Shown here: piece by piece, positions 1 through 64,000 of the stretch
Layout: each line of letters starts with the position of its first letter
How positions within the stretch are numbered: the first letter of the stretch is position 1
Assembly (NCBI GenBank): GCA_016214655.1
Contig: JACROC010000007.1
Span: 14,785-78,784, forward strand
Length of the DNA stretch: 64,000 bases
Reading direction: 5' to 3'
DNA from: Candidatus Harrisonbacteria bacterium
Lineage (GTDB): Bacteria; Patescibacteriota; Minisyncoccia; UBA6257; 02-FULL-45-10c
Notes under the pieces: generated by a model
The model's input: only the letters and a program-made list of their open reading frames with translations
Told to the model about the DNA's origin: nothing
The model's database searches: none
Position numbers and translations under genes: made by a program

Positions 1-55
1 ATAAAATTAATAGAACTTCCTGAATCATAAGATTTAATACTAATATAATAGTATC

Positions 56-436
56 ATGAAGCTGGCAATCCCAAAATTAAATATATCCGTCCAAAATTTT
101 TTGCGGCAATGCGGATATCAAGAAATCTCCAATCCGCATAAAGATAATGAAATCAGCCACGCCCGCAGCCTGGATTCTGGGCGATTCTATCCTAGATTTC
201 ATATTTATTTTGAGGAAAATAAAACTCAAACGATAATTGATCTGCACCTGGATGCAAAAAAACCCAGTTATGAAGGCTTTACGGCGCATAGCGGAGAATA
301 TGAAGGCGCGGTAGTGGAACAAGAAGCAAAAAGGATTAAAAAAATATCTGAAAAATCCATACCCCAAAAGCTGGCCGGTAAAATAGGGTTTCCGAAAACA
401 AAATCTCTTCTCCAAAAATTAAAGGACTGCTTCTAG
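56..436 (+). CDS. hypothetical protein
   Basis: 126-aa ORF; ends in a bidirectional hairpin terminator at 421-440; no recognisable motif. Confidence 0.35.
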   Translation: MKLAIPKLNISVQNFLRQCGYQEISNPHKDNEISHARSLDSGRFYPRFHIYFEENKTQTIIDLHLDAKKPSYEGFTAHSGEYEGAVVEQEAKRIKKISEKSIPQKLAGKIGFPKTKSLLQKLKDCF

Positions 437-440
437 CAGT
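421..440. terminator. bidirectional hairpin terminator
   Basis: ggactgcttctagcagtcc perfect inverted repeat between convergent genes. Confidence 0.4.
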
Positions 441-453
441 CCTTTATAAAATT

Positions 454-1566
454 TTAACGCGCCATCCGAGACAAATCACTCATCGTGCCCCAAAACATGA
501 GTAAAAGAAAAATTGCAATTCCAAAAGTTTGGGCGGACATCTTAACCCTCCGACTAACCGGCCTGCGTAATACCATTTCAATCATCAAGAAAAATATCCT
601 GCCGCCGTCTATAGGATAGATCGGGAGAAGATTCATGAAACCGATTCCGATATTCAAGACCGCCGCCATCAGGACAAAACTCCTGATTCCATCCTTAAAG
701 GCAAGGTAGAGTAATTGGAAAATACCGATTGGCCCCATCACTTCCTCGGAAGGCCGCTGGCGAGATTTTTCCCGATCACCTTTTCCACGGACCACCAAAT
801 TTTTAGCCAACTGCCAGAAAAATTTTACCTGAAGAACCGTCAAAAGAGTGGTCAATTTGACCGATTCTCTGACGGATTCCGTAAAACCAGATCGCTTAAT
901 AATATAGACCGGTTCAATCCCGATATACCGCAATTTGATATTCCCGAATTCTTTTAGCCCCGGTCTAACCTTCACAAAAAGAGTCTTTTTATTTCGTAAA
1001 ATTTCCAGACTCAAGATTTCTCCCTGACTATCTTTAATCTTTTTAGTTAAATCTTCCCAACCGCCAACCGCTTTACCATTAACACTTCTAATTTCATCGC
1101 CGACCAGAACTCCGGCAACGGCAGCTGGCGAATCTTGCAAAACCTTAGACACTTTATAAGTCGGCTCCTTAAAGCCAAGAAAATAATGCAAAGAAAAAAA
1201 CAATAAAGTTCCCAGCAAAAGATTGGCGATGCTGCCGGCGGCAATGATAATCATCTGCTTCCAGCGCGACTTTGATTCCAAAGATCCAGCAACATCTCGC
1301 GGATCCCCTTGATAACCGGATTGCAACAACTCGTCTTCGCTAAGCGGCTTTACGTATCCGCCGAGCGGAATCCAGCCGATAGCATACTCAGTCTCGCCGA
1401 TATTCTTACTGAAAAGAGCGCGCCCGAAGCCAATAGAATATTTAAGAACTTTAACGTCAAATATTTTAGCGCAAACCAAATGGGCAAACTCATGAAAGGC
1501 GATAATAAAACAAAACGTGAAAACGATGGCGACTACCGCTAAAAACAGTTCCATGCGAATCTCCAT
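454..1566 (-). CDS. rseP: RIP metalloprotease RseP/site-2 protease (M50 family)
   Basis: HEFAHLV zinc motif in TM1, PDZ-like middle region, C-terminal LDGG motif. Confidence 0.8.
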   Translation of the reverse strand: MEIRMELFLAVVAIVFTFCFIIAFHEFAHLVCAKIFDVKVLKYSIGFGRALFSKNIGETEYAIGWIPLGGYVKPLSEDELLQSGYQGDPRDVAGSLESKSRWKQMIIIAAGSIANLLLGTLLFFSLHYFLGFKEPTYKVSKVLQDSPAAVAGVLVGDEIRSVNGKAVGGWEDLTKKIKDSQGEILSLEILRNKKTLFVKVRPGLKEFGNIKLRYIGIEPVYIIKRSGFTESVRESVKLTTLLTVLQVKFFWQLAKNLVVRGKGDREKSRQRPSEEVMGPIGIFQLLYLAFKDGIRSFVLMAAVLNIGIGFMNLLPIYPIDGGRIFFLMIEMVLRRPVSRRVKMSAQTFGIAIFLLLMFWGTMSDLSRMAR

Positions 1567-1627
1567 TATTCAATTTTCAAAGATTAACTATAAAGTAAAG
1601 TAAATCTATGGTCTGGTCAACTAAAAA

Positions 1628-1655
1628 TAAAAACCGCCTTGAGGCGGTTATTTTC
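1628..1655 (-). terminator. rho-independent terminator
   Basis: aaaaaccgccttgaggcggttatttt hairpin plus T-run on minus strand after methyltransferase gene. Confidence 0.5.
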
Positions 1656-2304
1656 TGATACAGCGATACAGGGATGTATTACCATCTTTTTTAACAGTTA
1701 CTGAAAAGTAAGTATCTAAGATATCTGCAAGATAATCCGGCGACAACCAGCGGAAAGATGTAATGTGGCAAGGCAGCCCCTCTCTTTTCTGGACATGATG
1801 CACCAAATCCCCGACTAACCAGCTGACTTCAAGAAATTTTTTCCCATCAATTTCATATTTCTTAATCATTGGTTTTTCTGGAGGTTTACGGTTAAAAGTA
1901 TTGAACACAAACACCCCGCCTTCAGCTAAAACATCAGCCACAAGCTTCGCTGTATTATCATTCAACCAATAATTAACAGCTTGCTGGCAAAAAATACAAT
2001 CAAAGTACCTGCCTCTTTCCATAAACTCTTCAAGTTGCGACTCGACTGTATTAATAAATACTTTTATCTTCGAATGAAGCCGCGCCTTATTACTCACCAT
2101 CGCCCTTTCTCGATCAATCAGACAAACTGATTTAGCTCCCAACTTAACTACCACCAAAGATAGCCGGCCATCGCCGCCGCATAAATCCAAAACATTTTTC
2201 CCAGCAACCAAACCGGCAATCTTAATTAACTTTTCAGCCGGACGACCCTCATAAAATCTCCGGTAAAGTCTTCTATAAGTTTTATGATCGGGATAGCTTT
2301 CCAT
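1648..2304 (-). CDS. class I SAM-dependent methyltransferase
   Basis: VLDLCGGDGRLS motif I; likely start at MESYPDHK because the longer ORF overlaps the upstream gene. Confidence 0.6.
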   Translation of the reverse strand: MESYPDHKTYRRLYRRFYEGRPAEKLIKIAGLVAGKNVLDLCGGDGRLSLVVVKLGAKSVCLIDRERAMVSNKARLHSKIKVFINTVESQLEEFMERGRYFDCIFCQQAVNYWLNDNTAKLVADVLAEGGVFVFNTFNRKPPEKPMIKKYEIDGKKFLEVSWLVGDLVHHVQKREGLPCHITSFRWLSPDYLADILDTYFSVTVKKDGNTSLYRCIRK

Positions 2305-2305
2305 T

Positions 2306-3400
2306 TTATAATCTCCGGCCGTCTTTATTAAACAAAAGCATACATCCATGTCCTTTGATATTGAAAGAGATATCATTTCTTCTATTCGTATCCCGGGCAG
2401 TTCCAGGCGGAGCATAAAGTAACGTTGGCAAACCGGATTCCTGCTGATGATAATGTACGATACTATCTACTTCTGAATTTTCAAAAATTTTTGCGAGTAG
2501 CGGGGCATTTAAACTTGCCTTCATTAATCCGGCAACAACTACTTCTCGCCTCTCATGATCAACCCCCAAGACATTAACCAAGGTATCCAACTCTCGTTTG
2601 CCGCGGCCGGTAGTTAAAAATCCTGATTTATGCCGGATAGCAATCGTACCAAATACAATTCCATTTTCCACGGCTTTAAACTTGGAAGAAAATTGATTCA
2701 TTGAATTCCTGATCTGTGATTGAGCATTTTCAGAAATAGCTTGCTCATCAACTAGGTGAGTGTGATAATACTCATCATTAACCATTTGCCAAACCCATTC
2801 TGCCAACTCCTGCTGCATAACAGGATGCACTCCTCTTTCTTTTGTAACGGCATATTTCTGCATAAGTCTTATGGTATCATTCGCAAAAACAACCCCCGCT
2901 CCTGAAGCCAGCAACACCTCATAAGCGGCGCGTATTAACTCCTCATGTTTGACATTAGAAAGCAATTTAAACCCAAACAAATGCGCGCGCGGAGCAACTT
3001 TCTTTACTTCATCAATAATCCTGGGCGCAATAGTAAAGTTAATCGGTATAATATCTCCGGGCTTAAAATTATGGCTGGGAAATTTGTCCCTAAACGGTTC
3101 CAATGGAATAAGATTGGCAACTGCAGCGCCAAGAACAACTGCATCCATTTTGGGAGCCAGCTCAAGAACAATGCGCCGATAATCTGCTATTCCGCTATGT
3201 TCATAAATCAAAAGATTGGGTTTAGAAAATGGCTTCTTTATTCCTAAATGAGAAGCGCAAACATAACTCACCTTCGCATCCTTCAAAAGCAGCTGGTCCG
3301 CCAGCTCGGCGATCAGGCCGCCCCGGAAACGATTGGTAATTATCTTTACCGCATCCAAATGAGCATGAACCGGCCCGGCGGTAATCAAAATATTTTTCAT
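2306..3400 (-). CDS. CoaB/DFP-like flavoprotein-family domain protein with an unidentified C-terminal domain
   Basis: N-terminal ILITAGPVHAHLDAVKIITNRFRGG resembles the phosphopantothenate-cysteine ligase (CoaB) signature ITAGPT.E.ID.VR.I.N; C-terminal half unassigned. Confidence 0.4.
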   Translation of the reverse strand: MKNILITAGPVHAHLDAVKIITNRFRGGLIAELADQLLLKDAKVSYVCASHLGIKKPFSKPNLLIYEHSGIADYRRIVLELAPKMDAVVLGAAVANLIPLEPFRDKFPSHNFKPGDIIPINFTIAPRIIDEVKKVAPRAHLFGFKLLSNVKHEELIRAAYEVLLASGAGVVFANDTIRLMQKYAVTKERGVHPVMQQELAEWVWQMVNDEYYHTHLVDEQAISENAQSQIRNSMNQFSSKFKAVENGIVFGTIAIRHKSGFLTTGRGKRELDTLVNVLGVDHERREVVVAGLMKASLNAPLLAKIFENSEVDSIVHYHQQESGLPTLLYAPPGTARDTNRRNDISFNIKGHGCMLLFNKDGRRL

Positions 3401-3506
3401 CTTGAACCCCCTTACTCATATTCATTTTTGAAAGTGCGCTTATATACTACTTTAAAAAGTAATAGAGGGTCAAATTATGGTTAGTAAAAAACCGCCTTAG
3501 TGTGAC

Positions 3507-4694
3507 TTAAATTTTTTCTAGTGCTTGAGCGAGATCCTCAACTAAATCCTGGAAATATTCGCGGCCGACGGATAACCTTATAGTACCAGATGAAATGCCG
3601 GCCTTTTTTAATTCTTTAGGCGTCAACTGACCGTGAGTCGTAGTAGCCGGATGAATGACTAATGATCTTGCTTCACCGATATTTGCGGCATGCCAAAAGA
3701 GTTTGAGCGATTCGAGAACGATTTTTGCCTTTTTTAATCCACCCCTTACTTCAAAAGCCATCAATCCACCAAAGCCTTTTGGCATAAGACGCTTATTGAT
3801 TTTTTTGCGGTCGCCGTATTCAGGATAAAAAACTCTGCTGACTTTAGGATGACGAGAAAGAAATTTAGCAATAATCGAAGCGTTGCGACAGTGTTCCTTC
3901 ATACGACCAAAAAGTGATTCAATATGATAGCATAAAATCGCGGCATTGTCCGGAGAAATACACGGACCCGTATCGCGAAACCATCCTGTGCGCACTTCGT
4001 CTATCAATCGTTTTTTTCCTAGAATAGCACCGCCAATTACCTCACCATCACCCATATATTTGGAAAGTGAGTGAATAACGATATCGGCGCCAAGCTTAAT
4101 CGGCTGCAAAAGCGACGGAGTAGCTAAAGTATTATCCACCACCAAAGGAAGTTTGTGTTCGTGGGCTAAATTAGCTAATGATTTGATATCAAAAATGTCT
4201 AAAATTGGATTAGACGGATTTTCAACGTATAAAAATTTAGTATTGGGTTGAATGGCTTTTACCCAAGATTTTTCCTCAAATGGATTTTCTACGAAACTGA
4301 CTTTAATTCCAAGAGCGGGCAGGCGTTCTCGAAATAAATGAAATGTGCCACCGTAAATGCGATTGGATGCGACAATATGGCCGCCGGAATGAGCCAAATG
4401 TAAGGCTATTAGTTCAATCGCCGCCATCCCCGAAGAAGTGGCTAAACCAGCTTCGGCGCCCTCCAAAACTGCGAGCCGTTTTTCCAATTTATCTACAGTA
4501 GGATTATTAATGCGAGTATAAATAAATCCCTCTTCGGTTCCGGAGAAAAGCCGTTGGGCACGATCAAAAGAACCCAGAGAAAAAGCAATAACTCGATACA
4601 ATCCTGGCCGGATTTCCGAATCGGTTAAGGACCCACCACCATGAATCTCTAAAGTTTTTGAATGTAATCTTTTAGTAATATCCTTTTTGGCCAT
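3507..4694 (-). CDS. Cys/Met-metabolism PLP-dependent enzyme (O-acetylhomoserine sulfhydrylase / methionine gamma-lyase family)
   Basis: 395 aa; SLSKYMGDGEVIGG with PLP-binding lysine; fold-type I architecture. Confidence 0.75.
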   Translation of the reverse strand: MAKKDITKRLHSKTLEIHGGGSLTDSEIRPGLYRVIAFSLGSFDRAQRLFSGTEEGFIYTRINNPTVDKLEKRLAVLEGAEAGLATSSGMAAIELIALHLAHSGGHIVASNRIYGGTFHLFRERLPALGIKVSFVENPFEEKSWVKAIQPNTKFLYVENPSNPILDIFDIKSLANLAHEHKLPLVVDNTLATPSLLQPIKLGADIVIHSLSKYMGDGEVIGGAILGKKRLIDEVRTGWFRDTGPCISPDNAAILCYHIESLFGRMKEHCRNASIIAKFLSRHPKVSRVFYPEYGDRKKINKRLMPKGFGGLMAFEVRGGLKKAKIVLESLKLFWHAANIGEARSLVIHPATTTHGQLTPKELKKAGISSGTIRLSVGREYFQDLVEDLAQALEKI

Positions 4695-4766
4695 TTTTCA
4701 ATTATATCACAAACAAAAAACCGTGAATTTCTATCACGATTTTTCCTAAATAATCTGGTTCGATAG

Positions 4767-4955
4767 TTACTTACATTTGCAATTACTTTCCGCCTCTTTG
4801 CATTTCTTGCATCTTACTTGCATCATTGCTCCGTCTTTGCATTTCTGCCAATGCGCCGGATCAAAAACTGACGCCGCTTCTCCGCATTTTGGGCACCTGA
4901 AACCTTCGCCCTCTCCGCCGCATAAATCGCAATGTTTGGATGAATAAATCGGCAT
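4767..4955 (-). CDS. small Cys-rich protein (zinc-ribbon / metallothionein-like)
   Basis: 62 aa with paired CxxC motifs (CDLCGG, CPKCG, CKKCK, CKCK); terminator hairpin at 4718-4745. Confidence 0.4.
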   Translation of the reverse strand: MPIYSSKHCDLCGGEGEGFRCPKCGEAASVFDPAHWQKCKDGAMMQVRCKKCKEAESNCKCK

Positions 4956-5006
4956 ATATTAATTTTAACCTAAAATTTTAAACCCGCCTAGGAGGCGGGT
5001 TACAAA

Positions 5007-6236
5007 TTATACAAAAAATGAGAGTTCTGATTTGGTCCGCGTAGTGTGCTGGACCGGAAACTCTGTCATCACAAAACGCATAGCCGAGAGAAGTACGCCG
5101 GGATTCTGGTAAACTTTTAACTCAATGATACAACCCGCTTCCTGATTCCCAAGCGGCGTATCAATAGCTGCATATAATGTCTCATCTTCATTAAGAAAGA
5201 CGGTCCGCTGAAAAGATATTTCTTTCTGCTGATGATCTGCCCGGATAAGCTGCTGAACCTCTGGCGGAAGGCTAGCCGCGGAATCCGGCATATCCTCTTC
5301 ATTAATAAACCAGTAAAACTTGTCTTTTCGAACCGGGAAATAACGGAATTGGTCCAGCTCCGCTATTACTTCCTCCTGAGGACGAGCGTAGACCACCTGG
5401 ACGGTTTGCATATGGCCGGTAGAAGTCATTTTTGTAAGACGCGTAACCAAAGTACCGCTCCGAGGACCAAGCATGCGTCTCCGCAATCGGACAACTGGCG
5501 CACGACCGGAAAAATCAGGTAGATTATTCTTGAAATACCTGTCGTGATAATTGAGACGCGCCATCAGCTTGAGGCCCAAACCAGATTGCAATTGTGAAAT
5601 TATTCCTTCCCGCTCTGCTTGAGACCGGATAAGAAACCGTGCCTCGTAGTAACTGGCCACATTAAATCCGGCTTTTGCCGTGCGCCGCTTAAATAAAGCA
5701 TATCGCGCTTCGGTTACACCAACCTCAAGCCAAGCAACCATGACAACCGCGACCAAAAAACTGGACGACGTCATCAGCCACACCGGAATCCCGGGATAAA
5801 ACGAAAGACCGAAAAACAAAAATATGTAAATAGGGTCGTGAACGAGAATATCTTCCATAAGGCTGACTGAGCCGCTCCTGAGTGCCTGCATGAAATATGA
5901 GAGAAGCGGCTTACGTTCCTGCGGCGATACTTCACGATAGCGCTGCATCGCTTCATGAATATGCGCCGGGAAAAATCCGATCTTCTCAATAATAGGACCG
6001 ACAAATGCCAGGATTAATGTCGATGTCGTAATAAAACCAGCTAAAGTCGTCCCCACAACGCTGATCGCAAGCGCAATCATCTCATCCCTGCCGAATCGCT
6101 TGAATACGTTCCAAAACGGGCTTCCCGGAAGCCGGATCATTTCATTATCGTGATGATCAGTATGCCGGCAACCACGCGAATGACTGTGATCCTGCATGCA
6201 ACCTCCCGAAGTAAACGAACTAAAAAGATTATGCAA
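5007..6236 (-). CDS. membrane protein with His-rich N-terminus, unknown function
   Basis: 409 aa; N-terminal HSHSRGCRHTDHHD metal-binding-like stretch; several TM helices; terminator 4981-5003. Confidence 0.5.
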   Translation of the reverse strand: MHNLFSSFTSGGCMQDHSHSRGCRHTDHHDNEMIRLPGSPFWNVFKRFGRDEMIALAISVVGTTLAGFITTSTLILAFVGPIIEKIGFFPAHIHEAMQRYREVSPQERKPLLSYFMQALRSGSVSLMEDILVHDPIYIFLFFGLSFYPGIPVWLMTSSSFLVAVVMVAWLEVGVTEARYALFKRRTAKAGFNVASYYEARFLIRSQAEREGIISQLQSGLGLKLMARLNYHDRYFKNNLPDFSGRAPVVRLRRRMLGPRSGTLVTRLTKMTSTGHMQTVQVVYARPQEEVIAELDQFRYFPVRKDKFYWFINEEDMPDSAASLPPEVQQLIRADHQQKEISFQRTVFLNEDETLYAAIDTPLGNQEAGCIIELKVYQNPGVLLSAMRFVMTEFPVQHTTRTKSELSFFV

Positions 6237-6349
6237 TAAAAATCATCCTGCGTCAATTCTAATAGGTCGGCATTCAAAAAAACCGCCGCAGCTGACGCTG
6301 TGGCGGAAAAAAATTTCAACTCTTCACTGTTTTCGGAAGATATGAAGTC

Positions 6350-6616
6350 TCATGAAGCACTATAACATATAAGCCAGTCCATTAGCTTTTTCCGATGCAT
6401 ATCAACCGACCACTCGTCGCCCTTTTTAAAAAGAGACGGGTGCGTTAATTTGAACTCTCTCAATACTGCAAATGACGCCTTAGGAAAACCATAGGGAATA
6501 TTTTCATTATAGTTCTTTCTAAATATAGCGAGGGTAGTTCTTATTTGATTAAGCTCCAGTTGATTATCTTTATTCTTCATATTATCTAAAATACCACAAA
6601 AGGAACTTAAAATCAA
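6350..6616 (-). CDS. hypothetical protein
   Basis: 88-aa ORF with a bidirectional terminator downstream (6278-6318). Confidence 0.35.
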   Translation of the reverse strand: MILSSFCGILDNMKNKDNQLELNQIRTTLAIFRKNYNENIPYGFPKASFAVLREFKLTHPSLFKKGDEWSVDMHRKKLMDWLICYSAS

Positions 6617-6635
6617 TTTTTGAAATAACTATAAA

Positions 6636-7082
6636 TTATTTGGAGAGGCTTTTAAAAACCTCACTGGGCTTCATATATTCGCTGGTTATTTTAGAAATCA
6701 AAAGCTCACCCCCGGCATCAAAGTTATGCGATGCATCATTAGTTACATCAGCTACATGGGGCCCGCATTCATCTCTCACCTGAATAGTAACCGGCACCAA
6801 CTCAATGCCATTTTTATAAAATAGTTGAATGCGATGATTTCCAGACTCTAGCCGAAACTTTTTATTTCGTACACCAACCCTCACAATCAGCGGATCACGT
6901 AACCCATTTTCGCATATACTTTTCCAAAGAATGTTTAAATCCGCCGGAGTGCCGTCATTTAAATGCGTCATCGGAGATATGTCGGATCCTCGATATCTCC
7001 AAACCCAAGCTGTCGGAATTAATTCAACCTTACCTCGTTTATACAGCAAATGATTTTTCCAAAGTGGTTTTATATTCATCAT
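6636..7082 (-). CDS. hypothetical protein, possible ParB-like nuclease domain
   Basis: 148 aa; LESGNHRIQL resembles the ParB/Srx GxHR motif; weak. Confidence 0.3.
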   Translation of the reverse strand: MMNIKPLWKNHLLYKRGKVELIPTAWVWRYRGSDISPMTHLNDGTPADLNILWKSICENGLRDPLIVRVGVRNKKFRLESGNHRIQLFYKNGIELVPVTIQVRDECGPHVADVTNDASHNFDAGGELLISKITSEYMKPSEVFKSLSK

Positions 7083-7134
7083 ATAAATACTAAATTTAAA
7101 GCACTAACAAGTAAAGCAAATTGATACCTGAATT

Positions 7135-8037
7135 ATGTGTCAATTTGGGATTTTAAAAAGTCTGTGGTATTTCTTAATTATGGTATTAATAAATAAAAAA
7201 AACGGTTTGACGACAATTTCGCTTATCGGCTTTTTGTTGTCCGCGTTTGCCCTTCCGGTATTCGCCCAAATACTTCCCGGCGCTCATGATGTTTCTCCGG
7301 AACTCCAAAAGATTCCGGAAGTTACCACCTCAAAAGAAACTGGCCGTGATGCTAAATCGTACTGTAACGCAATAACGCCGCCGGATTCTCAAAAAAATTG
7401 TTGCATCCCGGAAAGAAATTACGGGGTCGGCTGGCCAGATTGTGAATATGCCGTAATCAAAGCCAGCGGCCAGCAAGCTGGCCTTATCCCGACAAAAAAA
7501 TTTGCAGATCCCAGCCAGCAAAACTATTATAATCTCCAGATTCAATATTTAAACAGGTGTTTCTCTCTCGGAAAAATCTCTGCTGATAACAAGTGTTTTA
7601 ACGAAAGTCCGGAAATTAAACAGCAACAGCAGATCAGCCGGGCGGCTGAGGATAAATTCGATTGCTCCAAAACAACTACCGATGCCGAGTCCAGTGCTTG
7701 CTTCGATTCAAGAAATCAAGCGAGTCGAGAACTTTTCGGAATTGCAAGAGAAGCGAATAAGGACTGGGATGCCTGGCGGAAAGAAACTGTAGATAAGGCT
7801 GCATCCATACAAACCAAAAAACAAGCTGGGCAAAAACCGCAAGAAGTAAAAAGGGCTGAAAAAACAACTGAAGCAGTGACGAAAACTCCGCCGGCCACGC
7901 AACAAACTACAGAACAACCGGCGCCAACACAACAACCATCGCCAGCCCCGAGGTTCAGACTTATAGAATCATTTTACGGAAAAATAACATTGCCGCTAAA
8001 AGATTTTTTCAGGAAAATATTCAGATTTGGAAGATAA
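7135..8037 (+). CDS. secreted Cys-rich protein with low-complexity T/Q/P-rich C-terminus
   Basis: N-terminal TM/signal segment; multiple Cys pairs; TQQTTEQPAPTQQPSPAP tail. Confidence 0.5.
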   Translation: MCQFGILKSLWYFLIMVLINKKNGLTTISLIGFLLSAFALPVFAQILPGAHDVSPELQKIPEVTTSKETGRDAKSYCNAITPPDSQKNCCIPERNYGVGWPDCEYAVIKASGQQAGLIPTKKFADPSQQNYYNLQIQYLNRCFSLGKISADNKCFNESPEIKQQQQISRAAEDKFDCSKTTTDAESSACFDSRNQASRELFGIAREANKDWDAWRKETVDKAASIQTKKQAGQKPQEVKRAEKTTEAVTKTPPATQQTTEQPAPTQQPSPAPRFRLIESFYGKITLPLKDFFRKIFRFGR

Positions 8038-8046
8038 GAATTGGTT

Positions 8047-8466
8047 TTATTTTAGGAAAGCCTGAATATTTTTCACGATATCTACAACTTCATCAACGTT
8101 TTCTTTAGAAATAAGTTGGGAAGGATTCTTTGCTCTGATACTTTCCGCAACAATTTTAATTCTTTTCAACAATTCGGTCTTTGTTTCTTCTGGAATCTCC
8201 CCGGCTTCCGGCGCTCTCCTCAAAAAAGCTTCACCCATTATCAATGGAGTCGAAAGGGTATTGGCCCGATACTTGCTCTCTTTGCTTCTTTCGTAATTTT
8301 CGATATCTTCCTTACTTTGGGTGCGCTCGCTTATTTCTCGTAATTTAAGTTGCTCTTCATATGGAAGTCCGGGTGACTCGGGGATATTAATAAATTCCTC
8401 AAGCCTTTTCTTGGTTGAATCATATAGTCCTGAATTTTTTTCAATTGTCGGTTGCTCAAAGCTCAT
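8047..8466 (-). CDS. hypothetical protein
   Basis: 139-aa charged ORF. Confidence 0.45.
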   Translation of the reverse strand: MSFEQPTIEKNSGLYDSTKKRLEEFINIPESPGLPYEEQLKLREISERTQSKEDIENYERSKESKYRANTLSTPLIMGEAFLRRAPEAGEIPEETKTELLKRIKIVAESIRAKNPSQLISKENVDEVVDIVKNIQAFLK

Positions 8467-8497
8467 ATATCACTATATTTAAAATTTACGCGATTCT

Positions 8498-9244
8498 TTA
8501 TCCCGATATCGCCCCTTGATAGTCCTTTTTTATAGCTTCAATAAAGTTGTGGTCCATTTTTTGTGTTTTTTCATTGAGCTTATAGTACGAAAGATGGTCA
8601 TTTGCAAAATTTTCTTTCAATTTGCCTGGTACAATATAAGCTTGAAACTCTTCGGGGGAAGCGAACTTATTTGGATCTAAATACACAAGCAGATCTGCCT
8701 CGTTCTTATATTCCAGATTATCCTTTTTCCACCGTTCATGAATCATATTCCCAACTTGGTCAGTATCGAATTGACCGCTCTCATAAGCTAAGAGGGCCAC
8801 CTCAACAGAAGCATTGTTGGCAGCTTGCCACTTCGGAGGCAAATCCTCGTAAGGGATATTTGCGATATCAATCATCGCGTTTTCTTGGCCAGTCTTTGGA
8901 TCTGTTTCCCGACGAATCTGGTCTTTATACTTCAACTCATGTTCTGGAGTAAGCCATTCGGGATTTTTAACGGGCCGAAATCTCGGCACAAACCTGCCGC
9001 GTTCATCTTTTGGATTATTATTTTCTAAAAAGCTGTAGTGTGCCTTTTCCCCAGCCTTTTTTATAAATTGTTCCTTGTGTTCTCCTTTAAGCTTTGGATC
9101 CTCTTCAATCAGCTTATTCACGCCCTCTTCGGTCTCTTTTAGCATCTTTTTCTGTAACTCTGAAAAATCTCTTCCCCGACGCGTATCCGCGGACTTTTTT
9201 GGTTCATTTAAAGAAGGGTCAGGTCGCTCAAAATTAAATTTCAT
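8498..9244 (-). CDS. hypothetical protein
   Basis: 248-aa ORF; junction repeat variant 2 lies immediately upstream at 9294-9333. Confidence 0.5.
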   Translation of the reverse strand: MKFNFERPDPSLNEPKKSADTRRGRDFSELQKKMLKETEEGVNKLIEEDPKLKGEHKEQFIKKAGEKAHYSFLENNNPKDERGRFVPRFRPVKNPEWLTPEHELKYKDQIRRETDPKTGQENAMIDIANIPYEDLPPKWQAANNASVEVALLAYESGQFDTDQVGNMIHERWKKDNLEYKNEADLLVYLDPNKFASPEEFQAYIVPGKLKENFANDHLSYYKLNEKTQKMDHNFIEAIKKDYQGAISG

Positions 9245-9293
9245 AATATTTATAATAACATATTTGTTTATTGCTAATAAGTTGGCAATTTTT

Positions 9294-9333
9294 AGAAACC
9301 CAGGTCGACAACTGGATCAGATTACCTGCCCGC
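9294..9333 (+). repeat. cassette-junction repeat, variant 2 (aacccaggtcgacaactggatcagattacctgcccg)
   Basis: shares CAACTGGATCAGATTACCTGCCCG with copy at 11147; AATCTG/CAGATT-type dyad. Confidence 0.6.
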
Positions 9334-9426
9334 AATGCTAGCGCAAGTGTTGCAGGCGGGGAACCTGTTTGGTTTAAAAAGAAAAAGCCAGTTGTTCTTA
9401 ACAACTGGCAAATATAATGTTCGGCA

Positions 9427-10230
9427 TCAGCCGATAGCAACTTTGGCGTCCGCTTTGTAGAGTTTCTTCTGCTCTTTTAAGTCTTTCGGCCAGCACCTAA
9501 TGACATCTTCAATCATATCGAGGGCGGTGCGAAAGTCGCCGTAAATCGACTGGATGCCAGCATTCAAGCAGAGTGGGTCACCGTCTTCGCCAACAAAGGA
9601 GACAGTCGATTCGTTGCAATATACCTCACCATCCTTTTTGTAGTAACTGTCCTTGCTCTTATCTATGCATCTGGCAAAGGTGAACATAATGCGGCCCGCC
9701 ATAATAAATGTACGAAGTTGGGTCTCGCCAAACTTACCGCTCATTCCTCTCTTATCACATTTGTCAGCCATTTCTCCTAATCCTCGGCGATACACGAGCC
9801 GCAAGAACTTGTCGAAAGTCTGTTGGAGAACATACTTTTGGGCGTTGCAGTAAGTATTAAGCTGGTGCTCGACCCAATCTTGACCCGTTATCTCTTTCAG
9901 CATAAAGCCAAGCGTAGTCTGTACTGCAGAGCCTTGGTCAAGAAGATTGCTCGCTCCGAGGTCTGTAATGTTGGGAACTTCGTGCCCAGTTTCCAACTCA
10001 TAAGCCTGACGGAAATAAACAGCCCGATCATCAGTTCCCGTTCGCAGCTGTTCAAAGGCATCAACCATTAATTCTGGGAGATATGATTCAATACTCCAGA
10101 AATCATACTTCTCATCGTTTGGAATGTTCAAATTCTCGAGGTAGTGAACGAGGAAATTGGCGAAGGCTCGCTGCCCCTTCCATTGTGCAGTAAACCTCTT
10201 TAAGCCGACAACCAGCTCTTTCTTGTGCAT
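9427..10230 (-). CDS. hypothetical protein (cassette gene)
   Basis: 267 aa; ATG preceded by conserved leader and GGAGG. Confidence 0.55.
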   Translation of the reverse strand: MHKKELVVGLKRFTAQWKGQRAFANFLVHYLENLNIPNDEKYDFWSIESYLPELMVDAFEQLRTGTDDRAVYFRQAYELETGHEVPNITDLGASNLLDQGSAVQTTLGFMLKEITGQDWVEHQLNTYCNAQKYVLQQTFDKFLRLVYRRGLGEMADKCDKRGMSGKFGETQLRTFIMAGRIMFTFARCIDKSKDSYYKKDGEVYCNESTVSFVGEDGDPLCLNAGIQSIYGDFRTALDMIEDVIRCWPKDLKEQKKLYKADAKVAIG

Positions 10231-10300
10231 TCGTATTCCTCCTTTTTCAATGAACGTTAACTGCTAAAATAGATTAATAAAAAACTAAAATAAAGTCAAA
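10231..10300 (-). promoter_or_regulatory. conserved cassette promoter and 5'-UTR module
   Basis: minus strand: TTGACT-17-TAATCT then tttagcagttaacgttcattgaaaaaggagg ATG. Confidence 0.6.
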
Positions 10301-10413
10301 TCGCCGGGCGAATTCTCGTTTGATGAGATGTCGTCGTAGAAGATGCCGGGACTTATTTGGTGAGAATATACAATAAAGACCCGATATGAATCGGGTCTAT
10401 TGAAAAAATATCT

Positions 10414-19893: not shown

Positions 19894-20499
19894 TTAATTC
19901 AGTAATTTTTTAACGTCTTTCCAACTAAGCACATTTGCCCACCAACTAATTGCAGACTTTTCTAAAACAGCTTCCTTGTCTTTCTCACTTCCGTTCGAAT
20001 GAGCTACCGCTTCCTTTATAACAATTGGCTTATAGCCCCTCCAACGAAACTCCTGAATTGTCGATAGAACACAACAGTCAATAGTCAATCCAAAAATTAT
20101 TGGACTAACTTTTTTGGTACCACCAATATTTTTATCGATCCAACGACCAAATCTTTTGGAATCAGGATACGGCAAGCCCGGTTTCTTGTTTTTCAATCCG
20201 ATATTATCTCTGACCCAAATCGGGGAATTCATACATTTAATCCACTGGGATTTTCGTAACTCCATAGGGATAACCGATTCATAACCCCAATCTCCTGGAT
20301 GACACATATTTCCAGAGTCTCCGGGTCGCGGCTGACGATAATCTGAAATTATCTCATTGAGCTTAATGCCTTTCTTTTTTAAATAAGGAAAAAGAATTTT
20401 CTGAAAAAAATTTATTAAAGGTTTCTGTATGTATTTACCGTCCTTCTTCTTGTAGAAAAAATAGTTTTGGGCATCTACAACAATAAATTCATATTTCAT
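19894..20499 (-). CDS. isochorismatase-family cysteine hydrolase
   Basis: IVVDAQNYF N-terminus and GLTIDCCVLST catalytic-Cys region. Confidence 0.6.
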   Translation of the reverse strand: MKYEFIVVDAQNYFFYKKKDGKYIQKPLINFFQKILFPYLKKKGIKLNEIISDYRQPRPGDSGNMCHPGDWGYESVIPMELRKSQWIKCMNSPIWVRDNIGLKNKKPGLPYPDSKRFGRWIDKNIGGTKKVSPIIFGLTIDCCVLSTIQEFRWRGYKPIVIKEAVAHSNGSEKDKEAVLEKSAISWWANVLSWKDVKKLLN

Positions 20500-20568
20500 A
20501 TATCAAAAGTATATCAGGTTAGAACTGAAAAATCCTCATTAGATAATGATATTTTAGCAAAAACTAAC

Positions 20569-20598
20569 GATGGGTCGGCAACTGGATCAAGTTACTCG
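20569..20598 (+). repeat. cassette-junction repeat, variant 2
   Basis: gatgggtcggcaactggatcaagttactcg. Confidence 0.6.
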
Positions 20599-20705
20599 TG
20601 GTGAATCTGTCGAACCAGAACCAGTTTAGTGGGATTATAAAAGAAAAACACTCGACTTACTCCTGGAGTATTGATATGTAAATAAGAAACTCGGTTGAAA
20701 CCGAG

Positions 20706-21182
20706 TTAATGAATTTGTCGTGGTTTATTCTTCTCTTTCCCCATGCAATCCGACAAATATGTTTCGTAGACATTTAGACCCATTCTACGCTCCAATTCAT
20801 CTCGGGACCAACTGATAGCTGGCCCACAATTTTCTTTTGCAAAAGGAAGTTTCTGTGGATCGCGAACTGCGGTTAAGGGCTCTTGAAAGCAGAGGGTGTG
20901 CTTATCCTCGGGTAGACCAAATACATTATCCGTACAAAAGATTACTGAACGCTCTGTACGAACAGCAAAAGTTGTACTAGCAATGCCTTTCCGGTCATAC
21001 TCCTTGGGCATCCCCCTAGTTTTCTGCAAAGATGCATTAGAATGTATTAGTGAAAATATCCCTACTACTATCATCGCTATGGCACTAACTGCCACTAATC
21101 GATCCCTTCCCTTAAGAATCAAAACTAACAAAATTAGGAGCATCATGCCGCCCATCAAAAGCGTTCCGCAGAAAGCTTCCAT
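20706..21182 (-). CDS. membrane-anchored hypothetical protein
   Basis: 158 aa with two N-terminal TM helices. Confidence 0.45.
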   Translation of the reverse strand: MEAFCGTLLMGGMMLLILLVLILKGRDRLVAVSAIAMIVVGIFSLIHSNASLQKTRGMPKEYDRKGIASTTFAVRTERSVIFCTDNVFGLPEDKHTLCFQEPLTAVRDPQKLPFAKENCGPAISWSRDELERRMGLNVYETYLSDCMGKEKNKPRQIH

Positions 21183-21243
21183 ATTTTTACTTTTTTAATG
21201 TTCTTAGCTTAGAGATATATTATCAAATCTTAAAAGGAATGCA

Positions 21244-21285
21244 AATCGCTGGTTGCCATTGTGTGGGATGTTAGAACTAGATTGG
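21244..21285 (+). repeat. cassette-junction repeat, variant 1
   Basis: aatcgctggttgccattgtgtgggatgttagaactagattgg. Confidence 0.65.
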
Positions 21286-21337
21286 TTAGTTTATAAAAGA
21301 AAAAACCGTCCAAATTTGGACGGATAAATGTTTATTA

Positions 21338-21754
21338 TTACTTACCATCTAGCCTACGCTTAACCTCTTCCACGGATACTCCCCACTTTTCAGAAAAATA
21401 TTTTAAAGCTTCTTCATAGTCTTTCCTGCCAAGCGGTGGGTTATCCACTAAATCACGCTCTAATTTTTCCGTTTCTTCCTTAGACCAGTCCCTTGATTCG
21501 GCAAATTCTCTTACGCTTTTGCGAGGATCTTACTTCGGATCACTCTTTTGACTCATAAAATTAGGGGGCCCGGAGCAATTATCTCCTTTAGCCGACATTT
21601 TACCAGAATCTCGTCGCTCCCAGATTATTGCCTCCACTGGTGTTCCCTTAAGACAACTAAACCCACTGCCAGGAATCATTCCTAAAAAACTGCAAGTCAC
21701 CTCACCCTTCCCGAGCTTACAAATATTTTTAAGCTGCTCTTCGTTCAGCCCCAT
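21338..21754 (-). pseudogene. ORF interrupted by an in-frame TAA (74 aa + stop + 64 aa, same frame)
   Basis: upstream part has leader and RBS; downstream part continues in frame with no plausible start. Confidence 0.3.
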
Positions 21755-21815
21755 ACTATTACCCTCCTCCTTTTCAACGAGCGTTAACTACTGATGAATA
21801 TATTATTTCAAAATT
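21755..21815 (-). promoter_or_regulatory. conserved cassette promoter and 5'-UTR module
   Basis: minus: TTGACAaaacataaattttgaaaTAATATattcatcagtagttaacgctcgttgaaaaggaggagggtaatagtATG. Confidence 0.65.
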
Positions 21816-21874
21816 TATGTTTTGTCAAAAGAAAAAACCGCTTTTATGGGGCGGTTGAGTTAATCGATATTAAT

Positions 21875-22378
21875 TTAATTCTTATTCTTGGGCACTAACA
21901 AACAATAAACTCCGAATCTCTCCGGCGGCTCGTCTTTATTAAGATTCAAAACTCCGTCTAATACAGATATACCATTCCACGAATCATCTTCGAAATTGAT
22001 CCGGGGTTTTATAATGGTAAGAGCCCCTATATCATGGATAGTAATATAATTTAAAAATATTCTTTTTTTCAAAATTTCAATATGTAAATTTAATCTGCAA
22101 AATTCTACACCGCAATCAACACTAGCAAAGACTACCATTTTTATATTTTTTGATACCCGATATTCTCTTAATTCCCTAGAACCCTCACCAATTAAATTCA
22201 AATGAATTTCATTTTTCTTTCTCTCTTCGAATGAAGGGAATCGTTCGCCTTTATGCTCAAGGTATGGCTCTATTTTAATTATATTTTCCGAGATCCAAGA
22301 ATCTTTCGGTAACTCCAGAGCCACTGCTTTACAGGAAAATGGAAATAAAAGTATCGCCGCAAAGATTATTTTCTTCAT
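21875..22378 (-). CDS. secreted hypothetical protein
   Basis: signal peptide MKKIIFAAILLFPFSCKA. Confidence 0.5.
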   Translation of the reverse strand: MKKIIFAAILLFPFSCKAVALELPKDSWISENIIKIEPYLEHKGERFPSFEERKKNEIHLNLIGEGSRELREYRVSKNIKMVVFASVDCGVEFCRLNLHIEILKKRIFLNYITIHDIGALTIIKPRINFEDDSWNGISVLDGVLNLNKDEPPERFGVYCLLVPKNKN

Positions 22379-22440
22379 CAGTCGCTCCTCCTTTTCAACG
22401 AACGTTAACTGCTGATAAATATCTTACTTCAAAATTTATG
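22379..22440 (-). promoter_or_regulatory. conserved cassette promoter and 5'-UTR module
   Basis: minus: TTGACAaaacataaattttgaagTAAGATatttatcagcagttaacgttcgttgaaaaggaggagcgactgATG. Confidence 0.65.
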
Positions 22441-22473
22441 TTTTGTCAAAAGAAAAAACCGCCTTTAAAGCGG

Positions 22474-22710
22474 TCAATTTTTGAAAAAAAATATCGCAGC
22501 CGTTATCCAGAAGGCCAGCCAAACCACAAAACCGACTATTGCAGGCAAATACAAAAGAGAAAAATTTTCTTCTCTCCAGCGAAAGGGTATGAATCTGAAT
22601 TCCAATTTTTGCGCCAAAAGCCAATACCAAAACCTTACACTTAACGGTAAACTCACGATTAATGCGGAAATCACAAAAATCATCAGGAAAAAAATTTCTA
22701 TTAATGACAC
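22474..22710 (-). CDS. small membrane protein
   Basis: 78 aa, two TM helices; third gene of a three-gene cassette. Confidence 0.4.
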   Translation of the reverse strand: MSLIEIFFLMIFVISALIVSLPLSVRFWYWLLAQKLEFRFIPFRWREENFSLLYLPAIVGFVVWLAFWITAAIFFFKN

Positions 22711-22940
22711 CGCATTGTCCCCTCGTTCAATTCGTCTAAATCTTTCAGGGCCGCTTCCAATATTCTCAAAGGAATCACTTCTAACGTTTTTGTAAGTAAA
22801 CCTTCTCTGGTTTCTTCATCAATCCTAAAAGAATAAGCAAGCACTAATGCCCTGAAGAAAATGATTTCTTTCCCTCGAAACTCGTATTTTCTGATTATCT
22901 TATCGGTATTAGTTTCGGGGACGTCTTGGTTTTCTGCCAT
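22701..22940 (-). CDS. hypothetical protein
   Basis: 79 aa. Confidence 0.4.
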   Translation of the reverse strand: MAENQDVPETNTDKIIRKYEFRGKEIIFFRALVLAYSFRIDEETREGLLTKTLEVIPLRILEAALKDLDELNEGTMRCH

Positions 22941-22956
22941 ACTATCCCTCCTCGCA

Positions 22957-23496
22957 TCAACCCCTAAAATACATCATGCGTCTGGTGGGTGGACCTACGT
23001 AGATAGAGTCTTTTCCTGAAATTTTCTTCCATTCTTTCTCACGTAATTTCCAAAGTCTCTTCCCCTTTTTAATCTTTTTTGGATATATGAAACATTCCCA
23101 CGGACCTGGATAATAATACTTGACTTTAATTTGACCGCCGGAAGGCAATCTGATAATCATTGGAAGCTTTCTGTTTTGCAATGAAGCCTCTCGTCTTTCA
23201 CGCTCAATATCAGAATCTCGAATCTCATAAGCCTCAAAGACTGTTTCGCCATCAAATTGAATCCTTAGTGTCCATGGGCAGTAACAAACCAAGGACCAAC
23301 TGATATCAAATCTAACTTCCCGCCGATGATTTCTATTGCCGTATCTATCCTCGACAATTGTGAAGATTGCATGAAGATCGTGATGTTTATCGGTCCACCA
23401 CTCTTCTTCGTGTTCCCAAGCACGACCCAAAGTCGAAGCAAATTGAATACCTCGTTTCCAAACTTTCACAATAGAAGCCTTATTGAGAGTTTCCAT
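22957..23496 (-). CDS. hypothetical protein
   Basis: 179 aa; ATG preceded by aaaaaaaaggggggg. Confidence 0.45.
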   Translation of the reverse strand: METLNKASIVKVWKRGIQFASTLGRAWEHEEEWWTDKHHDLHAIFTIVEDRYGNRNHRREVRFDISWSLVCYCPWTLRIQFDGETVFEAYEIRDSDIERERREASLQNRKLPMIIRLPSGGQIKVKYYYPGPWECFIYPKKIKKGKRLWKLREKEWKKISGKDSIYVGPPTRRMMYFRG

Positions 23497-23565
23497 CCCC
23501 CCCCTTTTTTTCAGTTTTGAACGAACCGGAAAGTATTCATATATTATTTAAGAATTTATATTTTG
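23497..23565 (-). promoter_or_regulatory. diverged cassette promoter and 5'-UTR module
   Basis: cccttttttttcagttttgaacgaaccggaaagtattcatatattatttaagaatttatattttgtcaaaag aligns with the consensus module. Confidence 0.45.
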
Positions 23566-23610
23566 TCAAAAGAAAAACCGCTGGGCGGACCATACGGAAA
23601 AATAAAACTC

Positions 23611-24024
23611 TTATAGACTAAACAGACTTCTCAAAAGACTTTGTAAACTAATTATTCTTGTCTCAATTTCACTCACTTCTCGATACAATGCTTTATACTT
23701 AGATTTTTCAATAGAAGGGAGTTTTTGCCAAAGAAAAGTGCGGTGAGTTTTTCTTGTGTACCTTCCTAAACCACAATACTGCGCTTCGCCACCCCAACGA
23801 GCATCGCCTTGCCACGATCCCCAGTATTGGGCCTGTCCCATATACCGATTCTGAAATAACCTTAATTTCTCCCGTGCTTTTACCGATGAAGCAATCCAGT
23901 ATTTCATAAGTCGAATAAGCTTTTTCTTCCCAAGCCTGTGTAAATCTTCAAGGTTCTCGACTTTAACCCATCCAAAATGCTTTGGGACGAATCCCTTAGC
24001 GGAAATGTCACGAGCTTGCTTCAT
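23611..24024 (-). CDS. hypothetical protein
   Basis: 137 aa. Confidence 0.45.
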   Translation of the reverse strand: MKQARDISAKGFVPKHFGWVKVENLEDLHRLGKKKLIRLMKYWIASSVKAREKLRLFQNRYMGQAQYWGSWQGDARWGGEAQYCGLGRYTRKTHRTFLWQKLPSIEKSKYKALYREVSEIETRIISLQSLLRSLFSL

Positions 24025-24090
24025 TCTTTTTCCTTTTCAACAAACGTTAACTACTTGACGGGTATATTAGCAGGAAATAAAAAGAAAGTA
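24025..24090 (-). promoter_or_regulatory. conserved cassette promoter and 5'-UTR module
   Basis: ttccttttcaacaaacgttaactacttgacgggtatatt on + strand. Confidence 0.55.
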
Positions 24091-24095
24091 AAATA

Positions 24096-24151
24096 GATCT
24101 GGGTGCCATCGTAGAGGACCCGCCTGCGCAGGCGGGTATTAGAACTAGATT
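24096..24151 (+). repeat. cassette-junction repeat, variant 1, carrying an 18-bp perfect palindrome insertion
   Basis: atctgggtgccatcgtagagga-CCCGCCTGCGCAGGCGGG-tattagaactagatt. Confidence 0.65.
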
Positions 24152-24263
24152 ATGCCCCACTTCGTGGTCACCCCACCCCGCGACTCACTACATTTCTTGA
24201 AAAGAGAAGTGATTTAAGTTATCCTCCAATTAGAAAATTCAAAACTAAAAAAGGGAAACTGAA

Positions 24264-24557
24264 ATGGAAAGATTAAAAGGATTCACCAACTCAAGACTCG
24301 CGCAACATCTTCTTTGGGTAATATGGGCAAAACAAAATAGTGATGGGGTATCTCATGGCGGTTCACCAGAAAATATTATTTTAGAAGCTGTATTGCAAAT
24401 TATTCCCAATAAGATTAAAAAAAGAACATCTTTTACCGAAAAAGAGTTATTAGAAGAAGCGGAGAAAAGGATTCATAATTTAGATGTAAAAAGTCTTCGA
24501 AGACATATCAACAGATTGCGTAAGCGTTTAGAAAATAATTGGTACAAAAAGAGCTAA
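24264..24557 (+). CDS. hypothetical protein
   Basis: 97 aa, terminator aagggcagctctttttt follows. Confidence 0.4.
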   Translation: MERLKGFTNSRLAQHLLWVIWAKQNSDGVSHGGSPENIILEAVLQIIPNKIKKRTSFTEKELLEEAEKRIHNLDVKSLRRHINRLRKRLENNWYKKS

Positions 24558-24577
24558 GGGCAGCTCTTTTTTATTTT

Positions 24578-24609
24578 AAATGCGGGTTGGCAACTGGATC
24601 GGGTTAGCC
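24578..24609 (+). repeat. cassette-junction repeat, variant 2 (diverged)
   Basis: aaatgcgggttggcaactggatcgggttagcc. Confidence 0.5.
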
Positions 24610-24658
24610 GCCCCGCAGCGCGGAGCAAGTCTCGCCCAAGAGAGCAGGAACCTATTAG

Positions 24659-24934
24659 TTACTCCGAAAATTCATCTATTAGTACATCTATCTCATCTGG
24701 CGTTAAGCGAAAATCTTGTCCCACTCTTATCAGAGTATCATAAAACCATTTGTGATTTTTTGGAATTTTCTCTTTACCCATGATAAATCTACTTACTAAT
24801 TCTAATTCTTCTTGTGAAAATCTGGCCTGAGGATCGGTAACCATTTTTTCTAATTCCTCTATATATTTATCTTTAACCTGAGAAAGAAGTCTTCCTTCAA
24901 GTTTAACTAATTTTTTCTCCGGCTTTTCAAATTC
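24659..24934 (-). CDS. hypothetical protein
   Basis: start placed at MEFEKPEKK. Confidence 0.4.
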   Translation of the reverse strand, partial: EFEKPEKKLVKLEGRLLSQVKDKYIEELEKMVTDPQARFSQEELELVSRFIMGKEKIPKNHKWFYDTLIRVGQDFRLTPDEIDVLIDEFSE

Positions 24935-24977
24935 CATATATATTAATATAACATTGTAAAATACCCAAAACAATTTT

Positions 24978-25007
24978 AAGTCGGCAACTGGAGCAGATTA
25001 GAACTTA
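24978..25007 (+). repeat. cassette-junction repeat, variant 2
   Basis: taagtcggcaactggagcagattagaactt. Confidence 0.6.
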
Positions 25008-25055
25008 TTAAATAGTTAGTTAAAAAGAAAAAGCCCCGGGATAGGGGCGAAAATT

Positions 25056-25301
25056 TTATGCCTGAAAATACTTCAATAAATTGATGGCAAGAGAAACTAC
25101 AAGGAGTAATGCCGAGGCCCAGGCAACTAGTCCAACAGCAGCGAATGCTCCAAGACCGGAAGTAAAACTTTTCTTACCCGATTCGAAATCTACCGCATTC
25201 ACCATGCCCCTCATATGGCGAACTTGATTAACCATTACGTAACCGCTAGAAAAGACGAAAGATAACAGCCACAGCCACCACCAGCTCGCCACGAATTCCA
25301 T
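25056..25301 (-). CDS. small membrane protein
   Basis: real start MEFVASWWWLWL with AAAGGAGG RBS; the track ORF begins with a TTG inside the leader. Confidence 0.45.
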   Translation of the reverse strand: MEFVASWWWLWLLSFVFSSGYVMVNQVRHMRGMVNAVDFESGKKSFTSGLGAFAAVGLVAWASALLLVVSLAINLLKYFQA

Positions 25302-25319
25302 CCCACACCTCCTTTTCAA

Positions 25320-25375
25320 CGAACGTTAACTGCTGATGAAGACAATATATCAAAATCGACCACTTGTCAAACTAA
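25320..25375 (-). promoter_or_regulatory. conserved cassette promoter and 5'-UTR module
   Basis: ccttttcaacgaacgttaactgctgatgaagacaatatatc on + strand. Confidence 0.55.
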
Positions 25376-25432
25376 AATTTTTCTGCTAATATATCGTCAG
25401 CTGTAAAAACTTTTTGAAAAAGGAGGCGCAAG

Positions 25433-25651
25433 GTGAAAGAAACCCTGCTAAAGATTGTTGTAACCGTCTTTTCATTAGCTATAGCCCTTACCCCCTGCTG
25501 GTTATATCTGGCAGTTAAATTTCTATTAGCGCCAGAAGGATTTTGGCAAAACCTTCTTCTTTTGGGAGTAGGTGCCTATTTTCTCGGGTTTATCCAGTTG
25601 ATGCTGATAATCTTCTGGTTAACTTTTGTAGTTAAGGTGATTCTAGATTAA
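25433..25651 (+). CDS. small membrane protein
   Basis: GTG start with aaaaaggagg RBS; two TM helices. Confidence 0.45.
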   Translation: MKETLLKIVVTVFSLAIALTPCWLYLAVKFLLAPEGFWQNLLLLGVGAYFLGFIQLMLIIFWLTFVVKVILD

Positions 25652-25658
25652 TATTTCT

Positions 25659-25687
25659 CCGCTCCTCAAGAGCGGATTTTTTATTGA
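25659..25687 (+). terminator. conserved terminator of plus-strand cassettes
   Basis: ccgctcctcaagagcggatttttt, near-identical to 12929. Confidence 0.55.
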
Positions 25688-25688
25688 A

Positions 25689-25726
25689 AAATCTGGGTGC
25701 CATCGTAGAGGATGTTAGGACTATTC
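25689..25726 (+). repeat. cassette-junction repeat, variant 1
   Basis: aaaatctgggtgccatcgtagaggatgttaggactattc. Confidence 0.7.
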
Positions 25727-25841
25727 TTATACGACAAAGTAGATATATTTATATACCTGAGCTGAGAGCTTAATTACCCCACTCTATAGCTCACTATATT
25801 TTTATTTGTTAAATATATCTTACTTAGTGTAAAATTGTCAT

Positions 25842-26465
25842 ATGAAAACTTTTGCATTCATAGACGCATCAAATCTCTTTTATGGAGGAGAAAAGAGTTT
25901 GGGTTGGAAAATAGATTATAAAAAACTTTTGGAATACCTGAAAGAAAAATATGACGTGAGCAAAGTTTTTTATTTTGGCGGCATTGAAATACATAACTTC
26001 GTATACGATTATCAAAAAAGTGAAACAGTGTCGCTTAAAGAACTAGAAAAGCACTTAAACAGCTTACTTAAAGATAAAGCCAAGGAACTAAATGAGGCGG
26101 AGTTAATACTAATCGGAAGACATTTACAGAGAATAAGGTTTTATATTCGTCTTGATACCTTTGGTTACAGACTTTTTTTGAAACCAGTTAAGTTATATGA
26201 ACAAGAAGATGGTTCAACTAAAAGAAAAGCAAATTGCGACGTAGATATGGCATTTCACTTAATGAAAGAAAAAGGGAATTTTGATAGAGTGATAGTATTA
26301 TCCGGCGATGGAGATTTCCTTCCGGTGCTCAAATATCTTAAAAAAGAAGGCAGGGAAGTAATTATTTTAGGTAGAGGCAAACGAACGGCTAAAGAAATTA
26401 GGCAATTCGCGGGAGATAACTTTAGAGATTTTGAGTATCTTAAAAATCGCTTAAAAATGGAATAA
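25842..26465 (+). CDS. NYN/LabA-like (PIN-fold) domain protein
   Basis: FIDASNLFYGG N-terminus and VIVLSGDGDFLPVLKYLKKEGREVIILG typical of the NYN/LabA family; terminator 26482-26508. Confidence 0.6.
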   Translation: MKTFAFIDASNLFYGGEKSLGWKIDYKKLLEYLKEKYDVSKVFYFGGIEIHNFVYDYQKSETVSLKELEKHLNSLLKDKAKELNEAELILIGRHLQRIRFYIRLDTFGYRLFLKPVKLYEQEDGSTKRKANCDVDMAFHLMKEKGNFDRVIVLSGDGDFLPVLKYLKKEGREVIILGRGKRTAKEIRQFAGDNFRDFEYLKNRLKME

Positions 26466-26690
26466 AAATACGAAAGGCACCCATATAGGATGCCTTTCAC
26501 GTTTAGTAACTTTACTATAGCAAATTGGTTATTTTCGTCAATCCCCGGAATAATATCAGACCCCATCAAGTCTTGGATTATCTGGCCCCAAATGAATATT
26601 TAGATAGGCAGCAAACTAGTCGATCGCCGACAAGAGATGTTATTACCTTACAAGCCTAGGTGGTCACTATGTATCTGAGCCTGGACAAAA

Positions 26691-26728
26691 AAATCTGGAC
26701 GCCATCGTGTGGGATGTTAGAACTAGAT
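26691..26728 (+). repeat. cassette-junction repeat, variant 1
   Basis: aatctggacgccatcgtgtgggatgttagaactagatt. Confidence 0.7.
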
Positions 26729-27146
26729 TAAGCAAAGTTACCCAACCCTGCTACTCACCGTATTTCTTGAAAAGAAAACGCCGCCATTACTTTGGCGGCT
26801 GAATTATTAATGCATGAATTCAAGTTTTGTCTCGAGAAGAGCCTTTTCCCAACGGTCAGCACTTTTAACTGCGCGTTCACGAGACCTCCCATACTTTATT
26901 AAAGTCTGAATAATTTGTTTGCGATATTTTCGAATTTCTGCCGGACTCAAATCAAGCGGGTCTTTTACCATCATTACCGTCATTCGACTTCTCGCTATAT
27001 CCTAAAGTAACTAACGCTGATTATAACAACAAGATTTAAAAATGCAAGATAAATAATATTGAGTTCAATGATATTTTTCATATCAAAAGTATATCGAGTT
27101 AGAACCAAATTGTCTTTGATTTATATAGATATTTCATTAGAATTTT

Positions 27147-27185
27147 ACGCTGGGTGCCATCGGAGAGGATGCTTGAACCAAATTA
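27147..27185 (+). repeat. cassette-junction repeat, variant 1 (diverged)
   Basis: acgctgggtgccatcggagaggatgcttgaaccaaatt. Confidence 0.5.
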
Positions 27186-27266
27186 AGCACAAATTCAGTT
27201 ACCCCACCCCCACGATACGCCTTTTTAATAAAAAGATAGTTCGAATTGCTGAGATATTTCTTGAAC

Positions 27267-28022
27267 TTATTTATTTTTCCAAACTTCCTTCAGAACTCGG
27301 TCTGCTAACACATGCGCATCTTCTCTAATTTGACCCGTCCTTTCCTGATTTACAGAATCAGGCCTTTCCGCGTGGGCAGATAAGTGTTGTCCTCTAGATT
27401 TTTTTTGCACACCACTTAAATCACTATCATTATATAAAAAAGGTACACTAGCGTTCTCGCTACCAATAAATAATCCACGCCTTCCCAAAATTGACGGAAG
27501 AAAATAGCCTCCTCCCTGATAACTTCGTTTGGAACTATGCGACGCGATCGAAGCTATATCAAACGGGATATGCTCTTGCTCCAAAATTTCCGCTAATTGT
27601 TCCATACTCGCGCCAGTAGCCATGAATTCTGTGACAATCAACGCCTTTTTCTTGATTTCCGACTTTATTTTCCTGAAAAAGGCAATGAGCTGCTCTTTAT
27701 TAGCATTATGTCTTCCGCTCGCAATAAAACGAGTCTTTAAAAGATTTCTATCTTCTTCGGAAGTAAGATCAGGATGTAATACCCTCATTCTGCTGCTAAT
27801 GATATCTTTCATTACCAACGTCGGAATTCTACCGCTTGCGTCATCGCCAATCAGCATATCGTATTCTCCAGCGTCGATCGTTTCTTTTAACTGCTCTATT
27901 AGCCTACTCGTCGGATACTCTAACTCCTCCATAATACCCCCGAAATGATACTGCAAATCTTTCTCTTGTGTGTTAATAGGCTTTTCTTTGCCCTCTTCAG
28001 AAATTTTTTCAAATGTTTCCAT
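27267..28022 (-). CDS. hypothetical protein with PRTase-like segment
   Basis: ALIVTEFMATGASM resembles the type I phosphoribosyltransferase PRPP-binding motif; otherwise unassigned. Confidence 0.4.
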   Translation of the reverse strand: METFEKISEEGKEKPINTQEKDLQYHFGGIMEELEYPTSRLIEQLKETIDAGEYDMLIGDDASGRIPTLVMKDIISSRMRVLHPDLTSEEDRNLLKTRFIASGRHNANKEQLIAFFRKIKSEIKKKALIVTEFMATGASMEQLAEILEQEHIPFDIASIASHSSKRSYQGGGYFLPSILGRRGLFIGSENASVPFLYNDSDLSGVQKKSRGQHLSAHAERPDSVNQERTGQIREDAHVLADRVLKEVWKNK

Positions 28023-28102
28023 AATTATTATAATAAATCATTTGTCCGATATTGCAATAAATAATAGTAACTCATGAATTCAAAATTAATAAAAAAATAA
28101 AG

Positions 28103-28138
28103 TTGGTTGGGTTGACAACCGGAGCAGATTAGAACTTG
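28103..28138 (+). repeat. cassette-junction repeat, variant 2 (diverged)
   Basis: ttggttgggttgacaaccggagcagattagaacttg. Confidence 0.45.
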
Positions 28139-28165
28139 TTTTATAAATTAAAAAGCGGCTTGATA

Positions 28166-28636
28166 TTATCGCACCGCAAGAGGAATATCGAATCGAAAAT
28201 ATTCGATATTAGTATCTTCTTTAGTTATAAGAACACGAACCGTAGCTTTATCGGAAGAAATTTTCCGTGGCACCACATCTGGCCAACCAATACCACTGCT
28301 TTTACTCCAATAACGTTCAATGTATCGAGAACTAACAACTACTTCTTTATCCGAACTGTCTCTTTCTACAAACTGCACTACTAACCTGCATTTTTTCTCG
28401 TTTTTACTCGTACAAGGATTTCCTTTCTCTGAAAAGAGTTGAAAATCAATGGTGAGATAAAATTCGTTTCCTCGCTCAACATAATAATCTTTTAATTCAT
28501 GAATAAGATGAATTGGAGTACCTCCTAAGATGTAGAAATAGCCATCAGTCATTTTAAAGGTTGGACTCGAAACCGTTCCCGCAGAAACAAAACTCGAAAG
28601 TAATAATGCAATGCAGCTCAAAAATAACTTCTTCAT
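28166..28636 (-). CDS. secreted/lipoprotein-like hypothetical protein
   Basis: real start MKKLFLSCIALLLSS (signal peptide); the longer track ORF starts at a TTG inside the leader. Confidence 0.5.
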   Translation of the reverse strand: MKKLFLSCIALLLSSFVSAGTVSSPTFKMTDGYFYILGGTPIHLIHELKDYYVERGNEFYLTIDFQLFSEKGNPCTSKNEKKCRLVVQFVERDSSDKEVVVSSRYIERYWSKSSGIGWPDVVPRKISSDKATVRVLITKEDTNIEYFRFDIPLAVR

Positions 28637-28657
28637 CCTCGTCACCTTCCTTTTCAA

Positions 28658-28712
28658 TGAACGTCAACTGCTGAAAATATATTACAAGAAAATATAAATA
28701 AGGTCAAACTAA
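28658..28712 (-). promoter_or_regulatory. conserved cassette promoter and 5'-UTR module
   Basis: minus: TTGACCttatttatattttcttgTAATATattttcagcagttgacgttcattgaaaaggaagg. Confidence 0.6.
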
Positions 28713-28746
28713 TCTGGGTGCCATCGTGTGGGATGTTAGAACTTGT
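28711..28746 (+). repeat. cassette-junction repeat, variant 1
   Basis: aatctgggtgccatcgtgtgggatgttagaacttg followed by ttataaaagaaaaaaccgc terminator flank. Confidence 0.7.
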
Positions 28747-28808
28747 TTGGTTAGTTTATAAAAGAAAAAACCGCTCAAATTTGATAGCGGTTTCTAATTT
28801 CATAAATT

Positions 28809-29609
28809 CTATACTGAAAGTTTCATAACTTTATCAACAAATCTCCACCAATCATCATCTGAAGAAATCACGTCCCAAAAAACCTCCAAGTCCCTTTCCG
28901 TGTATTCCGAAAAGTGCTTTTTGGAAAATCTCTGTCGGCGGTATCGCTGATTAAAGTCGCCCAAAAGAAAATTATACTTCGACTTCGGCCCCTCAATACA
29001 ATTTGATTTCGTAATCGACTCAAGAAATTTTCTCCACCAATCCGAAACTAGAGATACCATACCGCCCCTTAATTCCTTTACCATTTCTTCTGCTAAAATA
29101 GATAATAATTGACGAGATGATTGCGTAAGGCCCTTGCATCCGATATATGCTAAACAAATCGCTGGACGATCATCTTTTAATCGACAACCACCTGGTCCTA
29201 AAAAAACACATTTGCTTCGAGGCTTACCTTCTAAATTTGCCACGCTTTCCTTTGTGTTTTCTGTACACAACCACTCCAAGTCTGGTTCCGGAAATTTGAA
29301 TTTAGGGTTTTTTAAAAGAAGATAAAAGATGTCATGGGCTTTGATCGGCGGATAATTCTGATAACAACATGAACATTCGCCCTCTTGATGTATTTGGGAT
29401 GAGAAGTCGGTCTGTTTAGAAAATATCTCCAAGTGCCTCTTGCGGTAGTTATCTATTCTTTCAATTTCTGGCAGAGGAGGCGGGTTTACTTTTTGAATCA
29501 ATATTCTAGCGAAATCAGCAAATTTATTTAAATTTTCAACGATCTTCCGATAATCAGGCGGATTTGCTTCTAAATACACCCTACCCCCAATCTGCAGATT
29601 TTGAATCAA
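28809..29609 (-). CDS. YkgJ-family (CxxCxxCC-type) putative Zn/Fe-chelating domain protein
   Basis: ECSCCYQNY and CVFLGPGGCRLKDDRPAICLAY match the PF03692-type Cys-cluster pattern. Confidence 0.45.
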   Translation of the reverse strand: MIQNLQIGGRVYLEANPPDYRKIVENLNKFADFARILIQKVNPPPLPEIERIDNYRKRHLEIFSKQTDFSSQIHQEGECSCCYQNYPPIKAHDIFYLLLKNPKFKFPEPDLEWLCTENTKESVANLEGKPRSKCVFLGPGGCRLKDDRPAICLAYIGCKGLTQSSRQLLSILAEEMVKELRGGMVSLVSDWWRKFLESITKSNCIEGPKSKYNFLLGDFNQRYRRQRFSKKHFSEYTERDLEVFWDVISSDDDWWRFVDKVMKLSV

Positions 29610-29640
29610 TATTAATGAAAAAATTAGAAAAAGTCAAATA

Positions 29641-29680
29641 AATCTGGGTCGTCTAGTAAGTGATGTGAGGTCCCGCGCGA
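29641..29680 (+). repeat. cassette-junction repeat, variant 1b
   Basis: aatctgggtcgtctagtaagtgatgtgaggtc; shares tctagt with the tRNA-His end. Confidence 0.55.
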
Positions 29681-29845
29681 ATCTATTTAACGGGCTTATA
29701 AAGTGGAGTTCCTAAAGCCTAATTTTTATCTTGTTGATGCCCTCTACCATTTTTTAATATATATCCTTCAGAAAATAGGTTAAGATTTTCTAGTCAAATC
29801 TTGTGCGATAAAAAATCCGCTCGTTCACGAGCGGATTTGGTTTGG

Positions 29846-30247
29846 CTAACAAGGATTGAAAACTGACCCGGCAATCACTTCTCCGATGGCCATTAAAAGA
29901 AAACCTTCGAAGAAACCTCCTCCAAATATGAAAAAGCTTATTGGAATACCACCAAAAAATAAAATTAATCCTAGAATTCCCATGTATAACCGTATCTGTG
30001 ACGCTGCCTCCGCCAACTTCTTCTGACCAACACAAGCCTTTAGGGCAATCGAATATTTCCAAATCAGTATCATAATAAAAACAGCCAGCGACATAGAAAA
30101 TAAAACAATAACAGTCTCGGCCCAGCTAATAGGCAGAAGGAAAATCAACAGGGCGCCAGCCGGACACACTAGCGTGATTAAAACTGATAAAAAATATAGC
30201 TGTGCTAAATGCTTAGCGGATTTTAGAAATGCTCTCATCGACTTCAT
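29846..30247 (-). CDS. small membrane protein (first cassette next to tRNA-His)
   Basis: real start MKSMRAFL; four TM helices. Confidence 0.5.
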   Translation of the reverse strand: MKSMRAFLKSAKHLAQLYFLSVLITLVCPAGALLIFLLPISWAETVIVLFSMSLAVFIMILIWKYSIALKACVGQKKLAEAASQIRLYMGILGLILFFGGIPISFFIFGGGFFEGFLLMAIGEVIAGSVFNPC

Positions 30248-30265
30248 TTTTGCCCCCCTTTTCAA

Positions 30266-30316
30266 AGAACGTTAACTGCTGATGAATATCATATCAGGAA
30301 ATAAGAATAAAGTTAA
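30266..30316 (-). promoter_or_regulatory. conserved cassette promoter and 5'-UTR module abutting tRNA-His
   Basis: ccctttcaaagaacgttaactgctgatgaatatcatatcagg on + strand, then aaagttaaat and the tRNA 3' end. Confidence 0.6.
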
Positions 30317-30321
30317 ATCTG

Positions 30322-30393
30322 GGTGCCTAGAGAGAATCGAACTCTCGCTACCTCTGCCACAGAGAGGAGTTCTACCATTAAACTATAGGCACC
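30322..30393 (-). tRNA. tRNA-His (GTG), with encoded G-1
   Basis: minus strand G-1 GTGCCTA..CCTCT-CTGTGGC-AGAGG..GAGAG-TTCGATT-CTCTC-TAGGCAC-C; anticodon GTG; G-1:C73. Confidence 0.8.
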
Positions 30394-30483
30394 ATATCTT
30401 TCTGACATCTGACAAATAAGACGCAACACATGACAGATGACTACTAACAATTTACATTTTTTTTTAAAAAAAGTCTAGAAATA

Positions 30484-30510
30484 CGAAAGCCCCAACTGCT
30501 GTTGGGGCCA
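30484..30510 (-). terminator. hairpin terminator after the GC-rich gene
   Basis: agccccaacagcagttggggct plus T-run on minus strand. Confidence 0.45.
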
Positions 30511-30544
30511 CCTGCGAGGACCGCAGGATTTGGAGGGAACTGAG

Positions 30545-30858
30545 TCAGACGACCGCGAGCATCGTGGGGCGATCGGGGATCGCCTTGAAGAAGCCATGGC
30601 CACGGAGGTCCACCCCGTAGTACTTGGCGATCTTCTTGAGCACGCGCCGGCTGACCTTCCGCGGGAAGCGCGCCGCGATCTCATCGCGGACGAACAGTGC
30701 CTGCTCATGGCCGGTGAGCTGCTCCGGCAGCGGCGAGAGCTGCAACCGCACCATGAGCGGCGGCAGCGGCACGATGACGACCGGCTCCTCCACCTTCTTC
30801 CCCTTGGAGATACGAAGGAGATCCAGCAAGCTGCGGCTGATGCTCTTGAGGTTCATGA
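30545..30858 (-). CDS. hypothetical protein in an anomalously GC-rich (about 65%) insert
   Basis: 104 aa from MNLKSISRSLL; strong RBS agagggggtggagtc; palindrome TGAGACAGTAATGTCTCA in its 5' region. Confidence 0.5.
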
Positions 30859-30883
30859 CTCCACCCCCTCTTAACATTCTTGA

Positions 30884-30901
30884 GACATTACTGTCTCACA
30901 T
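30884..30901. promoter_or_regulatory. 6-bp/6-bp palindromic putative operator
   Basis: TGAGACattactGTCTCA between the putative promoter and the RBS of 30545..30858. Confidence 0.4.
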
Positions 30902-30980
30902 CAAAGTACTGATGCCACAATGGATTATTCATCCACCGTAACAATATAAATATAGCATACTTTAATAATTCTGTCAAGTG

Positions 30981-30997
30981 GTCGGACTGCTGGGAAT
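30981..30997 (-). repeat. 17-nt direct repeat of the tRNA-Pro 3' end (att-like)
   Basis: gtcggactgctgggaat identical to 31186-31202 (3' end of tRNA-Pro); the copy continues ..GACCA. Confidence 0.7.
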
Positions 30998-31048
30998 TTC
31001 GCTGCGCTTTTGGCTGGATAGCCCAAAAGCTTGCCGAACCCTTCCGCC

Positions 31049-31125
31049 TCACCCCGACCCCCGCTTAAGACACCTTCGGTTTCTTACGTCGCTTACGCTC
31101 CTATCTTCCTGATACGGGGTGAGGC
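31049..31125. other. long hairpin (10-bp GC stem, 58-nt loop) inside the tRNA-Pro repeat-bounded segment
   Basis: cctcaccccg ... cggggtgagg, followed by a tagttcgattcc T-loop-like sequence. Confidence 0.35.
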
Positions 31126-31186
31126 TAGTTCGATTCCTAAAACAAAAAATAATAAAAACCGAAATTAATTCGGTTTTTATTATTTG

Positions 31187-31257
31187 TCGGACTGCTGGGA
31201 ATCGAACCCAGGCCATATGCTCCCAAAGCATATATACTACCATTATACTACAGTCCG
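31187..31257 (-). tRNA. tRNA-Pro (TGG)
   Basis: CGGACTG acceptor, anticodon loop TTTGGGA, T-arm CTGGG-TTCGATT-CCCAG, discriminator A; terminator aaaaaccgaattaatttcggttttt follows. Confidence 0.8.
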
Positions 31258-31313
31258 AATGTACAAATCGTACTATTTTTAAATCGAAAAATCAAAAGTC
31301 CCGTTTTCCGGGA

Positions 31314-31940
31314 CTAATTATTTAAAAGCTTAATTCCACTCAGCGCAGTCTGAATTGCCAGAAATACAGTAATAGCAGCGAAGACTAAAGATAAAATCGG
31401 ATCGATTAAATTCCAACCCGGTTTTAATATTAAAACCAACCCAGCCAATATCACCACTAACGACTGGCCCAAGTCTACGCCAATATGCCTCATCAGAGCA
31501 GTTTTGGTTATATTCGGCTCTACTATTTTAAAAATGAAAATCATAGATAATCCATTAGCCACAGCCCCGGGAATTGCGAACAGAAGCAATAGGTGACTTT
31601 TAACCGCTATCGGATCAACCATTCTTTCGCCGGCTTCCCTGAAAATCAACGCCGCAGTGGCAAGTAGAATTAAACAACTAATAAAGCTACTGAAAGCCCT
31701 GACTCTCTTTCCGGCGTAATTTTTGGTAGCCACCATCCAAGCAGTCCAAATTGCCAAGAGATGCCCTAAGGAATCTATAAAGACATGAAAGGTATCAGCT
31801 AATAAAGCTACGCTCCCGGAGAGATAGGCGCCGATTAACTGAAAAAAGAAGATCGCTATGCCGATACTAAACGCAATCCAATAAGCTTTCATCTCGCACC
31901 GGCATTCGCCGTTAGAATGACTAAAATGCAGCGGCGACAT
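31314..31940 (-). CDS. cation diffusion facilitator (CDF) family transporter, membrane domain only
   Basis: GSVALLADTFHVFIDSLGH metal-site motif; six TM helices; no cytoplasmic C-terminal domain. Confidence 0.65.
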   Translation of the reverse strand: MSPLHFSHSNGECRCEMKAYWIAFSIGIAIFFFQLIGAYLSGSVALLADTFHVFIDSLGHLLAIWTAWMVATKNYAGKRVRAFSSFISCLILLATAALIFREAGERMVDPIAVKSHLLLLFAIPGAVANGLSMIFIFKIVEPNITKTALMRHIGVDLGQSLVVILAGLVLILKPGWNLIDPILSLVFAAITVFLAIQTALSGIKLLNN

Positions 31941-32019
31941 TGCCCCTCCGCATTTTTCTTGTTATATATTTATTAAAGCTTCTGCTTACATAGTAAAAGA
32001 ATTATAATAAGCAGTCTAT

Positions 32020-32091
32020 GCCCTCGTAGCTTAATGGATAAAGCAGGACTCTTCTAAGGTCTTGATGGGGGTCCGATTCCCTCCGAGGGCA
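32020..32091 (+). tRNA. tRNA-Arg (TCT)
   Basis: GCCCTCG acceptor, anticodon loop CTTCTAA, T-loop TCCGATT, discriminator A; terminator 32104-32136. Confidence 0.75.
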
Positions 32092-32118
32092 CAAAATAAA
32101 AAATAAGGCTCAATCGCC

Positions 32119-32775
32119 TTATTTTTTTGTTTGTTCAGAGACTAACTTTTTGATAACTACTCCAATATCTTTTTGAGATTTCCACATCTCGCGTATTTGG
32201 GCACGCATTTTTTGATGTTGAGGATATCCGATATCTGCCCCTCCGTTCATCAGATCGGAAAATTCAAGATTGAGTAGTTCCGTCAATGATTCCTTGATAT
32301 CGTTGTAAACTAATTTAGAAAGTCCCTTGTCCAACAACTCTTTTCCGAATATATACCAAGTGTAAAAATGCAACAGTTCATGCATTATCGTGTTAGTGGA
32401 AAATTCCGAGCCGATTTTAACAAAAAAATAACTTTTCACGGTATTGTAAGTGCAACGCTCGTTATGCGTCAGATAAATAGTAATAACCGGGACAGTATAA
32501 GAAATCCCAAATATTTTTCCCATTCGTTCAATGAAAATCGGTTCGGCAATTTTCCATCTTTCTTCTATAGCGACAATTTCTTTATTCACGTCAAAGCCGC
32601 TTTCCTTGTCTCGTTCTTGAATAAAAGCTTTGACTTTTTCTGCTTCAAAATTATCGCCGTACTTTTCGGTAAATAAATTTTGAAACTTTGTTGGTTTCTT
32701 GCTGTTTATTGCTTTTGTTCCGTTTATGGTGTTTTCAACATCTTTATCTACGTCGTAAGCAAAATATAATTTCAT
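32119..32775 (-). CDS. HExxH putative metallopeptidase
   Basis: IMHELLHFYTW zinc-binding-like motif; 218 aa; family not assigned. Confidence 0.4.
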   Translation of the reverse strand: MKLYFAYDVDKDVENTINGTKAINSKKPTKFQNLFTEKYGDNFEAEKVKAFIQERDKESGFDVNKEIVAIEERWKIAEPIFIERMGKIFGISYTVPVITIYLTHNERCTYNTVKSYFFVKIGSEFSTNTIMHELLHFYTWYIFGKELLDKGLSKLVYNDIKESLTELLNLEFSDLMNGGADIGYPQHQKMRAQIREMWKSQKDIGVVIKKLVSEQTKK

Positions 32776-32784
32776 AAATTTGTT

Positions 32785-33159
32785 TCAAAATTCTAGCTTT
32801 CTACCTTTGTATTTAAAGGCTTCTTTTAAAAATTTATCTCCGTCTTTTGTGCCGTGTTCAATCATATGACAATTTGCACAAAGCAACATACATTTTTGTA
32901 GCTCAGATTTTATAGAATCCCAGCTTTTATTCGCTACATTGCCAATAGTAAATTCTTTTTCTCGTGGATTCTTGTGATGGAATTGCAATGCCGCTTGATT
33001 GCCACTCCAGTCACATTTTATACATTTATTCCCTAAGTATCTAATCGCGGCTGCCTTAGCTCGAAACCGCCTTATTTTCGTATTACACGATCCGCACCTG
33101 CTTCTTCCCTTTTTTTGATAATCTTTAAATTCATTGCAGCACAATTTACAAATTTCCAT
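32785..33159 (-). CDS. HNH endonuclease with N-terminal zinc ribbon
   Basis: CKLCC..CGSC N-terminal and CIKCDW..HHKNP..N..CANCH HNH core. Confidence 0.65.
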   Translation of the reverse strand: MEICKLCCNEFKDYQKKGRSRCGSCNTKIRRFRAKAAAIRYLGNKCIKCDWSGNQAALQFHHKNPREKEFTIGNVANKSWDSIKSELQKCMLLCANCHMIEHGTKDGDKFLKEAFKYKGRKLEF

Positions 33160-33244
33160 ATATTTCTAGTATAGCATATATTGTTCTACCGAGATAATTA
33201 ATTATTGCAATTCTTTTTATTCTTAGTAATATATTAAATATGAT

Positions 33245-33543
33245 GCCGCGGTAGCTCAGTGGTAGAGCGCAGCCCTAAATTCTTTGGGGCTTTCCATTGT
33301 AAAATGGATTGAAAAATCAGGTGAATTCGGGGAAAACTTTAATCGAGAGATTAAAACAATCCCGAGCCAAGCCGACACACATAATAATTTATGTGCGCGG
33401 AAGGTGTAGAGACTATCCCTTTATGGGAGTAGTCCCGCTCTGCGGGACGAAGCGCCTGACACCCATTAAATAATTGGGTGATGATATAGTCCAAATAGCT
33501 TCGGAAGAGGCTGGCGTCGAGTGTTCGATTCACTCCCGCGGCA
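33245..33543 (+). tRNA. tRNA (probably Phe-GAA) interrupted by a group I intron
   Basis: 5' exon GCCGCGGTAGCTCAGTGGTAGAGCGCAGCCCT; 3' exon GAAGAGGCTGGCGTCGAGTGTTCGATTCACTCCCGCGGCA; acceptor 7/7 bp and anticodon stem CAGCC/GGCTG pair across the insert. Confidence 0.55.
33277..33503 (+). ncRNA. group I intron (about 227 nt) in tRNA anticodon loop
   Basis: P1: exon AGCCCU pairs with internal guide GGGGCU with U.G at the splice site; GGAAGGTGTAGAGACTA and GATATAGTCCAAAT resemble the P3/P7 core of cyanobacterial tRNA-Leu introns; intron ends in G. Confidence 0.5.
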
Positions 33544-33572
33544 CACTTGACAAAATAAATATAGTATGCTAT
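33544..33572 (+). promoter_or_regulatory. consensus sigma70-type promoter
   Basis: TTGACA-17 nt-TATATT directly after the intron-containing tRNA, pointing into the GC-rich region. Confidence 0.45.
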
Positions 33573-33589
33573 ATTATATTTTATACGCT

Positions 33590-34210
33590 GTAGAACCTTG
33601 AAAACAACCAAACCTACCAATTTCCGGCCTCCGGCCACCCTAAATAAGGGTCGCCTGGTGCCGGGAGACGAGACGTGCATCCCCGAAGTGCTTCGATGAG
33701 GAGGCGCCAATGCACTGGCCGTAGCGCTGCCCCTTCCCAGAATGCTGGGGTGGCTAAAAACTGCTTCGGGTGGGAAGGGAGCCTGCTAAACACGAGGAAA
33801 AACCTTGTGTGGGAGGAAAAATGGACTGGCCCTAGTAAGGCCTAAGTAAAAAATGCCAGCCTATAACTCGGCTGGCACCCTTTGACTGAAAATCAACAGC
33901 CGACGGAGGATACTTGCGCCAACCAAGAATCACGGAAGAATGGGACCTGCGGGTCATCGATGATCCCCAATTCCTCTGCGTTCCGAGAGAAGAATTGGAA
34001 GACGAGGAACTGGGAGCGCGAAACCAACGGCAACCGCAGGACTATATCCCCCTTGAGTTGATCTCTGGGGAGAATATCGATGGATGCTGCCGCTGGCTAG
34101 TCTCGGACAACGCCCGGTACGGAGCGCGGGATCCACTGGAGATCCTACTTCGGAGAGAAGCGCGCCGCGAAAGAAGGAAACAGAAGCAACACCGTCCATA
34201 ACTCCTGCTT
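33590..34210 (+). other. GC-rich (about 57%) noncoding-looking region; candidate large structured RNA or foreign insert
   Basis: GC content far above flanks; many local stems (ccggcctccggcc, cccag/ctggg); only weak ORFs (33914..34201 lacks an RBS). Confidence 0.3.
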
Positions 34211-34215
34211 AGAAT

Positions 34216-34298
34216 GGGCTGGTGGCGGAATGGCAGACGCGGGGGACTTAAAATCCCCTGTCCGTAGGGACATATGGGTTCGACTCCCATCCTGCCCA
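34216..34298 (+). tRNA. tRNA-Leu (TAA)
   Basis: anticodon stem GGGGA/TCCCC, loop CTTAAAA, long variable arm TGTCCGTAGGGACAT, T-loop TTCGACT; one U-U mismatch in the acceptor stem. Confidence 0.7.
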
Positions 34299-34380
34299 TT
34301 GTAGGCAGAAACGATCAGCGGCTGATCTAAAATGCCGAACCCCGACAGAAATGTCGGGGTCATTTTTTATGAGATTATTA

Positions 34381-34980
34381 TTAAGATGAGTTTCGGACTA
34401 AATCGTCAAAAAGTTTCATTTTTTGGTTATATAAATCATTTAATTTATTAATCTCTTTAGTCTCTCCGTTCATTGTTTCTATTAATGCCTGAACGCTGGT
34501 ATTGTCTTTAAGATCCCCGGAAAATTTCAAAACCAGGGTTTGAAGCAAGCTGTTAAGAACATCATTATAGACTATCAGATGAGTTATAAGCGATACCTCG
34601 TGGCCAACCGCTTCCATTACAACATTTCTCGCTTTTACCGGTTTAATACCGGCCGCCGAGCGGGCCATCTTATCTAATTCGGCGGTAAGGCTGATAGCTT
34701 TTTTCCGGGATTCTTGGGCTTGATCAAGTTCTGCCCTAACCAATTCCAATGCCTTGTTAAATCGGTTACGCCGATCTGCCTCGGAAATTTCACTCAATCT
34801 AGCAAGAGATTCTTCCGCGGATTTTACAATATCCTTAGCAATTAATGCCCCCTGCCTTCTGGCCTCTGTAAAATTATCCGGCACAAAACCTATGCCGATC
34901 AAATAATAACCGGTAAAATAAAACGCTACAATAAGAAGCGCCAATGTGACTGTTCTTTTCATACTCTTTCTTAAAGTCAT
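34381..34980 (-). CDS. membrane-anchored coiled-coil protein
   Basis: N-terminal TM then charged helical region. Confidence 0.45.
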   Translation of the reverse strand: MTLRKSMKRTVTLALLIVAFYFTGYYLIGIGFVPDNFTEARRQGALIAKDIVKSAEESLARLSEISEADRRNRFNKALELVRAELDQAQESRKKAISLTAELDKMARSAAGIKPVKARNVVMEAVGHEVSLITHLIVYNDVLNSLLQTLVLKFSGDLKDNTSVQALIETMNGETKEINKLNDLYNQKMKLFDDLVRNSS

Positions 34981-35069
34981 TTAATCCATTATAAGCCCGG
35001 AAAAGGGGTTTTGAAAAGGCCTTTATTTATTAAAAAATTTTGGATATAATAAATTCTAATCTCACAAAA

Positions 35070-35144
35070 GCGGGTATCGTATAGCGGCTATTATGTCACC
35101 CTTCCAAGGTGAAGATGCGGGTTCGACTCCCGCTACCCGCTCCA
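35070..35144 (+). tRNA. tRNA-Gly (TCC), CCA encoded
   Basis: GCGGGTA acceptor, anticodon stem TCACC/GGTGA with loop CTTCCAA, T-arm GCGGG-TTCGACT-CCCGC, ends TCCA. Confidence 0.8.
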
Positions 35145-35164
35145 GCTAATCAATTTTAATAATT

Positions 35165-35446
35165 ATGGCTAACGACAAACTCCATAGAAAATCAATAACT
35201 GCTGTATTCTTTTTGATGGCAGCTGGAATTTCCCTATTTCTCTATACTCCGAAAAGAAATTCTGGCGGCTTTGTTGAAGAAGCGCGGCCAAAAGCCAACC
35301 TAGCCAACATCCAAGAACAGCTGCAGGGGCCAGCTTCTCCGGCCCTCGAGGGATTCAAGAATCTATCAAAAGAAGCCGAGGGTGTATATTCAGAAACAAC
35401 GGAAACCGGAAGCCCAGCCGACCAACTCTTGCCTCAGGTAGAATAA
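35165..35446 (+). CDS. small secreted/TM protein
   Basis: 93 aa with N-terminal TM; terminator 35472-35500. Confidence 0.4.
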   Translation: MANDKLHRKSITAVFFLMAAGISLFLYTPKRNSGGFVEEARPKANLANIQEQLQGPASPALEGFKNLSKEAEGVYSETTETGSPADQLLPQVE

Positions 35447-35548
35447 TCTTGTATAATATATAAAAATATGGAAATCCGTGCCAAATCTGGTACGGATTTT
35501 AAATTTTATCATTATAGTGAGATATAATGGTAATAGAGGACGGGAAAA

Positions 35549-36166
35549 ATGTGGCATGAAATAGATTCTCCCGTCATTCGTTCTATTATGTTAGAAGAGG
35601 AAAAAAAACATATTCAGCGGGCAAAGGGGGGAAATAAAGAGGCTTTTGGGCTTCTTTATGACCATTACTTGCCTAAAATATACAGGTTTATATTCTTGAA
35701 AGTGGCTAATCGGGCAGAGGCTGAAGATCTGGCGCATGAGGTGTTTTTAAATGCCTGGCAAAGTATCTATCGGTATAAAGACGAAGGATTCCCTTTTTCC
35801 AGCTGGCTCTATCAAATAGCCAAAAACGGCGTTATAGATTTTTACCGGACATCCAAAAAAAATATCCAATTGGAGGCCGTTAATGAAGAGTTGGTAAAAA
35901 TCAATGCTAATTATCCGGAAAATCTGGAAACGGCGCTGGCACTGGAAAAATTACAAAAAATCATTCGCCTGCTTAAACCAGAATACCAAGATGTTCTGAT
36001 AATGAGATTTGTGGAAGATATGTCGCATGAAGAAATTGCCGCTATCCTCAATAAAAGCGAGGGGGCGGTGCGGCTAATACAGCATCGTGCATTAAAAGAA
36101 TTAAAGTCTTTATACGAAAAAAATAGCCAATTAAACGACTATGGAACAACTACTCTCGAGGCTTAA
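35549..36166 (+). CDS. RNA polymerase sigma-70 family (ECF-type) sigma factor
   Basis: region 2 (DLAHEVFLNAW) and region 4 HTH (MSHEEIAAILNKSEGAVRLIQHRALKEL). Confidence 0.7.
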   Translation: MWHEIDSPVIRSIMLEEEKKHIQRAKGGNKEAFGLLYDHYLPKIYRFIFLKVANRAEAEDLAHEVFLNAWQSIYRYKDEGFPFSSWLYQIAKNGVIDFYRTSKKNIQLEAVNEELVKINANYPENLETALALEKLQKIIRLLKPEYQDVLIMRFVEDMSHEEIAAILNKSEGAVRLIQHRALKELKSLYEKNSQLNDYGTTTLEA

Positions 36167-36563
36167 GGCCATCGAACCAAATAAGGAATATCGAGAACGC
36201 TCACGGGTGCTAATTTTAAATTCCCAGCAAATTAGCTATCCGACTTTCTTTAATAGGATTTTGGATACCATTCAATATGGCGCCGCTTATAGCTTGGCGA
36301 TAATATTTATTTTCCTGCTAGTCGGAGGATTATCAATGTTTAGCCGCGGAATTTACTCTCCCGCCGTCATTTCCAACCTCGATCCTCAGACGCTAAAGGA
36401 GGAATCTGAAAATTTCGACATCCAAATTCAGCTTTCGCAGGCAGAATATTACGAAAACTCGGCAAAAACGATTGAAATTGCTCTGAATGCCACTTCCGAT
36501 GAAATTAAAACAAATAATGATAAAGAAAGGCTGGACGAACTCCTAAAAGAACTAACCCTATGA
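36141..36563 (+). CDS. putative anti-sigma factor (single-pass membrane protein)
   Basis: overlaps the sigma gene by 26 nt; one TM helix. Confidence 0.4.
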   Translation: MEQLLSRLKAIEPNKEYRERSRVLILNSQQISYPTFFNRILDTIQYGAAYSLAIIFIFLLVGGLSMFSRGIYSPAVISNLDPQTLKEESENFDIQIQLSQAEYYENSAKTIEIALNATSDEIKTNNDKERLDELLKELTL

Positions 36564-37423
36564 ACATGATCTGTAACGTAAATTTCAAAAAACTCTTTCT
36601 GGTATTTACCGCAAGCCTTTTCCTGGGCTTGTTTTCGCCTTTTTCCCGTATCTATGCCCAAGAAAATCTGAAGTCGGTACTCCGGGAAGTCGCCGGGAAG
36701 ATTGAAGGTATCGGCGAAATTGAAAATAATCGCCTGTTAACTGACGAACAACGGGGGCAAAGAGAGGCCACGGCCCGCAAAGAGGCCTTGGGGAAAATTT
36801 TTGACCTTACCCTTTTGGAAGACAAAGATCTGAAAAACAAGCTCAATAATTTGGAAAATCTTTCAGAAGATCAGGAAACAGCGCGGGAAATACTTTTATC
36901 TATTTTTACCGAGAACGAAAATGCTTACCAAGAAATGCAGAAAAGGCTTGCGGCCGCCAAAACTCTGGAAGAAGTAAAGCGGCTTGCTGTTGATTTCAAA
37001 AATTGGAGAAATATAGTTTACAGCCCCAAAGTAGAAAAAATAATTTCTTTTGTGCTGGTTTTCCAGCAGCAAAAAACGCTGGCTATTGCCCAAGAAAGAT
37101 TGGCGAAAATCAAAGCCGATCTAGAGGAATTGGAAAATAGCGGATTGGTCACCAAAGAAGATACTGATAATCTCATTCAGATTGCGGAATCCAGTTTGCA
37201 AAAAGCCGAAGAAATTAACAAGCAAGCGGAGAAAAATAATATCCAGATAATCAACCAATCATTATACCCGCAAAATATGGCGCGTTCGCTTCTGGAAATA
37301 TTCGGCTTCAAAAATTCAGAGCCGCCAAAGGCCCTGGTGGCCAAATCGCTTGGCAAAATAAAAATAGCTTACGCCGCCTTTCTGGATATAAGCAATCTAG
37401 TCAAAGACAAAATCCAAAAATAA
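36560..37423 (+). CDS. secreted coiled-coil protein
   Basis: signal peptide then long helical E/K/Q-rich region; translationally coupled to the upstream gene. Confidence 0.45.
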   Translation: MNMICNVNFKKLFLVFTASLFLGLFSPFSRIYAQENLKSVLREVAGKIEGIGEIENNRLLTDEQRGQREATARKEALGKIFDLTLLEDKDLKNKLNNLENLSEDQETAREILLSIFTENENAYQEMQKRLAAAKTLEEVKRLAVDFKNWRNIVYSPKVEKIISFVLVFQQQKTLAIAQERLAKIKADLEELENSGLVTKEDTDNLIQIAESSLQKAEEINKQAEKNNIQIINQSLYPQNMARSLLEIFGFKNSEPPKALVAKSLGKIKIAYAAFLDISNLVKDKIQK

Positions 37424-37452
37424 TCCCCACATGAATTTATGTGGGGATTATT

Positions 37453-37728
37453 TTATTTAACTGCTTCCTTTAGGGCTTTTCCGGCTCTGAATTTCGGCCG
37501 AACCGAAGCCGGGATCTGGAGTGTTTCTCCGGTTTTCGGATTTCTGCCTGTCCGGGCTGCGGCTTTAGCAGTCCGAAAAGTCCCAAAACCGGTTACCGTC
37601 ACCTCCTCTCCGCGCGAAAGAGACTTAGTAATAACCGCAAAAACAGCATCTGTAGCTATCTGCGCCTGTTTTTTTGTTTCACAATTGGCGACTTTCATTA
37701 CTACCTCAATAAGTCCTTCTTTAGTCAT
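37453..37728 (-). CDS. hup: DNA-binding protein HU
   Basis: GFGTFRTAKAAARTGRNPKTGETLQIPA arm motif typical of HU/IHF. Confidence 0.85.
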   Translation of the reverse strand: MTKEGLIEVVMKVANCETKKQAQIATDAVFAVITKSLSRGEEVTVTGFGTFRTAKAAARTGRNPKTGETLQIPASVRPKFRAGKALKEAVK

Positions 37729-37743
37729 ATAAATTCAGTACGT

Positions 37744-37800
37744 AGTTCGTAGAACGTAGGGCGTAGATTTTTCTACGAACCACGGGCTATTGCCTACGAC
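37744..37800. repeat. hairpin built from CGTAG-type repeats in the HU upstream region
   Basis: GTTCGTAGAA-cgtagggcgtagattt-TTCTACGAAC perfect 10-bp inverted repeat; then cctacgacc. Confidence 0.5.
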
Positions 37801-37905
37801 CTAATAATTCGACCATTGTTTATTACTTATAAAGTTACTTTTAAGTATAACAAAATCTGTAATCTTTAAAAACAAAAACCGCTGGGCGAACCAGGCGGCA
37901 AGTGC

Positions 37906-38208
37906 TTAAAAAATTAAATTTCTAGGAATCGAAAATTCTCCTATGCAAATCCCTTCTTCTCCATCATAAAATACTAGAAAATTTCCTTTTCGCAATTCTT
38001 TTACATAATCTTTCATAGATTCTTCAACTGAAGAACCGCTACCATAAGTTTCGGGACCAAAATATATTCTTTTACGTTTCTTTAGTACCGTTGATCCCTC
38101 AAAAAAACATAAAAAATGAGAGTCTGGCGTTGATAATCTTTTAATCGTTAAAATCCTAGGAATAGAATCCGCAAACTCAAATAAGGTGACGCCTTTCTTT
38201 TTGGCCAT
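37906..38208 (-). CDS. hypothetical protein
   Basis: 100 aa. Confidence 0.4.
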   Translation of the reverse strand: MAKKKGVTLFEFADSIPRILTIKRLSTPDSHFLCFFEGSTVLKKRKRIYFGPETYGSGSSVEESMKDYVKELRKGNFLVFYDGEEGICIGEFSIPRNLIF

Positions 38209-38472
38209 CCTTCATCATTTTCTATTGAAATAATGCTACCTAATATATTAGTAAAAGTGTATCCGGATGTCAAATTTAAAATTCCCCCAAATAACAACTA
38301 AGCGAGGTTAGATTTTCCAAAGCTAAAATAAAACCAGCTTGATGCCTTCTGGAGCGAAGCCCGAGTCCGAAGGACGAGAGCGCGGAACGCGCATGGCGAG
38401 AGGGGTTGAGGAGCGAAATGACGAAATCGCCCGAGCGGAAGTGCTGTTGCCGTTTAAGAAAAGTTTTTCTCC

Positions 38473-39993
38473 TTACCGAGCCACCTCCACTGCGCGCATC
38501 TCCCGAATTACGTTCACCTTGATTTCACCCGGATATTTCATGTCGGTCTGTATTTTATTGGCAATATTCTTTGCCATCTCCAAAGCGCCGAAATCATCAA
38601 CTTTTTCCGGAATAACAAAGACTCTGATTTCCCGGCCGGCAGAAAGCGCGTAGGCATTCTTGACGCCGGCAAATCCAGTAGCGATTTTCTCAAGATCTTC
38701 TAAGCGCTTTATATAATTCTCAACCGTTCCCCGGCGAGCTCCCGGCCGTGCGGCAGATAAGACGTCAGCCGCCGTAACAATATAAGCCTCTGAATTGGAA
38801 TAGGGATATTCGTCATGATGCGATTGCATGGCCTTAACTACCTCTTCGTCAATATTGTATTTTTGCAAAAGCTTCCGTCCAAGTTCAACGTGAGTCCCTT
38901 GTACCTCATGATCAATCGCCTTTCCGATGTCATGTAGGAGAGCTCCTTTCTTGGCGACTTCGATATTAGCGCCAAGTTCCGCCGCCAGCATTGCGGCCAC
39001 ATGAGCCATCTCAATTGAATGCACTAATACGTTTTGGCCAAAACTGGTCCGGAAATATAATCTGCCCAACAACTGGACGATTTCTTTGGGCAATCCAACC
39101 ACTCCGACTTCCAAAGTGGCATTTTCTCCAATCTCCGTCATGCGTTTATTCAATTCCTGCCTGGCCTCTTCAACCTTTTCTTCAATCTTAGCCGGCTGAA
39201 TGCGCCCATCCTTTAACAGTTTCTCCAATGCCATCCTGGCAATTTCTCTCCGCAAGGGATCATAGGAAGAAAGCATTATGGTGTCTGGAGTTTCATCCAC
39301 CACGATTTCCACGCCAGTCAATCTTTCCAAAGTGCGGATATTTCTTCCTTCTCTGCCGATAATCTTTCCTTTTAATTCTTCATTTGGGAGATGAAAAACA
39401 CTAGTAGTCACATCAGCGACATGAGAACGGGCATAACGCTGAATTGCGGTAGTAATGATTCCCAAGCTGCGCTTTTCAATTTCTTCCCGCCTTTCAGTTT
39501 CCAGCTTGCTCATAGCGACTAATAAATCGTTTTTAGATTCCTCCTTAACTTTTTCCAAAAGTTGTTTTTTTGCATCTTCAAAAGACAAGCTGGCAACTTT
39601 TTCCAGTTCTTTCATTATTTTCTGCCGCAAATCATCGATAGCAGCTTTTTCGCCAACTAACCGCTTCATCTCTTCTTCCAAATTAAGTTTTTGAGAAGTG
39701 AAATCCGCCAGCTGTTTTTCCAGCGTTTCTTCTTTCTTTAAAATATGCTCTTGCAGCTTATCAAGCTGGGTCTTCCTGCTTTTTTCTTCAGTTTTAACTT
39801 CTTCTAAAAGTTTCGCCGCACGTTCTTTGGCATCTAAAACAACTTCCTTGGCTTGAGTTTTAGCTTCTTCCAGCCAATTTTTAATTCTCTGTTCAGCAGA
39901 ACTAGCTTGCCTTTGCGCAACGTACTGGCGAATAAAATACCCGGCGGCAATACCCAATAGCAAAAACACCCACACGAATGGATTGGTTAGCAT
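38473..39993 (-). CDS. rny: ribonuclease Y
   Basis: N-terminal TM, coiled coil, KH domain, HD domain (HSIEMAHVAAMLA..LLHDIGK). Confidence 0.85.
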   Translation of the reverse strand: MLTNPFVWVFLLLGIAAGYFIRQYVAQRQASSAEQRIKNWLEEAKTQAKEVVLDAKERAAKLLEEVKTEEKSRKTQLDKLQEHILKKEETLEKQLADFTSQKLNLEEEMKRLVGEKAAIDDLRQKIMKELEKVASLSFEDAKKQLLEKVKEESKNDLLVAMSKLETERREEIEKRSLGIITTAIQRYARSHVADVTTSVFHLPNEELKGKIIGREGRNIRTLERLTGVEIVVDETPDTIMLSSYDPLRREIARMALEKLLKDGRIQPAKIEEKVEEARQELNKRMTEIGENATLEVGVVGLPKEIVQLLGRLYFRTSFGQNVLVHSIEMAHVAAMLAAELGANIEVAKKGALLHDIGKAIDHEVQGTHVELGRKLLQKYNIDEEVVKAMQSHHDEYPYSNSEAYIVTAADVLSAARPGARRGTVENYIKRLEDLEKIATGFAGVKNAYALSAGREIRVFVIPEKVDDFGALEMAKNIANKIQTDMKYPGEIKVNVIREMRAVEVAR

Positions 39994-40086
39994 ATATTCT
40001 TTTGTTCGCTAAGTATTTCATTATTTAATGAATTTATTAGGAACTTGGTTTTTAATTAATTCGATTTTCTATATTATAATTTAACT

Positions 40087-41637
40087 ATGATGAAGCGTCA
40101 AGCAATTTTGGTCATTCTGGATGGCTGGGGCGTCGGCAGAAAAGACGAAACTAACCCCATTTACATTCAAGGCACGCCGAACATAGACTACATCAAAAAT
40201 TATTTTCTGGTTGGCTCACTTCAGGCATCGGGCATCTCTGTCGGCCTGCCCTGGAACGAAGAGGGTAACAGCGAAGTCGGCCATTTGACGATCGGCGCCG
40301 GTAAAGTGCTCTATCAGCATTTTCCAAGAATAACCATGTCCATCCAAGACGGCAGCTTCGCCAAAAACAAAGTGTTCCTTGATGCATTTGAGCATGTCAA
40401 AAATAGCGGCGGCGCCTTAAATATCGCCGGCCTCCTGACTGAGGGAAATATTCACGCTTCTTTTGAGCACCTAGTCGCCCTTATTAAATTAGCTAAGGCA
40501 TACCAAGTTTCTAAAATCAATCTGCATATATTTTCGGATGGCAAAGACAGCGATCCCAAATCTTGTTTAAAAATTTTAAAAAGACTGGAGGCGGCGGCAG
40601 ATGGCGGCTGGCGAATTGGCAGCATATCCGGCCGGCATTTTTCCCTAGACCGGGATAATCACTGGGACAGAACTGAAAAAGCTTATCAAGCATTAATAGG
40701 CAACGCCCCAACCGCCAATACCGTGGAAGAAGTAATAATGAAGACTTATGAAAATAATTCCAATGACCAGCACGTGGAACCGCATGTGATAGATCCGGAT
40801 GCGGCCATTAAAGATAACGACGCCTTGCTTTTTATTGATTTCCGGGAAGACAGCGTCCGGCAAATTACCTCGTCTTTTGTTTTAAAAGAATTCTCCGAAT
40901 TCCCGGTTAAACAATTTTTTAATCTTTATATCGGCACCATGACCAGCTATATGGATAAATTCAATGTTCCGGTCGCCTACCCGCCGGAAAAAGTCGATAA
41001 TCCACTTGCCAAAGTCCTGGCAGACAACAGTAAATCACAACTGCATATTGCGGAAACCGAAAAATACGCTCACGTAACTTATTTTTTCAACGGATTAAAA
41101 GAACAGCAATTTCCTAATGAATACAGAGTTTTAATACCATCCCGAATGGTAGTAAGCCACGATGAAAAACCGGAAATGCAAGCGGCGGAAATTACCTCGC
41201 GGGTCATACAGGCAATTGAAGAAAAGGCATTTGATTTTATATTAGTTAATTACGCTAATGGGGATATGATAGCGCATACCGGCAATTACGAAGCGGCGAG
41301 GGTTGCAATAAAGACAGTTGATGATTCTCTTGGGGCGCTCATTCGCACCGCGCTCCAGAATAATGCGGTCTTAATCATTACCTCCGATCATGGCAATGCT
41401 GAATCAATGCTTAACCCGCGAACCGGCGAAGCCACTACTACCCATGATCCGAATCCAGTCCCGATCTATATTATCGGAAACGAGTTTGTAAAACAAAAAT
41501 CTCCCGGTGATATAGAAACTTCCGAAAGAGAAACGGCTGGAATTTTATCCGATGTCTCGCCAACTATTCTGGAAATCTTAGACATCCCAAAGCCGCTAGA
41601 AATGACCGGCCAAAGCCTGCTAAAAATTTTAAAATAA
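40087..41637 (+). CDS. gpmI: 2,3-bisphosphoglycerate-independent phosphoglycerate mutase
   Basis: 516 aa; N-terminal ILDGWG, C-terminal TSDHGNAE metal-site motifs. Confidence 0.85.
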   Translation: MMKRQAILVILDGWGVGRKDETNPIYIQGTPNIDYIKNYFLVGSLQASGISVGLPWNEEGNSEVGHLTIGAGKVLYQHFPRITMSIQDGSFAKNKVFLDAFEHVKNSGGALNIAGLLTEGNIHASFEHLVALIKLAKAYQVSKINLHIFSDGKDSDPKSCLKILKRLEAAADGGWRIGSISGRHFSLDRDNHWDRTEKAYQALIGNAPTANTVEEVIMKTYENNSNDQHVEPHVIDPDAAIKDNDALLFIDFREDSVRQITSSFVLKEFSEFPVKQFFNLYIGTMTSYMDKFNVPVAYPPEKVDNPLAKVLADNSKSQLHIAETEKYAHVTYFFNGLKEQQFPNEYRVLIPSRMVVSHDEKPEMQAAEITSRVIQAIEEKAFDFILVNYANGDMIAHTGNYEAARVAIKTVDDSLGALIRTALQNNAVLIITSDHGNAESMLNPRTGEATTTHDPNPVPIYIIGNEFVKQKSPGDIETSERETAGILSDVSPTILEILDIPKPLEMTGQSLLKILK

Positions 41638-41646
41638 GAAAACCGC

Positions 41647-41931
41647 TTAACGGCGGTTTTTATTTAATATCCCATCGGATTCAAGAGAAACTGCGAAATA
41701 CCAAAGATCAACAATTGTTATCATGTGTTTATCACCAACCCTTCGCCCTCTCAATTTCCGATTTCTTAAAGCGTGCAAAATTCTCTTTTCCGGGATTCCC
41801 GAAACAAAGGAGGCTTTACCGAGATCAACTTCCGGAAATGGCTCAACTCCGGCTTCTGCGAATTTCTTGGCAACATTATTTTCGGCCCGCATACCAATCT
41901 GATTATAAATATCGCCGCGAGTTCTTGACAT
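41647..41931 (-). CDS. hypothetical protein
   Basis: 94 aa. Confidence 0.4.
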   Translation of the reverse strand: MSRTRGDIYNQIGMRAENNVAKKFAEAGVEPFPEVDLGKASFVSGIPEKRILHALRNRKLRGRRVGDKHMITIVDLWYFAVSLESDGILNKNRR

Positions 41932-41970
41932 TGCTATCCCTTATCTCTATTTTGTGAGTAACTGAAATAT

Positions 41971-43248
41971 ATGATAGCTAATATTGTTACAAAAATCAAA
42001 AATGCCCCAAAAGATTCGGGTGTCTATATATTTTATTCTGGAAAAGAAGTTCTTTATATCGGGAAGGCTTCCAATCTGAAAAATCGTCTTCAAAGCTATC
42101 TGAAAATAACTGATTTTAAAACTGAGGCTCTGCATCGTGAAGCCAACAACTTAAAAATTTTTAAACTCAGCTCAAATATCGAAGCACTCATTACAGAGTC
42201 CCAGCTGATTAAAAATCTGAAACCGATCTACAATGTTCTCTGGCGCGATGATAAAAATTACTTTTATGTCGCTATCACCAAAGATAAATTTCCAAGAATA
42301 TTTTTATCTCATCAGCTCAATGAATATCCCGGCGCTAATTACATCGGGCCATTTACCGAAGGACGGGCAATTAAAGTAATTCTGCGCCTGCTTAGAAAAT
42401 TCTTTCCGTATTGCACCCACAATCAACACTTGCGACTTTGCCTCGACGCCCAAATCAACAACTGTCCCGGATACTGCTGCCAGAAAAATAACCAACAGCC
42501 GACAACTAACAACTTACACCTGATTAAAAAATATAATAAAAATATCCGAAAGATAAAAAATATTCTTACCGGCAAAAATAAAAATTTCATCCACCAACTT
42601 AAGGATCCGTATGAATTACTGGTCTTAGAAAAAATCTGGGCGCATGAACCATATCTCGAGGGTGGAGGGTTAAGGGTTAAGGGTTTAGAAGATAAAAACA
42701 GTAAAGAAAAAAACCTATATCCTAATCCCTATCCCCTAAACCCTAACAAGGTAGAATGCTACGATAACTCCCATCTCTCCGGCAAAGAAGCTGTGGGAGC
42801 GATGACTGCTTGGGTGAGACAAAAAAACGAAAAAACAGAAGAACAAAAGAACAAATGGGAAGCAGAAAAAAATATGTGGCGAAAATTTAAAATCAAAGGC
42901 AGTTATACAGAAGACGATCCGCGGATGATGGAAGAGGTCGTCTCTCGCCGGCTAAATCACCCGGAATGGCCATATCCAGACCTGATTATTATTGATGGAG
43001 GAATCACACAGTTTAATGCGGCTAAAAAAGCAATCCAAAGGTCAAATGTCAAAGGTCAGGCGTCAAATGTTATCAAAGTTATTTCTTTCGCTAAACCGCA
43101 GCAATTGATTTTCGGCTTAGAAAAAAATCCGATTCCGATTACCAAGCTTCCGGAAGAATTCCAAAAACTTATCGGAATGGCAATTCAAAATACCCATAAT
43201 TTCGCGATCCGCTACCACCGGAAAATTCGGTCACGCAACATGCTATAA
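41971..43248 (+). CDS. truncated UvrC-like GIY-YIG nuclease with low-complexity insert
   Basis: GVYIFYSGKEVLYIGKASNLKNRLQSY GIY-YIG; UvrC Cys cluster; C-terminal DNSH..IIDGGITQFNAAKKA endonuclease-like; no HhH tail; insert EGGGLRVKGLEDKNSKEKNLYPNPYPLNPNK encoded by TTAGGG-like repeats. Confidence 0.55.
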   Translation: MIANIVTKIKNAPKDSGVYIFYSGKEVLYIGKASNLKNRLQSYLKITDFKTEALHREANNLKIFKLSSNIEALITESQLIKNLKPIYNVLWRDDKNYFYVAITKDKFPRIFLSHQLNEYPGANYIGPFTEGRAIKVILRLLRKFFPYCTHNQHLRLCLDAQINNCPGYCCQKNNQQPTTNNLHLIKKYNKNIRKIKNILTGKNKNFIHQLKDPYELLVLEKIWAHEPYLEGGGLRVKGLEDKNSKEKNLYPNPYPLNPNKVECYDNSHLSGKEAVGAMTAWVRQKNEKTEEQKNKWEAEKNMWRKFKIKGSYTEDDPRMMEEVVSRRLNHPEWPYPDLIIIDGGITQFNAAKKAIQRSNVKGQASNVIKVISFAKPQQLIFGLEKNPIPITKLPEEFQKLIGMAIQNTHNFAIRYHRKIRSRNML

Positions 43249-43255
43249 TCAATTT

Positions 43256-43615
43256 ATGGGCTTTATTTCAAGAATTATCTTTTCTTTCTTTTCTAATCTT
43301 ATTGCGCTGGTAGTAGCCGGAAACTTCATACCCGGATTCGAATTAACTGATAATTTCGTGAATCTTTTAATTACGGCCGGTGTTTTTATGCTTATCAATA
43401 TTTACATCCGGCCATTGATAAAAATGATTCTGTCCCCGTTAGTGATTCTGACTCTCGGCCTATTTACCTTGGTTATTAATGCCGGGATGCTCTACCTCCT
43501 TGACATTCTCAGTGAGAATGTTACAATAACAGGAATTGAACCTCTTATATACGGAACTTTGCTTATGACGGGCGTAAATCTTTTACTCCATTTTTCGGCA
43601 AAATTCTTATCTTAA
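43256..43615 (+). CDS. DUF360/holin-family-4-like 4-TM membrane protein
   Basis: FMLINIYIRPLIKMILSPLVILTLGLFTLVINAGM pattern. Confidence 0.45.
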   Translation: MGFISRIIFSFFSNLIALVVAGNFIPGFELTDNFVNLLITAGVFMLINIYIRPLIKMILSPLVILTLGLFTLVINAGMLYLLDILSENVTITGIEPLIYGTLLMTGVNLLLHFSAKFLS

Positions 43616-43627
43616 TAACTAGCCATT

Positions 43628-43843
43628 ATGTATCTTCCAATTGCACAGGTAACAGTTTCAATTCTTTTAATAGTCTTAATACTGCTCCAAGAGCGGTCTT
43701 CTGGTTTATCCGGAGTTTTTGGGGGTGAAAGCGAGGGATCCTTTTATCACACCCGGCGAGGATTAGAAAAACTTATCTTCTGGGGCACAATTTTGTTATC
43801 AACGGCCTTTGCCGCCTTAGCTCTTCTTGACCTAATCTTATAA
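43628..43843 (+). CDS. secG: preprotein translocase subunit SecG
   Basis: 71 aa; LLQERSSGLSGVFGG Gly-rich loop between two TM helices. Confidence 0.6.
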   Translation: MYLPIAQVTVSILLIVLILLQERSSGLSGVFGGESEGSFYHTRRGLEKLIFWGTILLSTAFAALALLDLIL

Positions 43844-43916
43844 ACTTCAAGTAGGATGGATTTTGGCCTGCAAGAATCAGTTTCATTAGTAAGCGGCACA
43901 CTGCTTTTAATCTGAA

Positions 43917-45575
43917 ATGAATCGTCTATATCAAATTTTTAATAGTTTTACGAAAACCGAACGGTATATATTTTGGGCGGCATTTTCTATTTTTTTAGCC
44001 GCCAGTGCACTCTGGACCATCTTTACCATTCGGAATTCCACCGTAGAAGTTCCAGTCAGGAGCAGCCGTTATCAGGAGGGCGTTGTCGGCCAGCCCATTG
44101 CCATCAATCCGATACTAGCCGGAACTAATGATGTCGACCGCGATCTTATTGAGCTTTTATTCGACGGATTAATCAATCTTTCCGAGAACTACAAAGTCAG
44201 CGCCGACGGCCAAACTTGGAATGTAATCTTAAAACCGGACCTCCGCTGGAGCAACGGAAAATCGCTTACCAGCGACGATGTAATTTTCACCATTGATGCC
44301 ATACAAAATTCCGACAGCCGTTCGCCGCTATTTTTAACCTGGCAAGGAATAGTAGTAGACCGGATCAGCGAGCGAGAGGTTGAATTTACCCTTAGAACTC
44401 CGTATGCCTTTTTCCTAGATAACCTCAAAGATCTGAAAATTATTCCAAAGCATATTTTCGGAACCATACCGGTAGAAAACTTTCGGTTATCCAATTTTAA
44501 TCTTGAACCTACCGGCAATGGTCCGTATAAATATATCTCCTTTGAAAAGCGCAGTGATGGCTTTATAACTGATTATCTGTTGGCATCTAACGAGTATTTT
44601 ACGGGCGAAAAACCCTACATTAAAGAATTGACTGTCAGATTCTATCAAGACAGTAATCAGCTGCTTAAGGCCTTTAATCGCAAAAAGGTTGATGGTTTCG
44701 GCGGCCTGAATCCAAATAACCTCAAAGAATTAAAGCTGGGATATAAATTATTCGAAAAATCAATTCCGCAATATTATGCCATTTTCATCAACAAGAATAG
44801 CGCCCCCACTCTTGCTAACCAGAAAATTTTATCGGCGTTGAATTTAGCTACTGACAAACAAAAAATCGTCGATCAAATTTTCGGCAACAAAGCAACCGTG
44901 ATAAACGAACCAATTTTACCGATTATAAACGGTTACGAACTATCCGCGGATCCCGGCAATGAATTTTCTATCGAAAGAGCGGGTTCTCTATTAGATGAAG
45001 AGGGGTGGTTAAAAAATGAAAAAACTGGTGTCCGGGAGAAGAAAATCGGAAAACAACTGGCATCACTGGAGTATTCTATTGTTGTGCCGCAGATACCATT
45101 CCTTGTAGAAACTGTAAATATTATTAGAAGCGATTGGGAAAAAATAGGAATAAAATTAAACCCGATAATTTTAAACCCCGCTGATATCGCTAATGAAGTA
45201 ATAAAAACTAGAAATTACCAAATGATAATTTTCGGAAATATCTTAAGAAATAATCCGGATATTTTTTCCTTCTGGCATTCCTCGGAAAGATTTTATCCGG
45301 GCCTCAACTTGGCCCTCTACGACAATAAAAAGGTCGACGCCCTGCTGGAATCCATCCGGAAAAATCCGGATGAAAATTCCAGAAAGGATGATCTAGTTAA
45401 ATTGCAAAAATTAATCAGCGAGGATAAGCCGGCGATCTTTCTCTATTCGCCAGCCTATCTTTATGCGGGACCAAAAAATCTTGGGGGGGTTGAAGAAAAA
45501 ATCATTACTACCCCATCAAAGCGATTCCAAGACATCAACAAATGGTATCTAGAAACGCGGCGAGTCTTTAAATAA
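43917..45575 (+). CDS. ABC transporter substrate-binding protein, family 5 (peptide/nickel type)
   Basis: 552 aa, N-terminal TM anchor, SBP_bac_5-like length and composition. Confidence 0.65.
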   Translation: MNRLYQIFNSFTKTERYIFWAAFSIFLAASALWTIFTIRNSTVEVPVRSSRYQEGVVGQPIAINPILAGTNDVDRDLIELLFDGLINLSENYKVSADGQTWNVILKPDLRWSNGKSLTSDDVIFTIDAIQNSDSRSPLFLTWQGIVVDRISEREVEFTLRTPYAFFLDNLKDLKIIPKHIFGTIPVENFRLSNFNLEPTGNGPYKYISFEKRSDGFITDYLLASNEYFTGEKPYIKELTVRFYQDSNQLLKAFNRKKVDGFGGLNPNNLKELKLGYKLFEKSIPQYYAIFINKNSAPTLANQKILSALNLATDKQKIVDQIFGNKATVINEPILPIINGYELSADPGNEFSIERAGSLLDEEGWLKNEKTGVREKKIGKQLASLEYSIVVPQIPFLVETVNIIRSDWEKIGIKLNPIILNPADIANEVIKTRNYQMIIFGNILRNNPDIFSFWHSSERFYPGLNLALYDNKKVDALLESIRKNPDENSRKDDLVKLQKLISEDKPAIFLYSPAYLYAGPKNLGGVEEKIITTPSKRFQDINKWYLETRRVFK

Positions 45576-45596
45576 AAATCATTACCAATAATATTT

Positions 45597-45680
45597 GCCC
45601 CCGTGGCGGAACTGGCAGACGTACACGCTTCAGGTGCGTGCGGCCGAAAGGCCATAGAGGTTCAAATCCTCTCGGGGGCA
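45597..45680 (+). tRNA. tRNA-Leu (CAG)
   Basis: GCCCCCG acceptor, anticodon stem CACGC/GCGTG with loop TTCAGGT, long variable arm CGGCCGAAAGGCCAT, T-loop TTCAAAT. Confidence 0.8.
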
Positions 45681-45689
45681 CGAAAATTA

Positions 45690-45810
45690 ATAATTAACAA
45701 ACGCGATACCAATATACTAATACGTACGAATTATACTAATAATACTAATTTGATTCGTATTATTCGTATCATTAGCATGAATTCGTATATTAGTATCGCA
45801 ATAGCGTAAG
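45690..45810. repeat. AT-rich dyad/direct repeats upstream of rnj
   Basis: taatacgtacgaatt ... gaattcgtatatta inverted; atactaata / tattagtat; attcgtat x3. Confidence 0.4.
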
Positions 45811-45813
45811 CAT

Positions 45814-47553
45814 ATGATACGAGCACCAAAGAGAATATTTAAACCGGCAGTCCGACGGACCGCTGAAAGAAAAAAATCATCTGAAGAAAAAGAGGTGGTT
45901 TTAAGATTTGTCCCGCTAGGCGGATTGGAAGAGATCGGCCGCAACTGCGCCTTTTTTGAATACGGAGACGAAATAGTTATGATTGACGCCGGAATTCAAT
46001 TCCCGGAAGAAGAAACCCCTGGAATTGATTACATCATACCGAATGTTACCTACCTGGAACCAAAAAATAAAAATATCCGGGGAATCATTCTGACCCACGG
46101 CCATTATGACCACATCCATTCACTGCCATACATAATAGAAAAAATCGGGAATCCTCTTATTTATTGCGTAGAAATTACCAAAGCGCTGATTGAAAAACGC
46201 TTTTCTGAATTCCCAAATCTTCCAAAACCAAAATTTCAAATCGTAAAAGAGGGCGACCGGCTTGCCATCTCTGAACATTTTACCGCTGAATTCTTCTATG
46301 TGGACCACACCATTCCGGACGCAGTTGGTTTTGTGCTGGAAACTCCGGCTGGCAATATGGCGCATTTTGGCGATTTCCGGGTTGAATATGACAGAAAAAA
46401 TAATCCAATAAACACGGAAGTATTCGCCCGGCTGGCCGATAAAAAAATCCATACCGCCTTCTTAGACAGTACCAATGCGGATTTTGAGGGCCACTCCATC
46501 TCTGAAGAAGTAGTCGCCGACGAACTGGAAAAATTGATTGTCGCCGCCAAAGGAAGAATAATCCTCACTACTTTCGCCTCCCTACTCACTCGCGTCGCGG
46601 AAATAATCAAATTAGCTGAAAAACATGGAAGAAAAGTTGCGCCTAACGGAAGATCAATGAAAGATAATATCCAAATCGCCCAAAGACTAGGCCATATTAA
46701 AGCTAAGAAGGGGACTTTTATCGCCGTAGAAGAGATACATCAACATCCCGACAATAAGGTCATGATTCTTTCCACCGGCGGACAAGGAGAACCCAATGCC
46801 GGCTTAACCAAGATGGCCAATGGCGAACACCGCCATATCCATTTTAAAAAATCAGATACGGTTATCTTTTCTTCTTCAGTCGTTCCCGGCAACGAACGGA
46901 GTGTCCAACTTTTACAAGACAATATCGCGCGGCAGGTAGATGAAACTTATAATTCTAAATTGCTGGATATTCACTCCAGCGGCCACAGTCTCGCAGACGA
47001 CATCGAGCTGGTCTTAAAATTAGTAAAGCCGAAGTTTATGGTCCCGATCCACGCCTATTATTTCAAGTTAAAAGCGGCAACCAAGATTGCCCACAAACTG
47101 GGTATGCCTAAAGAAAATGCGGTTATATTGGATAATGGGCAAGTTGCAATCTTAACTAAGGACAATCTTATTCCTACCCAAGAAAAAGTTCCCACTAATT
47201 ACGTAATGGTTGACGGCCTTGGTATTGGTGACGTTGAAGAGGTGGTTCTCCGTGACCGCCGCTTGCTGGCGGAAGAAGGAATGGTCGTAGTTATATCTAC
47301 AATTGACCGCGAAACCGGCCGCTTACTAAAAACTCCGGACATCATTTCCCGCGGCTTTATTTACCTCAAAGAAAATAAAGAGTTATTAGACGACGTTCGT
47401 GGAAAGTTAAAATCTCTTTTAATCCGTATCCCCCGCCACACCCACCCGGAGCCGGATTATATCAAAACCTTAATCCGCGACCAAATCGGACAACTCTTGT
47501 ATAATAAGACTAGACGGAGACCAATGGTGCTTCCGGTACTTATAGAAATCTAA
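45814..47553 (+). CDS. rnj: ribonuclease J
   Basis: MBL motif ILTHGHYDH, beta-CASP and C-terminal domain; 579 aa. Confidence 0.85.
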   Translation: MIRAPKRIFKPAVRRTAERKKSSEEKEVVLRFVPLGGLEEIGRNCAFFEYGDEIVMIDAGIQFPEEETPGIDYIIPNVTYLEPKNKNIRGIILTHGHYDHIHSLPYIIEKIGNPLIYCVEITKALIEKRFSEFPNLPKPKFQIVKEGDRLAISEHFTAEFFYVDHTIPDAVGFVLETPAGNMAHFGDFRVEYDRKNNPINTEVFARLADKKIHTAFLDSTNADFEGHSISEEVVADELEKLIVAAKGRIILTTFASLLTRVAEIIKLAEKHGRKVAPNGRSMKDNIQIAQRLGHIKAKKGTFIAVEEIHQHPDNKVMILSTGGQGEPNAGLTKMANGEHRHIHFKKSDTVIFSSSVVPGNERSVQLLQDNIARQVDETYNSKLLDIHSSGHSLADDIELVLKLVKPKFMVPIHAYYFKLKAATKIAHKLGMPKENAVILDNGQVAILTKDNLIPTQEKVPTNYVMVDGLGIGDVEEVVLRDRRLLAEEGMVVVISTIDRETGRLLKTPDIISRGFIYLKENKELLDDVRGKLKSLLIRIPRHTHPEPDYIKTLIRDQIGQLLYNKTRRRPMVLPVLIEI

Positions 47554-48527
47554 TGTCAAAACCAATTCTAATTTCTGGCACGCAACCAGATGGCAGATTG
47601 CATTTAGGCAACTATCTCGGCGCCATCAAAAATTGGGTTGAGCTACAAAATTCAGAAAAATATGAATGTTATTTTATAATTGTTGATTATCACTCATTAA
47701 CGGTTGATTTTAATCCGACTGAAAAAAAAGAGGAGGTTCTGGGGGTTGTCAGGGCATATCTAGCGGCCGGGATTGATCCGAAAAAATCAAAAATCTTTGT
47801 CCAATCACGCATTCCTGAGTGTACGGAATTAGCCTGGATTTTAAACACTATTACGCCATTGGGGGAATTAGAAAGAATGACTCAATTTAAAGAAAAGTCC
47901 GAGAATAAAGAATCGGTTAACACGGGATTACTTACCTATCCCATTTTAATGGCGGCGGATATTCTCCTTTATGATGCACGATTCGTGCCTGTGGGCGAAG
48001 ACCAATTGCAACACTTAGAACTCACAAGAACGCTGGCAAGGAAATTCAATAATAAATTCGGAAAAACTTTCATTGAACCTCGGGCAATTCTATCCAAAGC
48101 CTCACGGGTTATGAGCTTAGATAATCCCAGCAAAAAGATGTCTAAATCGCATCCGGAAACTTGCCTATTTCTAGATGATCCCCCGAAAGATATAGAATTC
48201 AAGATCAAGCGCGCAGTCACTGATTCCGGTTCAGAAGTAAAATTTGATTTAGAAAAAAAGCCGGGCGTTTCCAATTTACTTCTTATTTATGAAGCATTGT
48301 CTGGAATAACAATTCCAAAACTAGAAAAGAAATACGCTGGCAAGGGATATGGCCAGTTTAAATCTAATCTTGCCGAAGTTGCCATCAAAACCTTGGCGAC
48401 CTTCCGCGAATCAAAATTCAGCGACAAAAAATTAAAATCTATTCTCACAAATGGAGCGGAAAAAGCTAAAAAAATTGCCTCAAGCAAAATGCAAGTAATC
48501 AAAAATAGATTAGGCTTACGTGTCTAA
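47553..48527 (+). CDS. trpS: tryptophan--tRNA ligase
   Basis: class I motifs GNYLG (HIGH-like) and KMSKS; 324 aa. Confidence 0.85.
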   Translation: MSKPILISGTQPDGRLHLGNYLGAIKNWVELQNSEKYECYFIIVDYHSLTVDFNPTEKKEEVLGVVRAYLAAGIDPKKSKIFVQSRIPECTELAWILNTITPLGELERMTQFKEKSENKESVNTGLLTYPILMAADILLYDARFVPVGEDQLQHLELTRTLARKFNNKFGKTFIEPRAILSKASRVMSLDNPSKKMSKSHPETCLFLDDPPKDIEFKIKRAVTDSGSEVKFDLEKKPGVSNLLLIYEALSGITIPKLEKKYAGKGYGQFKSNLAEVAIKTLATFRESKFSDKKLKSILTNGAEKAKKIASSKMQVIKNRLGLRV

Positions 48528-48672
48528 AAGATCTTTTAATACCAATAAACTAGAATCCACTGCAACTAAAAAGCCGGGCATAAACCAGAAACTCGCCCGG
48601 AGACCAAAGAATCATCTCGGCCATTATTAGAGAATTGGTCAACGTTGACAGGGGCAGAAAAAATGAACGACT

Positions 48673-48705
48673 AAAAATATCCTGCCAGGCAGGATATTTT
48701 TAGTC
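48673..48705. terminator. bidirectional palindromic terminator
   Basis: aaaaatatcctgccaggcaggatattttt. Confidence 0.5.
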
Positions 48706-48951
48706 TTCTTCATAGAATTCCATTTTCCCTCCATCCACCCGCTCAATAGCTTTTCCTTCTTTCTCATACCACTTCTTTCGCTCAGCCTCACTTTTAAATT
48801 CATCGATTTTAAATTTGGTGCCAGGAGCCTCTCCTTTTGGTGGATGATAACGAATCGCATAAACTTTTAGCTTAGGCAATTTTTCCTCCAGGCCCTGTTC
48901 CCGAGAAAGTCTGTCAAATTTTTCTGATCTTTTAAATGATTTATCGATCAT
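48700..48951 (-). CDS. hypothetical protein
   Basis: 83 aa charged. Confidence 0.4.
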   Translation of the reverse strand: MIDKSFKRSEKFDRLSREQGLEEKLPKLKVYAIRYHPPKGEAPGTKFKIDEFKSEAERKKWYEKEGKAIERVDGGKMEFYEED

Positions 48952-48960
48952 ATATAAAGT

Positions 48961-51900
48961 TTACAACTTTCTTACGCCGATCCAAATCGGCTGATCTTCT
49001 AATTTTGTATTAAGTTCGGCATCAAATTTGGCAGATCTTTTAAATTCAACTGATCCAGCACCGACGTCTTTTCCTAAAAATTTACTATGGCGCCCCCAAA
49101 TAAACATAAGTTCTCTGGGTGCCTCAATCATTAAATGAATTTTATCCTTAGGCACATAATTGGCATCATGCCGCAATCCCTGCACCGCCCGGACTAATTC
49201 CCTGATTAGCCCCTCCTCTTTTAATTCCGGCGTTATTTTAAGATCTAAATCTATGTCACCGGCCAATTCCTGATTCCATTTCACTTCTTTTACATTCACT
49301 TCATCTTTCAAAATCTCCAATAACTCTGCATCTCGTACGTCCAACTTTTTACTTTTAACTTCCAGCGCTTGAAGCGGTTGACGCACCTTAACTCCTTTTT
49401 CTGCACGCAAAGCCAATGCCAAACTCGATAAACGCCGGATCTCTTCCATTTTTTCCAAAAGCGAATGATCAATAATTTTTTTATCCGCCTCCGGCCAGTT
49501 TTGCAAATGCACTGAATTATGAATCATGAATTTCGAATCGTGGGATTTTTTATTTCCTTTATTCGTAATTCCTAATTCATTATTCAGCGATAGAAAAAGT
49601 GCATCAGCGAAAAATGGCGTAAAAGGCGCAATCAATTTGCTCAACTCCACCAAACAAAGATTAAGAACAGCCGATGCTCCTTTAAAATCGTTTTGATCCT
49701 CCGGTCTTTGTAACCGAGTACGCGAACGCCGGATATACCATCGGGATAAATCATCGACAAATACCTCCAGCGTCTTCCCAGCGGCACCAACGTCATATTT
49801 TTCTAAACCGTCCGTAACTTGCTGAATAGTTTGATTTAACCTTGCTAAAACCCATTTATCCAAAATGCTTTTAGGGTTTAGGGTGGAGGGTTTAGGGTTT
49901 AGTTTTTTTTCTGCATACGTATCAAAAAATACAAATGAATTATAAATGATCATTATGAATTTCCGCAGCATCTTTCCAAGATCCGCCTCGTCAAACTTTT
50001 TTGGTTCACTCGGAGGATTCACTGTATAGAAATACCAGCGAACAGTATCGGCGCCATATTTATTCATCATATCCCAAGGGCTTACCACATTCCCCTTTGA
50101 TTTAGACATTTTCTGGCCATTTTTATCCAGAACCAAGCCAAGCGTAATTACATTTTTATACGGATTTTCTAAGCCAAGCGCAGTCGCAACCGCCAACAAC
50201 GTATAAAACCATCCGCGCGTCTGATCAATTCCTTCACTGATATAATCAGCCGGGAAGTCAGTACATTCTTTTAGGGTCGTAGGTCGTAGGTCGTAGGTCA
50301 TAGGTTCCTTCGTGCAAGCGAATGGATAATGATCCTGAGCAAAGGGCATTGCGCCGGAATCAAACCAGACATCTGCCACCTCCTTAACCCTTTCCATTCT
50401 ATTTTCGCATTTTTTACAGCGGAGAAAAACGCTGTCTATATAAGGACGGTGTAAATCTAATTCCGCATTAGAGTTGTACGGCCAATTATGAAATTCTGCT
50501 TTGCGGACTTCTCCGTTATTTTTCGGATAATCAGACTTCAAAATTTCCTCATTAGACAATCCGCCTAAAGCGCCGGCTAAAACCCAGAGCGGATCTCCAT
50601 GACTGACGATCAAAATATTTTTATCTTTACACTTGAAATTAATATCCCCTACTGCCGCAAACATCCTTTTTTTTGCATCGGAAAGATTTTCGCCTCCTGG
50701 AGGAGTTTTAGTAAATTCTTTTATGGAATCTCCAAAAAATTCTTTATGTTCTTTAATTTTTCTCCAATTAAAAATGCCGCAGTTTAATTCACCTAGCCGC
50801 TCATCGGTAATGATTTCTGCCTTAGTACCTTTAGCCACGATTTTCGCAGTCTGCTTGGTCCGTCTATATGGAGAGGTCACAATTAAATCTAATTTTTCCT
50901 TGCCAAGCATTTTTTTAATATTATGGGCGGCAGTTTCCGCGTCCTTCTTTCCTTTTTCGGTAAGTTTAGAAATTTGCTTTCCTTTCTCTGGTCCGGAAGC
51001 AATTAAATCATTCAAATTATGTTCAGCCTCACCGTGACGCAACAAGAAAAAATTATTCCGTGCATAAGCTAGATTATCCAGATCTCGAAGGCTGCCTATA
51101 ACTTCCAGATGATCGCACTTTACGCATTTCCAGATCGGCAGCGGAGTTCCCCAATAACGATCGCGGGAAATTGCCCAGTCTTTGATTTCCCGTAGCCATT
51201 CTCCAAATCTTCCCTCTTTAATATGTTCCGGAACCCAATTAATCTTTCCGTTATTTTTCAAAAGCTGATCTCGCAGACCGCTCATTTCTATAAACCAAGA
51301 AAAACGGGCATAATATAAAATCGTAGTTCCGCAACGCCAGCAAAACGGATAATCGTGCTCAATAACTCCGCTTTTATATAAATTTTTCCGCTTTTCTAAA
51401 TCTTTCAAAATATCCTCGTCTGCTTTTTTCGCAAATTTTCCTTGCCCAGGCAAACCTTTCCGTACAATGCCTTTTTCATCAATAGTAATAGGTATCTGCC
51501 CGACTAACTCTTTTTGAAAACTTTTGACTAAATTCATGTCGTCTTCACCGAACGCCGGAGCAATATGAACCATCCCGGTTCCCTCTTCAGTGGACACGAA
51601 ATCGGCACCATAAACTTTAAAAAATTTATTATTCTTCAGCCACGGACCACTAACTTTGAATAAAGGTTTATAATTTAAACCGACAAGCTTTTTCCCGGAA
51701 ACCTTTTCAACGACCTCGACTTCCGCGCCGCCATCTCCCGGAGGTGCGCTAAATGACCAGATGAAGTCCTTACCTACTTTGTATTTGGTATAACTTAATT
51801 CCGGATTTACTGCGATCGCCACATTTGAAGGCAAAGTCCACGGAGTAGTAGTCCAAACCAATAAATGTTCTTTAGCTTTTATTCTTGAGCTTTTAACTTT

Positions 51901-52539
51901 GAGCTCAAACTTTACATAGATTGAGGGATCCTTAACTTTCTTATATACTCCCGGCTGGCCCATTTCATGGCTGGAAAGCGGCGTCTGGCAGCGCGGGCAA
52001 TAAGGAACGATTTTAAATGATTGCCTTAGGAGACTGCGGTTAGCAATTTGTTTAAATACCCACCACAAACTTTCTATATAATCATTTTTATAAGTGACAT
52101 AAGGATTTTTTAAATCCAGCCAAAACCCAATGCGATCAGTAAATTTTTCCCATTCATCCTGATATTTCCACACTGAAGCTTTTGCTTTTTCATTAAATTC
52201 TGCAATGCCAAACTTTTCTATGTCTTGCTTATTCTTTAAGCCAAGTTCTTTTTCCACCTCAATTTCAACCGGCAAGCCATGAGTATCCCAGCCAGCTTTC
52301 CGGCGAACGAAATATCCCTGCATAGTTTTGAAACGTGGAATCACATCCTTATAGGCACGGCCCTCTACATGACCCATATGCGGCCGGCCATTTGCAGTCG
52401 GCGGTCCCTCAAAAAAGCGGTATTTTTTCGCACCCTCACGCAACTTTTGCGCCTTCTCGAAAATCCGGTTTTCTTTCCAAAACTTAAGCACTTTTTCCTC
52501 TATCTCCGGCAAGTTAAGTTGTTTTAATCCCCGCAACAT
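48961..52539 (-). CDS. ileS: isoleucine--tRNA ligase with inserted histidine-phosphatase (PGAM-like) domain
   Basis: HMGH and KMSKS class I motifs and editing domain; about 230-aa insert LLRHGEAEHN..SPYRRTKQTA..SHGDPLWVL (RHG, R, H catalytic residues of branch-1 histidine phosphatases) before KMSKS; extra low-complexity segments. Confidence 0.85.
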   Translation of the reverse strand: MLRGLKQLNLPEIEEKVLKFWKENRIFEKAQKLREGAKKYRFFEGPPTANGRPHMGHVEGRAYKDVIPRFKTMQGYFVRRKAGWDTHGLPVEIEVEKELGLKNKQDIEKFGIAEFNEKAKASVWKYQDEWEKFTDRIGFWLDLKNPYVTYKNDYIESLWWVFKQIANRSLLRQSFKIVPYCPRCQTPLSSHEMGQPGVYKKVKDPSIYVKFELKVKSSRIKAKEHLLVWTTTPWTLPSNVAIAVNPELSYTKYKVGKDFIWSFSAPPGDGGAEVEVVEKVSGKKLVGLNYKPLFKVSGPWLKNNKFFKVYGADFVSTEEGTGMVHIAPAFGEDDMNLVKSFQKELVGQIPITIDEKGIVRKGLPGQGKFAKKADEDILKDLEKRKNLYKSGVIEHDYPFCWRCGTTILYYARFSWFIEMSGLRDQLLKNNGKINWVPEHIKEGRFGEWLREIKDWAISRDRYWGTPLPIWKCVKCDHLEVIGSLRDLDNLAYARNNFFLLRHGEAEHNLNDLIASGPEKGKQISKLTEKGKKDAETAAHNIKKMLGKEKLDLIVTSPYRRTKQTAKIVAKGTKAEIITDERLGELNCGIFNWRKIKEHKEFFGDSIKEFTKTPPGGENLSDAKKRMFAAVGDINFKCKDKNILIVSHGDPLWVLAGALGGLSNEEILKSDYPKNNGEVRKAEFHNWPYNSNAELDLHRPYIDSVFLRCKKCENRMERVKEVADVWFDSGAMPFAQDHYPFACTKEPMTYDLRPTTLKECTDFPADYISEGIDQTRGWFYTLLAVATALGLENPYKNVITLGLVLDKNGQKMSKSKGNVVSPWDMMNKYGADTVRWYFYTVNPPSEPKKFDEADLGKMLRKFIMIIYNSFVFFDTYAEKKLNPKPSTLNPKSILDKWVLARLNQTIQQVTDGLEKYDVGAAGKTLEVFVDDLSRWYIRRSRTRLQRPEDQNDFKGASAVLNLCLVELSKLIAPFTPFFADALFLSLNNELGITNKGNKKSHDSKFMIHNSVHLQNWPEADKKIIDHSLLEKMEEIRRLSSLALALRAEKGVKVRQPLQALEVKSKKLDVRDAELLEILKDEVNVKEVKWNQELAGDIDLDLKITPELKEEGLIRELVRAVQGLRHDANYVPKDKIHLMIEAPRELMFIWGRHSKFLGKDVGAGSVEFKRSAKFDAELNTKLEDQPIWIGVRKL

Positions 52540-52587
52540 ATCCTTATATATTAAGAGAGTTTGGAGCTATTTTCAAATAAAAACTCC

Positions 52588-52893
52588 TCATTCAGAGGAG
52601 CGTTTATGATTTTTTTCCAAATGGCGGCCATAATCTGTATGCTTATGAATTGATTGAAGATATCTATAATATCTTTCAGATTCCTTTAATAAAGAAATAT
52701 AATGTCTTAGTCTTCCAACTTCTTCACGAAGAGCGTTGAGTCCCCTTGGTCTCGGCTTCTTTAAAATTTTTTTTAAGCCTATCTCTGTTAACCAATGGGC
52801 TAAGGCAATCTTCAATCTTGAAAACCTCACCTTATTTTTTAAGTAATAATCTCTACACTGCGCGTCATTAGGAATTCGGATCATGGTTACCAA
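52588..52893 (-). CDS. hypothetical basic protein
   Basis: 101 aa. Confidence 0.4.
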   Translation of the reverse strand: MVTMIRIPNDAQCRDYYLKNKVRFSRLKIALAHWLTEIGLKKILKKPRPRGLNALREEVGRLRHYISLLKESERYYRYLQSIHKHTDYGRHLEKNHKRSSE

Positions 52894-52973
52894 AATTTAT
52901 TCATCAAATAACTAAAAAGAATATATCATTTCAAAATTAATTAAGCAATCTTAAAAATCAAACAAAAATCGCT

Positions 52974-53393
52974 CTAACTGAGCGATTTAGTCTTAACTAA
53001 AAAAACTTGTATTTTATTATTTTCGAACGAACCAAACATTTTCCGATAAAAGAAAGTCCCGGCCACATCCGCCGCAATATCGCCCCAAGAAATAAATATG
53101 GGTCTGGCAAAAGAAACGCACAGCCCAACCCAGGGACTTAATAAAAATTCTTCTGCTGCCTCCCAGCTAAGCCCTACAAGAAAAGATATCAAGAGAAATG
53201 CCAGCCAGCTCCTGATATTTAAAAAATGAGCGGCTAAAGCTCCAATAAAATAACCGCCGGCAAGATGGAATAGTTTATCAACGCTCCATCTGTCCACGAC
53301 GACTGCCAATTGCGAATTGTGAACTACTAAATATGCAAGATACAAGGATAGAAAACCGATACTGATGGTCTTTAAATCCTTCAAAGCAGCCAA
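52974..53393 (-). CDS. VanZ-like membrane protein
   Basis: 139 aa, 4 TM helices. Confidence 0.4.
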   Translation of the reverse strand: MAALKDLKTISIGFLSLYLAYLVVHNSQLAVVVDRWSVDKLFHLAGGYFIGALAAHFLNIRSWLAFLLISFLVGLSWEAAEEFLLSPWVGLCVSFARPIFISWGDIAADVAGTFFYRKMFGSFENNKIQVFLVKTKSLS

Positions 53394-53725
53394 ATCTCCT
53401 CCCGCGTTGCTTTGATATTTCTCAGTAAATGCCGGAAGCCGAATTCCGAATTTAAAAAATCCATCCTTAGCGATTGAAGCGGGTCATGCTGGCATTCATT
53501 GCAAGTACAAGGACTATTCAACCAAACCGCTGCCGACTCCTGATCCCTAAAATCTGCCAACAATTCAGCTACTATCTTACAAAAACGTGCATCCCTCTCC
53601 TGTTCCCAAATCCCAGCCTTCATTCCCGCAAAATCCGACTTAAACTTGACGAGCATCTCCACGATCATACTCTGTCGTTCCTGAAGGCTTCCGGGCATCT
53701 GTTTAGAATTTTCAATAAAGCTCAA
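53381..53725 (-). CDS. hypothetical protein
   Basis: 114 aa. Confidence 0.4.
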   Translation of the reverse strand: MSFIENSKQMPGSLQERQSMIVEMLVKFKSDFAGMKAGIWEQERDARFCKIVAELLADFRDQESAAVWLNSPCTCNECQHDPLQSLRMDFLNSEFGFRHLLRNIKATREEIWLL

Positions 53726-53757
53726 TATAGAATAACGCGGGTAAAAAAATTTTGCAA

Positions 53758-55434
53758 TTACATTTTCTTCGGCTTGCCCATACCCAAAATCTCTAAGCCG
53801 CTTCCCAGTACCACCCCAAAAGCTTCTGTTAAAGCTACTTTATACGGGGAATATTTATCATCTGGATTAACAATTTTAACTTTTGCGTAGTAAGAATTAA
53901 AAACTCTGGCTAATTCGGTCAAATAGAAAACCATATAATTAGGCGCGTATTCTTTACCAGCCCTCTCTAAAATCTCTGGGAAGCGGCATAGCATCCGCTC
54001 AACTTCGCTAACCTCGGCAGGTAAAAGCTTAAGCGATGGCCGCACGCCCTCTTCTTTTGCTTTGGTTAAAACTGAATTAGCGCGGGTATAGGCATATTGA
54101 AGATAAGGACCAGAATCACCTTCAAAAGAAATTGATTTTTCAAAATCAAAAATAATGTCCCCTCCAACGGCCTGCTTTAAAATAGAATATTTTATGGCCG
54201 CGATTGACACCGCCTCTTCAATTTCCTTCTTCTCTTCATTACTCAATTCCCGGTCTTTGATTTTTTTCCGCACCAACCATTGAACATCTTCAATTAATGA
54301 TTCGGCAGTAATAACATCGCCAGTCCTGGAAGACATTTTACCGCTCGGCGACCGCAGCATACCATGAGAAAGATGCGTAGTCCTTTCCGCAAGCTTGGGA
54401 AACATAATTTCCATAACCTTTAAAAGAACTTTAAAATAGTCATTTACCTCGTTACCCGTAATAACAATGGATTTATCATAAGAATATTTTTTATATTTTA
54501 ACTCAGCCAACCCTAACTCTTTGGCCTCATAAGTCGGAAGGCCTTCAGAATTTATAAAAACCCGGGTATGTAATCCGTACTTTTCTCCTTTAAAAACTGT
54601 AGCGCCCTGGCTTTTTTCAAAAACTCCCCTCTTTAATCCTTTTTCAACTATTTTTTTACCAAATTTTCCGGTTTCGCTTTCAAAAAAATAATAATTGAAT
54701 TTTGTGCCAAGCCTTCTATAGATATTTTCAAAATGATCTAGAGATAAAGCCTTGCCGCTATCATAGATTTTGTTAATATTCTTATCGTTTCGATCATATA
54801 TTTTTTTATTAATTTCGTTTATTTCCTTTTTAACTCGTTCGTCGGATTCATAAACCCGCGACCCGGCCGCATATGCTTTGGCTAAATCTGCCATTGAATC
54901 AATTTTCTTAAATCCTAAATGATCAATTCCCCAAACCGCTTTTGCCACATGCATACCAACATCCCCCTGATAACAAGCCCTTTTAACTTTAGCCCCGTTC
55001 CATTCAATAATCCGCGATAATGCCTCGCCGATAGAATTACTCATTAAATGCCCGATATGGAACTCTTTAAAAGGATTTGGGTCGGTGTATTCAATAATCG
55101 TCTTCTGTCCTTTTAGATTATTATTTCTTCCATATTTATTTTTATTTTTTAAAATTACGGCTAATTCTTTTTGGAATAATTTCGGCTTCAGCCAAAAATT
55201 CACAAAACCCGGCGCCACCGCTTCCACTTTCACAAATTTACTTGACGCTTGACGCTTGACGCTTGACGCTATTTCTTTAGCAATCTCAAAAGGCGGCTTT
55301 TTTAACAACGGCGCAAGTTTAAAAGCCACATTCGTGGAATAATGTCCGAATTCCTCTTTTTCTGAAGCGCTTATATCAAATTCCGTATCTGCTCCTATAA
55401 CCTTTTTAATCTGTATCTCTAAATTTTCTACCAT
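53758..55434 (-). CDS. argS: arginine--tRNA ligase
   Basis: class I HIGH region HIGHLMS and C-terminal anticodon-binding domain; insert SSVKRQASSK encoded by CTTGACG x4. Confidence 0.85.
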   Translation of the reverse strand: MVENLEIQIKKVIGADTEFDISASEKEEFGHYSTNVAFKLAPLLKKPPFEIAKEIASSVKRQASSKFVKVEAVAPGFVNFWLKPKLFQKELAVILKNKNKYGRNNNLKGQKTIIEYTDPNPFKEFHIGHLMSNSIGEALSRIIEWNGAKVKRACYQGDVGMHVAKAVWGIDHLGFKKIDSMADLAKAYAAGSRVYESDERVKKEINEINKKIYDRNDKNINKIYDSGKALSLDHFENIYRRLGTKFNYYFFESETGKFGKKIVEKGLKRGVFEKSQGATVFKGEKYGLHTRVFINSEGLPTYEAKELGLAELKYKKYSYDKSIVITGNEVNDYFKVLLKVMEIMFPKLAERTTHLSHGMLRSPSGKMSSRTGDVITAESLIEDVQWLVRKKIKDRELSNEEKKEIEEAVSIAAIKYSILKQAVGGDIIFDFEKSISFEGDSGPYLQYAYTRANSVLTKAKEEGVRPSLKLLPAEVSEVERMLCRFPEILERAGKEYAPNYMVFYLTELARVFNSYYAKVKIVNPDDKYSPYKVALTEAFGVVLGSGLEILGMGKPKKM

Positions 55435-55518
55435 GCTTATTTTAATGATATCCTAATTGACAACGAATATTAAGCCTTCTAGTATTGTTATCAGTTATTT
55501 CTCAATATAAAATACCTC

Positions 55519-55806
55519 GTGAAAACAGCCCTCCGCCTTACCTCTATCCTTGCTTTAACTATTTTATTTGGCTGCGCCAACACCGACGTAATCATCGAAA
55601 AAACTAGAGAAATTATTACAACCGGTACAGTAATGAATAAAATTGAATTGGAAAACCATTGCCAAGTTGCCATACACACTAAACGATATGGAACACCATG
55701 GATACTCCTTAATCCCGCAGAATGCCGCCAATACTGGAAAGGAGACGGAGTTAGAATTAAAATCCAAGATGGAAATATTGAAATATTAGGCTACGCTGAA
55801 GAATAA
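55519..55806 (+). CDS. small lipoprotein
   Basis: signal peptide with lipobox LFGC. Confidence 0.45.
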   Translation: MKTALRLTSILALTILFGCANTDVIIEKTREIITTGTVMNKIELENHCQVAIHTKRYGTPWILLNPAECRQYWKGDGVRIKIQDGNIEILGYAEE

Positions 55807-55859
55807 ATCTGCTGATAAGCAGATTTTTTTATTACAATAAAAAAAGAGGCGCAAGCCTC

Positions 55860-56405
55860 TTAATCTTCCTTATAAAATTCTGGGTTTTTTGCAATAAGTC
55901 TGTTTTTAAGCCATTCATATCTCCTTGCGGTGTCCGGATTTGAAAGAACATATTCCCGAGTTCTAACTTCTCCTTCCGGAACTATTCGCCTAATACCCGG
56001 TTCAAATTGACTTACGCTTAAATCTACTTCTATATCTATCAATTTCGTTTGATCCCTGCGACCAGTGCGGCGTAAAATAAAATTCTTATGGACATCTTCT
56101 GCCAGTTCACCATTTCCGGGTAAAAGATTCCAATAATGGCTCCGCATATGCGCATATTTCGGAAAACTCTCCAAAGATGCACGGAGCAGATTGCCGCCCA
56201 AAAAATCTTGAACTATTAAGGCAATCACCGCGCAATGTCCGTAAGCGGGATTATCTTCTGACCAATGTTCCATACAAGAGGTTGTTTCTAAATCACAGCA
56301 TTCCAATAAATCCAACTCCAACATCTCAAGAAATGCACCCAACGCTAAATCTATGCAATATTGTCCTTGTGTACGCGCCCTCATCCAATACATCGGCCTG
56401 CGCAT
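55860..56405 (-). CDS. hypothetical protein
   Basis: 181 aa. Confidence 0.45.
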   Translation of the reverse strand: MRRPMYWMRARTQGQYCIDLALGAFLEMLELDLLECCDLETTSCMEHWSEDNPAYGHCAVIALIVQDFLGGNLLRASLESFPKYAHMRSHYWNLLPGNGELAEDVHKNFILRRTGRRDQTKLIDIEVDLSVSQFEPGIRRIVPEGEVRTREYVLSNPDTARRYEWLKNRLIAKNPEFYKED

Positions 56406-56491
56406 TATTTTTTCCTACAAAGAACAAAGCTGACTCTATGTTATCAGTCTTATATTAGCGATGTCAATTTTTTATCTATATAATAAACTTA

Positions 56492-56935
56492 ATGAAATAT
56501 CTGTCAGAAAATAGAAAAGCGCAGTTTGATTACGAAATTCTGGAAACCTATGAAGCGGGCCTGGTTTTGACTGGCCAAGAAGTGAAATCAATCAAAGCCG
56601 GGCATGCAAATCTGACTGGTTCATATGTCATCATAAAACCTAATGGGGCTTTCTTAATCAATGCCCAGATACCGCCATATCAGCCTAAAAATTCGCCGCC
56701 AGATTATGAACCATCAAGAACGCGGCAATTGCTTTTGCGCAAAGAAGAATTGAAATATCTCCTAGGTAAAGCTAAGGAAGGAAATTTGACTATGGTGCCA
56801 CTTTCGTTGTATAATAAAGGCCGCCGACTAAAGATCTCCATCGGCCTAGCTCGGTACAAGAAAAAACAGGACAAACGTGAGACAATTAAGAAAAGAGAGT
56901 TTGAGAGAGAGGCGCGCAGAACGTTGAAAGAATAA
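56492..56935 (+). CDS. smpB: SsrA-binding protein SmpB
   Basis: NRKAQFDYEILETYEAGLVLTGQEVKSI N-terminus typical of SmpB. Confidence 0.85.
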   Translation: MKYLSENRKAQFDYEILETYEAGLVLTGQEVKSIKAGHANLTGSYVIIKPNGAFLINAQIPPYQPKNSPPDYEPSRTRQLLLRKEELKYLLGKAKEGNLTMVPLSLYNKGRRLKISIGLARYKKKQDKRETIKKREFEREARRTLKE

Positions 56936-56939
56936 ATAT

Positions 56940-57309
56940 GGGGATGAAAAGCTTCGACAATTTATTTTCTGTCAGGTTCGCAAGCTGAGCTGAATTAACT
57001 CGTAAAACTAATTCAAAATTATAAGTGCAAACTTATTCAATCGTCAGCCAGCTTACGCTTTAGCGTAATTTATCCCGGCCTTAGCGTCGGGACTGGCCAT
57101 CGATCAGCCAAAGCTTGATAGGCTGCCAATCGGTGTCATACATCAAGCTCTGCCTTGATAAACCGAGTATCAAAGCGAATTGCAATCGGTAAAGAGAATA
57201 GCGTATTTTGTTAGATCTAAACGTTATTCTCTATAAATTTAATCTAACTAAGCTTGTAGAAAATTTGGCGGGTATAATTTGGACGCGGATGCAATTTCCG
57301 CCATCTCCA
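56940..57309 (+). ncRNA. ssrA: tmRNA (SsrA)
   Basis: 5' GGGGATGAAAAGCTTCGAC (consensus GGGG.UGA..GGAUUCGAC); 3' GGACGCGGATGCAATTTCCGCCATCTCCAC (E. coli GGACGCGGGUUCAACUCCCGCCAGCUCCACCA); acceptor GGGGATG pairs with CATCTCC; tag ORF 57027-57068 GCA.. = ANLFNRQPAYALA stop. Confidence 0.7.
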
Positions 57310-57395
57310 CAAATAAAAAAGACGGTCCCATAACCGCCCATAACTTTTCTGCCTGACTATCAAACTAAAATTTACCTCTACAAAAATCATTAGAA

Positions 57396-58454
57396 TCAAT
57401 TTTTAAGAAAGGGAAGGACTGTTTCGGGATTAATCTCATGTTTTCTGCCTGGATTAACTTCAAGAACGATCGCGTCCTTAGCTCCCTGATCTTCATAAAT
57501 TCGTTGAGCCCGATGAAAAATGCTAATTACGGCAGGAGTGTAATACTTATCGTCTCTCCCGAAATGAACAAGGAGTTTCCGTGGTGCTATGAGGCCAGCC
57601 ACATCAGAGAATTCAGCAGCTTCCTCAAATTGACTGAAATGTTGGCATGCATGGTGATAATTGGTATTGATACAAGCATACGGGAAAAACATTCCCGAAA
57701 TAACCGTCCGTTGTATTGCCGGATTCAAAGCAGAAAAATGTAAGGCAATGTAACCTCCAAGTGAATGGCCCACAACGTTAAGGCTTCGAAAATTCTTATA
57801 TCGCTGTTTAGCGAACTCCGTAACAGAAAACATATCAGCGAGAACTTCTCGTAAAAATTCTCCATCTGCTTTCTTTCGGATATAAGCACCGTGCCCCTTA
57901 TGGTTGATTTCGAATTCTCCAAAGCTTCTAATTTCGGGTGCCAAAACTACAAAACCGGCGCGGGCAAGCTGCGAACCCAAACCTCGCATCTGAGATTTAA
58001 CGTTTGTCATATCATCAATTGATTCATGATGACCATGAATAAGTAAGACAACATCAGCTCGATCGTCGCTTAGAGTAGTTTTCGAACTTAAAATAAGAAC
58101 CGGGATCATCTGGCCATCAAAAGGAGATTTAATAGTCACGTGTGTTTTCATCATCCCATCGTCATGTCCTTGCATAATTTCAGGATATCCCAATGTAAAG
58201 GTTAAATCTTTTGCTGTCTCATTCAAATTCTGCAGACCAAGATCGTATTGCATTTGCTGAACCAATTTACTTCTCCAAACAGTATACGACTGGCCCCGAT
58301 CGACTACGGTCATTTCATAACCCAATATCCCTTTTCTTTCTGAGGGGGTAAGGCATTGCCGGGGCGTCGCACAACCTGCAAAAAAAACGAATACTGATAT
58401 AAAAATTCTTGCAAGATTATCTATTAGCCACGAACTACGATAAGTCTGCATCAC
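57396..58454 (-). CDS. alpha/beta hydrolase (dienelactone-hydrolase-like)
   Basis: VVGHSLGG nucleophile elbow; signal or TM N-terminus. Confidence 0.55.
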   Translation of the reverse strand: MMQTYRSSWLIDNLARIFISVFVFFAGCATPRQCLTPSERKGILGYEMTVVDRGQSYTVWRSKLVQQMQYDLGLQNLNETAKDLTFTLGYPEIMQGHDDGMMKTHVTIKSPFDGQMIPVLILSSKTTLSDDRADVVLLIHGHHESIDDMTNVKSQMRGLGSQLARAGFVVLAPEIRSFGEFEINHKGHGAYIRKKADGEFLREVLADMFSVTEFAKQRYKNFRSLNVVGHSLGGYIALHFSALNPAIQRTVISGMFFPYACINTNYHHACQHFSQFEEAAEFSDVAGLIAPRKLLVHFGRDDKYYTPAVISIFHRAQRIYEDQGAKDAIVLEVNPGRKHEINPETVLPFLKN

Positions 58455-58674
58455 GGCACCCTCCTTTGATTAATTTAATAAGAACCAAAAATAATATAAC
58501 ACATCTTTGCGAAATACACAAATCCCGTCGTCTCCACCAAAAGAAAAGCTGCTATAATGGCAGTTTTTCTTTTTATAGCGAATCTATTTATATTTGACAT
58601 AAAGATAATTTTATTATATTATCTATATAACTTATGGCTAATAGCTGTAAACTGCACCTTGAAAGGAGGCAAAA

Positions 58675-59405
58675 TGGAACACCCGGGAGAAGAGAATCTT
58701 GATCCAGACCTCTTGGCCCTCATAAAAAAGTCCGAAGAAGACGGCGGCATCTCCTTGAAGGATGTGCCGAAGAATTCCCTCGCCCATATTCATACACAAA
58801 ATACCGTTTACATTATCGCAGTTATCGATGAGAAATCCGGCAAAGCTGCTGTTACCAGTAACGGCAAACATGTCACGCAACCGGAAATCTGCTATTTAAG
58901 AGGATCCACTTTTGGCGGATCAATGATAAAAGTCGATTGGATAGGCATAGGAATGCACCTAGAGATGGCTCTCGCAGATGGCCGCGTTTTAACCACTTCA
59001 CAGATAAAAATGGTCCGCTTTAAGGCCGATCACCAGAACGCGCGGCAAACCATGATTGAATCTGCCCAAAGCCGGGAGCCGAAGCCTATAAGCAAAGAGG
59101 AATTTCTGCAAAATCTAGAAAAATTTATAACAGATAAATTCCCAGAAAACATCCGCCCCGATGCAAAGCAGATGATAGAAAGATTTTCTCTTAACGGCAG
59201 GTTTGCAATCGCCAGCGTACTCGCAATCGCCCAAGAACATGATAAATTCCGCAAAGCCATGGCCACTCTAAACCGCTTCTATGCTGAACACTGGGCATAC
59301 CAACATCCAGAAGTCAGGGGCGACCCGGGCTTCACGCCAAGCAATGCGTTCTATCTTGAAAGAGTATATAAAGAATTAAATCTCCCCTTACCTGGAAAAA
59401 AATAA
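58675..59405 (+). CDS. hypothetical protein
   Basis: start MEHPGEENLD with AAAGGAGG RBS; leader agctgtaaactgcaccttgaaaggagg resembles plus-strand cassette leaders. Confidence 0.5.
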
Positions 59406-59443
59406 CAAAAAAACCGCTAGGGCTATCCCTGGCGGTTTCCTTT

Positions 59444-60244
59444 TTAAAATAAAACTAATCCGTCATACGCAACGCTCACTTTAGTATTTTTATTTTGAAC
59501 AATCCTTATCGCTTCTTTGTGCGGTGGCCACTCTACTCCGATTTGAGTTAAAAGGGCTTGCTTGGGTTTTACTTTATCCACTAATGCCAATGCCTCTTTT
59601 AAATTCATATGCCAGGGCGTTTGTTTTTTGTACATTGCCGAATCTAATATCAGCGCATCGGCATTTTTCATTTTTACCAAACTTCCTTTTGGTACTTTCT
59701 TGACATCGGAAATATATACAACTCTCTTCTCGTGGTTTTGGATAATATATCCAAGTGTAGGAAATTCTTTTTTGTTAGTAGTATGCTCTACCCTAATTCC
59801 TTCCACAATCAATGAATTTACAAAAATCCGTATTCCCGGCTTAATCGGCTGAAAATTGATAAAATCAGGATCGCGGAATATTTTTTTAATCCGCGCTATT
59901 GTTTCTGATTCAGCAAACACAAAAATGCACTCCTGGCCAAGCCGCTTTAAAATATTTTTTAACCTTAAGATACCGCCCATTGCATCCTTATGCGCGTGGG
60001 TGATGAACACCGCATCAATTCTATTGATATCTCTAAGCAGACCCCATTGTTCCCAAATGTCCTCAGTAACATCAAAAAGCACGTTCCGCCCGCCGCACTC
60101 AATAAATATAGAAGATTGGGTGCGCCTGCTCTTTGAACCCATATTTCGCGCATCCTCGCATGCTGGAGTAAAACATTGTTTCCGCGGAATCCGGCCAGCT
60201 GGTCCAGTGCCTAAAAAAGTAACCTTGATTCCCTTAACATCCAC
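59444..60244 (-). CDS. MBL-fold metallo-hydrolase
   Basis: FITHAHKDAMGG (HxHxDH) motif. Confidence 0.6.
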   Translation of the reverse strand: MDVKGIKVTFLGTGPAGRIPRKQCFTPACEDARNMGSKSRRTQSSIFIECGGRNVLFDVTEDIWEQWGLLRDINRIDAVFITHAHKDAMGGILRLKNILKRLGQECIFVFAESETIARIKKIFRDPDFINFQPIKPGIRIFVNSLIVEGIRVEHTTNKKEFPTLGYIIQNHEKRVVYISDVKKVPKGSLVKMKNADALILDSAMYKKQTPWHMNLKEALALVDKVKPKQALLTQIGVEWPPHKEAIRIVQNKNTKVSVAYDGLVLF

Positions 60245-60266
60245 ACTTTTATTATATAATTAAAAC

Positions 60267-60905
60267 ATGGCAGAAACTAACAAAATAAAAATTCCGCTTA
60301 CATCAATTACACTTGAAGGAATCTTTAAAATCCCGCCGAAAGCCAAGGGGGCCGTTATTTTCGTCCACGGCAGCGGCAGCAGCCAGCTAAGCCCAAGAAA
60401 TACCTATGTCGCAGAAATTCTGCAAAAAGCTGGGTTCGCCACCCTGCTATTTGATCTTCTTACCGAGAAAGAAGACCAATTGTATGAAAACCGATTTAAT
60501 ATTACGCTTTTAACCGAACGCCTAATAGAGGTTACCAAATGGCTTAAAAAGCAGCCAAAGACCAATAATTTGACTACCGGCTATTTCGGCGCCAGCACAG
60601 GCGCAGCTGCCGCACTTGAAGCCGCTGCCAGACTCGGCACCGATATAAAAGCAATTGTTTCAAGAGGCGGGAGGCCGGATTTAGTCAAAATAAAAAAATT
60701 AAAAACTATCCAAACACCAACTCTTTTAATAGTCGGCGGGAAAGACGACGTAGTTCTTCGGCTTAACGAGCAAACACTGCAACTTCTGGATGCGGAAAAA
60801 AAATTAGAAATCGTGCCCGACGCCACTCATCTTTTTGAAGAACCAGGCACCCTCGAAAAGGTCGCGGAACTTGCATCTAATTGGTTTAAAAAATATCTAC
60901 TGTGA
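60267..60905 (+). CDS. dienelactone hydrolase-family alpha/beta hydrolase
   Basis: IFVHGSGSS, GYFGASTGAAAAL nucleophile region. Confidence 0.55.
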   Translation: MAETNKIKIPLTSITLEGIFKIPPKAKGAVIFVHGSGSSQLSPRNTYVAEILQKAGFATLLFDLLTEKEDQLYENRFNITLLTERLIEVTKWLKKQPKTNNLTTGYFGASTGAAAALEAAARLGTDIKAIVSRGGRPDLVKIKKLKTIQTPTLLIVGGKDDVVLRLNEQTLQLLDAEKKLEIVPDATHLFEEPGTLEKVAELASNWFKKYLL

Positions 60906-61543
60906 TTTTCAAAGACCGCCAGGATGCCGGAAAAAAATTAGCGGCAAAACTGTTAAAATATAAAAATAATCCGGATGTAATTATTTTAGGATTGCCTCGC
61001 GGCGGAGTTATTGTAGCATATGAAATAGCGCGGGAACTAAATCTGCCGCTGGATGTAGTGGTACCCAGGAAAATCGGCACACCTGGAAATCCGGAACTTG
61101 CCATCGGAGCTATAACCGAAGACGGCCAAAATTTTTTCGACGAAAAAATGATAAATGATTATAGGATCGGCAAGGACTATATTAATGACGAAATAGAAAA
61201 AGAAAAAACCGAGGCAGAACGGAGATTAAAAATTTACCGCGGCAAAAGGCAACCGCTTAATTTAAAAAGTAAAATAGCTATATTAGTTGATGATGGAATT
61301 GCCACTGGCGCGACCATGATCGCCAGCATCCGATCGGCCAAAAATAAAGGCGCTAAACAAGTAATAGTGGCTGTGCCGACCACCGCCAGCGACTCCTTAA
61401 AAAAAATTAGCCAAGAAGCGGATAGGGTTATCTATTTGGATGCTCCGCTGCTCTTTTTTGCCGTAGGTGAATTCTATCAGGACTTCCCGCAAACTACAGA
61501 TGCAGAAGTGATAGAATTATTAAGTAAGGCCAAACAGCCATGA
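60902..61543 (+). CDS. phosphoribosyltransferase
   Basis: ILVDDGIATGATM PRPP-binding motif. Confidence 0.6.
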   Translation: MIFKDRQDAGKKLAAKLLKYKNNPDVIILGLPRGGVIVAYEIARELNLPLDVVVPRKIGTPGNPELAIGAITEDGQNFFDEKMINDYRIGKDYINDEIEKEKTEAERRLKIYRGKRQPLNLKSKIAILVDDGIATGATMIASIRSAKNKGAKQVIVAVPTTASDSLKKISQEADRVIYLDAPLLFFAVGEFYQDFPQTTDAEVIELLSKAKQP

Positions 61544-62427
61544 AGTTACTTTTTACCACCAACAGCAATCCGGATCTCACTAAATTACTAATCCGTAAGG
61601 CCGGCCTTCGGCTGGGAAAATACCAATTGGGACGCTTCGTAGATAAAGAAATAAAATTGGAGCTGAAGGAAGAAGTAAGAGGAAAGGAAGTTTGTGTATT
61701 AGGATCCAGCTTTTCTCCGCCTGAAAATCTACTGGAGCTATTAATCTTAATAAACACCTTAAAAATAAACGGCGTCAAAAAAATAACGGCCATTATTCCA
61801 TATTTCGGCTATTCCCGGTCTGACCATCAATACCTGCCAGGTACGCCAATTAACGCGAGGCTGATGGCTCAATTAATTGAGACTGCCGGCGCCACAAAAA
61901 TAATTACTCTGAGCCTACACGGCAAAACAAAAAAATTTTTTCGGATACCGATAACTCATTTGAGCGCCATGCCGCTTCTAGCGGATTATGTGAAAAAACT
62001 AAAAATTAAAAATCTGGTGGTTGCCTGCCCGGACAAAGGCGGCATTCCCCTGGCGAAAGAATTTGCCCGCGCCCTGAAAATTAAAAACATCTTAACCTTG
62101 GAAAAAAGCCACCCCACACCCCAGCAAACGAAGGTAATAAAAATTTCTGGCGATCCGCGCGATAAAAATATAGTGCTGGTTGACGACATGATACAATCCG
62201 GGGGCACGATCATTAAAGCCGCCGAAGCCCTGAGGGCGAGTGGCGCAAAAATTATTTATGTGGCCGTAGCTCACCTCGTTTCTACGGGACCAGCACTCAA
62301 TAAATTAAAAACAGCGAGAACTATTAAACAAGTTATTATCACAAATTCAGTCCCTATTAAAAATTTGCCAAAAAAATTAAAGATTGTAGATATAAGCGGC
62401 TTAATAGCCCGGCATCTGTACAAATAG
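61540..62427 (+). CDS. prs: ribose-phosphate pyrophosphokinase
   Basis: VVACPDKGG and VLVDDMIQSGGTI motifs. Confidence 0.8.
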   Translation: MKLLFTTNSNPDLTKLLIRKAGLRLGKYQLGRFVDKEIKLELKEEVRGKEVCVLGSSFSPPENLLELLILINTLKINGVKKITAIIPYFGYSRSDHQYLPGTPINARLMAQLIETAGATKIITLSLHGKTKKFFRIPITHLSAMPLLADYVKKLKIKNLVVACPDKGGIPLAKEFARALKIKNILTLEKSHPTPQQTKVIKISGDPRDKNIVLVDDMIQSGGTIIKAAEALRASGAKIIYVAVAHLVSTGPALNKLKTARTIKQVIITNSVPIKNLPKKLKIVDISGLIARHLYK

Positions 62428-62454
62428 GTTTAAATTTGCTATTATTTTAAAATC

Positions 62455-62952
62455 TTGGTTAAAACGAATGAAAAAATAACCGCTCTTGAATTGCGGGTGA
62501 TAGATGAAGCTGGCGCTAATTTGGGCATTTTAACGCCGCAGGAGGCGCTGAAATTGGCAAAAGAAAAAGGGTTAGATTTGATAGAAATCGCGCCAACAGC
62601 CAAACCGCCGGTAGCCAAGATAATGAGCTACGATAAATACCGCTATCAGGAAACAAAAAAGCTTAAAAAACAAAGAGCGCAACAAAAAATCCAGGAATTA
62701 AAACAGGTGCGAATCAGCGCCAGAGCGGCAGAACACGACCTTCAGATCAAAGCCAATCTGGTAAACGAATTCCTTGAAGAGGGTAATGTAGTAGAAATAC
62801 AGTTAGTTCTCCGAGGACGGGAAAAAGCTCATAAAGATTGGGCTAAGCAAAAATTATTGGATTTTCTAAAAATAATAATGCCGGAGCATAAAGTGCTGCT
62901 TGAACCAAAATACGGCATGAGAGGATTTAATATGCAGATAGTAAAAAAGTAA
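62455..62952 (+). CDS. infC: translation initiation factor IF-3
   Basis: ELRVIDEAGANLGILTPQEALKLAKEKGLDLIEIAP; probable non-ATG (TTG/ATA) start. Confidence 0.8.
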   Translation: MVKTNEKITALELRVIDEAGANLGILTPQEALKLAKEKGLDLIEIAPTAKPPVAKIMSYDKYRYQETKKLKKQRAQQKIQELKQVRISARAAEHDLQIKANLVNEFLEEGNVVEIQLVLRGREKAHKDWAKQKLLDFLKIIMPEHKVLLEPKYGMRGFNMQIVKK

Positions 62953-63046
62953 CCGATACAAAACTACGAATTGATGCGAATCTACGAAAATTTATTTTGT
63001 TTGTTATTTGTGGATTCGGATGCATTTGTAGTTTGGCATCGCTATC

Positions 63047-63220
63047 ATGAATAAAAGTCTCAGAAAAAGATTTAAAATAACCGGAACGGGAAAAATCATG
63101 CGCCGGAAAATGGCGCAGGATCATTTTCGCGCTAAAAAAACCGGGAAACAAATCCGCGGAAAACGTAAAGGCTTGTCTTTAAGTAAAGTTGATGCTAGAG
63201 TATTTCGGAAACAGTTCTAA
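63047..63220 (+). CDS. rpmI: 50S ribosomal protein L35
   Basis: 57 aa MNKSLRKRFKITGTGKIMRRKMAQDHF..; under 60 aa so absent from ORF track; infC-rpmI-rplT order. Confidence 0.7.
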   Translation: MNKSLRKRFKITGTGKIMRRKMAQDHFRAKKTGKQIRGKRKGLSLSKVDARVFRKQF

Positions 63221-63239
63221 TGACCTCTAAATAAAAACT

Positions 63240-63584
63240 ATGAGCAGAGTCAAGCGCGGCGTTATTGCAACCAAAAGACGCCGAAAAATATTAAAATATA
63301 CCAAAGGATTCCGCTGGGGACGGAAATCTAAAGAAAGGGCTGCTAAGGAGGCGCTCCTTCATGCCTGGTCCCATGCTTTCCAAGGACGCAAACAGAAAAA
63401 GCGCGATTATCGCGCACTTTGGAATGTCCGAATCAATGCCGCCGCCAGGGAAAATGGAATAAAATACAGCGAATTGGTTCATAAACTAAAAAAGGCTGAT
63501 GTGAAGCTAGACCGCAAGATACTCGCAGATCTAGCCAGAAATGAACCGAGGGTATTTGCTAAGGTTTTAGAAAAAGTAAAATAA
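63240..63584 (+). CDS. rplT: 50S ribosomal protein L20
   Basis: MSRVKRGVIATKRRRKILKYTKGFRW typical L20 N-terminus. Confidence 0.85.
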   Translation: MSRVKRGVIATKRRRKILKYTKGFRWGRKSKERAAKEALLHAWSHAFQGRKQKKRDYRALWNVRINAAARENGIKYSELVHKLKKADVKLDRKILADLARNEPRVFAKVLEKVK

Positions 63585-63594
63585 AAAGCAGTCG

Positions 63595-63981
63595 TTAGAC
63601 TGCTTTTTCTTTCCTGCGGAGATGGTCATTGGCATTTTTAAGTATGGCTTTACTATTTCTATGCTTTAATAACCTCTGTGCGTCGTTATGTAAAAACCAG
63701 CCATAACCTTCATGTTCCCAAGAAATTTTAACTTCCGGCTTAATCGCCTGCGCTAAAAAGAAAATGACAATCTTAAAAAACTTCTGACCCTCACGCTGAT
63801 AAATATACTTATCGGTCACTTTAAAATTCCTGTCTACGCGGAGCGAACGGGATGAAATACCAGTTTCTTCGACTACTTCACGAAGCGCCGCATCGTATCC
63901 CCGCTCACCAGCCTCCAATTTTCCTTTTGGAAAATTCCAATATCCCTTGCCGTGGTAAAGCAAGAGATATTTAGTTTCCAC
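63595..63981 (-). CDS. NUDIX hydrolase
   Basis: Nudix box GKLEAGERGYDAALREVVEETGI. Confidence 0.65.
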   Translation of the reverse strand: METKYLLLYHGKGYWNFPKGKLEAGERGYDAALREVVEETGISSRSLRVDRNFKVTDKYIYQREGQKFFKIVIFFLAQAIKPEVKISWEHEGYGWFLHNDAQRLLKHRNSKAILKNANDHLRRKEKAV

Positions 63982-64000
63982 TTTTCCATCTCGATCCTTT

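Follow-up and report, generated by a model that had tools for sequence, protein, structure and literature searches.

Unusual base composition next to a tRNA gene is the classical signature for calling horizontally acquired islands, and a short stretch of this Candidatus Harrisonbacteria contig, placed between tRNA-His and tRNA-Pro, carries it in full. Did this DNA come from elsewhere, as the original prediction held with chimeric assembly as its alternative, or does it belong to the genome in which it sits? The comparison with related loci favours the second answer, and we consider that the island is probably a resident, vertically inherited and independently transcribed small gene of Harrisonbacteria-like Patescibacteria.

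The GC-rich island and its gene

In the window, i.e. the whole 64-kb stretch of DNA analysed, GC averages 0.403 (sd 0.047, 300-nt windows) and peaks over the island at 0.663, which is the highest value of the 64 kb and lies 5.5 sd above the mean. In 200-nt windows, GC ranges from 0.60 to 0.675 over 30500-30899 against 0.37-0.43 in the flanks, confirming the predicted jump from about 40% to about 65% over the ORF. The segment 30480-30860 (about 65% GC on a 40% background) contains one minus-strand ORF, and the GC shift falls exactly at its start and stop codons, with no arbitrary breakpoints. This ORF had been reported as 30545..30858 with 104 amino acids; the ORF itself is real, whereas its limits had to be corrected to 30545-30856 and 103 amino acids, the earlier start codon sitting two bases too far upstream. 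Its codon-position GC is 0.65/0.38/0.90, compared with a mean of 0.49/0.35/0.39 for 41 long host ORFs, whose GC3 is 0.39 ± 0.06 with a maximum of 0.54, and its codon choice is the inverse of that of the host (AAG 9, AAA 0; ATC 6, ATT and ATA 0). The claim that the island departs sharply from its genome in composition and codon usage therefore stands. The codon-position profile resembles that of a classic gene from a genome of about 65% GC.

Four reading frames are open across the island. The antisense ORF 30530-30874 was rejected as a gene, its GC profile mirroring that of the sense frame; this frame is open because the sense frame avoids A-ending codons. Between tRNA-His and tRNA-Pro, the ORF scan gave no second convincing ORF beside the 103-amino-acid gene. 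The features of the locus are as follows.

31186..31257, minus strand: tRNA-Pro(TGG), intact (tRNA detection)
30949..30977, minus strand: sigma-70-type promoter, TTGACA-17-TATATT with TG ahead of the -10 box (11/12 matches)
30857..30942, minus strand: 5' UTR of about 85 nt, its transcription start predicted from the promoter (folding z = -3.0)
~30914-30941, minus strand: hairpin near the predicted transcription start (folding of the 5' UTR)
30881-30898, minus strand: predicted GUAA-capped hairpin, corresponding to the perfect palindrome TGAGACAGTAATGTCTCA
30859-30868, minus strand: extended Shine-Dalgarno (SD) sequence GGGGGTGGAG (from the sequence)
30545..30856, minus strand: CDS of 103 amino acids plus stop, ATG at 30856-30854 (codon-position GC and homologs)
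30478..30544, minus strand: conserved 3' UTR with a C-rich strand, a hairpin and a terminator, in that order
30526-30539, minus strand: C-rich single strand UUCCCUCCAAAUCC of the 3' UTR
30511-30527, minus strand: 3'-UTR hairpin CCUGCG-GUCCU-CGCAGG (folding and homologs)
30488-30509, minus strand: intrinsic terminator with an interrupted U-tract (terminator analysis)
30321..30392, minus strand: tRNA-His(GTG), the downstream neighbour (tRNA detection), conserved in relatives

The strong ribosome-binding site that had been proposed is present ahead of the ATG (agagggggtggagtc), as is the terminator (30488-30509), and the palindrome (30881-30898) does lie between the promoter (30977-30949) and the ribosome-binding site (30859-30868). 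With its own promoter, ribosome-binding site and terminator, and with homologs that keep the coding signal, the small gene is genuine.

Relatives, neighbourhood and descent

The gene is annotated by NCBI as hypothetical protein HZB99_03865 of a Candidatus Harrisonbacteria MAG. A word-indexed protein search returned the query alone and an exact-sequence contig look-up with the window's own protein gave no match, whereas HMMER, run exhaustively against 1.84 billion representative proteins (cut-off E ≤ 1e-3), identified 14 homologous clusters, with E-values down to 4e-19. DNA was recovered for 12 distinct loci, the window counted, from NCBI MAG records, ENA and JGI metagenome contigs and Logan run assemblies, further loci being found by searching with a five-sequence alignment. 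In all 12, the small ORF is a GC island (54-69% GC, GC3 0.72-0.95) with lower flanks. Values are given below, where surrounding GC is the locus or window mean and, for L014-L016, that of the rest of the locus.

Window: gene GC 0.64, GC3 0.90, surrounding GC 0.40
L001: gene GC 0.62, GC3 0.82, surrounding GC 0.42
L003: gene GC 0.65, GC3 0.91, surrounding GC 0.52
L005: gene GC 0.59, GC3 0.84, surrounding GC 0.40
L007: gene GC 0.62, GC3 0.87, surrounding GC 0.42
L014: gene GC 0.61, GC3 0.92, surrounding GC 0.46
L015: gene GC 0.69, GC3 0.95, surrounding GC 0.56
L016: gene GC 0.54, GC3 0.72, surrounding GC 0.42

The short contigs L010-L013 likewise have a GC excess in the gene. The excess over the surroundings is always 12-24 points, and gene GC is highest in the GC-richest surroundings (L015, L003) and lowest among the GC-poorest (L016, L005). 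Such tracking is what is expected of evolution in situ under a gene-specific pull. Moreover, 40% of the codons for identical aligned residues differ among homologs, with third positions 82-95% G/C; since synonymous codons have diverged and still end in G or C, the bias appears to be maintained rather than being the legacy of one recent transfer.

The neighbourhood tells the same story. A tRNA-His gene follows on the same strand in 10 out of 10 loci with enough downstream sequence (the window, L001, L003, L005/L009, L007, L010, L014, L015 and L016), and in most loci a tRNA-Pro, a tRNA-Cys or an intron-containing tRNA lies upstream. Neighbouring genes of the window share 40-73% identity with their L007 orthologs, compared with 55-57% for the small protein, and the downstream DUF456-AttH-CofD-FolD block recurs in L001, L014 and L016. 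Synteny, together with neighbour orthologs at similar divergence, indicates vertical inheritance of the gene. The inserts between gene and tRNA-His vary among loci, while TTTCTAGACTT, past the terminator, is common to the window, L007 and L010. The region is also rich in selfish elements, with a group I intron and an HNH ORF in the window and a LAGLIDADG ORF and a serine recombinase in relatives.

A selfish or accessory cassette, drawing its composition from a GC-rich pool and repeatedly inserted in a site-specific manner next to tRNA-His, would account for an autonomous expression unit embedded among mobile debris and tRNA-linked repeat elements, for the different material between gene and tRNA-His at each locus, and for a family that is rare and patchy (14 clusters), a distribution that would also fit a patchily distributed accessory gene. 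However, there are no flanking repeats, recombinase or target duplication, the flanks beyond the terminator are conserved in the three loci that share TTTCTAGACTT, gene GC rises with surrounding GC (0.54 at 0.42; 0.69 at 0.56) as evolution in situ predicts, and divergence is congruent with that of the neighbours. We thus find this explanation quite unlikely and retain that of a resident gene.

The original prediction also relied on att-like repeats at the tRNA genes. The repeat is real, but it does not enclose the gene: its copies, at 30981-30997 and 31186-31202, enclose only 30998-31185, a separate element upstream of the gene's promoter, organised as follows.

30981..30997, minus strand: 17-nt stretch identical to the tRNA-Pro 3' end, starting in the T-loop and extending one base beyond the discriminator, with the -35 box immediately next to it
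30998..31185, minus strand: separate element of about 190 nt, bounded by tRNA-Pro and the copy of its 3' end and distinct from the gene
31147-31185: bidirectional terminator hairpin of the element
31128-31137: 10-nt inverted copy of the tRNA-Pro T-loop region
31046-31056 / 31115-31125: GC-rich stretch with an 11-bp long-range stem

About 0.06 matches of this kind to the 17-nt copy are expected by chance, and no third copy was found in the 64 kb with up to three mismatches allowed. The same layout occurs after tRNA-Pro in L011, after a tRNA containing a group I intron in L007, after tRNA-His in L014 and after tRNA-Gly in L001, with incomplete versions in L003 (after tRNA-Cys and tRNA-His) and L015 (after tRNA-Cys). 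The copies of L007, L011 and L014 have a strongly conserved core (GGGAAAGGGGUCGGG ... GUUGGAACCGCUGGGUUCCAAAGAGC ... GGGUUCUAGCGAAGCG) and variable, compensating hairpins, and at the 3' end of the element a split T-arm (GGGUUC ^ UAGCGAAGCG ^ GAUUCC) is the pairing partner of their 5' 'guide'; Rfam searches gave no matching family for them. A covariance model trained on these three copies (R1), which scores 138-180 bits on them, found nothing meaningful in the window between 30300 and 31400 with filters off. The window element follows the R1 layout (tRNA, terminator, inverted T-arm copy, core region, direct 3'-end copy) and shares with the R1 core the short motifs GGGGTCGGGG and AGCGAA alone; as the model misses it, the layout is shared and homology is not demonstrable. 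Two readings of the element were discarded. A 'CCA' after the 17-nt copy, which could have been a sign of retro-copying, is part of a CCAC belonging to the conserved promoter context CCACTTGACA, also seen in L011, and the other copies have no CCA; a group I intron is disfavoured by the lack of any Rfam signal, a core that is too small and a junction after C56 instead of U. The gene occurs without the element upstream in L001, L003, L005/L009, L014, L015 and L016, so that gene and element are independent neighbours.

These results bear directly on the idea that an integrative element targeting tRNA genes recently brought the gene in from a high-GC donor. In its favour, composition and codon usage fit a genome of about 65% GC, a true 17-nt repeat of the tRNA-Pro 3' end adjoins the gene and selfish elements abound in the region. 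Against this, the repeats bracket 30998-31185 and leave the gene (30545-30856) outside, no recombinase lies in or beside the island, and L001, L003, L005/L009, L014 and L016 carry the gene with no repeat element upstream. The gene is found at a syntenic site in every related locus with a divergence matching that of the neighbour orthologs, its synonymous sites are already heavily diverged, and no relatives were found in the viral contigs, phage protein records and plasmid DNA records searched. A gene conserved in its lineage beside tRNA-His, and showing this local GC excess at all 12 distinct loci, thus takes the place of the proposed horizontal acquisition; the original prediction had itself named a conserved lineage protein with similar local GC in relatives as the observation that would count against it. 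Atypical-composition islands beside tRNA genes resemble the present one in deviant GC and codons, in tRNA adjacency and in a nearby repeat of a tRNA 3' end. They differ from it in that the composition of the present gene is conserved in diverged relatives and not ameliorated, the repeats do not flank it and no integrase accompanies it; of the signs of a tRNA-integrated island, flanking tRNA repeats, an integrase and absence at related sites were all lacking here.

As for the proposed chimera, in which high-GC DNA of another organism would have been joined into a low-GC contig, the sequence does come from a MAG, its GC changes abruptly at the boundaries and L010 (coverage 2), which joins the domain to a GC-rich sequence with hemerythrin and receiver domains, may itself be chimeric, but the same order of AT-rich promoter and UTR, GC-rich ORF, 3' UTR and tRNA-His was assembled separately in 12 distinct loci from separate records, junctions included, and the GC shift coincides with start and stop codons, which makes such an artefact barely credible. 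Judging from the sequences compared, the gene is very unlikely to result from recent horizontal transfer or from misassembly. The small gene is thus a clean counter-example to the signature from which we started: it has the marks of an island and is a syntenic lineage gene that diverges along with its neighbours.

The protein and its transcript

The product of the gene is a member of a rare, unannotated protein family, of 99-149 amino acids, with the common motifs PLIQRLxLP and KKISRRVLxKIxxHYGVDLRGxGxF. None of 17 members had a Pfam or NCBIfam match above threshold, the best sub-threshold profile matches, each for a single member, being Tap-RNA_bind (E = 0.032) and HTH_26 (E = 0.11). A profile search of the PDB gave no significant match (best E = 0.83), nor did PHROGs and PADLOC searches with the small protein, profile searches matched it to no recombinase or excisionase family, and literature searches returned nothing on the family or on the tRNA-linked element. 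RNase P protein, excisionase/Xis and ribosomal protein were considered as identities and dropped, having no profile support in Pfam or NCBIfam. The protein was modeled by AlphaFold2 with the family alignment, giving a pLDDT of 84 overall and of about 90 or more for residues ~31-103. This small basic protein is predicted to begin with a disordered segment, followed by a Pro-rich PLxxRLxLP linker and, at the C-terminus, a winged-helix-like domain whose topology is helix, strand, helix and two-stranded wing. The best structural matches of the model are the C-terminal winged helix (WH) of MCM8 (PDB 6l0o), STIV F93 (2co5) and the RPA32 WH, small nucleic-acid-binding domains, none of the database matches being significant; the present domain is basic, and its strand is short. 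The C-terminal ~55 residues probably form a winged-helix-like domain, and because of this predicted fold the protein probably binds nucleic acids. Its role or ligand may be tRNA- or transcription-related, since the gene keeps a constant place next to tRNA genes.

In AT-rich genomes, an island of high GC is usually an RNA gene, which invites the proposal that a structured non-coding RNA is the functional product and the ORF a by-product of high GC. The location in a tRNA cluster, the conserved UTR structures, the folding of both strands better than shuffles (z about -5) and the four open frames over the island would all fit. On the other hand, every homolog has a strong three-base periodicity in codon-position GC, with GC3 far above GC2, conservation is seen at the protein level with in-frame indels in the family alignment, the AlphaFold2 fold is confident and the start codon with a perfect SD is kept among homologs. 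The open antisense frame follows automatically from the avoidance of A-ending codons, and Rfam gave nothing over 30480-30905 at the gathering threshold, the sole match at E ≤ 10 being a 10-bit isrG fragment. A purely non-coding product is highly improbable, and a protein-coding gene remains our reading of the island.

Upstream of the gene, a cTATTGACA ... TGCTATAxT layout recurs in L001, L003, L005, L007, L011, L012, L014, L015 and L016. Every homolog with upstream sequence has a 5'-UTR hairpin ~20-25 nt ahead of the extended SD, often followed by the motif GUACC. L001, L003, L005, L007, L011 and L012 have a hairpin equivalent to the palindrome that is built on another stem sequence; stems are unrelated in seven homologs (TGAGAC, CGAGGC, CATCACC, TAAGCT, CACTTGA, TCACTA), with no common half-site, and four loci have GNRA loops, GUAA in the window and GAAA in L003, L005 and L007.

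These observations weigh on the view of the palindrome as a repressor operator, and on an autoregulated repressor binding it, for which a small winged-helix-like protein and a perfect palindrome between promoter and ribosome-binding site had made a natural pair. In the window, the palindrome neither overlaps nor abuts the promoter or the transcription start: it lies 51-68 nt downstream of the end of the -10 box (30949), inside the 5' UTR and hence in the transcript. The putative recognition helix (SRRVLxKIxxHYG) is nearly invariant among homologs, whereas the operator half-sites are not conserved. Variable stems with a constant recognition helix, and GNRA loops, argue for an RNA hairpin and not an operator, so that the autorepressor is a most improbable candidate. 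We infer from the sequences that the palindrome is the DNA image of a GUAA-capped 5'-UTR RNA hairpin.

The 3' UTR is equally constrained. The order C-rich strand (CCCACCAAaUCC), hairpin and terminator was found in 9 out of 9 homologous 3' UTRs; the hairpin has 6-8 bp with a covarying stem, and its loop is UCCU in five of the nine. Partition-function folding predicted pairing of the SD with the C-rich 3' UTR (P > 0.8) in four of seven full transcripts, that of the window included, and did not predict it in the other three. These predictions are suggestive of an SD-3' UTR interaction, through which the G-rich ribosome-binding site, by pairing with the C-rich, anti-SD-like motif of the 3' UTR, may modulate translation. 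G-rich and C-rich tracts pair readily by chance.

Regulatory RNAs with C-rich motifs and sRNAs derived from 3' UTRs, such as RsaE/RoxS of Firmicutes, pair with SD sequences. The present transcript is similar in having unpaired C-rich motifs (CCCACC and a CUCCU loop), directly upstream of an intrinsic terminator and complementary to ribosome-binding sites of the GGAGG type. It differs in that its motifs lie within the 3' UTR of an mRNA and that the best predicted partner is its own SD. A protein gene within a tRNA operon also has a precedent: E. coli tufB sits behind thrU-tyrU-glyT-thrT. Both genes occupy a fixed place within a tRNA cluster, and the present one shares its strand with the tRNA that follows. 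Unlike tufB-type genes, it has a promoter of its own, and a terminator separates it from tRNA-His. The interrupted U-tract suggests that co-transcription with tRNA-His is a possibility, and read-through of the weak terminator may feed tRNA-His expression.

Proposed maintenance of the GC excess

What keeps this gene GC-rich? Its synonymous sites seem to be kept well away from the genome's mutational equilibrium (GC3 about 0.9 vs 0.39), and we propose that gene-specific selection at these sites maintains the excess, the most probable target being properties of the mRNA, namely a stable and strongly expressed transcript, its 5' and 3' structures being protective. Selection on the mRNA is, we infer, the likeliest reason for the high GC; we favour it because the bias is specific to this gene, has persisted and comes with conserved RNA structures. 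Extra mRNA structure within the CDS was considered and set aside: compared with synonymous-codon shuffles, the folding energy of the CDS gave z values from +0.5 to -3.3, with five of nine near zero, and this inconsistency across homologs indicates no clear structure beyond the effect of GC content itself. The other accounts of the excess are those weighed above, exchange of a cassette within a pool of GC-rich genes and a function of the RNA alone. Selection on synonymous GC can be tested directly by recoding, here in a single small gene. The gene also brings to light an uncharacterised small protein, apparently strongly expressed and with conserved structured UTRs, in the little-understood Patescibacteria.

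A more speculative scheme, which we judge unlikely, is that of a dual-function, highly GC-rich RNA, both message and functional RNA, conserved in the tRNA cluster of Harrisonbacteria-like Patescibacteria. The CCCACC motif and the CUCCU loop would fold back onto the ribosome-binding site of the same RNA or target other SDs in trans, read-through would feed tRNA-His, and synonymous GC would be held by the function of the RNA; the neighbouring tRNA-linked element would perhaps be a second new class of RNA. In that scheme, the element would consist of a guide complementary to the T-arm of the local tRNA, a conserved four-hairpin core and a spare copy of the 3' end of that tRNA, and might serve as a natural guide-plus-replacement-exon device or as a folded site of recombination. 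Whatever its role, these genomes expose an undescribed structured element attached to tRNA genes.

A recurrent element behind tRNA genes

Both in the window and in the loci recovered from relatives that carry a homologous small gene (the L numbers below), an element recurs directly 3' of various tRNA genes.

Copies of the tRNA-linked element
30981-31185, minus strand: window copy
L007 4723-4922: copy
L011 516-733: copy
L014 1505-1722: copy
L001 4468-4639, minus strand: copy
L003 1093-1240 and 3328-3440: partial copies
L015 2466-2538: partial copy, 3' of tRNA-Cys

Its layout starts with a terminator hairpin and continues with the T-arm of the adjoining tRNA in inverted copy; a structured core of high GC content then leads to a direct repeat of the 3' part of the same tRNA, beginning at about position 57 in the T-loop. 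This direct repeat spans 17-20 nt, except in L011, where it is 58 nt long. Homology is clear among the cores of L007, L011 and L014, which have compensating hairpins and found no match in Rfam; the window copy shares only its layout with these three. Two possible readings of the element are a new structured RNA and a folded recombination site.

An intron-containing tRNA gene and the GC-rich stretch that follows it

33241-33545, plus strand: tRNA gene with a split anticodon loop
32785-33159, minus strand: adjoining HNH-type ORF
33548-34200, plus strand: near-consensus promoter and GC-rich stretch

The interruption is a group I intron (33267-33513, 92 bits in Rfam), and the gene was not detected by ARAGORN; the spliced product is most simply read as tRNA-Phe(GAA). 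Group I introns in tRNAs of Patescibacteria have already been described (bioRxiv 10.1101/2025.07.03.662931), and similar intron-containing tRNAs are found in relatives (L007 4421-4722; L001, intron at 7793-8029).

A near-consensus promoter (TTGACA-17-TATATT), of the same type as that of the small gene, directly abuts the 3' end of this tRNA gene; from there, a stretch of about 600 nt with 50-64% GC runs up to tRNA-Leu(TAA). The first 300 nt or so may correspond to an unknown ncRNA, because they lack codon periodicity and have no match in Rfam. Further along, the ORF at 33914-34201 (95 aa) displays a coding-like GC profile (0.68/0.41/0.59).

Surroundings of the small gene and of tRNA-His

L007 5530-5990, plus strand: free-standing LAGLIDADG-like homing-endonuclease ORF (…GFVDGEG…) between the small gene and tRNA-His
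L015 4670-6172, minus strand: gene for a large serine recombinase with the domains Resolvase, Recombinase and Zn_ribbon_recom

As the called end of the recombinase gene overlaps tRNA-His (4666-4739), an integrated element at this tRNA is suggested in the L015 genome. A conserved 185-aa ORF, devoid of Pfam domains and not enriched in GC, lies immediately upstream of the small gene in three loci (L003 1241-1798, L014 143-700, L015 2675-3232). On the short L010 contig (1-1265, coverage 2), the family domain is preceded by a stretch of high GC content that codes for a hemerythrin-like protein and for the receiver domain of a response regulator (apparently with a frameshift), and is followed as usual by the conserved 3' UTR and tRNA-His. 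A genuine fusion or recombination event may have produced this arrangement; alternatively, the contig is chimeric.

In the window, the interval that separates the terminator of the small gene from tRNA-His (30393-30487, minus strand) yielded no consensus promoter, and the U-tract of this terminator is interrupted; read-through from the strong promoter of the small gene may be needed for tRNA-His to be transcribed. The window also carries a standard tmRNA gene (56940-57312, plus strand, 125 bits in Rfam).

Follow-up and report, generated by a model that had tools for sequence, protein, structure and literature searches.

A tRNA-Phe gene split by a probably self-splicing group I intron, and an adjacent HNH gene that appears to be partnered with the tRNA rather than the intron

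A tRNA gene interrupted in its anticodon loop, with a small HNH endonuclease-like gene just upstream on the opposite strand, raises two linked questions: can the interrupted gene still yield a tRNA, and does the endonuclease belong to the insert? We addressed these for a locus of a Patescibacteria-type bacterium, in a 64-kb stretch of DNA (the window). [quoted passage not shown] The features of the locus are listed in Table 1.

ARAGORN did not call the split tRNA-Phe at this locus in the raw window; once the 227-nt insert was removed in silico, tRNA-Phe(GAA) was called. The spliced 72-mer has a perfect cloverleaf as its MFE fold (-32.8 kcal/mol). Its anticodon is GAA and its discriminator base A73, and the gene does not encode CCA. 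The insert lies between U33 and G34, and the same exon layout was found at 103 other loci. A sequence-only reading of the locus had proposed that a group I intron interrupts a tRNA-Phe anticodon loop, and the exons, the insert, the P1 pairing with its U.G pair and the terminal G that it described are all present. The Rfam search that it suggested gave a match to RF00028 (Intron_gpI) at 33267-33513 over the full model (model positions 1-253), scoring 92.1 bits where the gathering score is 50 (E = 2.4e-22). Rfam at E <= 1 over 29500-36500 returned no match in the two GC-rich islands.

Table 1. Coordinates of the split tRNA-Phe gene, its intron and the neighbouring genes in the window
Feature	Position	Strand	Details
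Neighbouring ORF	32119-32775	-	218 aa; HELLH (HExxH); beside HNH gene
Free-standing HNH endonuclease gene (putative)	32785-33159	-	124 aa; start codon 85 nt from tRNA 5' end
Divergent intergenic spacer	33160-33244	.	85 nt
HNH extended -10 (candidate)	33168-33178	-	TATGCTATACT
8-mer before HNH -10	33183-33190	-	GGTAGAAC; nearly identical to tRNA positions 18-25
tRNA promoter (candidate)	33205-33210 and 33227-33232	+	TTGCAA, 16 nt, TAATAT; conserved position
tRNA-Phe 5' exon	33245-33276	+	Positions 1-33 (17 absent): acceptor 5' strand, D arm, CAGCC anticodon-stem 5' strand, C32 U33
P1/P10 guide region	33271-33291	+	P1: exon AGCCCU 33271-33276 with intron GGGGCU 33286-33291; wobble U33.G33286 at 5' splice site
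Group I intron	33277-33503	+	227 nt; no ORF; omega-G at 33503; RF00028 and 106-intron alignment, compensatory changes P1-P6
P10	33280-33285 with 33504-33509	+	Intron UUCUUU with exon GAAGAG
P2 hairpin	33293-33308	+	UCCAUU-GUAA-AAUGGA, GNRA loop; compensatory changes per pair in 35 to 63 of 106 sequences
P3 5' strand	33317-33323	+	UCAGGUG, pairs with 33453-33459; three pairs with compensatory changes (alignment columns 65-71 / 245-251)
P4 and P5	33326-33366	+	P4 (33326-33332 / 33360-33366) around P5 hairpin 33337-33356 (GAGA loop)
P6/P6a hairpin	33372-33400	+	Compensatory changes at all seven pairs
J6/7 and P7 5' strand	33401-33416	+	AAGGUGUAGAGACUAU; GACUAU pairs with AUAGUC 33486-33491
P7.1 and P7.2 hairpins	33416-33448	+	33416-33428 (-4.9 kcal/mol) and 33432-33448 (-11.6 kcal/mol); between P7 and P3
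P3 3' strand	33453-33459	+	CGCCUGA; RNAalifold alignment of 106
P8 hairpin	33460-33480	+	CACCCA...UGGGUG; pairing kept among members, helix sequences vary
P7 3' strand and 3' tail	33486-33503	+	AUAGUC (33486-33491) and 12-nt tail CAAAUAGCUUCG, ending in omega-G
tRNA-Phe 3' exon	33504-33543	+	G34 A35 A36 G37 A38, GGCUG anticodon-stem 3' strand, variable loop, T arm, acceptor 3' strand, discriminator A73

The group I core is well represented among relatives of the insert. RNAalifold, applied to 106 such sequences, recovered P2 to P6; over P1-P6, 42 pairs were predicted, 24 of them with compensatory changes. Pairing in P7 and P8 was read from the sequence and alignment only; P7, being in a pseudoknot with P3, stands outside the covariation score. 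The J6/7-P7 block is the most conserved of the family (11 of 16 positions invariant and 3 more at 90% or above in the 106 introns). In the same set, GGAAGGTGTAGAGACTA and GATATAGTCC, the two core segments singled out by the sequence-only reading, vary little or not at all. The P5abc extension and the P9 hairpin are absent from the intron. Its P7.1/P7.2 variant is common to about 30 family members, with differing helix sequences. The 3' tail includes UAGCU, a copy of the 5' strand of the anticodon stem, which can pair with exon positions 39-43. A helix of this kind is found in 75 of 104 introns, compared with 18% of mismatched controls; in 58 introns its end lies 2 nt short of omega-G. The same intron, at the same site of tRNA-Phe, occurs in at least 103 further species-level genomes. 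[quoted passage not shown]

Bacterial tRNA-Phe usually has A37 on the 3' side of the anticodon, and the G37 found here is unusual. The sequence-only reading had allowed for a junction misplaced by 1 nt; the comparisons speak against this. P1 with its U.G pair, P10 and the terminal G together define the splice sites, and the predicted ligated junction is ...CAGCCCU/GAAGAGGCUG (33276/33504). All 106 introns have a P1 of at least 4 bp with a U.G pair, 105 of them have a P10 of the same minimum length, and both helices covary with the exon. P1 takes the forms CCCU/GGGG, GCCU/GGGC and GACU/GGUC, for example, and exons with GAAAAU have AUUUUC in the intron, a compensatory change in P10. Pairing and covariation of P10 fix the 3' splice site. 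G37 is the norm in the clade: it is present in 96 of 104 split genes, in each of 42 intronless ones and in all 9 genes of a neighbour-anchored set of loci chosen regardless of HNH gene or intron. The anticodon loop CUGAAGA is read in all 42 intronless genes and in 6 more from the neighbour-anchored set; the clade tRNA-Phe genes examined, with or without the intron, have this loop throughout except for a few with A37. Because intronless genes also read CUGAAGA and P10 is in register, the junction is not off by one, and G37 is, on this comparison, genuine rather than a junction artefact.

It is extremely improbable that the gene is a dead tRNA with a non-splicing intron, or that the true junction is shifted by 1-2 nt. 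The missing ARAGORN call on the unspliced gene and the atypical G37 (by general knowledge of bacterial tRNA-Phe) would fit such readings. However, P1, P10 and omega-G are in register, and G37 is normal for intronless genes of the clade. Other junctions within +/-7 nt were rejected, as they yield a non-standard loop or have no U at -1 or no G at omega. The window also has every position that is invariant in the 106-member family, albeit by construction, and ARAGORN identified no further tRNA-Phe within the 64 kb.

Splicing of the functional tRNA-Phe may be envisaged as follows. Transcription of the precursor would start at a promoter in the spacer, where the candidate on the plus strand scores under threshold in a consensus scan. 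The intron RNA would fold into P3-P8 and P4-P6 domains; the 5' strand of the anticodon stem with C32 and U33 would pair with the guide GGGGCU to form P1, and exogenous guanosine would attack after U33. GAAGAG of the 3' exon would be held in P10 by the guide segment UUCUUU, and the tail of the intron would base-pair with the 3' strand of the anticodon stem. Entry of omega-G33503 into the G-binding site would lead to exon ligation and a 72-nt tRNA with loop CUGAAGA, to which CCA would be added later. In vitro self-splicing has been shown for the related 35/36 introns of tRNA-Asn and tRNA-Asp (PMC13011429).

The class of tRNA-Phe 33/34 introns in Patescibacteria was published in 2026 (Nakagawa et al., mSystems, PMC13011429). 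That survey reports a single case among 95 complete Patescibacteria genomes, in tRNA-Phe(GAA) of Doudnabacteria GCA_016699995.1, whereas we find the intron in at least 103 species-level genomes; it is common rather than an isolated case. The Doudnabacteria intron has the same host tRNA, insertion site and mature loop CUGAAGA, shares the conserved blocks AAUCCCGAGCCAAGCC, GGAAGGUGUAGAGACUA and GAUGAUAUAGUCCAAA, and likewise lacks an ORF. It is 211 nt long versus 227 nt in the window, and in the P7.1/P7.2 region has the common form GUAGGUGAGCCCAACAAUAAUCCUAC, where the window has UCCC..GGGA and a second hairpin.

The sequence-only reading had likened the core to that of cyanobacterial tRNA-Leu introns. 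The similarity is real at the level of core sequence: J6/7-P7 and J8/7-P7 resemble those of the Anabaena tRNA-Leu intron (GGAAGGUGCAGAGACUC and GAGAGAGUCCAAUU; Table S4, PMC13011429). IC3 introns (cyanobacterial tRNA-Leu(UAA), Azoarcus tRNA-Ile) are likewise small, without an ORF and in the anticodon loop, with P1 formed from the anticodon stem. However, they are inserted at 34/35 (Leu) or 36/37 (Ile) rather than 33/34, and in them P7 joins P3 directly, whereas here 36 nt (33417-33452) with two hairpins intervene; the lack of a P9 hairpin is a further difference. The survey puts no Patescibacteria tRNA intron into subgroup IC (PMC13011429). Given this statement and the P7.1/P7.2 helices, on which the label is based, we describe the intron as IA-like, not IC3.

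A split tRNA-Phe of this kind is missed by standard tRNA finders, so the genome would appear to be without tRNA-Phe, a recurrent artefact in Patescibacteria. Beyond this point for annotation, the intron adds little to the 2026 survey (PMC13011429). More useful is the negative result on the neighbouring HNH gene, which the survey does not discuss: it should not be taken as the homing enzyme of the intron.

The 124-aa HNH ORF lies where the sequence-only reading had placed it, on the minus strand 85 nt upstream, and matches two PHROG HNH families (E = 2.3e-23 for the best and 5e-19). Pfam HNH (PF01844) scored 16.8 bits, below its 21.4 cut-off, an NCBIfam search gave no match, and the HNH profile, run against solved structures, found marginal matches only (McrA, E = 0.03). 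The protein has an N-terminal C4 zinc ribbon (C4, C7, C22, C25) and the core residues C46, C49, H61, H62, N77/N96, C94, C97, H98 and H102; H61, H62, N96, H98, H102 and the CxxC pairs are invariant across 15 sequences. Intact copies of exactly 124 codons make up 89 of 93 homologues, and median dN/dS is 0.10. From this conservation we conclude that the gene is genuine and under purifying selection. The ORF beside it does contain the HExxH motif noted earlier (as HELLH). However, it matched no family in Pfam, PHROG or NCBIfam, was absent from 119 related loci (tblastn) and is beside the HNH gene at no other locus. By these comparisons it is unrelated to the system, and we left it out of further consideration.

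The reading of the locus as an intron-associated homing arrangement is borne out in one respect: the HNH protein is homologous to the HNH encoded inside a Patescibacteria tRNA-Asn intron (46% identity over 74 aa, E = 1e-15). Relative to the intron-encoded HNH proteins of tRNA-Asn(GUU) 35/36 introns (PF01844; PMC13011429), identity in the core is 41-52% over 75 aa. Both share CxxC...FHH...N...CxxCH...H, and a TATACT element 7-8 nt 5' of the start codon. However, the tRNA-Asn HNH genes lie inside the intron, whereas the gene in the window is free-standing, on the opposite strand and outside the tRNA gene, and encodes the extra zinc ribbon. Unlike them, it is found beside uninterrupted tRNA genes no less often than beside split ones.

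All 73 classifiable close relatives of the HNH gene are divergent and 83-153 nt upstream of tRNA-Phe, and 42 of these flank an intronless gene, with 31 flanking an intron-bearing one. The recovered loci are from genomes other than that of the window, and an exact-sequence search with the HNH protein of the window matched no public contig. The scan kept the best 80 proteins by similarity to the HNH of the window, so that the 42% intron frequency among HNH-linked genes is inflated, and for this reason we do not read it as enrichment; the neighbour-anchored sample (only 10 independent points) shows no enrichment. Conversely, an HNH gene is present at only 13 of 92 intron-bearing loci. In the neighbour-anchored sample, 3 of 3 HNH-positive loci are intronless and the sole intron-bearing locus is HNH-negative. 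All four combinations of HNH gene and intron occur. With most close relatives beside intronless tRNA-Phe, the HNH gene is not a specific partner of the intron; its conserved partner, as judged from this distribution, is the tRNA-Phe gene.

These counts bear on collaborative (trans) homing, in which the HNH enzyme would cut intronless tRNA-Phe at or near 33/34, the intron would shield its own chromosome by interrupting that site, and repair would copy intron and HNH gene together into the cut allele. Such a pathway is established in other systems, being described for phage mobE/I-TevIII, for the psbA intron of cyanophages and for the pair of T4 mobE and the nrdB intron (PMC2790892; reviewed in PMC3984707). 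The likeness to the tRNA-Asn intron HNH fits it, as does a distance of less than 120 bp between HNH gene and intron, such that any gene conversion would carry both. Also in its favour, an intron is present beside 31 of 73 close HNH relatives versus 1 of 95 complete Patescibacteria genomes, although the former figure carries the bias noted above. We nevertheless consider it highly unlikely. The 42 HNH-positive loci with an uninterrupted gene have the same CUGAAGA loop, and a nuclease aimed there would cut its own genome; with most HNH-positive alleles lacking the intron, nothing at these loci points to the defining feature of T4 mobE/nrdB, an endonuclease target at the insertion site, such that an intron there shields its host. 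The scarcity of HNH genes at intron-bearing loci and the neighbour-anchored sample also speak against it, as endonuclease and intron show no consistent co-occurrence. No recent gain or loss of the intron was seen between near-identical HNH-positive loci; the closest pair of mixed state is 86% identical in protein. Anticodon stems of intronless and split HNH-positive alleles differ mostly by lineage, with three sequence types common to both, and thus are uninformative on the target site.

From its sequence and setting, our preferred reading of the HNH gene is a homing-endonuclease-like gene that is free-standing and linked to a tRNA gene. The cassette comprises about 450 bp, with candidate promoters for itself and for the tRNA, and in part of the Patescibacteria sits immediately 5' of tRNA-Phe genes, both split and uninterrupted. 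Presence and absence at one site in collinear genomes, as for free-standing homing endonucleases, is seen within one syntenic context: about 451 nt in L005 where L027 has about 54 nt, and filled sites (L285, L289, L297) versus empty ones (L280, L281, L296 and others). T4 SegB, between tRNA-Arg and tRNA-Ile (Edgell et al. 2010, PMC2988022), is similarly a free-standing endonuclease gene in an intergenic region by tRNA genes, and endonucleases of phage tRNA clusters show like presence/absence polymorphism between related genomes. However, SegB is a GIY-YIG enzyme of a phage (PMC2988022), whereas the gene in the window encodes a putative HNH nuclease, is on a cellular, Patescibacteria-type chromosome and pairs strictly one-to-one with tRNA-Phe. 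Phage relatives of the HNH gene have a tRNA gene within 300 nt in 59 of 80 loci, inside tRNA clusters.

An alternative that we regard as unlikely is a domesticated or host-beneficial gene that a single Patescibacteria lineage would pass on vertically along with the tRNA and would have lost repeatedly; it could possibly act as a regulator or nuclease at the tRNA-Phe locus, or as a nuclease against foreign DNA. Consistent with this are the low dN/dS and the intact copies, the lack of decayed HNH copies in 90 HNH-negative loci, the fixed position, orientation and promoter module, and a small membrane-protein neighbour shared by about 30 of 81 HNH-positive loci. The nearest HNH neighbour has the same intron state in 80 of 86 cases, and this, with purifying selection, would fit long vertical inheritance. 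However, a still-homing endonuclease is also expected under purifying selection. Distribution is patchy within conserved synteny, all four combinations occur, and empty sites have just 3-25 nt from the neighbouring gene to the tRNA. The cassette in the window is in a different context, with homology to other loci ending exactly at the HNH stop codon and the tRNA 3' end, and the relatives are typical free-standing phage HNH genes.

A more specific form of the homing-endonuclease reading is suggested by the spacer, where an 8-mer nearly identical to part of the tRNA D arm precedes the candidate HNH -10. The cassette would be an active, tRNA-Phe-specific homing endonuclease that recognises the D-arm DNA GGTAGAGC, represses itself via the same 8-mer in its promoter, and spreads by cutting HNH-free loci. 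With the intron within about 120 bp, the ORF-less intron might occasionally be carried along by co-conversion. We consider this version distinctly unlikely. If true, it would give 'immobile' tRNA introns a horizontal route that the 2026 survey, with its count restricted to intron-encoded endonucleases, would have missed. The strict pairing of HNH gene and tRNA-Phe in a cellular lineage and the D-arm copy are noteworthy in themselves, and bear on the joint travel of endonuclease and tRNA genes in phages and reduced bacterial genomes. The minus-strand spacer motif is present in 74 of 87 HNH-positive loci, where about 1 is expected by chance.

We read this locus best as two neighbours with separate histories, an ORF-less, predicted self-splicing group I intron and, at the 5' edge of the tRNA-Phe gene it splits, a free-standing, homing-endonuclease-like HNH cassette. 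Two tRNA halves lie 227 nt apart, and ARAGORN called no gene there on the window. As the sequence-only reading had proposed, a group I intron occupies the anticodon loop; the Rfam group I model, one of the checks it had suggested, gave a full-length match (92.1 bits, gathering score 50; E = 2.4e-22). Each plausible junction pair was joined in silico and ARAGORN was rerun on the products. Only 33276|33504 has both U at -1 and G at omega while giving an anticodon loop of 7 nt. Its 72-nt product, a tRNA-Phe(GAA), folds as a perfect cloverleaf.

P1 (AGCCCU with GGGGCU, U33.G at the splice site) had been described correctly from the sequence. With at least 4 bp and the U.G pair, it is present in all of the 106 distinct introns that we aligned (scan and metagenome loci). 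P10 pairs UUCUUU, immediately 5' of the guide, with GAAGAG at the start of the 3' exon and reaches at least 4 bp in 105 of the 106. Both helices covary with the exon: CCCU, GCCU or GACU is matched by guide GGGG, GGGC or GGUC, and the few A37 genes (exon GAAAAU) have AUUUUC in place of NUCUUY. This compensatory change in P10 fixes the 3' junction and shows that G37 is genuine, which removes the earlier suspicion of a junction off by 1 nt. The proposed comparison with intronless alleles agrees, as those of the same clade also read CUGAAGA, both beside HNH relatives (42/42) and where located via an unrelated neighbouring gene (9/9). In total, G37 is found in 96/104 split genes and in all 51 intronless genes examined. 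Position 37 of bacterial tRNA-Phe is usually A. The G37 of this clade suggests a different modification at this position, perhaps m1G.

RNAalifold recovered P1, P2, P3, P4, P5 and P6 from the 106 sequences (42 pairs, 24 with compensatory changes), and P3 and P7 of the window intron form the usual pseudoknot. Nearly invariant blocks are J6/7-P7 (AAGGUGUAGAGACUA) and J8/7-P7 (GAUAUAGUCC). Counterparts in the Anabaena tRNA-Leu intron are GGAAGGUGCAGAGACUC and GAGAGAGUCCAAUU, and the likeness to cyanobacterial tRNA-Leu introns noted earlier is real at the sequence level. It does not extend to the subgroup, which differs from that of the IC3 tRNA-Leu introns: two hairpins, P7.1 and P7.2, separate P7 from P3, whereas IC3 introns (cyanobacterial tRNA-Leu, Azoarcus tRNA-Ile) lack helices of this type, and a survey of Patescibacteria tRNA introns placed none in IC and nearly all in IA (Nakagawa et al., mSystems 2026, PMC13011429). 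The two-hairpin form is common to ~30 family members; the remainder have a single conserved element, GAGUGAGUCCCAACAAUAAUCUCGC.

A P9 hairpin is absent from the window intron, and a 12-nt 3' tail takes that place. Its UAGCU copies the 5' strand of the anticodon stem (CAGCC) and could form a helix with exon positions 39-43. A helix of this kind is found in 75/104 introns versus 18% of mismatched controls, covaries with the anticodon stem and mostly stops 2 nt short of omega-G. With the true 5' strand of the stem occupied in P1, this pairing would keep the 3' exon in place. Across the family the helix stands in for a P9 hairpin; five members (L122, L125, L132, L181 and L199) have an added P9-like hairpin.

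Related introns were gathered by a pattern scan with one genome per species, which matched at least 119 loci. In at least 103, nearly all from Patescibacteria MAGs, tRNA-Phe(GAA) is split exactly at 33/34; in 16 other matches, tRNA-Phe could not be called cleanly (e.g., Neobacillus L009, Gammaproteobacteria L020, L068). A few of the 33/34 introns (among L001-L119, e.g., L013 and L018) reach 330-404 nt; an endonuclease ORF would not fit into this length, and thus they must carry extra RNA insertions. Split bacterial tRNA types had been extended to 21 (Williams, bioRxiv 2020), and tRNA-Phe(GAA) 33/34 is listed for Doudnabacteria GCA_016699995.1 (PMC13011429); that intron, in the supplement, is plainly homologous to ours, with the same CUGAAGA loop. 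The window intron is a new member of an already published class. The present analysis extends the record of this class from one complete genome to at least 103 species-level genomes.

The 124-aa ORF on the opposite strand upstream is an HNH protein, as had been read from the sequence. It matches PHROG HNH families (E = 2.3e-23; the Pfam HNH score is sub-threshold), and its C4 zinc ribbon precedes the motif CxxC...FHH...N...CxxCH...H. An HNH protein encoded inside a Patescibacteria tRNA-Asn intron shares 46% identity with it over 74 aa; thus the family includes intron-borne homing endonucleases. Phage relatives of the HNH protein (36-57% identity; viral contigs L200-L279) have a tRNA gene within 300 nt in 59/80 loci, most often tRNA-Asn and usually on the same strand, with an average of 5.8 tRNA genes per 6-kb locus. 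T4 SegB, a free-standing endonuclease in a tRNA cluster, is a parallel (Edgell et al., 2010, PMC2988022). Purifying selection on the gene is strong (median dN/dS 0.10; 89/93 copies intact, 124 codons), and this conservation makes a domesticated role of the protein a serious alternative to homing.

The sequence-only reading, which had also noted an HExxH protein next to the HNH gene, had taken gene and intron for an intron-associated endonuclease arrangement. The comparisons do not support this. The HExxH ORF has no family match in Pfam, PHROGs or NCBIfam and no homologue in the 119 related loci; it is simply the next gene. Of the intron-bearing loci, 92 extend far enough upstream to be assessed, and 13 of these have a full-length HNH homologue (64-86% identity), each divergent from the tRNA as in the window and ~90 nt from its 5' end; homology of the window to these loci starts at the HNH stop codon and stops at the tRNA 3' end. 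Metagenome contigs were also searched with the HNH alignment, a search that selects for HNH irrespective of the intron. In 42 of the best 80 loci the divergent tRNA-Phe, 83-153 nt upstream, is intronless, and in 26 it has a complete intron; 5 contigs end inside the intron, one lacks the tRNA and 6 are too short for classification. Thus, the HNH gene has tRNA-Phe as its conserved partner. Collaborative homing, in which the intron interrupts the HNH enzyme's target, is improbable because that interruption is required and many HNH-positive alleles are intronless. Intron state tracks HNH similarity (nearest neighbour in the same state in 80/86; closest pair differing in state 86% identical), which points to a few, ancient gains or losses.

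As the HNH scan retained the matches nearest the window protein, a second sample was chosen on neither feature. A small membrane protein gene lies just 5' of tRNA-Phe in many loci; we searched this family and inspected the loci of ten diverse members. Six have neither HNH gene nor intron, three (all intronless) the HNH gene and one the intron only; with the window, all four combinations occur. This small sample of ten loci gives no sign of an HNH preference for split alleles, and is still compatible with a weak association. HNH homing might carry the nearby intron along by co-conversion, a possibility that finds no support in the present comparisons.

The cassette is delimited by comparing L005 (HNH-positive) and L027 (HNH-negative), related loci with 73% nucleotide identity in the upstream gene and 88.5% in the split tRNA: L005 has ~451 nt where L027 has ~54 nt. 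At empty sites 3-25 nt lie between the stop codon of the neighbouring gene and the tRNA, or ~90-105 nt in the case of L284 and L294; at filled sites the cassette supplies two promoters besides the ORF, one for the HNH gene and one for the tRNA. A conserved promoter module precedes the HNH gene in 74 of 87 HNH-positive loci among L001-L199 (chance expectation ~1 of 87); it reads GGTAGA(G/A)C, 4 nt, (T)RTGYTATACT, 6-8 nt, ATG. The sequence of its first element, an 8-mer, equals that of tRNA-Phe positions 18-25. With the extended -10 so near the start codon, the HNH mRNA must be nearly leaderless. T4 intron endonucleases act as repressors of their own promoters, via operators resembling their homing sites; by analogy, we conjecture that the module's 8-mer is a candidate operator for the HNH protein. 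As a finding, this tRNA-Phe-linked cassette is new but modest and belongs to a known theme.

Upstream of tRNA-Phe in the HNH-free, intronless loci L284 (1865-1969) and L294 (1859-1946), the 5' half of the tRNA recurs as a direct copy in decayed form (e.g., GCCGAGGTAaCTCAac...GTAGAGtG..CTGAAaG), which past recombination at this gene may have left as a scar.

Positions of the features in the window
Feature	Position	Strand	Remark
GC-rich island	30393-31186	-	between tRNA-His and tRNA-Pro
110-aa ORF in this island	30545..30877	-	GGAG ribosome-binding site
HExxH ORF, 218 aa	32119-32775	-	HELLH motif; start codon 9 nt from HNH stop codon
HNH ORF	32785..33159	-	
Module second element, extended -10	33168-33178	-	part of conserved module
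Promoter-module 8-mer	33183-33190	-	GGTAGAAC; nearly identical to tRNA-Phe positions 18-25, ~100 bp away, inverted
tRNA-Phe gene	33245-33543	+	split
Rfam group I match	33267-33513	+	
P1	33271-33276 x 33286-33291	+	
Intron	33277-33503	+	
P10, intron strand	33280-33285	+	
P7.1	33416-33428	+	
P7.2	33432-33448	+	
3' tail	33492-33503	+	
Exon positions 39-43	33509-33513	+	
Promoter match and GC-rich stretch	33547-34214	+	
tmRNA gene	56940-57312	+	standard one-piece; Rfam 125.5 bits

The window has the character of a Patescibacteria (CPR) chromosome: G+C is ~40%, the genes are small, and a tmRNA is present along with tRNA genes at scattered positions. Beyond the tRNA-Phe locus it has few DNA-level matches, in Harrisonbacteria and other Parcubacteria-type MAGs. 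Directly 3' of the tRNA-Phe gene is a strong promoter match (TTGACA-17-TATATT with TG, 11/12), and from there ~640 nt rich in G+C (up to 63%, against 40% for the genome) reach to tRNA-Leu(UAA). Neither a convincing ORF nor an Rfam match (E <= 1) was identified in this stretch, which has an MFE z-score of -3.7 and may represent a structured leader or an RNA of unknown kind. A second island (up to 69% G+C) encodes a 110-aa ORF with no family match in Pfam or PHROG. It shares the TATGCTATAT promoter motif with the first, and part of it resembles the Harrisonbacteria MAG L036 (76% over 122 nt).

Follow-up and report, generated by a model that had tools for sequence, protein, structure and literature searches.

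A probable small-protein/tRNA-Leu operon with a structured, mini-ORF-bearing leader in Candidatus Harrisonbacteria

Overview of the locus

The locus lies in a 64-kb stretch of DNA from Candidatus Harrisonbacteria (CPR/Patescibacteria), hereafter termed the window. It comprises the following features, with related loci referred to below by their L numbers:

33547..33575, plus strand: sigma-70-type promoter, with −35 box TTGACA at 33547–33552, a 17-nt spacer and −10 box TATATT at 33570–33575
33582..33913, plus strand: 5′ leader of ~330 nt and 54% GC, containing a series of hairpins and two mini-ORFs
33698..33724, plus strand: mini-ORF 1, with Shine-Dalgarno (SD) sequence GAGGAGG at 33698–704, a 5-nt spacer and ATG CAC TGG CCG TAG at 33710–24
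33730..33779, plus strand: long hairpin H3 (CCCCUUCCCA ... UGGGAAGGG), from the MFE fold
33791..33809, plus strand: hairpin H4 (CACGAGG-aaaaa-CCUUGUG), from fold prediction
33811..33835, plus strand: mini-ORF 2, with SD GGGAGG at 33811–16, a 4-nt spacer and ATG GAC TGG CCC TAG at 33821–35
33854..33877, plus strand: hairpin H5 (UGCCAGCC-uauaacuc-GGCUGGCA), present in five loci
33878..33884, plus strand: CCCUUUG following H5, the CCUUUG of which is predicted to pair with CGGAGG at 33904–09
33905..33909, plus strand: SD GGAGG of the 95-aa ORF, 4 nt ahead of its TTG start
33914..34201, plus strand: gene for a 95-aa protein, starting with TTG and recognised from homologues, codon-position pattern and RBS
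34205..34309, plus strand: tRNA-Leu with its flanks CUGCUUAgAAU / AUUgUAGGCAG, which lengthen the acceptor stem by ~10 pairs
34215/6–34299, plus strand: tRNA-Leu(UAA), placed by ARAGORN at 34215–34299 and scored by Rfam (tRNA) at 54.2 bits, with a long variable arm
34339..34370, plus strand: intrinsic terminator (ACCCCGACA-gaaa-TGTCGGGGT, then a run of T), with no earlier terminator-like site downstream of the promoter on this strand

The GC content is 54.3% over 33576–34214 and 55.2% over 33600–34215, against 40.2% for the whole window. The enrichment had been pointed out in an earlier note on this DNA and holds, but the figure given there, ~57%, exceeds the 54–55% that was measured. In segments of 640 nt, a GC content of at least 55% was reached only by the island at 33576–34215 and by one at ~30450–31140; the second island shows the same promoter pattern, with a GC3 of 0.90. 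Hairpins are present in numbers, in agreement with the many local inverted repeats reported earlier. Relative to shuffled sequences, the predicted fold of the entire region reaches a z of −3.3, and that of the leader −3.65. The corresponding antisense values are −4.2 and −3.8, and because these are equally strong, the fold z alone does not constitute strand-specific evidence.

Promoter and upstream flank

The promoter matches the consensus at 11 of 12 positions and has an extended −10 element (TG at 33567–68). It had previously been described as perfect and assigned to 33544–33572; the promoter itself is confirmed, but one position departs from the consensus and the coordinates were 3 nt off. 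The 29-nt pattern TTGACA-N11-GTATGCTATATT occurs twice in the 64-kb window, against 0.07 occurrences expected, and an equivalent promoter is found at the orthologous position in L001, L004, L006, L008 and L012. We infer that transcription starts at ~33582. Positions 33245–33543, immediately upstream, correspond to a tRNA-Phe(GAA) into which a group I intron of 227 nt (Rfam, 92 bits) is inserted, so the promoter begins 4 nt past a tRNA 3′ end. This intron-split tRNA had been missed in the earlier note.

A conserved 95-residue protein

The ORF at 33914..34201 has a homologue of 92 aa and 61% identity, P0001, found by word-indexed search, and two more found by profile search, namely P0005 (110 aa, 60% identity) and P0003 (68 aa, corresponding to the C-terminal half). 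An exhaustive HMMER search added only P0003, together with two repetitive and evidently spurious proteins. ORF1 of L012 is the fifth family member. Further homologues were sought in a scan of GTDB genomes, which returned the L001 genome only, and in two metagenome_contigs scans, one IMG/VR scan and a tblastn search against phages and plasmids, which returned none. The family comprises five independent loci, to which ‘type-2’ paralogues are weakly linked (hhalign probability 84%). A 58-aa ORF in L008, which follows a similar promoter and a 270-nt leader, was considered as a member and rejected, as no relationship was detectable.

Between the window and L001, differences at codon positions 1/2/3 number 26/22/51 (pN 0.26, pS 0.67, dN/dS ~0.19). 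The other two pairwise comparisons gave 34/21/56 and 29/28/53, and across all three pN ranges from 0.26 to 0.30 and pS from 0.67 to 0.82. The GGAGG SD is kept in L001, L004, L005 and L012, and in L001 it is arranged relative to the start as in the window. The earlier note had seen no convincing ORF in the region, considered 33914..34201 to lack an RBS, and named a conserved protein with a synonymous-site pattern at these coordinates as the finding that would speak against its RNA reading. The GGAGG at 33905–33909, the homologues and the purifying selection contradict the first two statements, and the third describes what was found, with third-position substitutions dominating. Judged by this pattern, the 95-aa gene is real, conserved and under purifying selection. 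Its exact sequence is absent from the protein collection, which indicates that the ORF is unannotated in the GenBank record of the source MAG.

P0001 is encoded in a Candidatus Paceibacter MAG (L001) at the same syntenic place. The order there is tRNA-Arg, tRNA-Phe, promoter, leader, ORF, tRNA-Leu, a ~200-aa gene on the opposite strand, tRNA-Gly and an ECF-type sigma factor. An arrangement of tRNA, promoter, small ORF, (tRNA-Leu), ~200-aa opposite-strand gene, tRNA-Gly and ECF-type sigma factor is common to the window, L001, L004, L006 and L012. The flanking ORF199 of the window is 100% identical to HZB99_03905.

The N-terminal part of the protein is acidic and predicted to be disordered. The C-terminal part carries the conserved motif G-x-RDPLEILLRRE-x-RRERRK, within which RRExRRERRK is invariant in four homologues. 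An AF2 model computed from a 4-sequence alignment had a mean pLDDT of 61 and a pTM of 0.26, and was confident only for a C-terminal helix spanning residues 74–92 (pLDDT ~80–87), the rest scoring below 62. The RDPLEILLRRE-x-RRERRK motif falls on this helix. This confidence was too low to justify a fold search. Neither the ORF nor its homologues matched anything above noise in Pfam, NCBIfam, PHROGs, PADLOC or PDB sequences. A small disordered protein with an arginine-rich helix recalls RNA binders such as lambda N, and a speculative reading is that the protein most likely binds nucleic acid, with RNA as the probable target and its own leader hairpin as a possible one.

Structure of the leader

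The leader at 33582–33913 contains no conserved long ORF. Its length is ~330 nt in both the window and L012, ~200 nt in L001 and ~90 nt in L004, and the L012 leader folds with a z of −5.5. In the window and L012, the modules follow the same order, namely H3, H4, mini-ORF, H5, CCCUUUG, a CA-rich spacer, GGAGG and the start codon. The L012 counterpart of H3, CCUCUCCCA...UGGGAGAGG, has two pairs changed on both sides, and the position of H4 is occupied in L012 by a hairpin of unrelated sequence, GCGCAG..CUGCGC.

H5 was found in five loci with differing stems (GCCAGCC/GGCUGGC, GCCGGC/GCCGGC, CCGUCGAUC/GAUCGGCGG and, in L005, a bulged CCGG stem), and its loop keeps UAAC or GAAC in all five. A scan for H5-type hairpins, defined by a stem, an AAC loop and CCCTT, returned a single instance in the 64-kb window. 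The possibility that H5/CCCUUU might be a regulon-wide operator was rejected, as the scan matched only leaders of the 95-aa ORF family. The helix between the anti-SD segment and the SD is part of the local MFE structure in four of the five loci (window, L001, L004 and L012; not L005) and of the RNAalifold consensus, in which the inner stem shows three both-side changes. This helix is weak, with two G-C, one A-U and two G-U pairs plus one more G-C, and in the full-length MFE of the window leader the SD pairs with another upstream segment. The covariation statistics are weak because the family is tiny (five loci).

On this comparative evidence, the leader is a conserved structured RNA element, but one that is an mRNA leader, with hairpins bearing compensatory changes. 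Within it, H5 and CCCUUU probably constitute a module that sequesters the SD, as the predicted pairing would imply.

Mini-ORFs in the leader

Mini-ORF 1 reads fMet-His-Trp-Pro-stop and is nearly identical to AGGAGGcgtcTTGAACTGGCCGTAG of L012; mini-ORF 2 reads fMet-Asp-Trp-Pro-stop and has the counterpart ATGACGTGGCCCTAG in L001. The pattern DTG-NNN-TGG-CCN-TAG occurs twice in the window, both times in the leader, against 0.05 occurrences expected. Among all fetched loci other than the window, it was found in the L001 and L012 leaders only. Across the four copies, from three genomes, codon 2 specifies His, Asp, Thr or Asn, proline is encoded by CCG or CCC, and either ATG or TTG serves as the start. 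The copies in the relatives are likewise preceded by SD-like sequences (AGGAGG, 5 nt and TTG in L012; AGGTG, 4 nt and ATG in L001). This variation is as expected of a translated fMet-X-Trp-Pro-stop peptide and not of an RNA motif, which suggests that the mini-ORFs are translated. The leaders of L004 and L005 lack the mini-ORF, which is therefore accessory, not essential, to the gene.

Three other explanations of the mini-ORF were tried and rejected. An erm-like model, in which it pairs with the 5′ arm of H5, would work for the window and L001 but fails for L012, whose sequence lacks the required complementarity. Only L012 has a longer upstream ORF that terminates in Trp-Pro-stop (46 aa, with a poor SD); in the window, this frame is already closed 22 codons before Trp-Pro-stop, and the interval contains no start codon. 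A T-box reading found no RF00230 match at E ≤ 10, and the UGGC of the mini-ORF would need a discriminator G, where tRNA-Leu has A.

tRNA-Leu and the end of the transcript

ARAGORN and Rfam agree on the tRNA-Leu(TAA) that the earlier note had placed at 34216. It begins 14 nt after the stop codon of the 95-aa ORF, and the same gap is found in L001. The extended stem formed with its flanks is part of the MFE fold (z = −3.8), and flanking complementarity around tRNA-Leu was also observed in L001, L010 and L012. No promoter-like or terminator-like site was detected on the plus strand between 33576 and 34338. Since neither separates the ORF from tRNA-Leu, a single transcript is likely.

In L012 and L010, a degenerate tRNA-Leu-like element separates the type-1 ORF from another small ORF that is weakly related (KDPLDLLIAREER). 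This element received no ARAGORN call, and the L012 copy scored 23 bits in Rfam against a threshold of 29 bits.

Proposed operon and alternative explanations

We consider the locus likely to be a translationally controlled small-protein/tRNA operon. The sigma-70 promoter directly behind tRNA-Phe would most likely drive one transcript made up of the ~330-nt structured leader, the 95-aa gene, tRNA-Leu(UAA) and the intrinsic terminator, and the tRNA-Leu, having no promoter of its own, would be cut from the mRNA by RNase P and 3′ processing. Expression of the 95-aa protein would be controlled post-transcriptionally. CCCUUU beside H5 is predicted to pair with the SD of the gene, which would keep translation low, and the one or two mini-ORFs upstream would load ribosomes that terminate slowly after proline and either remodel the leader or protect the mRNA.

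A further-reaching version, which we think unlikely, holds that the mini-ORFs represent a new minimal ribosome-parking or termination-pausing class. Together with the H5/anti-SD module, they would determine how strongly an arginine-rich RNA-binding protein confined to the CPR is translated. Its co-expression with tRNA-Leu(UAA) would be deliberate, and the hairpin in its own leader or the tRNA-Leu precursor with its extended stem may be what it binds.

The possibility that the whole of 33576–34215 is one stand-alone large structured non-coding RNA beside a tRNA draws on the GC-rich composition in an AT-rich genome, on folding that is better than that of shuffled sequences and on the adjoining tRNAs; the antisense strand, however, folds equally well. 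A cmscan search of 33200–34400 against Rfam release 15, with permissive filters and E ≤ 10, returned nothing but the group I intron (outside the region), the tRNA and noise. RNase P RNA and SRP RNA had no match at E ≤ 10 in 33200–34400 and none at gathering score in the window, and GOLLD, ROOL, OLE, HEARO and raiA had no match in the window or in the orthologous L012 region, where E ≤ 10 likewise yielded no Rfam match. The 3′ 45% is an RBS-bearing protein gene under purifying selection, and leader length varies from ~90 to ~330 nt among orthologues. A stand-alone RNA is on these grounds highly improbable. The earlier suggestion of a large RNA of RNase P, GOLLD, ROOL or OLE type finds no support in Rfam and is contradicted by the protein-coding nature of the 3′ 288 nt, while the broader idea of a structured RNA survives for the 5′ ~330 nt as a non-coding leader, not as an RNA standing alone. 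Foreign DNA had been proposed as well, and this finds weak support in one homologue that has an AlpA-family gene as its neighbour, on a contig of 53% GC. Developed further, the island would be the remnant of a mobile element that inserted by tRNA genes. The 95-aa protein would then be the element's regulator, such as an antiterminator that binds RNA in the manner of N or a cofactor for excision or immunity, and the leader would be a regulatory region of the element and serve no host function. The composition of the ORF would fit (GC 0.56 and GC3 0.59, against a GC3 of 0.31–0.45 for host genes), as would the position of P0005, which adjoins a divergent Phage_AlpA gene from a family of mobile-element regulators. 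So would the surroundings, which are plastic relative to L001 (tRNA-Phe carries the group I intron, and 1.1 kb containing an HNH-like ORF is inserted) and include a duplicated tRNA-Pro 3′ end nearby, and the second island with its identical promoter and high GC3. Against this, the same syntenic site is occupied in at least three CPR genomes with saturated synonymous sites, which argues for long residence or vertical descent; the promoter resembles those of the host and is rich in AT; within the window, the locus is not flanked by an integrase, an att repeat or any other mobile-element gene; and no match was found in IMG/VR, INPHARED phages, PLSDB plasmids, PHROGs or PADLOC. We therefore regard a mobile remnant as distinctly unlikely.

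Another reading takes H5 and CCCUUU:GGAGG as an RNA thermometer or a protein-binding operator and Trp-Pro-stop as an untranslated RNA motif (CUGGCCNUAG), with translation set by melting of the helix or, in the operator version, by binding of the ORF's own arginine-rich helix. U-rich pairing to the SD through G-U and A-U pairs resembles the fourU type of thermometer, and the helix belongs to the MFE of four of the five loci. For an operator, the five loci all keep UAAC or GAAC in the loop although their stems differ, which is what a recognised hairpin would show, and L004 and L005 lack the mini-ORF yet keep H5 and CCCUUU. Every copy of the mini-ORF, however, has its own SD at correct spacing and varies as codons would, with a free second codon, synonymous CCG/CCC and an ATG or TTG start; in addition, no Rfam thermometer family matched, and the binding invoked by the operator is speculative. 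We accordingly judge this reading possible but somewhat unlikely, and retain the translationally controlled operon as the preferred explanation. The locus is a real object, more ordinary than a large non-coding RNA, and the interest that is left lies in the mini-ORF/anti-SD leader and the arginine-rich family.

Significance

The gene was missed by automated annotation in a CPR genome and belongs to a small protein family without known relatives. The locus also illustrates that a GC-rich, hairpin-rich island by tRNAs in an AT-rich genome is not necessarily a large non-coding RNA. To our knowledge, gene regulation in Patescibacteria is almost unexplored, and if the mini-ORFs and the anti-SD segment work as proposed, this would be the first leader-peptide-type regulator described in that group, with a four-codon mini-ORF as an unusually minimal form of termination-linked control. 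The mRNA–tRNA co-transcript with its extended acceptor-stem duplex would offer a substrate for the study of RNA processing in reduced genomes.

Comparison with known systems

Leader peptides that stall at termination are established for TnaC and PepNL (PMC8450073, PMC11890864), and a C-terminal proline slows termination (PMC11890864 and Hayes/Sunohara references cited there). As in these systems and in erm/cat attenuation, the locus has a short SD-preceded ORF in a structured leader and a predicted sequestered SD of the downstream gene. The conserved residues Trp and Pro of TnaC also recur in the mini-ORFs, which end in Pro-stop. A mini-ORF of four codons is nevertheless too short for tunnel-dependent arrest of the TnaC/PepNL kind, and since a peptide of four residues cannot use the exit tunnel, the likeness is to be taken as a lead. 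The stop codon is UAG (RF1) rather than UGA. In further contrast to leader-peptide attenuators, no conserved alternative pairing was found that would couple the mini-ORF to the SD further downstream, nor any structural connection between its occupancy by ribosomes and release of that SD. Sequence homology is lacking, and this genome has two copies where two orthologues have none.

With FourU and ROSE elements, the 3′ module shares a U run (CCCUUU) that is predicted to form weak A-U and G-U pairs with GGAGG, closing a small hairpin at its base just upstream of the start codon. It differs from them in having no Rfam match and in the very stable GC hairpin with a conserved loop that flanks CCCUUU, and the 95-aa gene is not a heat-shock or virulence gene.

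The N proteins of lambda and P22 are, like the one encoded here (~95 aa), small and mostly disordered and possess an arginine-rich helix, for which ..TRRRERRAEKQ.. of lambda N may be compared with LLRREARRERRKQKQ of the present protein. The transcript proposed here also contains a conserved hairpin whose loop is conserved, and one homologue of the 95-aa protein occurs in a mobile-element context. The arginine-rich motif is N-terminal in lambda N, whereas it is C-terminal here, and boxB has a 5-bp stem and a GNRA-like pentaloop, whereas H5 has a stem of 7–11 bp and a loop of 8–14 nt with UAAC or GAAC. A nut-like boxA and terminators that would have to be read through are likewise lacking, and the sequences are not homologous. 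An assignment of H5 as a boxB was rejected on the differences in stem and loop and because no terminator precedes the end of the operon.

Operons that combine protein genes and tRNAs include thrU-tyrU-glyT-thrT-tufB and tyrT-tpr of E. coli, the latter encoding the small, arginine-rich, ‘protamine-like’ Tpr. As proposed here, these place an mRNA and tRNA under one promoter and require RNase P or other processing, and the protein of tyrT-tpr is likewise tiny and arginine-rich. The present protein has no homology to Tpr or EF-Tu. In contrast to both operons, the ORF precedes the tRNA here, with a gap of 14 nt and flanks that extend the stem, and the operon opens with a long leader that is predicted to be regulated.

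Second GC-rich island and adjoining structured element

Upstream of the main locus, on the opposite strand, the window carries the following features:

30488-30980, minus strand: second GC-rich island, 64-67% GC
30977..30949, minus strand: second-island promoter, near-identical to the main-locus promoter
30856..30545, minus strand: 103-aa ORF, annotated as hypothetical HZB99_03865
30981-31146, with 31186-31202, minus strand: structured element of ~165 nt

The GC3 of HZB99_03865 is 0.90, compared with a genome of 40% GC. In the syntenic locus of a Candidatus Paceibacter MAG (L001), the equivalent slot is occupied by an unrelated 94-aa ORF with a GC3 of 0.97, and the two slots have the conserved promoter and two terminal hairpins in common. 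Neither ORF was matched in phages, plasmids, IMG/VR, Pfam, PHROGs or PADLOC. The site looks like a cassette slot holding very foreign DNA.

The structured element, which is bounded by the tRNA-Pro terminator hairpin and the second-island promoter, closes with 17 nt that reproduce the tRNA-Pro 3' end exactly, and CCA comes after them. The ~85 nt at the 3' side of the element recur as a near-identical copy in a further comparison locus, L016 (1455-1540, minus strand), where the copy terminates in a tRNA-Pro-type 3' end similar to that of L001. The direct-repeat layout is matched in L001, with a different interior. Rfam returned no match to the element at E <= 5.

Intron-split tRNA-Phe and nearby insertion

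33245-33543, plus strand: tRNA-Phe(GAA), split in the anticodon loop after U33
33277-33503, plus strand: group I intron of 227 nt inside this tRNA (Rfam RF00028, 92 bits)
32119-33159, minus strand: AT-rich insertion of 1.1 kb, as compared with L001

The split tRNA was not called by ARAGORN, and its L001 orthologue is intron-free. In L001, tRNA-Arg and tRNA-Phe are separated by 40 nt. The window's insertion adjoins the split tRNA and encodes ORFs of 218 aa and 124 aa with weak SprT-like and HNH matches, respectively.

tRNA-Leu flanks, tRNA-Leu-like elements and tmRNA

34205-34215 and 34299-34309, plus strand: 5' and 3' flanks (leader and trailer) of tRNA-Leu, mutually complementary

Leader-trailer pairing lengthens the acceptor stem of this tRNA, for which CCA is not encoded; the L001 flanks pair likewise (CCUGC...GCAGG). 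In a Hainich groundwater contig (L004), the tRNA-Leu position is occupied by:

L004 1349-1444, plus strand: ORF of 31 aa that has a GGAG of its own; a terminator comes next

Two further loci carry a tRNA-Leu(UAA)-like element:

L012 870-955, minus strand
L010 3150-3245, minus strand

Both copies have an enlarged D region, lack the long variable arm, are bracketed by a 12-nt inverted repeat (CCTGCATAGAAT / ATTGTATGCAGG; 11/12 complementary) and were not called by ARAGORN. The L012 copy, which scored 23 bits in Rfam against a threshold of 29, is flanked by two small ORFs, both with a DPL[ED]xL motif.

The tmRNA of the window is of the standard one-piece type:

56940-57312, plus strand: tmRNA (Rfam, 125 bits)

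Follow-up and report, generated by a model that had tools for sequence, protein, structure and literature searches.

Heptanucleotide tandem arrays in frame within tolerant loops in a Harrisonbacteria-like bacterium and some of its relatives

Rickettsia palindromic elements form a dispersed family of similar copies of 100–150 bp that occur in frame in protein genes. An excess of tandem heptamers in bacteria was reported in 2007 by Mrazek and colleagues, with polymerase slippage as the proposed origin (PMC4692102, PMC4679880); the sole published idea on the reason for 7 bases is their proposal of a polymerase footprint. In Xanthomonas and Nostoc, the repeats are G-rich (GGGAATC, GGGGAYT; Rehm et al. 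2015, PMC4692102) and, in Xanthomonas, convergent array pairs occur with a preference for about four units (PMC4692102). The intragenic repeats of Borgs have units that are all divisible by three (PMC9879509).

In a Harrisonbacteria-like bacterium and some of its relatives, many short arrays of 7-base units, some of them in inverted pairs, lie in frame in tolerant loops of the essential genes ileS, argS, and uvrC. They are an unusual coding-region variant of the known bacterial heptanucleotide repeat excess. The features of the window (the whole stretch of DNA analyzed, 64,000 nt) are as follows, with the uvrC-like gene, ileS, and argS assigned from the ORF list and Pfam.

37453–37728, minus strand: hup (HU confirmed by translation)
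37737–37800, no strand assigned: intergenic array upstream of hup, CGTAGnn x4 (37737–37766) with a degenerate inverted CTACGnn-like partner
41971–43248, plus strand: short uvrC-like gene with a GIY-YIG and a UvrC RNase H domain (425 aa), host of three arrays
42658–42685, plus strand: uvrC linker arm 1, G-rich, GAGGGTGGAGGGTTAAGGGTTAAGGGTT (GGGTGGA, GGGTTAA, GGGTTAA, GGGTTTA), encoding EGGGLRVKG / GGGLRVKGL
42710–42746, plus strand: uvrC linker arm 2, degenerate and C-rich (CTATATC, CTAATCC, CTATCCC, CTAAACC, CTAAC), encoding PNPYPLNPN
43036–43067, plus strand: array in the C-terminal part of uvrC, decayed, GTCAAAG-type, encoding QRSNVKGQASN
48961–52539, minus strand: ileS (1192 aa, His_Phos_1 domain inserted), host of at least four arrays
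49513–49586, minus strand: inverted array pair in ileS, TGAATnA x4 plus the complementary array, forming a hairpin (arms of 27 nt) and encoding NNELGITNKGNKKSHDSKFMIHNS
49870–49902, minus strand: CCCTAAA-type array in ileS (coding strand; TTTAGGG x4.7), encoding LNPKPSTLNPK
50275–50305, minus strand: CCTACGA x4.4 array in ileS (coding strand; GGTCGTA), encoding PMTYDLRPTT
53758–55434, minus strand: argS, 558 aa
55241–55270, minus strand: perfect GCGTCAA x4.3 array in argS (coding strand; CTTGACG), encoding ASSVKRQASS

The tandem, in-frame repeats that the first-pass annotation had described in ileS, argS, and uvrC are all present, with small shifts in coordinates, and a TRF and self-shift scan of the window identifies the cited tracts as period-7 tandem arrays (TRF copies 4.3–4.7 at 49870, 50275, and 55241, and at least 2.9 at 42666). 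Two more ileS arrays, at 49513–49531 and 49561–49586, had escaped notice and form the hairpin listed above. The kinship proposed between the element upstream of hup and the coding repeats holds, in that both belong to one class and the element is a period-7 array with an inverted partner (fold z = −3.04). Family X polymerase genes adjoin argS in several relatives.

With a score of at least 10 as threshold, the window has seven period-7 tracts against 0.2 expected from a third-order Markov model; the other periods from 4 to 15 stay near background. Related Patescibacteria give the same picture (31 period-7 arrays in 288 kb vs. 1.4 expected, other periods at about background), and no period-7 array was found in 154 kb of non-CPR loci. 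Among Parcubacteria, the trait is patchy. The arrays are small (median 30.5 nt, or 4.4 units) and, for 33 of the 35, intragenic and in frame, without depletion relative to the 89.6% of the DNA that is coding. In the window, six of the seven arrays are found within 10% of the length, in three genes (P ~7e-6). The coding strand of the arrays has 17% T, compared with 26% in genes. Each base of a heptamer array occupies the second codon position once, so that the low T fits selection against hydrophobic residues.

What is conserved is the period of 7 bases; the sequence is not. Units vary from locus to locus and from species to species, and there are dozens of distinct ones. The motifs had been presented as genome-specific; their counts outside the arrays are at background (observed/expected: TTAGGG 16/16.3, TTTAGGG 8/6.6, GTCGTAG 5/3.2, CTTGACG 4/4.5, TCGTAG 22/17.9), so that the process does not depend on a particular sequence. 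Among units from non-homologous sites, 25 pairs agree to within one mismatch, against 9 in composition-matched shuffles, a test that ignores shared ancestry and codon preferences. Telomere repeats, which cap linear replicons with long terminal arrays, were considered for the TTAGGG/TTTAGGG tracts and rejected: these tracts, of four units each, are internal and translated as parts of uvrC and ileS, with the k-mers at background elsewhere.

The likeness to the repeats of Xanthomonas and Nostoc is extensive: head-to-tail 7-base units, an excess specific to period 7, about four units, frequent inverted pairs, G3N4 motifs in G-rich units, and arrays that differ in length and sequence at the same loci between related species (PMC4692102). 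Those repeats, however, are mostly intergenic (7–11% intragenic in Xanthomonas, ∼32% in Nostoc) and described as under-represented in coding DNA, and one unit dominates each genome; here, 33 of 35 are in ORFs, with dozens of units and with arms that co-vary between species. The usual trait of heptanucleotide simple sequence repeats, intergenic placement with avoidance in coding DNA of units that are not multiples of 3, is thus absent here. The cyanobacterial STRR heptamers and the TAACTGA repeats of Beggiatoaceae are likewise lineage-restricted tandems of 2–6 copies, but their units are fixed and number only one or a few, and they lie chiefly between genes, ahead of start codons, whereas the present arrays are diverse and coding (PMC4679880). 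Like the Borg repeats, they are genome-specific, A-biased, perfect tandem repeats in ORFs, with partial flanking units, local origin, and fast evolution, and they add a hydrophilic peptide to proteins (PMC9879509). Unlike in Borgs, the unit is 7 and not divisible by three, and hence all three phases are translated and only steps of 21 bases keep the frame. With the Rickettsia palindromic elements, they have in common hairpin DNA in housekeeping ORFs, translated as an extra surface peptide, and presence or absence among orthologs (as for the uvrC arms and the ileS 49513–49586 hairpin); in contrast, the sequence differs from one locus to the next, the arms are internally 7-periodic, and there is no dispersed family in the window.

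Codon alignments of argS, ileS, and uvrC show that arrays vary in length and sequence at the same locus between related genomes. Homologous, lineage-variable loops of the three essential genes hold arrays in different species, and loop length is mostly kept. In ileS, the 50275–50305 array fills an 11-aa loop between HYPF and FPADYISEG, and orthologs have a loop of equal length with other heptamer units. In the C-terminal loop of argS, seven orthologs have different units over a similar length, and these units grow out of a conserved CGAAAAGCG flank; array units do derive from flanking sequence. The uvrC 43036–43067 array is homologous to a better-preserved array in the related locus L001. Within arrays, unit identity is 0.76–1.0, against 0.18–0.7 between orthologous units. 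Units are homogeneous inside an array but peculiar to each lineage, a pattern that indicates concerted evolution.

The ortholog alignments do not bear out the idea of expanded or inserted sequence, since most tracts overwrite loops of approximately constant length with no net insertion. The segment encoded by the ileS hairpin is 10–16 aa longer than in orthologs. Lineage specificity, also part of the earlier description, stands for argS and fails for one ileS tract. The argS 55241–55270 array is absent in the closest relative (83% aa identity), where 24 unrelated bases take its place, but the ileS array encoding LNPKPSTLNPK is common to a 72%-identical ortholog (L018) and must therefore be old. 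A structure model places the ArgS tract at the end of helix 48–62 and the next turn in the N-terminal domain, confidently and as non-disordered, which speaks against a tolerated low-complexity insert. As to close relatives of the window, none was found above ∼81% nucleotide identity. In the L001 lineage, the assemblies of four samples match each other at 100% identity along 12 kb, arrays included, although consensus assemblies hide minor alleles.

Perfect CCCTAAA or GGGTTAA arrays would yield TAA stops, and variant units interrupt them. In uvrC arm 1, the array closes with GGGTTTA, where a further GGGTTAA would place a TAA in frame. In ileS 49870–49902, the middle unit CCCTCCA breaks the stop of a perfect array, and L018 has this stop-breaking unit too. 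The arms of the uvrC linker co-vary. Arm 2 is approximately the reverse complement of arm 1 across a spacer (complementarity score 15 vs. a shuffle mean of 7.3), and, over eight species and five unit groups, the score is 10–15 within species (shuffle means 5.4–7.3) and 3–10 across unit groups.

The arrays are probably heptanucleotide microsatellites, made and kept by replication misalignment (slippage and template switching) and filtered by selection. A local 7-base unit would be duplicated head to tail through strand slippage, and recurrent gain and loss of units would homogenize each array within a lineage; the unit sequence would consequently drift between lineages while the 7-base period stays. 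Template switching between nearby inverted arms would keep the arms complementary. In a gene-dense lineage, where nearly all DNA is coding, selection would act as a filter. The arrays that survive would be those that keep the frame (with a net gain or loss divisible by 3 bases, or of 21 bases where units are whole), are free of stops in each of the heptamer's three reading phases, code for hydrophilic residues, and occupy loops or linkers tolerant of any such sequence. This would leave arrays at a small number of permissive positions within ileS, argS, and uvrC; the encoded peptides may be neutral.

Several observations sit badly with this account. No length polymorphism is seen in the four identical related assemblies (consensus, 12 kb). 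Simple slippage predicts net insertions of 21 bases, while most arrays replace loops of unchanged length, so that either several steps with selection on loop length or another mechanism is needed. The concentration in three genes is not predicted by slippage alone. The excess of similar units at non-homologous sites over shuffles also counts against it, as does the lack of depletion in coding DNA, where slippage by one unit would be lethal in two cases out of three.

There is a rather small chance that at least the inverted pairs and the G-rich arrays are instead functional hairpins or G-quadruplexes within coding regions, in mRNA or DNA, selected for an effect on translation, mRNA decay, or replication. 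The arms would then be held complementary by compensatory evolution, and the uvrC arms are complementary in eight species despite at least four complete unit changes. Their pairing is nevertheless imperfect, with folds no better than shuffles in the window or in the relative L005 (z = −0.8 to −1.6), and many orthologs (L001 and L003 among them) lack both arms. The ileS hairpin (DNA fold z = −3.58) and two intergenic hairpins do fold better than shuffles (z = −3.0 to −3.7). Occurring in unrelated genes and in intergenic DNA, the hairpin arrays do not indicate a gene-specific role. The two TTAGGG-like tracts contain the only canonical G3N4 x4 quadruplex sequence motifs of the window (42660–42683, in uvrC arm 1, and 49874–49897, on the plus strand of the ileS 49870–49902 array), against 0.2 expected; similar heptamers of Xanthomonas and Nostoc form G4 structures in vitro (PMC4692102). 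Most arrays, however, are single and not G-rich.

It is improbable that the arrays were left by very small mobile or copy-paste elements that insert in frame, in the manner of Rickettsia palindromic elements, cyanobacterial small dispersed repeats, or REPIN/MITE-like elements, and are not products of local slippage. Orthologs have or lack the uvrC arms as one block, similar units are found in different genes and genomes, and the ileS and uvrC TTAGGG-like tracts have in common an exact 13-mer, AGGGTGGAGGGTT, in opposite coding orientation. That 13-mer is the only sequence shared between loci, and the window arrays form no common sequence family, with k-mers at background outside them. In relatives, a dispersed 20-nt palindrome, CCTGCCTGCCGGCAGGCAGG, lies in frame inside heptamer arrays, but it is absent from the window. 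Units that grow from a conserved local flank, and homologous loops that hold their length while the unit changes, also argue against insertion.

Equally doubtful is a lineage-specific enzyme with an intrinsic 7-base step that overwrites ∼30 bases at once by reiterative copying at gaps or breaks, such as a repair polymerase that realigns its primer, or an activity resembling that of reverse transcriptase or telomerase. The narrow array size would suit it, even if the detection threshold and the tolerance of the proteins both shape the distribution of sizes. So would arrays that replace and do not extend loops, the undepleted coding DNA, and the heritable, patchy distribution of the trait, although the loci compared show no correlation of the trait with any candidate enzyme. 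The polymerase genes beside argS can be counted in its favor, but family X polymerases are common in bacteria without such arrays. The diversity of units speaks against a fixed template.

Contingency (phase-variation) loci, where changes in unit number switch genes on and off (classically by frame-shifting, with heptanucleotide examples in Haemophilus), have the repeat within a promoter or toward the 5′ end of the coding sequence, in genes that are dispensable and usually of the surface or restriction-modification kind. The proposal that the present arrays are slippage-prone sequences of this kind is very hard to maintain: one-unit changes in perfect arrays of at least four units, with lengths that are not multiples of three, would indeed shift the frame, but mid-ORF (in ileS, argS, and uvrC) and in single-copy essential housekeeping genes (ileS, argS), and the four related assemblies are identical and some arrays are old, with conservation at the peptide level.

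Beyond replication misalignment filtered by selection, there is a modest chance that some Patescibacteria lineages have a heritable DNA transaction with a 7-base step, which may be a particular behavior of a replicative or repair polymerase or the loss of a suppressing exonuclease, or, alternatively, that the co-varying heptamer hairpins of uvrC and ileS are a conserved, selected structured element. In the former case, patches of ∼30 bases in tolerant parts of essential genes would be continually rewritten, with inverted patches kept complementary, and a microsatellite engine would generate and renew protein loops and linkers. In either case, the bacterial preference for heptamers, noted since 2007, would become a tractable comparative problem, since lineages that have the trait are closely related to others that lack it.

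The window was scanned at periods 2–21 with match/mismatch scoring. Strong exact arrays in these 64 kb have period 7 only, plus one of period 14 (~0.06 expected per period). At a relaxed threshold, 7 period-7 tracts are present vs. 0.2 expected, and the other periods in the range 4–15 stay near background. Related Patescibacteria loci (288 kb) contain 31 period-7 tracts vs. 1.4 expected; the same queries also brought 154 kb of non-CPR loci, which contain no such tract. The period-7 signal is real and statistically robust. The trait is patchy among Parcubacteria: ~1.3–3.7 arrays per 10 kb occur in the window and in L001, L004, L005, L014, L018, L019, L024, L032, and L038–L040 (L numbers designate loci from related genomes), and the density is zero in L002/L020, L003, L008, L031, L033, and L037. 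The median array size is 4.4 units. The longest heptamer array observed, with almost 8 copies of AATTCCT, runs across the uvrC stop codon into the intergenic spacer in L040 (6322–6376). All the tracts quoted in the first-pass annotation are found in the window, and their tandem nature is borne out by the two detection methods, which both give period-7 arrays.

Host genes (Pfam) and period-7 arrays (Tandem Repeats Finder and self-shift scan) of the window
41971–43248, plus strand: short UvrC gene
48961–52539, minus strand: IleS gene
53758–55434, minus strand: ArgS gene
42666–42685: AGGGTTA array, in uvrC
42710–42746: degenerate C-rich array, in uvrC
43036–43067: CAAAGGT array, in uvrC
49870–49902: TTTAGGG, 4.7 units, in ileS
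50275–50305: GGTCGTA, 4.4 units, in ileS
55241–55270: CTTGACG, 4.3 units, perfect, in argS
37737–37766: CGTAGnn, 4 units, in the spacer 5′ of hup (HU identity confirmed)

The UvrC protein (425 aa, annotated in the source as a GIY-YIG nuclease family protein) has Pfam matches to the GIY-YIG and RNase H endonuclease domains only, with no match for the helix-hairpin-helix. The catalytic domain of IleS is split into two halves by a complete His_Phos_1 domain (histidine phosphatase, phosphoglycerate-mutase-like; 50487–51048, minus strand, residues 498–684; Pfam E = 1e-30). This insert is clade-wide in these Parcubacteria, since IleS of L031–L034 and L041–L044 is called with the same architecture. 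The closest relatives of IleS are found in Harrisonbacteria and Paceibacter MAGs (65–75% identity), with none above about 75% among the genomes and metagenomes scanned; the ArgS and UvrC of the window each fall in a 90% cluster with one member. Two ArgS types, 33% identical, occupy one syntenic slot upstream of ileS among otherwise close relatives (window 53758–55434 vs. L001 8003–9568). The first type is found in the window, L003, and L015, the second in L001, L004, L005, L007, and L014, a pattern suggestive of xenologous replacement. One and the same N-terminal loop bears heptamer arrays in both types. A tmRNA gene (56940–57312, plus strand; Rfam 125 bits) adjoins the argS region, and SmpB neighbors tmRNA in relatives. 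In tRNA-rich surroundings, the segment 33267–33513 (plus strand) matches the Rfam model of the group I catalytic intron over its full length (92 bits, E = 2e-22).

The units of the arrays vary between loci and between species; the conserved property is the 7-base period and not the sequence. Genome-specific motifs (TTAGGG-like, GTCGTAG, CTTGACG) had been proposed to expand within these genes. Outside the arrays, counts of TTAGGG, TTTAGGG, GTCGTAG, CTTGACG, TCGTAG, and related k-mers equal the expectation of a third-order Markov model, which rules out dispersed genome-specific motifs. The motif-centered part of that interpretation thus falls, and its other part, tolerated in-frame expansion, broadly stands. 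Units at non-homologous sites are more alike than composition-matched shuffles (25 vs. 9 pairs, with shared ancestry and codon preference not removed). An exact 13-mer, AGGGTGGAGGGTT, is common to the TTAGGG-like tracts of uvrC (42659–42671) and ileS (49880–49892), which have it in opposite orientations relative to the coding strand. If as many as two mismatches are allowed, it has 6 matches vs. 1.0 expected, mostly inside the arrays themselves; either coincidence among similar units or ectopic copying would account for it.

In the window and relatives, 33 of the 35 arrays with a score of at least 10 lie within ORFs with the frame kept, a share not below that expected from 89.6% coding DNA. 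A heptamer array is translated in all three phases, with 7 residues per 21 bases. If the CCCTAAA or GGGTTAA arrays were perfect, an in-frame TAA would arise within three units; the stop is removed by a variant unit, CCCTCCA in the middle of the ileS array and GGGTTTA at the end of the uvrC array. Of random heptamers, only about 57% can be repeated in tandem without producing a stop. A telomere-like or G4-only explanation is rejected, since no more than two arrays are rich in G and each of them is translated and has a stop-breaking unit. On the coding strand, T amounts to 17% in arrays vs. 26% in genes, which can be linked to residue type: each base falls once on the second codon position, where T specifies a hydrophobic residue. 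The arrays are located in variable surface loops or linkers: in ileS, flanked by HYPF and FPADYISEG and also where the anticodon-binding domain begins; in uvrC, in the linker ahead of the RNase H domain. The ArgS tract (residues 56–65) is placed by the AlphaFold model (mean pLDDT 86.5) at the end of helix 48–62 and in the turn ahead of strand 67–73; this confidently predicted helix end and turn (block pLDDT about 90–95) argues against a disordered low-complexity insert. Three genes, together 10% of the window, hold six of its seven arrays (P about 7e-6), a concentration that slippage alone does not explain.

In codon alignments, the same loops carry heptamer arrays across species, with different units and a nearly constant loop length.

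Units at two homologous loops (codon alignments)
argS C-terminal loop, L001: ACTTACG, 4.5 units
argS C-terminal loop, L004: AAGCGAC, 4.6 units
argS C-terminal loop, L024: GAAAAGC, passing into ATCAAGC
argS C-terminal loop, L005: CAACCCA
argS C-terminal loop, L007 and L014: AAAGTCC, AAAGTCG
ileS loop 50275–50305, window: CCTACGA, 4 units
ileS loop 50275–50305, L001: CTTAAGA type, with the frame C.TA.GA in common with the window
ileS loop 50275–50305, L019: AAAGCTn
ileS loop 50275–50305, L005: TCAAGCT

Several units of the argS C-terminal loop extend straight from the conserved flank CGAAAAGCG. Unit identity is 0.76–1.0 within arrays and 0.18–0.7 between orthologous units of different species, below the identity of the flanks (roughly 70%). 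Arrays that are homogeneous inside but diverge between orthologs carry the mark of either concerted evolution or local renewal that recurs. The arrays are not all of one age. The perfect argS array is missing in the closest relative (83% aa identity), where 24 unrelated bases are found at that loop; the ileS array encoding LNPKPSTLNPK is old, since it is common to L018 with its stop-breaking unit included. Simple 21-base insertions are rejected: at the argS loop, the length difference from the closest ArgS relative is only +6 nt, and most loops are constant in length, so that most arrays are replacements. Two exceptions add net length, the uvrC arms by about 18 aa over L001 and the ileS hairpin by 10–16 aa over orthologs. 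No length polymorphism is seen among four long L001-lineage assemblies (100% identical over 12 kb), and the differing protein lengths called there are gene-calling artifacts. A perfect 20-nt palindrome, CCTGCCTGCCGGCAGGCAGG, read as LPAGRQ on both strands, occurs in frame in the middle of arrays in argS of L014 (1396–1425) and ileS of L018 (2480–2510 and 3218–3248), as well as in L005, L022, L023, and further loci in relatives. The window lacks this palindrome, which looks like a truly dispersed mini-element.

In uvrC, the G-rich and C-rich tracts form two arms around a spacer of ~10 aa. In the short-linker ortholog from L001, the spacer is present and the arms are absent; the linker of L003 is shorter still. 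Among 44 orthologs, the UvrC linker has 17–71 residues, and many forms of ~38 residues can be read as arm, spacer, arm. In eight species, both arms are heptamer arrays and mutual reverse complements, with five groups of units at the DNA level.

Unit groups of the uvrC arms
GGGTTAA: window, L035
GCGnTnA: L005, L036
GAATCTn: L037, L038
AAATnCC: L039
GGTGAAA: L040

Local alignment of arm 1 with the complement of arm 2 scores 10–15 within species, with shuffle means of 5.4–7.3 and scores of 3–10 across groups; the arms thus co-vary. The uvrC hairpin is thermodynamically weak (z = –0.8 to –1.6, not significant), and the case for it is built on this co-variation. Other inverted pairs fold better: one inside ileS (49513–49586, z = –3.6) and one upstream of hup (z = –3.0), where the array 37737–37766 has an inverted partner. 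Just downstream of tRNA-Leu(CAG), in the intergenic segment 45706–45796, period-9 arrays of the ATACTAATA and ATTCGTATT types form a long hairpin (z = –3.7). The architecture occurs also in L018. It seems unlikely that the arrays are hairpin or G4 structures under selection, with the uvrC linker, ileS 49505–49595, and GGGTGGAGGGTTAAGGGTTAAGGG as candidate structures. Co-evolving inverted arms could be mistaken for conserved RNA structure.

To our knowledge, the excess of heptamer repeats in bacteria has no established cause, and work on it has been almost confined to intergenic DNA. The excess has been on record since 2007 (Mrazek and colleagues, via PMC4692102, PMC4679880). Elsewhere most of these repeats fall between genes, and within genes units whose length is not a multiple of three are avoided (PMC4692102, PMC4679880). 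In Xanthomonas, convergent pairs of heptamer arrays are common, with 70–75 cases per genome. Heptanucleotide SSRs are known from Xanthomonas, Nostoc, and many other bacteria, and the present arrays resemble them in unit size, in the ~4 units per array, in inverted pairs, in G-rich members with a G4 motif, and in variation at conserved loci. The present arrays differ in being coding, whereas that class is usually intergenic and avoids coding DNA, and in having many units instead of one. With the Rickettsia palindromic elements they have in common that hairpin DNA within housekeeping genes is translated; a dispersed family, as those elements form, is absent here. That the arrays are tiny mobile elements appears improbable. 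Borg tandem repeats also create new hydrophilic protein segments, but with units in genes all divisible by three (PMC9879509), unlike the present unit of 7. We found no literature linking CPR/Patescibacteria to heptamer or microsatellite repeats. The present arrays are a coding-region variant of known heptamer repeats, in which two features stand out: the concerted evolution of in-frame arrays at fixed loops of essential genes, and the co-varying inverted arms.

Replication misalignment is the most economical reading of the arrays and probably the right one. Slippage on a 7-base register would make arrays from local seeds and homogenize them, and template switching would keep the arms of nearby inverted arrays alike, an event of the quasipalindrome-correction type known in E. 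coli genetics. Selection would purge frame breaks, stops, and hydrophobic residues in loops. Loops of 7 bases are out of range of MutS-type mismatch repair, so the persistence of such units would be helped. On why the unit is 7, the sole published idea comes from Mrazek and colleagues, who point to the polymerase footprint (via PMC4692102, PMC4679880). We do not hold misalignment with more confidence because length polymorphism is unseen (the four assemblies are identical and the window has no closer relatives in collections), because loops are overwritten at constant length, because units at non-homologous sites resemble each other (with the caveats stated), and because the arrays cluster in three genes. 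A dedicated enzymatic process working in steps of 7 is a doubtful source of the arrays, about on a par with mobile elements. That the arrays are contingency loci is very hard to credit. Family X DNA polymerase genes with a PHP domain are found a few kb upstream of argS (L031 4191–5939, L032 5216–6934, L033 4361–6031, L034 4071–5801), in array-bearing and array-free lineages alike in this small sample. Such an enzyme might be a repair polymerase in array formation, which is only a lead.

Close lineages differ sharply in array density (0 to about 3 per 10 kb), and the mechanism is therefore open to comparative genomics and read-level tests. These bacteria are ultra-small and gene-dense, and in their essential genes, where the heptamer signature is found, the reading frame is a built-in recorder of the events that survived. 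The heptamer arrays are a concrete source of some lineage-specific loop sequences in CPR proteins.

Follow-up and report, generated by a model that had tools for sequence, protein, structure and literature searches.

The window analysed here, a stretch of 64,000 nucleotides from a Candidatus Harrisonbacteria genome (a tiny-genome bacterium of the Patescibacteria/CPR), carries on its minus strand an ileS gene whose product, an isoleucyl-tRNA synthetase (IleRS), contains a phosphatase domain. The upstream neighbour of ileS is argS, a member of a conserved smpB / argS / (phosphatase) / ileS block that in other lineages carries the phosphatase as a stand-alone gene, and smpB is the synteny anchor common to this locus and to those split loci. 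The genes and the main parts of the synthetase are the following:

48961..52539, minus strand: ileS, type-2 isoleucyl-tRNA synthetase with phosphatase insert (1192-aa ORF, TIGR00392, Pfam)
51079..52539, minus strand: N-terminal part of IleRS, aa 1-487 (matches T. thermophilus IleRS 5-477)
52369..52380, minus strand: HIGH signature in its canonical form HMGH, H54-M-G-H57 (motif search)
48961..50460, minus strand: C-terminal part of IleRS, aa 694-1192 (matches T. thermophilus 488-821; Pfam)
50098..50112, minus strand: KMSKS loop, aa 810-814 (its K, M, S and K vary not at all or hardly among 120 orthologues)
53758..55434, minus strand: argS, upstream neighbour of ileS (Pfam tRNA-synt_1d, DALR_1, Arg_tRNA_synt_N)
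56492..56935, plus strand: smpB, divergent from argS (Pfam SmpB, E=2.7e-49)

The host synthetase

The ileS ORF is unbroken from ATG to stop, and its product is 100% identical to a protein of a Candidatus Harrisonbacteria MAG at NCBI. As a whole, the protein passed the IleRS equivalog model TIGR00392 (870.9 bits vs a cutoff of 621.4); the match is split into two stretches by the insert and still exceeds the cutoff. The Pfam domains found were tRNA-synt_1, Anticodon_1, DUF5915 and His_Phos_1. Residues 1-487 hold the first half of the Rossmann fold, the CP1 editing domain with its motifs intact (WTTTPWTLP at 229, GTGMVHIAP at 320 and GEDD at 331), CP2 and the first half of the Zn knuckle. Residues 694-1192 hold LDLHRPYID, WFDSG (725), DQTRGWF (772), KMSKS, the anticodon-binding domain and the type-2 C-terminal domain DUF5915 (aa 1075-1191 in Pfam). 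The original prediction of intact class I motifs in a continuous frame was borne out, since no interruption was found and both HMGH (54-57) and KMSKS (810-814) are in place. At the HIGH position, 96 of 120 orthologues carry G/A-x-H-H instead.

Regarding the IleRS type, the IleRS2 structures 1ILE and PmIleRS2 scored 750-797 bits, compared to 297-320 for the IleRS1 structures 8C9E and 1FFY, and IleRS2 also ranked first in a Foldseek search with the 1192-aa protein. A MupA/MupB-like model scored 746 bits. The body of the protein is 37% identical to T. thermophilus 1ILE and 32% to PmIleRS2 of Priestia megaterium (8C8V), with TM scores of 0.82-0.92 normalised to the target, and it shares with these enzymes HIGH, KMSKS, the CP1 editing motifs, the Zn knuckle and the DUF5915 C-terminal domain. 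The protein is an intact type-2 IleRS, for which isoleucylation is predicted from these sequence features.

A phosphatase domain in the Zn knuckle

The inserted segment and the residues relevant to its catalysis and position are:

50461..51078, minus strand: inserted segment, aa 488-693, about 206 aa, histidine phosphatase with short linkers (alignment breaks)
50488..51048, minus strand: Pfam His_Phos_1 match, aa 498-684 (E=1.1e-30, 107.2 bits)
51031..51039, minus strand: RHG motif with R501, the nucleophile H502 and G503 (conservation counts)
50860..50862, minus strand: R560, second phosphate-binding Arg (conservation counts)
50788..50790, minus strand: E584, putative proton donor (conservation and alignment to PspA 4IJ5)
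50599..50601, minus strand: H647, second catalytic His, in SHGDPLW (conservation counts)
51115..51126, minus strand: first CxxC of the Zn knuckle, C472 and C475 (T. thermophilus C461/C464)
50407..50418, minus strand: second CxxC of the Zn knuckle, C708 and C711 (T. thermophilus C502/C504 in the 1ILE alignment)

The phosphatase had been placed after the editing-domain region and before the KMSKS half of the synthetase, which is correct but imprecise: the Zn knuckle has two CxxC halves, and the exact site is the loop that joins them, immediately ahead of the WFDSG strand, while WKCVKCDHLEVIGSLRDL (aa 470-487) lies directly N-terminal of the insert. As to whether a known subdomain is replaced, the 1ILE alignment shows that the insert replaces a loop of about 10 residues in the connective peptide (T. 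thermophilus 478-487). The predicted insert is present, but it is shorter than the proposed 230 residues or so, namely about 206 (488-693), as judged from insert-less homologues, which break at query 487-492 and 690-695, and from 1ILE, which aligns to query 5-488 and 694-1050. The CxxC pairs are 31-45 aa apart in insert-less proteins and 203-264 aa apart in those with the insert. The extra residues in this loop occur in no solved or described IleRS. In recent surveys of IleRS evolution, the only features of this kind are the INS element in ARD2 and a remodelled C-terminus, and neither a phosphatase nor Patescibacteria is mentioned (PMC10485003; bioRxiv 10.64898/2026.02.03.703510).

Profile, PDB sequence search and fold all confirmed that the insert belongs to the PGAM family, i.e., the branch-1 histidine phosphatases. 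The profile search that had been proposed as a check assigned it to His_Phos_1 (PF00300) with E=1.1e-30, at 107.2 bits vs a gathering cutoff of 21.7 and with profile positions 2-182 of 194 covered. PspA, the phosphoserine phosphatase 1 of Hydrogenobacter thermophilus (4IJ5), was matched by phmmer with E=9e-12, while PhoE (YhfR) of Geobacillus stearothermophilus, of about 200 aa and with the same fold and catalytic machinery, is 28% identical (1H2E/1EBB). An AF2 model of the insert alone (pLDDT 88) matched PhoE 1H2E/1EBB in Foldseek with E=1e-13 and TM 0.74-0.75. PhoE and PspA are free-standing, mildly acidic metabolite phosphatases, whereas the domain described here resides inside or beside IleRS and its subfamily differs from them by an Asn six residues ahead of the RHG Arg and by the HGDPLW motif.

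The catalytic signature lies in LLRHGEAEHN (499-508), SPYRRTKQT (556-564) and SHGDPLWVL (646-654). The Arg expected in SPYRRTKQT is present, the exact residue being the invariant R560 and not R559, which is variable. The R and H of RHG are kept in 120/120 close orthologues, in 74-75 of 75 divergent representatives and in all members of the stand-alone family discussed below; the respective figures are 120/120, 73/75 and 100% for R560, and 120/120, 74/75 and 100% for H647. The position of E584, which pairs with the IEID Glu of PspA 4IJ5, is occupied by 117 E and 3 D among the 120 orthologues and always by D or E in the stand-alone family. R501, H502, R560, E584 and H647 are thus all 95-100% conserved in embedded and stand-alone members. 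The insert is a PhoE/PspA-type branch-1 histidine phosphatase domain with a complete catalytic set, and apparently a complete and active one, judging by its sequence.

In the full-length AF2 model, pLDDT is 92-97 over the His_Phos_1 match, and the values above 90 for linkers and insert suggest that the insert may hold a fixed orientation on IleRS. Such predicted rigid docking would also fit a non-catalytic module, in which the PGAM fold serves as a tRNA-binding or stabilising surface that replaces or braces the Zn knuckle. The first CxxC is indeed partly degenerate in insert-bearing proteins (C472 is kept in 110/120 orthologues and C475 in 95/120, the second CxxC in 120/120). However, the same decay of the Cys residues is seen in insert-less IleRS, the five catalytic residues are 95-100% conserved over sequences whose identity in the domain is only about 31%, and the stand-alone form has the same catalytic set. 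We consider a purely structural role very improbable.

Several identities within the superfamily were also rejected. The dPGM models were not passed (NF038349 78.8 vs 225, NF002901 65.5 vs 261 and NF002339 49.3 vs 316), and neither were those of PspA and CobC (NF045917 61.9 vs 350, TIGR03162 71.6 vs 162.9 and NF011580 50.1 vs 250). The size of the insert, about 200 aa, is phosphatase-like, compared to about 240 aa in mutases. In addition, mutases have HGNS after the second His, while the IleRS insert has HGDP.

Distribution and genetic linkage to ileS

PF00300 was present in all 120 best homologues of the 1192-aa protein and in 93 of the 150 best representatives of 50%-identity clusters. A relative is encoded in at least 314 GTDB species genomes. 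Among the 80 GTDB loci listed, all are from Parcubacteria-type MAGs and 77 have the domain embedded in IleRS-sized ORFs, including a complete 689-kb genome (L079). The phosphatase insert is a common feature of Parcubacteria-type IleRS. Its earlier description as unusual applies to aminoacyl-tRNA synthetases (aaRS) in general and to the literature searched, in which no phosphatase-bearing IleRS is described, but not to its occurrence in nature.

Given that MAG assemblies can be chimeric and that the architecture is odd, a mis-joined contig was considered. However, the same architecture recurs across independent assemblies, with an in-frame insert of 223-240 aa in 120/120 closest homologues from NCBI, JGI, ENA and Logan. 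The GC of the insert (0.39-0.41) equals that of its flanks, with no composition break, and the divergence of insert and body is correlated (r=0.68), the insert evolving 1.36 times faster. An assembly artefact is thereby rejected with near certainty. The claim of a domain insertion rather than a fusion or misassembly is likewise upheld by hundreds of independent assemblies and by the IleRS sequence on both sides, which aligns to solved IleRS2. Over much of the Parcubacteria, the phosphatase is inherited with IleRS and maintained by purifying selection. Its distribution is patchy (23 Fitch changes vs 42.7 for the null), and no phosphatase was found within 5 kb of ileS in close insert-less relatives. 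The domain is accessory and not a core part of the synthetase, since the locus lacks it altogether in some close relatives.

The same subfamily also occurs as a stand-alone gene of about 190 aa, very basic, next to an insert-less ileS. It lies directly upstream of ileS in 9/9 contexts, in the order argS-phos-ileS-recO and with a gap to ileS of -4 to +41 nt, all nine cases being one conserved syntenic block and hence not nine independent events. Two subtypes of IleRS occur as partners, and their identity to the body of the 1192-aa protein is 48-49% and 36%, respectively. In P0175 and P0213 the phosphatase is inserted at a second site, with the KMSKS/stem-contact region on one side and the anticodon-binding domain on the other. 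P0233 has tandem copies of the phosphatase, and in a single sequence, P0242, the phosphatase stands alongside a P-loop kinase-like domain. The stand-alone gene adjacent to ileS, the second site, the tandem copies, the kinase-like variant and the losses at the locus are newly seen here. The subfamily is shown to be genetically dedicated to IleRS, through two internal sites, tandem copies or an adjacent gene, and its linkage in several configurations combined with its loss in close relatives characterises it as a dedicated but dispensable partner enzyme of IleRS.

Possible substrates and roles

On balance, we lean towards reading the locus as an intact IleRS2 with an inherited, IleRS-dedicated accessory phosphatase that would work through phospho-His502 on or next to the synthetase. 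The enzyme would be an active phosphomonoesterase with a phospho-His502 intermediate, held on or beside IleRS during its action. As for its substrate, a nucleotide or tRNA is mildly favoured, in agreement with the three configurations in which the phosphatase is linked to ileS and with the pronounced basicity of its stand-alone form. The stand-alone proteins have a pI of 9.84 +/- 0.45 and a net charge of +14 to +27, a charge density equal to that of SmpB from the same loci and far above that of the solved relatives (pI 5.9-6.5). Docking is an unlikely purpose of the basic charge, given that the partner IleRS are not acidic. The basic stand-alone proteins, the non-acidic partners, the presumably rigid linkers and the kinase variant P0242 were all counted as hints towards RNA. 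The likeliest substrate, offered as a tentative and weakly supported guess, may be a nucleic-acid or nucleotide end that carries a phosphate and is encountered in the course of charging, for example a 2'- or 3'-phosphate on the terminal ribose of tRNA. Its removal would restore a chargeable acceptor end, a form of substrate "healing" coupled to aminoacylation.

A narrower version of this proposal is that the phosphatase is a tRNA 3'-end repair enzyme, which frees the terminal adenosine of a 2'- or 3'-phosphate directly on the synthetase so that the tRNA becomes chargeable; such phosphates would stem from nuclease damage, toxin action or processing. We regard it as doubtful. Several points speak against the RNA-end proposal in general. 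The solved enzymes nearest to the insert act on small molecules, proteins of high pI are frequent in low-GC CPR proteomes, only one sequence has the kinase-like domain, and repeated loss indicates that cells manage without the enzyme. Furthermore, a need specific to IleRS, and possibly to the neighbouring ArgRS, rather than to all synthetases is unaccounted for. To our knowledge, and in the literature searched, no member of the histidine phosphatase superfamily acts on RNA ends. If true, tRNA 3'-end repair would give the PGAM superfamily its first phosphatase of RNA ends and would be the first case of an aminoacyl-tRNA synthetase that repairs its own tRNA substrate, widespread in a major bacterial radiation.

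The histidine phosphatase superfamily consists mostly of small-molecule enzymes, and the insert may accordingly be a housekeeping phosphatase that merely rides with ileS for constitutive expression in a minimal genome, with no link to tRNA charging and with phosphoserine, a sugar phosphate, phosphoglycerate or a nucleotide such as 2'/3'-AMP as candidate metabolites. Its nearest solved relatives (PspA, PhoE, the riboflavin-pathway HFP 9MMH, CobC and glucosyl-3-PGA phosphatase) and its repeated loss fit this explanation. On the other hand, a neutral passenger should turn up on a variety of hosts, while here the subfamily is linked to one and the same partner in at least three ways (two insertion sites and an adjacent gene) and lies next to two IleRS subtypes. 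A position within an internal loop also costs an essential enzyme more than an operon neighbour would, the basicity of the stand-alone proteins reaches that of an RNA-binding protein, and the domain fails every characterised equivalog (best-scoring dPGM 78.8 vs 225, CobC 71.6, PspA 61.9). A housekeeping role thus seems possible but rather unlikely.

Protein phosphatases are also found in the superfamily, namely PGAM5, Sts-1 and SixA, and HipA-family kinases phosphorylate GltX and TrpS, aaRS active sites being known targets. An enzyme permanently tethered to, or co-expressed with, an aaRS could consequently guard it by dephosphorylating Ser, Thr or His of IleRS, ArgRS or other translation proteins, for example by reversing inactivation by HipA-like toxin kinases. 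The kinase-like domain of P0242, with its Zeta-toxin-like match, is in line with such a role. However, no kinase or toxin genes were conserved at the loci examined, and sequence and fold are closer to small-molecule phosphatases than to SixA or PGAM5; we consider guarding improbable.

The pairing of kinase and phosphatase in P0242 is the same as in polynucleotide kinase-phosphatases, although the match of its kinase-like domain to Pnkp1 4XRP is not significant (E=0.06). Pnkp-type enzymes strip 2',3'-cyclic or 3'-phosphates from broken tRNA and make it usable again. The likeness to the end-healing systems (T4 Pnkp, Pnkp/Hen1 and Pnkp1-Rnl-Hen1) is a functional analogy only, since the healing phosphatases known so far belong to the HAD type or to the calcineurin-type metallophosphoesterases, whereas the IleRS insert is a histidine phosphatase, and the ileS locus has neither a ligase nor Hen1. 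The classical fusion of a P-loop kinase with a branch-1 histidine phosphatase is 6-phosphofructo-2-kinase / fructose-2,6-bisphosphatase. Pfam 6PF2K was not among the hits to the P0242 variant, which differs from that enzyme in domain order, host and kinase family.

Finally, another IleRS with an extra enzymatic domain, a GNAT instead of a phosphatase, is represented by NF040702 (ileS_w_GNAT), known by its model name. Membership of the 1192-aa protein in this family was rejected (285.1 bits vs a cutoff of 1999). The existence of GNAT-bearing IleRS indicates that IleRS is able to host accessory enzymes.

An isoleucyl-tRNA synthetase with a histidine phosphatase insert

Aminoacyl-tRNA synthetases (aaRS) are among the most conserved enzymes, and the catalytic add-ons found in them, e.g., editing domains, have each exposed a new layer of translational quality control. 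In the original prediction, the IleRS encoded in the window was proposed to carry an inserted histidine phosphatase domain, and all the motifs named there were found in one ORF, at the following positions.

48961..52539, minus strand: ileS, single unbroken ORF, 1192 aa
aa 54-57: HMGH
aa 470-487: WKCVKCDHLEVIGSLRDL
aa 499-508: LLRHGEAEHN
aa 556-564: SPYRRTKQT
aa 646-654: SHGDPLWVL
aa 810-814: KMSKS

The profile search also agrees with the proposed family. Pfam His_Phos_1 matched aa 498-684 (E=1.1e-30, 107 bits vs a cutoff of 21.7), tRNA-synt_1 matched in two pieces (E=1e-115), and Anticodon_1 and DUF5915 were likewise matched. The IleRS equivalog TIGR00392 of NCBIfam was passed (871 bits vs 621), with MupA/MupB-type IleRS2 models as runners-up, and the CP1 editing motifs are intact. 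No GC shift was observed over the insert and its flanks, and no further member of the phosphatase family was found in the window outside the ileS ORF. A phosphatase truly is present within IleRS, and the matches far exceed what chance would give.

Insert-less homologues align to the protein in two blocks, with breaks at 487-492 and 690-695, while residues 5-477 and 488-821 of Thermus thermophilus IleRS (1ILE) align with residues 5-488 and 694-1050, respectively. Since the alignment breaks there, the insert can be delimited to approximately 206 aa (488-693; window 50461-51078), in place of the roughly 10-residue loop 478-487 of T. thermophilus. This loop separates the two CxxC halves of a Zn knuckle (C472/C475 and C708/C711, aligned with T. 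thermophilus C461/C464 and C502/C504), which directly precedes the WFDSG strand that goes back into the Rossmann fold. The CxxC-CxxC spacing is 31-45 residues in 56 insert-less relatives, with two outliers of 55 and 69, and 203-264 in insert-bearing proteins (223-240 among the 120 closest). According to the CP-core/CP1/CP2/CP3 nomenclature of class Ia enzymes (PMC11685878), the site would, judging from its position, be the last connective-peptide element, CP3. As the loop tolerates a 200-aa insertion, it is of use for engineering. The first CxxC (C472, C475; window 51115-51126) is kept in 110/120 and 95/120 sequences and the second in 120/120; given that insert-less relatives show a similar decay of the first CxxC, Zn binding at the knuckle may be optional in this IleRS clade.

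The whole-protein AlphaFold2 model reached a mean pLDDT of 87 and a pTM of 0.81, with values of 92-97 for the insert plus its linkers. When modeled alone (pLDDT 88), the insert was closest to PhoE (1H2E/1EBB; TM 0.74-0.75, 28% identity), with PspA (4IJ5/4IJ6) also among the nearest; both are compact phosphatases of about 200 aa. The cutoffs of the characterized equivalogs were all missed widely (dPGM 79 vs 225, CobC 72 vs 163, PspA 62 vs 350), and a true phosphoglycerate mutase, PspA or CobC is ruled out. Missing every characterized equivalog and lying closest to compact phosphatases, the insert therefore represents a distinct branch-1 histidine phosphatase subfamily and is no mutase. Taken separately, host and guest are ordinary members of IleRS2 and the His_Phos_1 superfamily, respectively.

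Distribution, gain and loss of the embedded domain

PF00300 was present in 120/120 of the best database matches (100% to 54% identity; NCBI, JGI, ENA and Logan assemblies), the 100%-identical match being the protein of an NCBI 'Candidatus Harrisonbacteria' MAG (Patescibacteria group, Parcubacteria group). An assembly artefact is excluded by the recurrence of the same architecture across assemblies. The insert was also found in 93/150 of the best 50%-identity cluster representatives, down to approximately 37% overall identity. When each GTDB species, represented by one genome, was scanned by pattern, at least 314 stretches coding for a relative were revealed, a lower bound because two restrictive peptide patterns were used, which derive from an alignment of closer inserts, the very divergent ones offering no conserved stretches for such a scan. 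The 80 stretches that were retained all belong to CPR-type MAGs, namely Harrison-, Colwell-, Lipton-, Brenner-, Jorgensen-, Niyogi-, Azam-, Wolfe-, Nealson-, Uhr- and Doudnabacteria, Paceibacter and Tyrphobacter, with one complete 689-kb Nealsonbacteria genome listed alongside. Generic labelling is probable for many TPA MAGs ('uncultured Candidatus Saccharibacteria', one 'Gammaproteobacteria'). At 77/80 retained loci the match lies inside an IleRS-sized ORF.

The catalytic residues R501, H502, R560 and H647 are found in 120/120 of the closest proteins, and position 584 is E in 117 and D in 3; all five positions are at least 95% conserved in the divergent representatives. Mean identity to the protein of the window is 54% for the insert and 58-68% for the synthetase parts, and the pairwise divergences of insert and body are correlated (r=0.68); the insert evolves faster, by a factor of 1.36. 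The protein is an intact IleRS2 with an inserted, catalytically complete phosphatase under selection.

Concerning the HIGH motif, the canonical HMGH is present here (window 52369-52380, aa 54-57), and a swapped G/A-x-H-H form was found in 96/120 of the closest orthologues and at 57/80 genome loci. Both forms within one clade imply repeated switching of the motif. The swap has been tied to mupirocin hyper-resistance in IleRS2, in a study that makes no mention of Patescibacteria (Brkic et al., 2023; PMC10485003).

The presence of the insert is clustered yet patchy, with 23 Fitch changes vs 42.7 +/- 3 under a permutation null (neighbor-joining tree with the insert left out). Such trees, built on saturated data, are weak at this depth and do not fix the number of events. 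One ancient gain followed by a clean clade is not supported, given the 23 state changes and the existence of IleRS that lack the insert yet share up to 68% identity with proteins that have it. Two such insert-less proteins, P0160 and P0241, show 68% identity in the body; P0160 lies in an argS-ileS-recO locus with 66 nt from argS to ileS. No phosphatase was found at the P0160 locus or within 5 kb of P0241. The phosphatase is dispensable in some lineages.

Stand-alone phosphatases and other architectures

At 3/80 loci the embedded domain is replaced by a stand-alone protein of 189-191 aa, 41-46% identical to the insert. In two of them (L060 and L074) its gene is the direct 5' neighbor of an ileS that is complete, lacks the insert (~960 aa) and has the same orientation; the gaps are 4 nt and 1 nt, respectively, and argS lies just ahead of the phosphatase gene. 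In the third (L059) argS is followed by the phosphatase, where the contig stops. With the L060 protein as query, 621 relatives were obtained at E<=1e-10. PF00300 is the sole domain of the 120 listed, almost all of which are ~190 aa long, and the few named ones among the matches listed are Patescibacteria/Parcubacteria 'histidine phosphatase family protein' or 'PhoE'. Six more members (52-58% identical to the L060 protein) were all situated in the order smpB (divergent), argS, His_Phos, ileS, recO, beside an insert-less ileS of 946-977 aa, one of them interrupted by a frameshift. At one such locus (L096, 4640-7568), gene calling divided the ileS after the phosphatase into a 100-aa and an 886-aa gene, probably owing to a frameshift or sequencing error. 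The stand-alone phosphatase thus adjoins the ileS/argS block in 9/9 contexts, all of them within one shared syntenic block.

The equivalent block of the window is inverted (smpB and tmRNA, argS, ileS), and the phosphatase is within ileS, not ahead of it. Three small ORFs (101, 139 and 114 aa; window 52588-53725, minus strand) lie between argS and ileS, where split loci have the stand-alone phosphatase, and an 83-aa ORF (window 48700-48951, minus strand) is directly 3' of ileS; none has a Pfam match.

The partner IleRS of the stand-alone proteins falls into two subtypes, one 48-49% identical to the body of the window's IleRS and of the WFDSG type, the other 36% identical and of the PWLDAG, EMHKS type. 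The termini of the stand-alone proteins coincide with those of the insert (MNNxYFxxRHGE ... GExxK), their catalytic R, H, R and H are 100% conserved with D or E at the acid position, and both forms share an Asn six residues before the Arg of RHG as well as the HGDPLW motif. All stand-alone proteins fall into a single clade within the embedded ones (27/30 bootstraps), in a sample skewed towards one lineage, the relatives of a single query. Host and domain identities do not co-vary (r 0.01-0.31).

Additional arrangements were encountered among the cluster representatives. The phosphatase of P0175 occupies only a second site (732-897), after KMSKS (654) and before Anticodon_1 (918), and its canonical loop is short. 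In P0213 both sites are occupied, by one phosphatase each (aa 494-671 and 868-1039), and P0233 has tandem phosphatases in the canonical loop (aa 537-701 and 755-936). Several genetic arrangements, independent of each other, couple this subfamily specifically to ileS.

Finally, P0242 combines a phosphatase in the canonical loop with a P-loop (GACGAGKT) kinase-like domain (aa 737-869) situated in the next loop, between WFESG and GLDQTRGWF. Taken alone, this domain barely exceeded the Pfam cutoffs of AAA_18 (32.5 bits), AAA_33 (27.4) and Zeta_toxin (25.5) and was also CPT-like; in the PDB, APS kinase, shikimate kinase and Pnkp1 were matched weakly (E 0.02-0.06). As a recurrent architecture it was dropped, since a set of 5.8 billion proteins contained just two distant stand-alone kinases in unrelated contexts; the variant is a one-off, an anecdote.

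Candidate substrates and significance

The phosphatase is predicted to be an active phosphomonoesterase on or beside IleRS. Our favored candidate substrate, put forward tentatively, is a phosphorylated RNA or nucleotide end, e.g., a tRNA whose A76 bears a 2'- or 3'-phosphate. In its favor, the domain has repeatedly and independently been joined to a single enzyme that handles tRNA, which points to a substrate or complex common to both. The stand-alone proteins have a pI of 9.84 +/- 0.45 and a net charge of +14 to +27 over ~190 aa, a charge density equal to that of the RNA-binding SmpB of the same loci and far above that of their ArgRS, IleRS and RecO neighbors; embedded domains have a mean pI of 7.7 and solved relatives 5.9-6.5. 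That the free form is basic like an RNA-binding protein while the tethered form is not favors an RNA end, as the tethered phosphatase, unlike the free one, can borrow the tRNA affinity of IleRS. Furthermore, connective-peptide insertions of class I enzymes sit on the acceptor-arm side, and the lone P0242 variant shows the kinase and phosphatase pairing of end-healing enzymes, both of which point the same way.

However, we know of no RNA-end phosphatase in the PGAM family, the nearest relatives of the domain are metabolite enzymes, and an RNA-end substrate offers no account of the specificity for IleRS. These points count against it. The main rival, a metabolite phosphatase mechanistically unconnected to charging, is nearly as likely in our view; a protein-phosphatase role or a purely structural one is less likely.

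Patescibacteria are ultra-small and host-dependent, and dispensable functions are seldom retained in their genomes; hundreds of their species keep a second, unrelated hydrolytic active site in IleRS or beside its gene. If the substrate is a tRNA or nucleotide, this would constitute a new charging-coupled step and a new activity of the PGAM superfamily; with a metabolite as substrate, the nesting of one enzyme in a loop of an essential one would still be striking. The embedded domain could also be miscounted as phosphoglycerate mutase in CPR metabolic reconstructions.

In the literature searched, neither IleRS nor any CPR aaRS was found to be described with a phosphatase (full text, including papers on IleRS structure and evolution and on CPR aaRS). 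The sequences are already public with automatic Pfam labels, named merely 'class I tRNA ligase family protein' or 'histidine phosphatase family protein', and the nearest catalogued analogue is an NCBIfam model of IleRS with a GNAT domain. The combination of IleRS2 and phosphatase, undescribed in the literature searched, is widespread and surprising to aaRS specialists.

With respect to other RNA-related genes of the window, six tRNA genes were predicted by ARAGORN (30321-45681). Only that of tRNA-Gly(UCC) appears to encode the 3' CCA, and a CCA-adding enzyme would therefore be needed for most tRNAs. A group I intron (Rfam RF00028, 92 bits; 33267-33513, plus strand) splits a tRNA gene missed by ARAGORN, with exons at ~33245-33266 and 33514-33556. 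The joined anticodon loop, CU-GAA-GA, identifies the host as tRNA-Phe(GAA), and tRNA-Ile is ruled out; the insertion point of the intron is between U33 and G34, the 3' base of the 5' exon being U and the last intron base G. A tmRNA gene (56940-57312, plus strand; RF00023, 125 bits) is directly 3' of smpB (56492-56935). The genes for RNase J (579 aa) and TrpRS (324 aa), at 45814-48527 on the plus strand, overlap by one base, with stop and start at 47553, hinting that an RNA-decay enzyme and an aaRS are translationally coupled.
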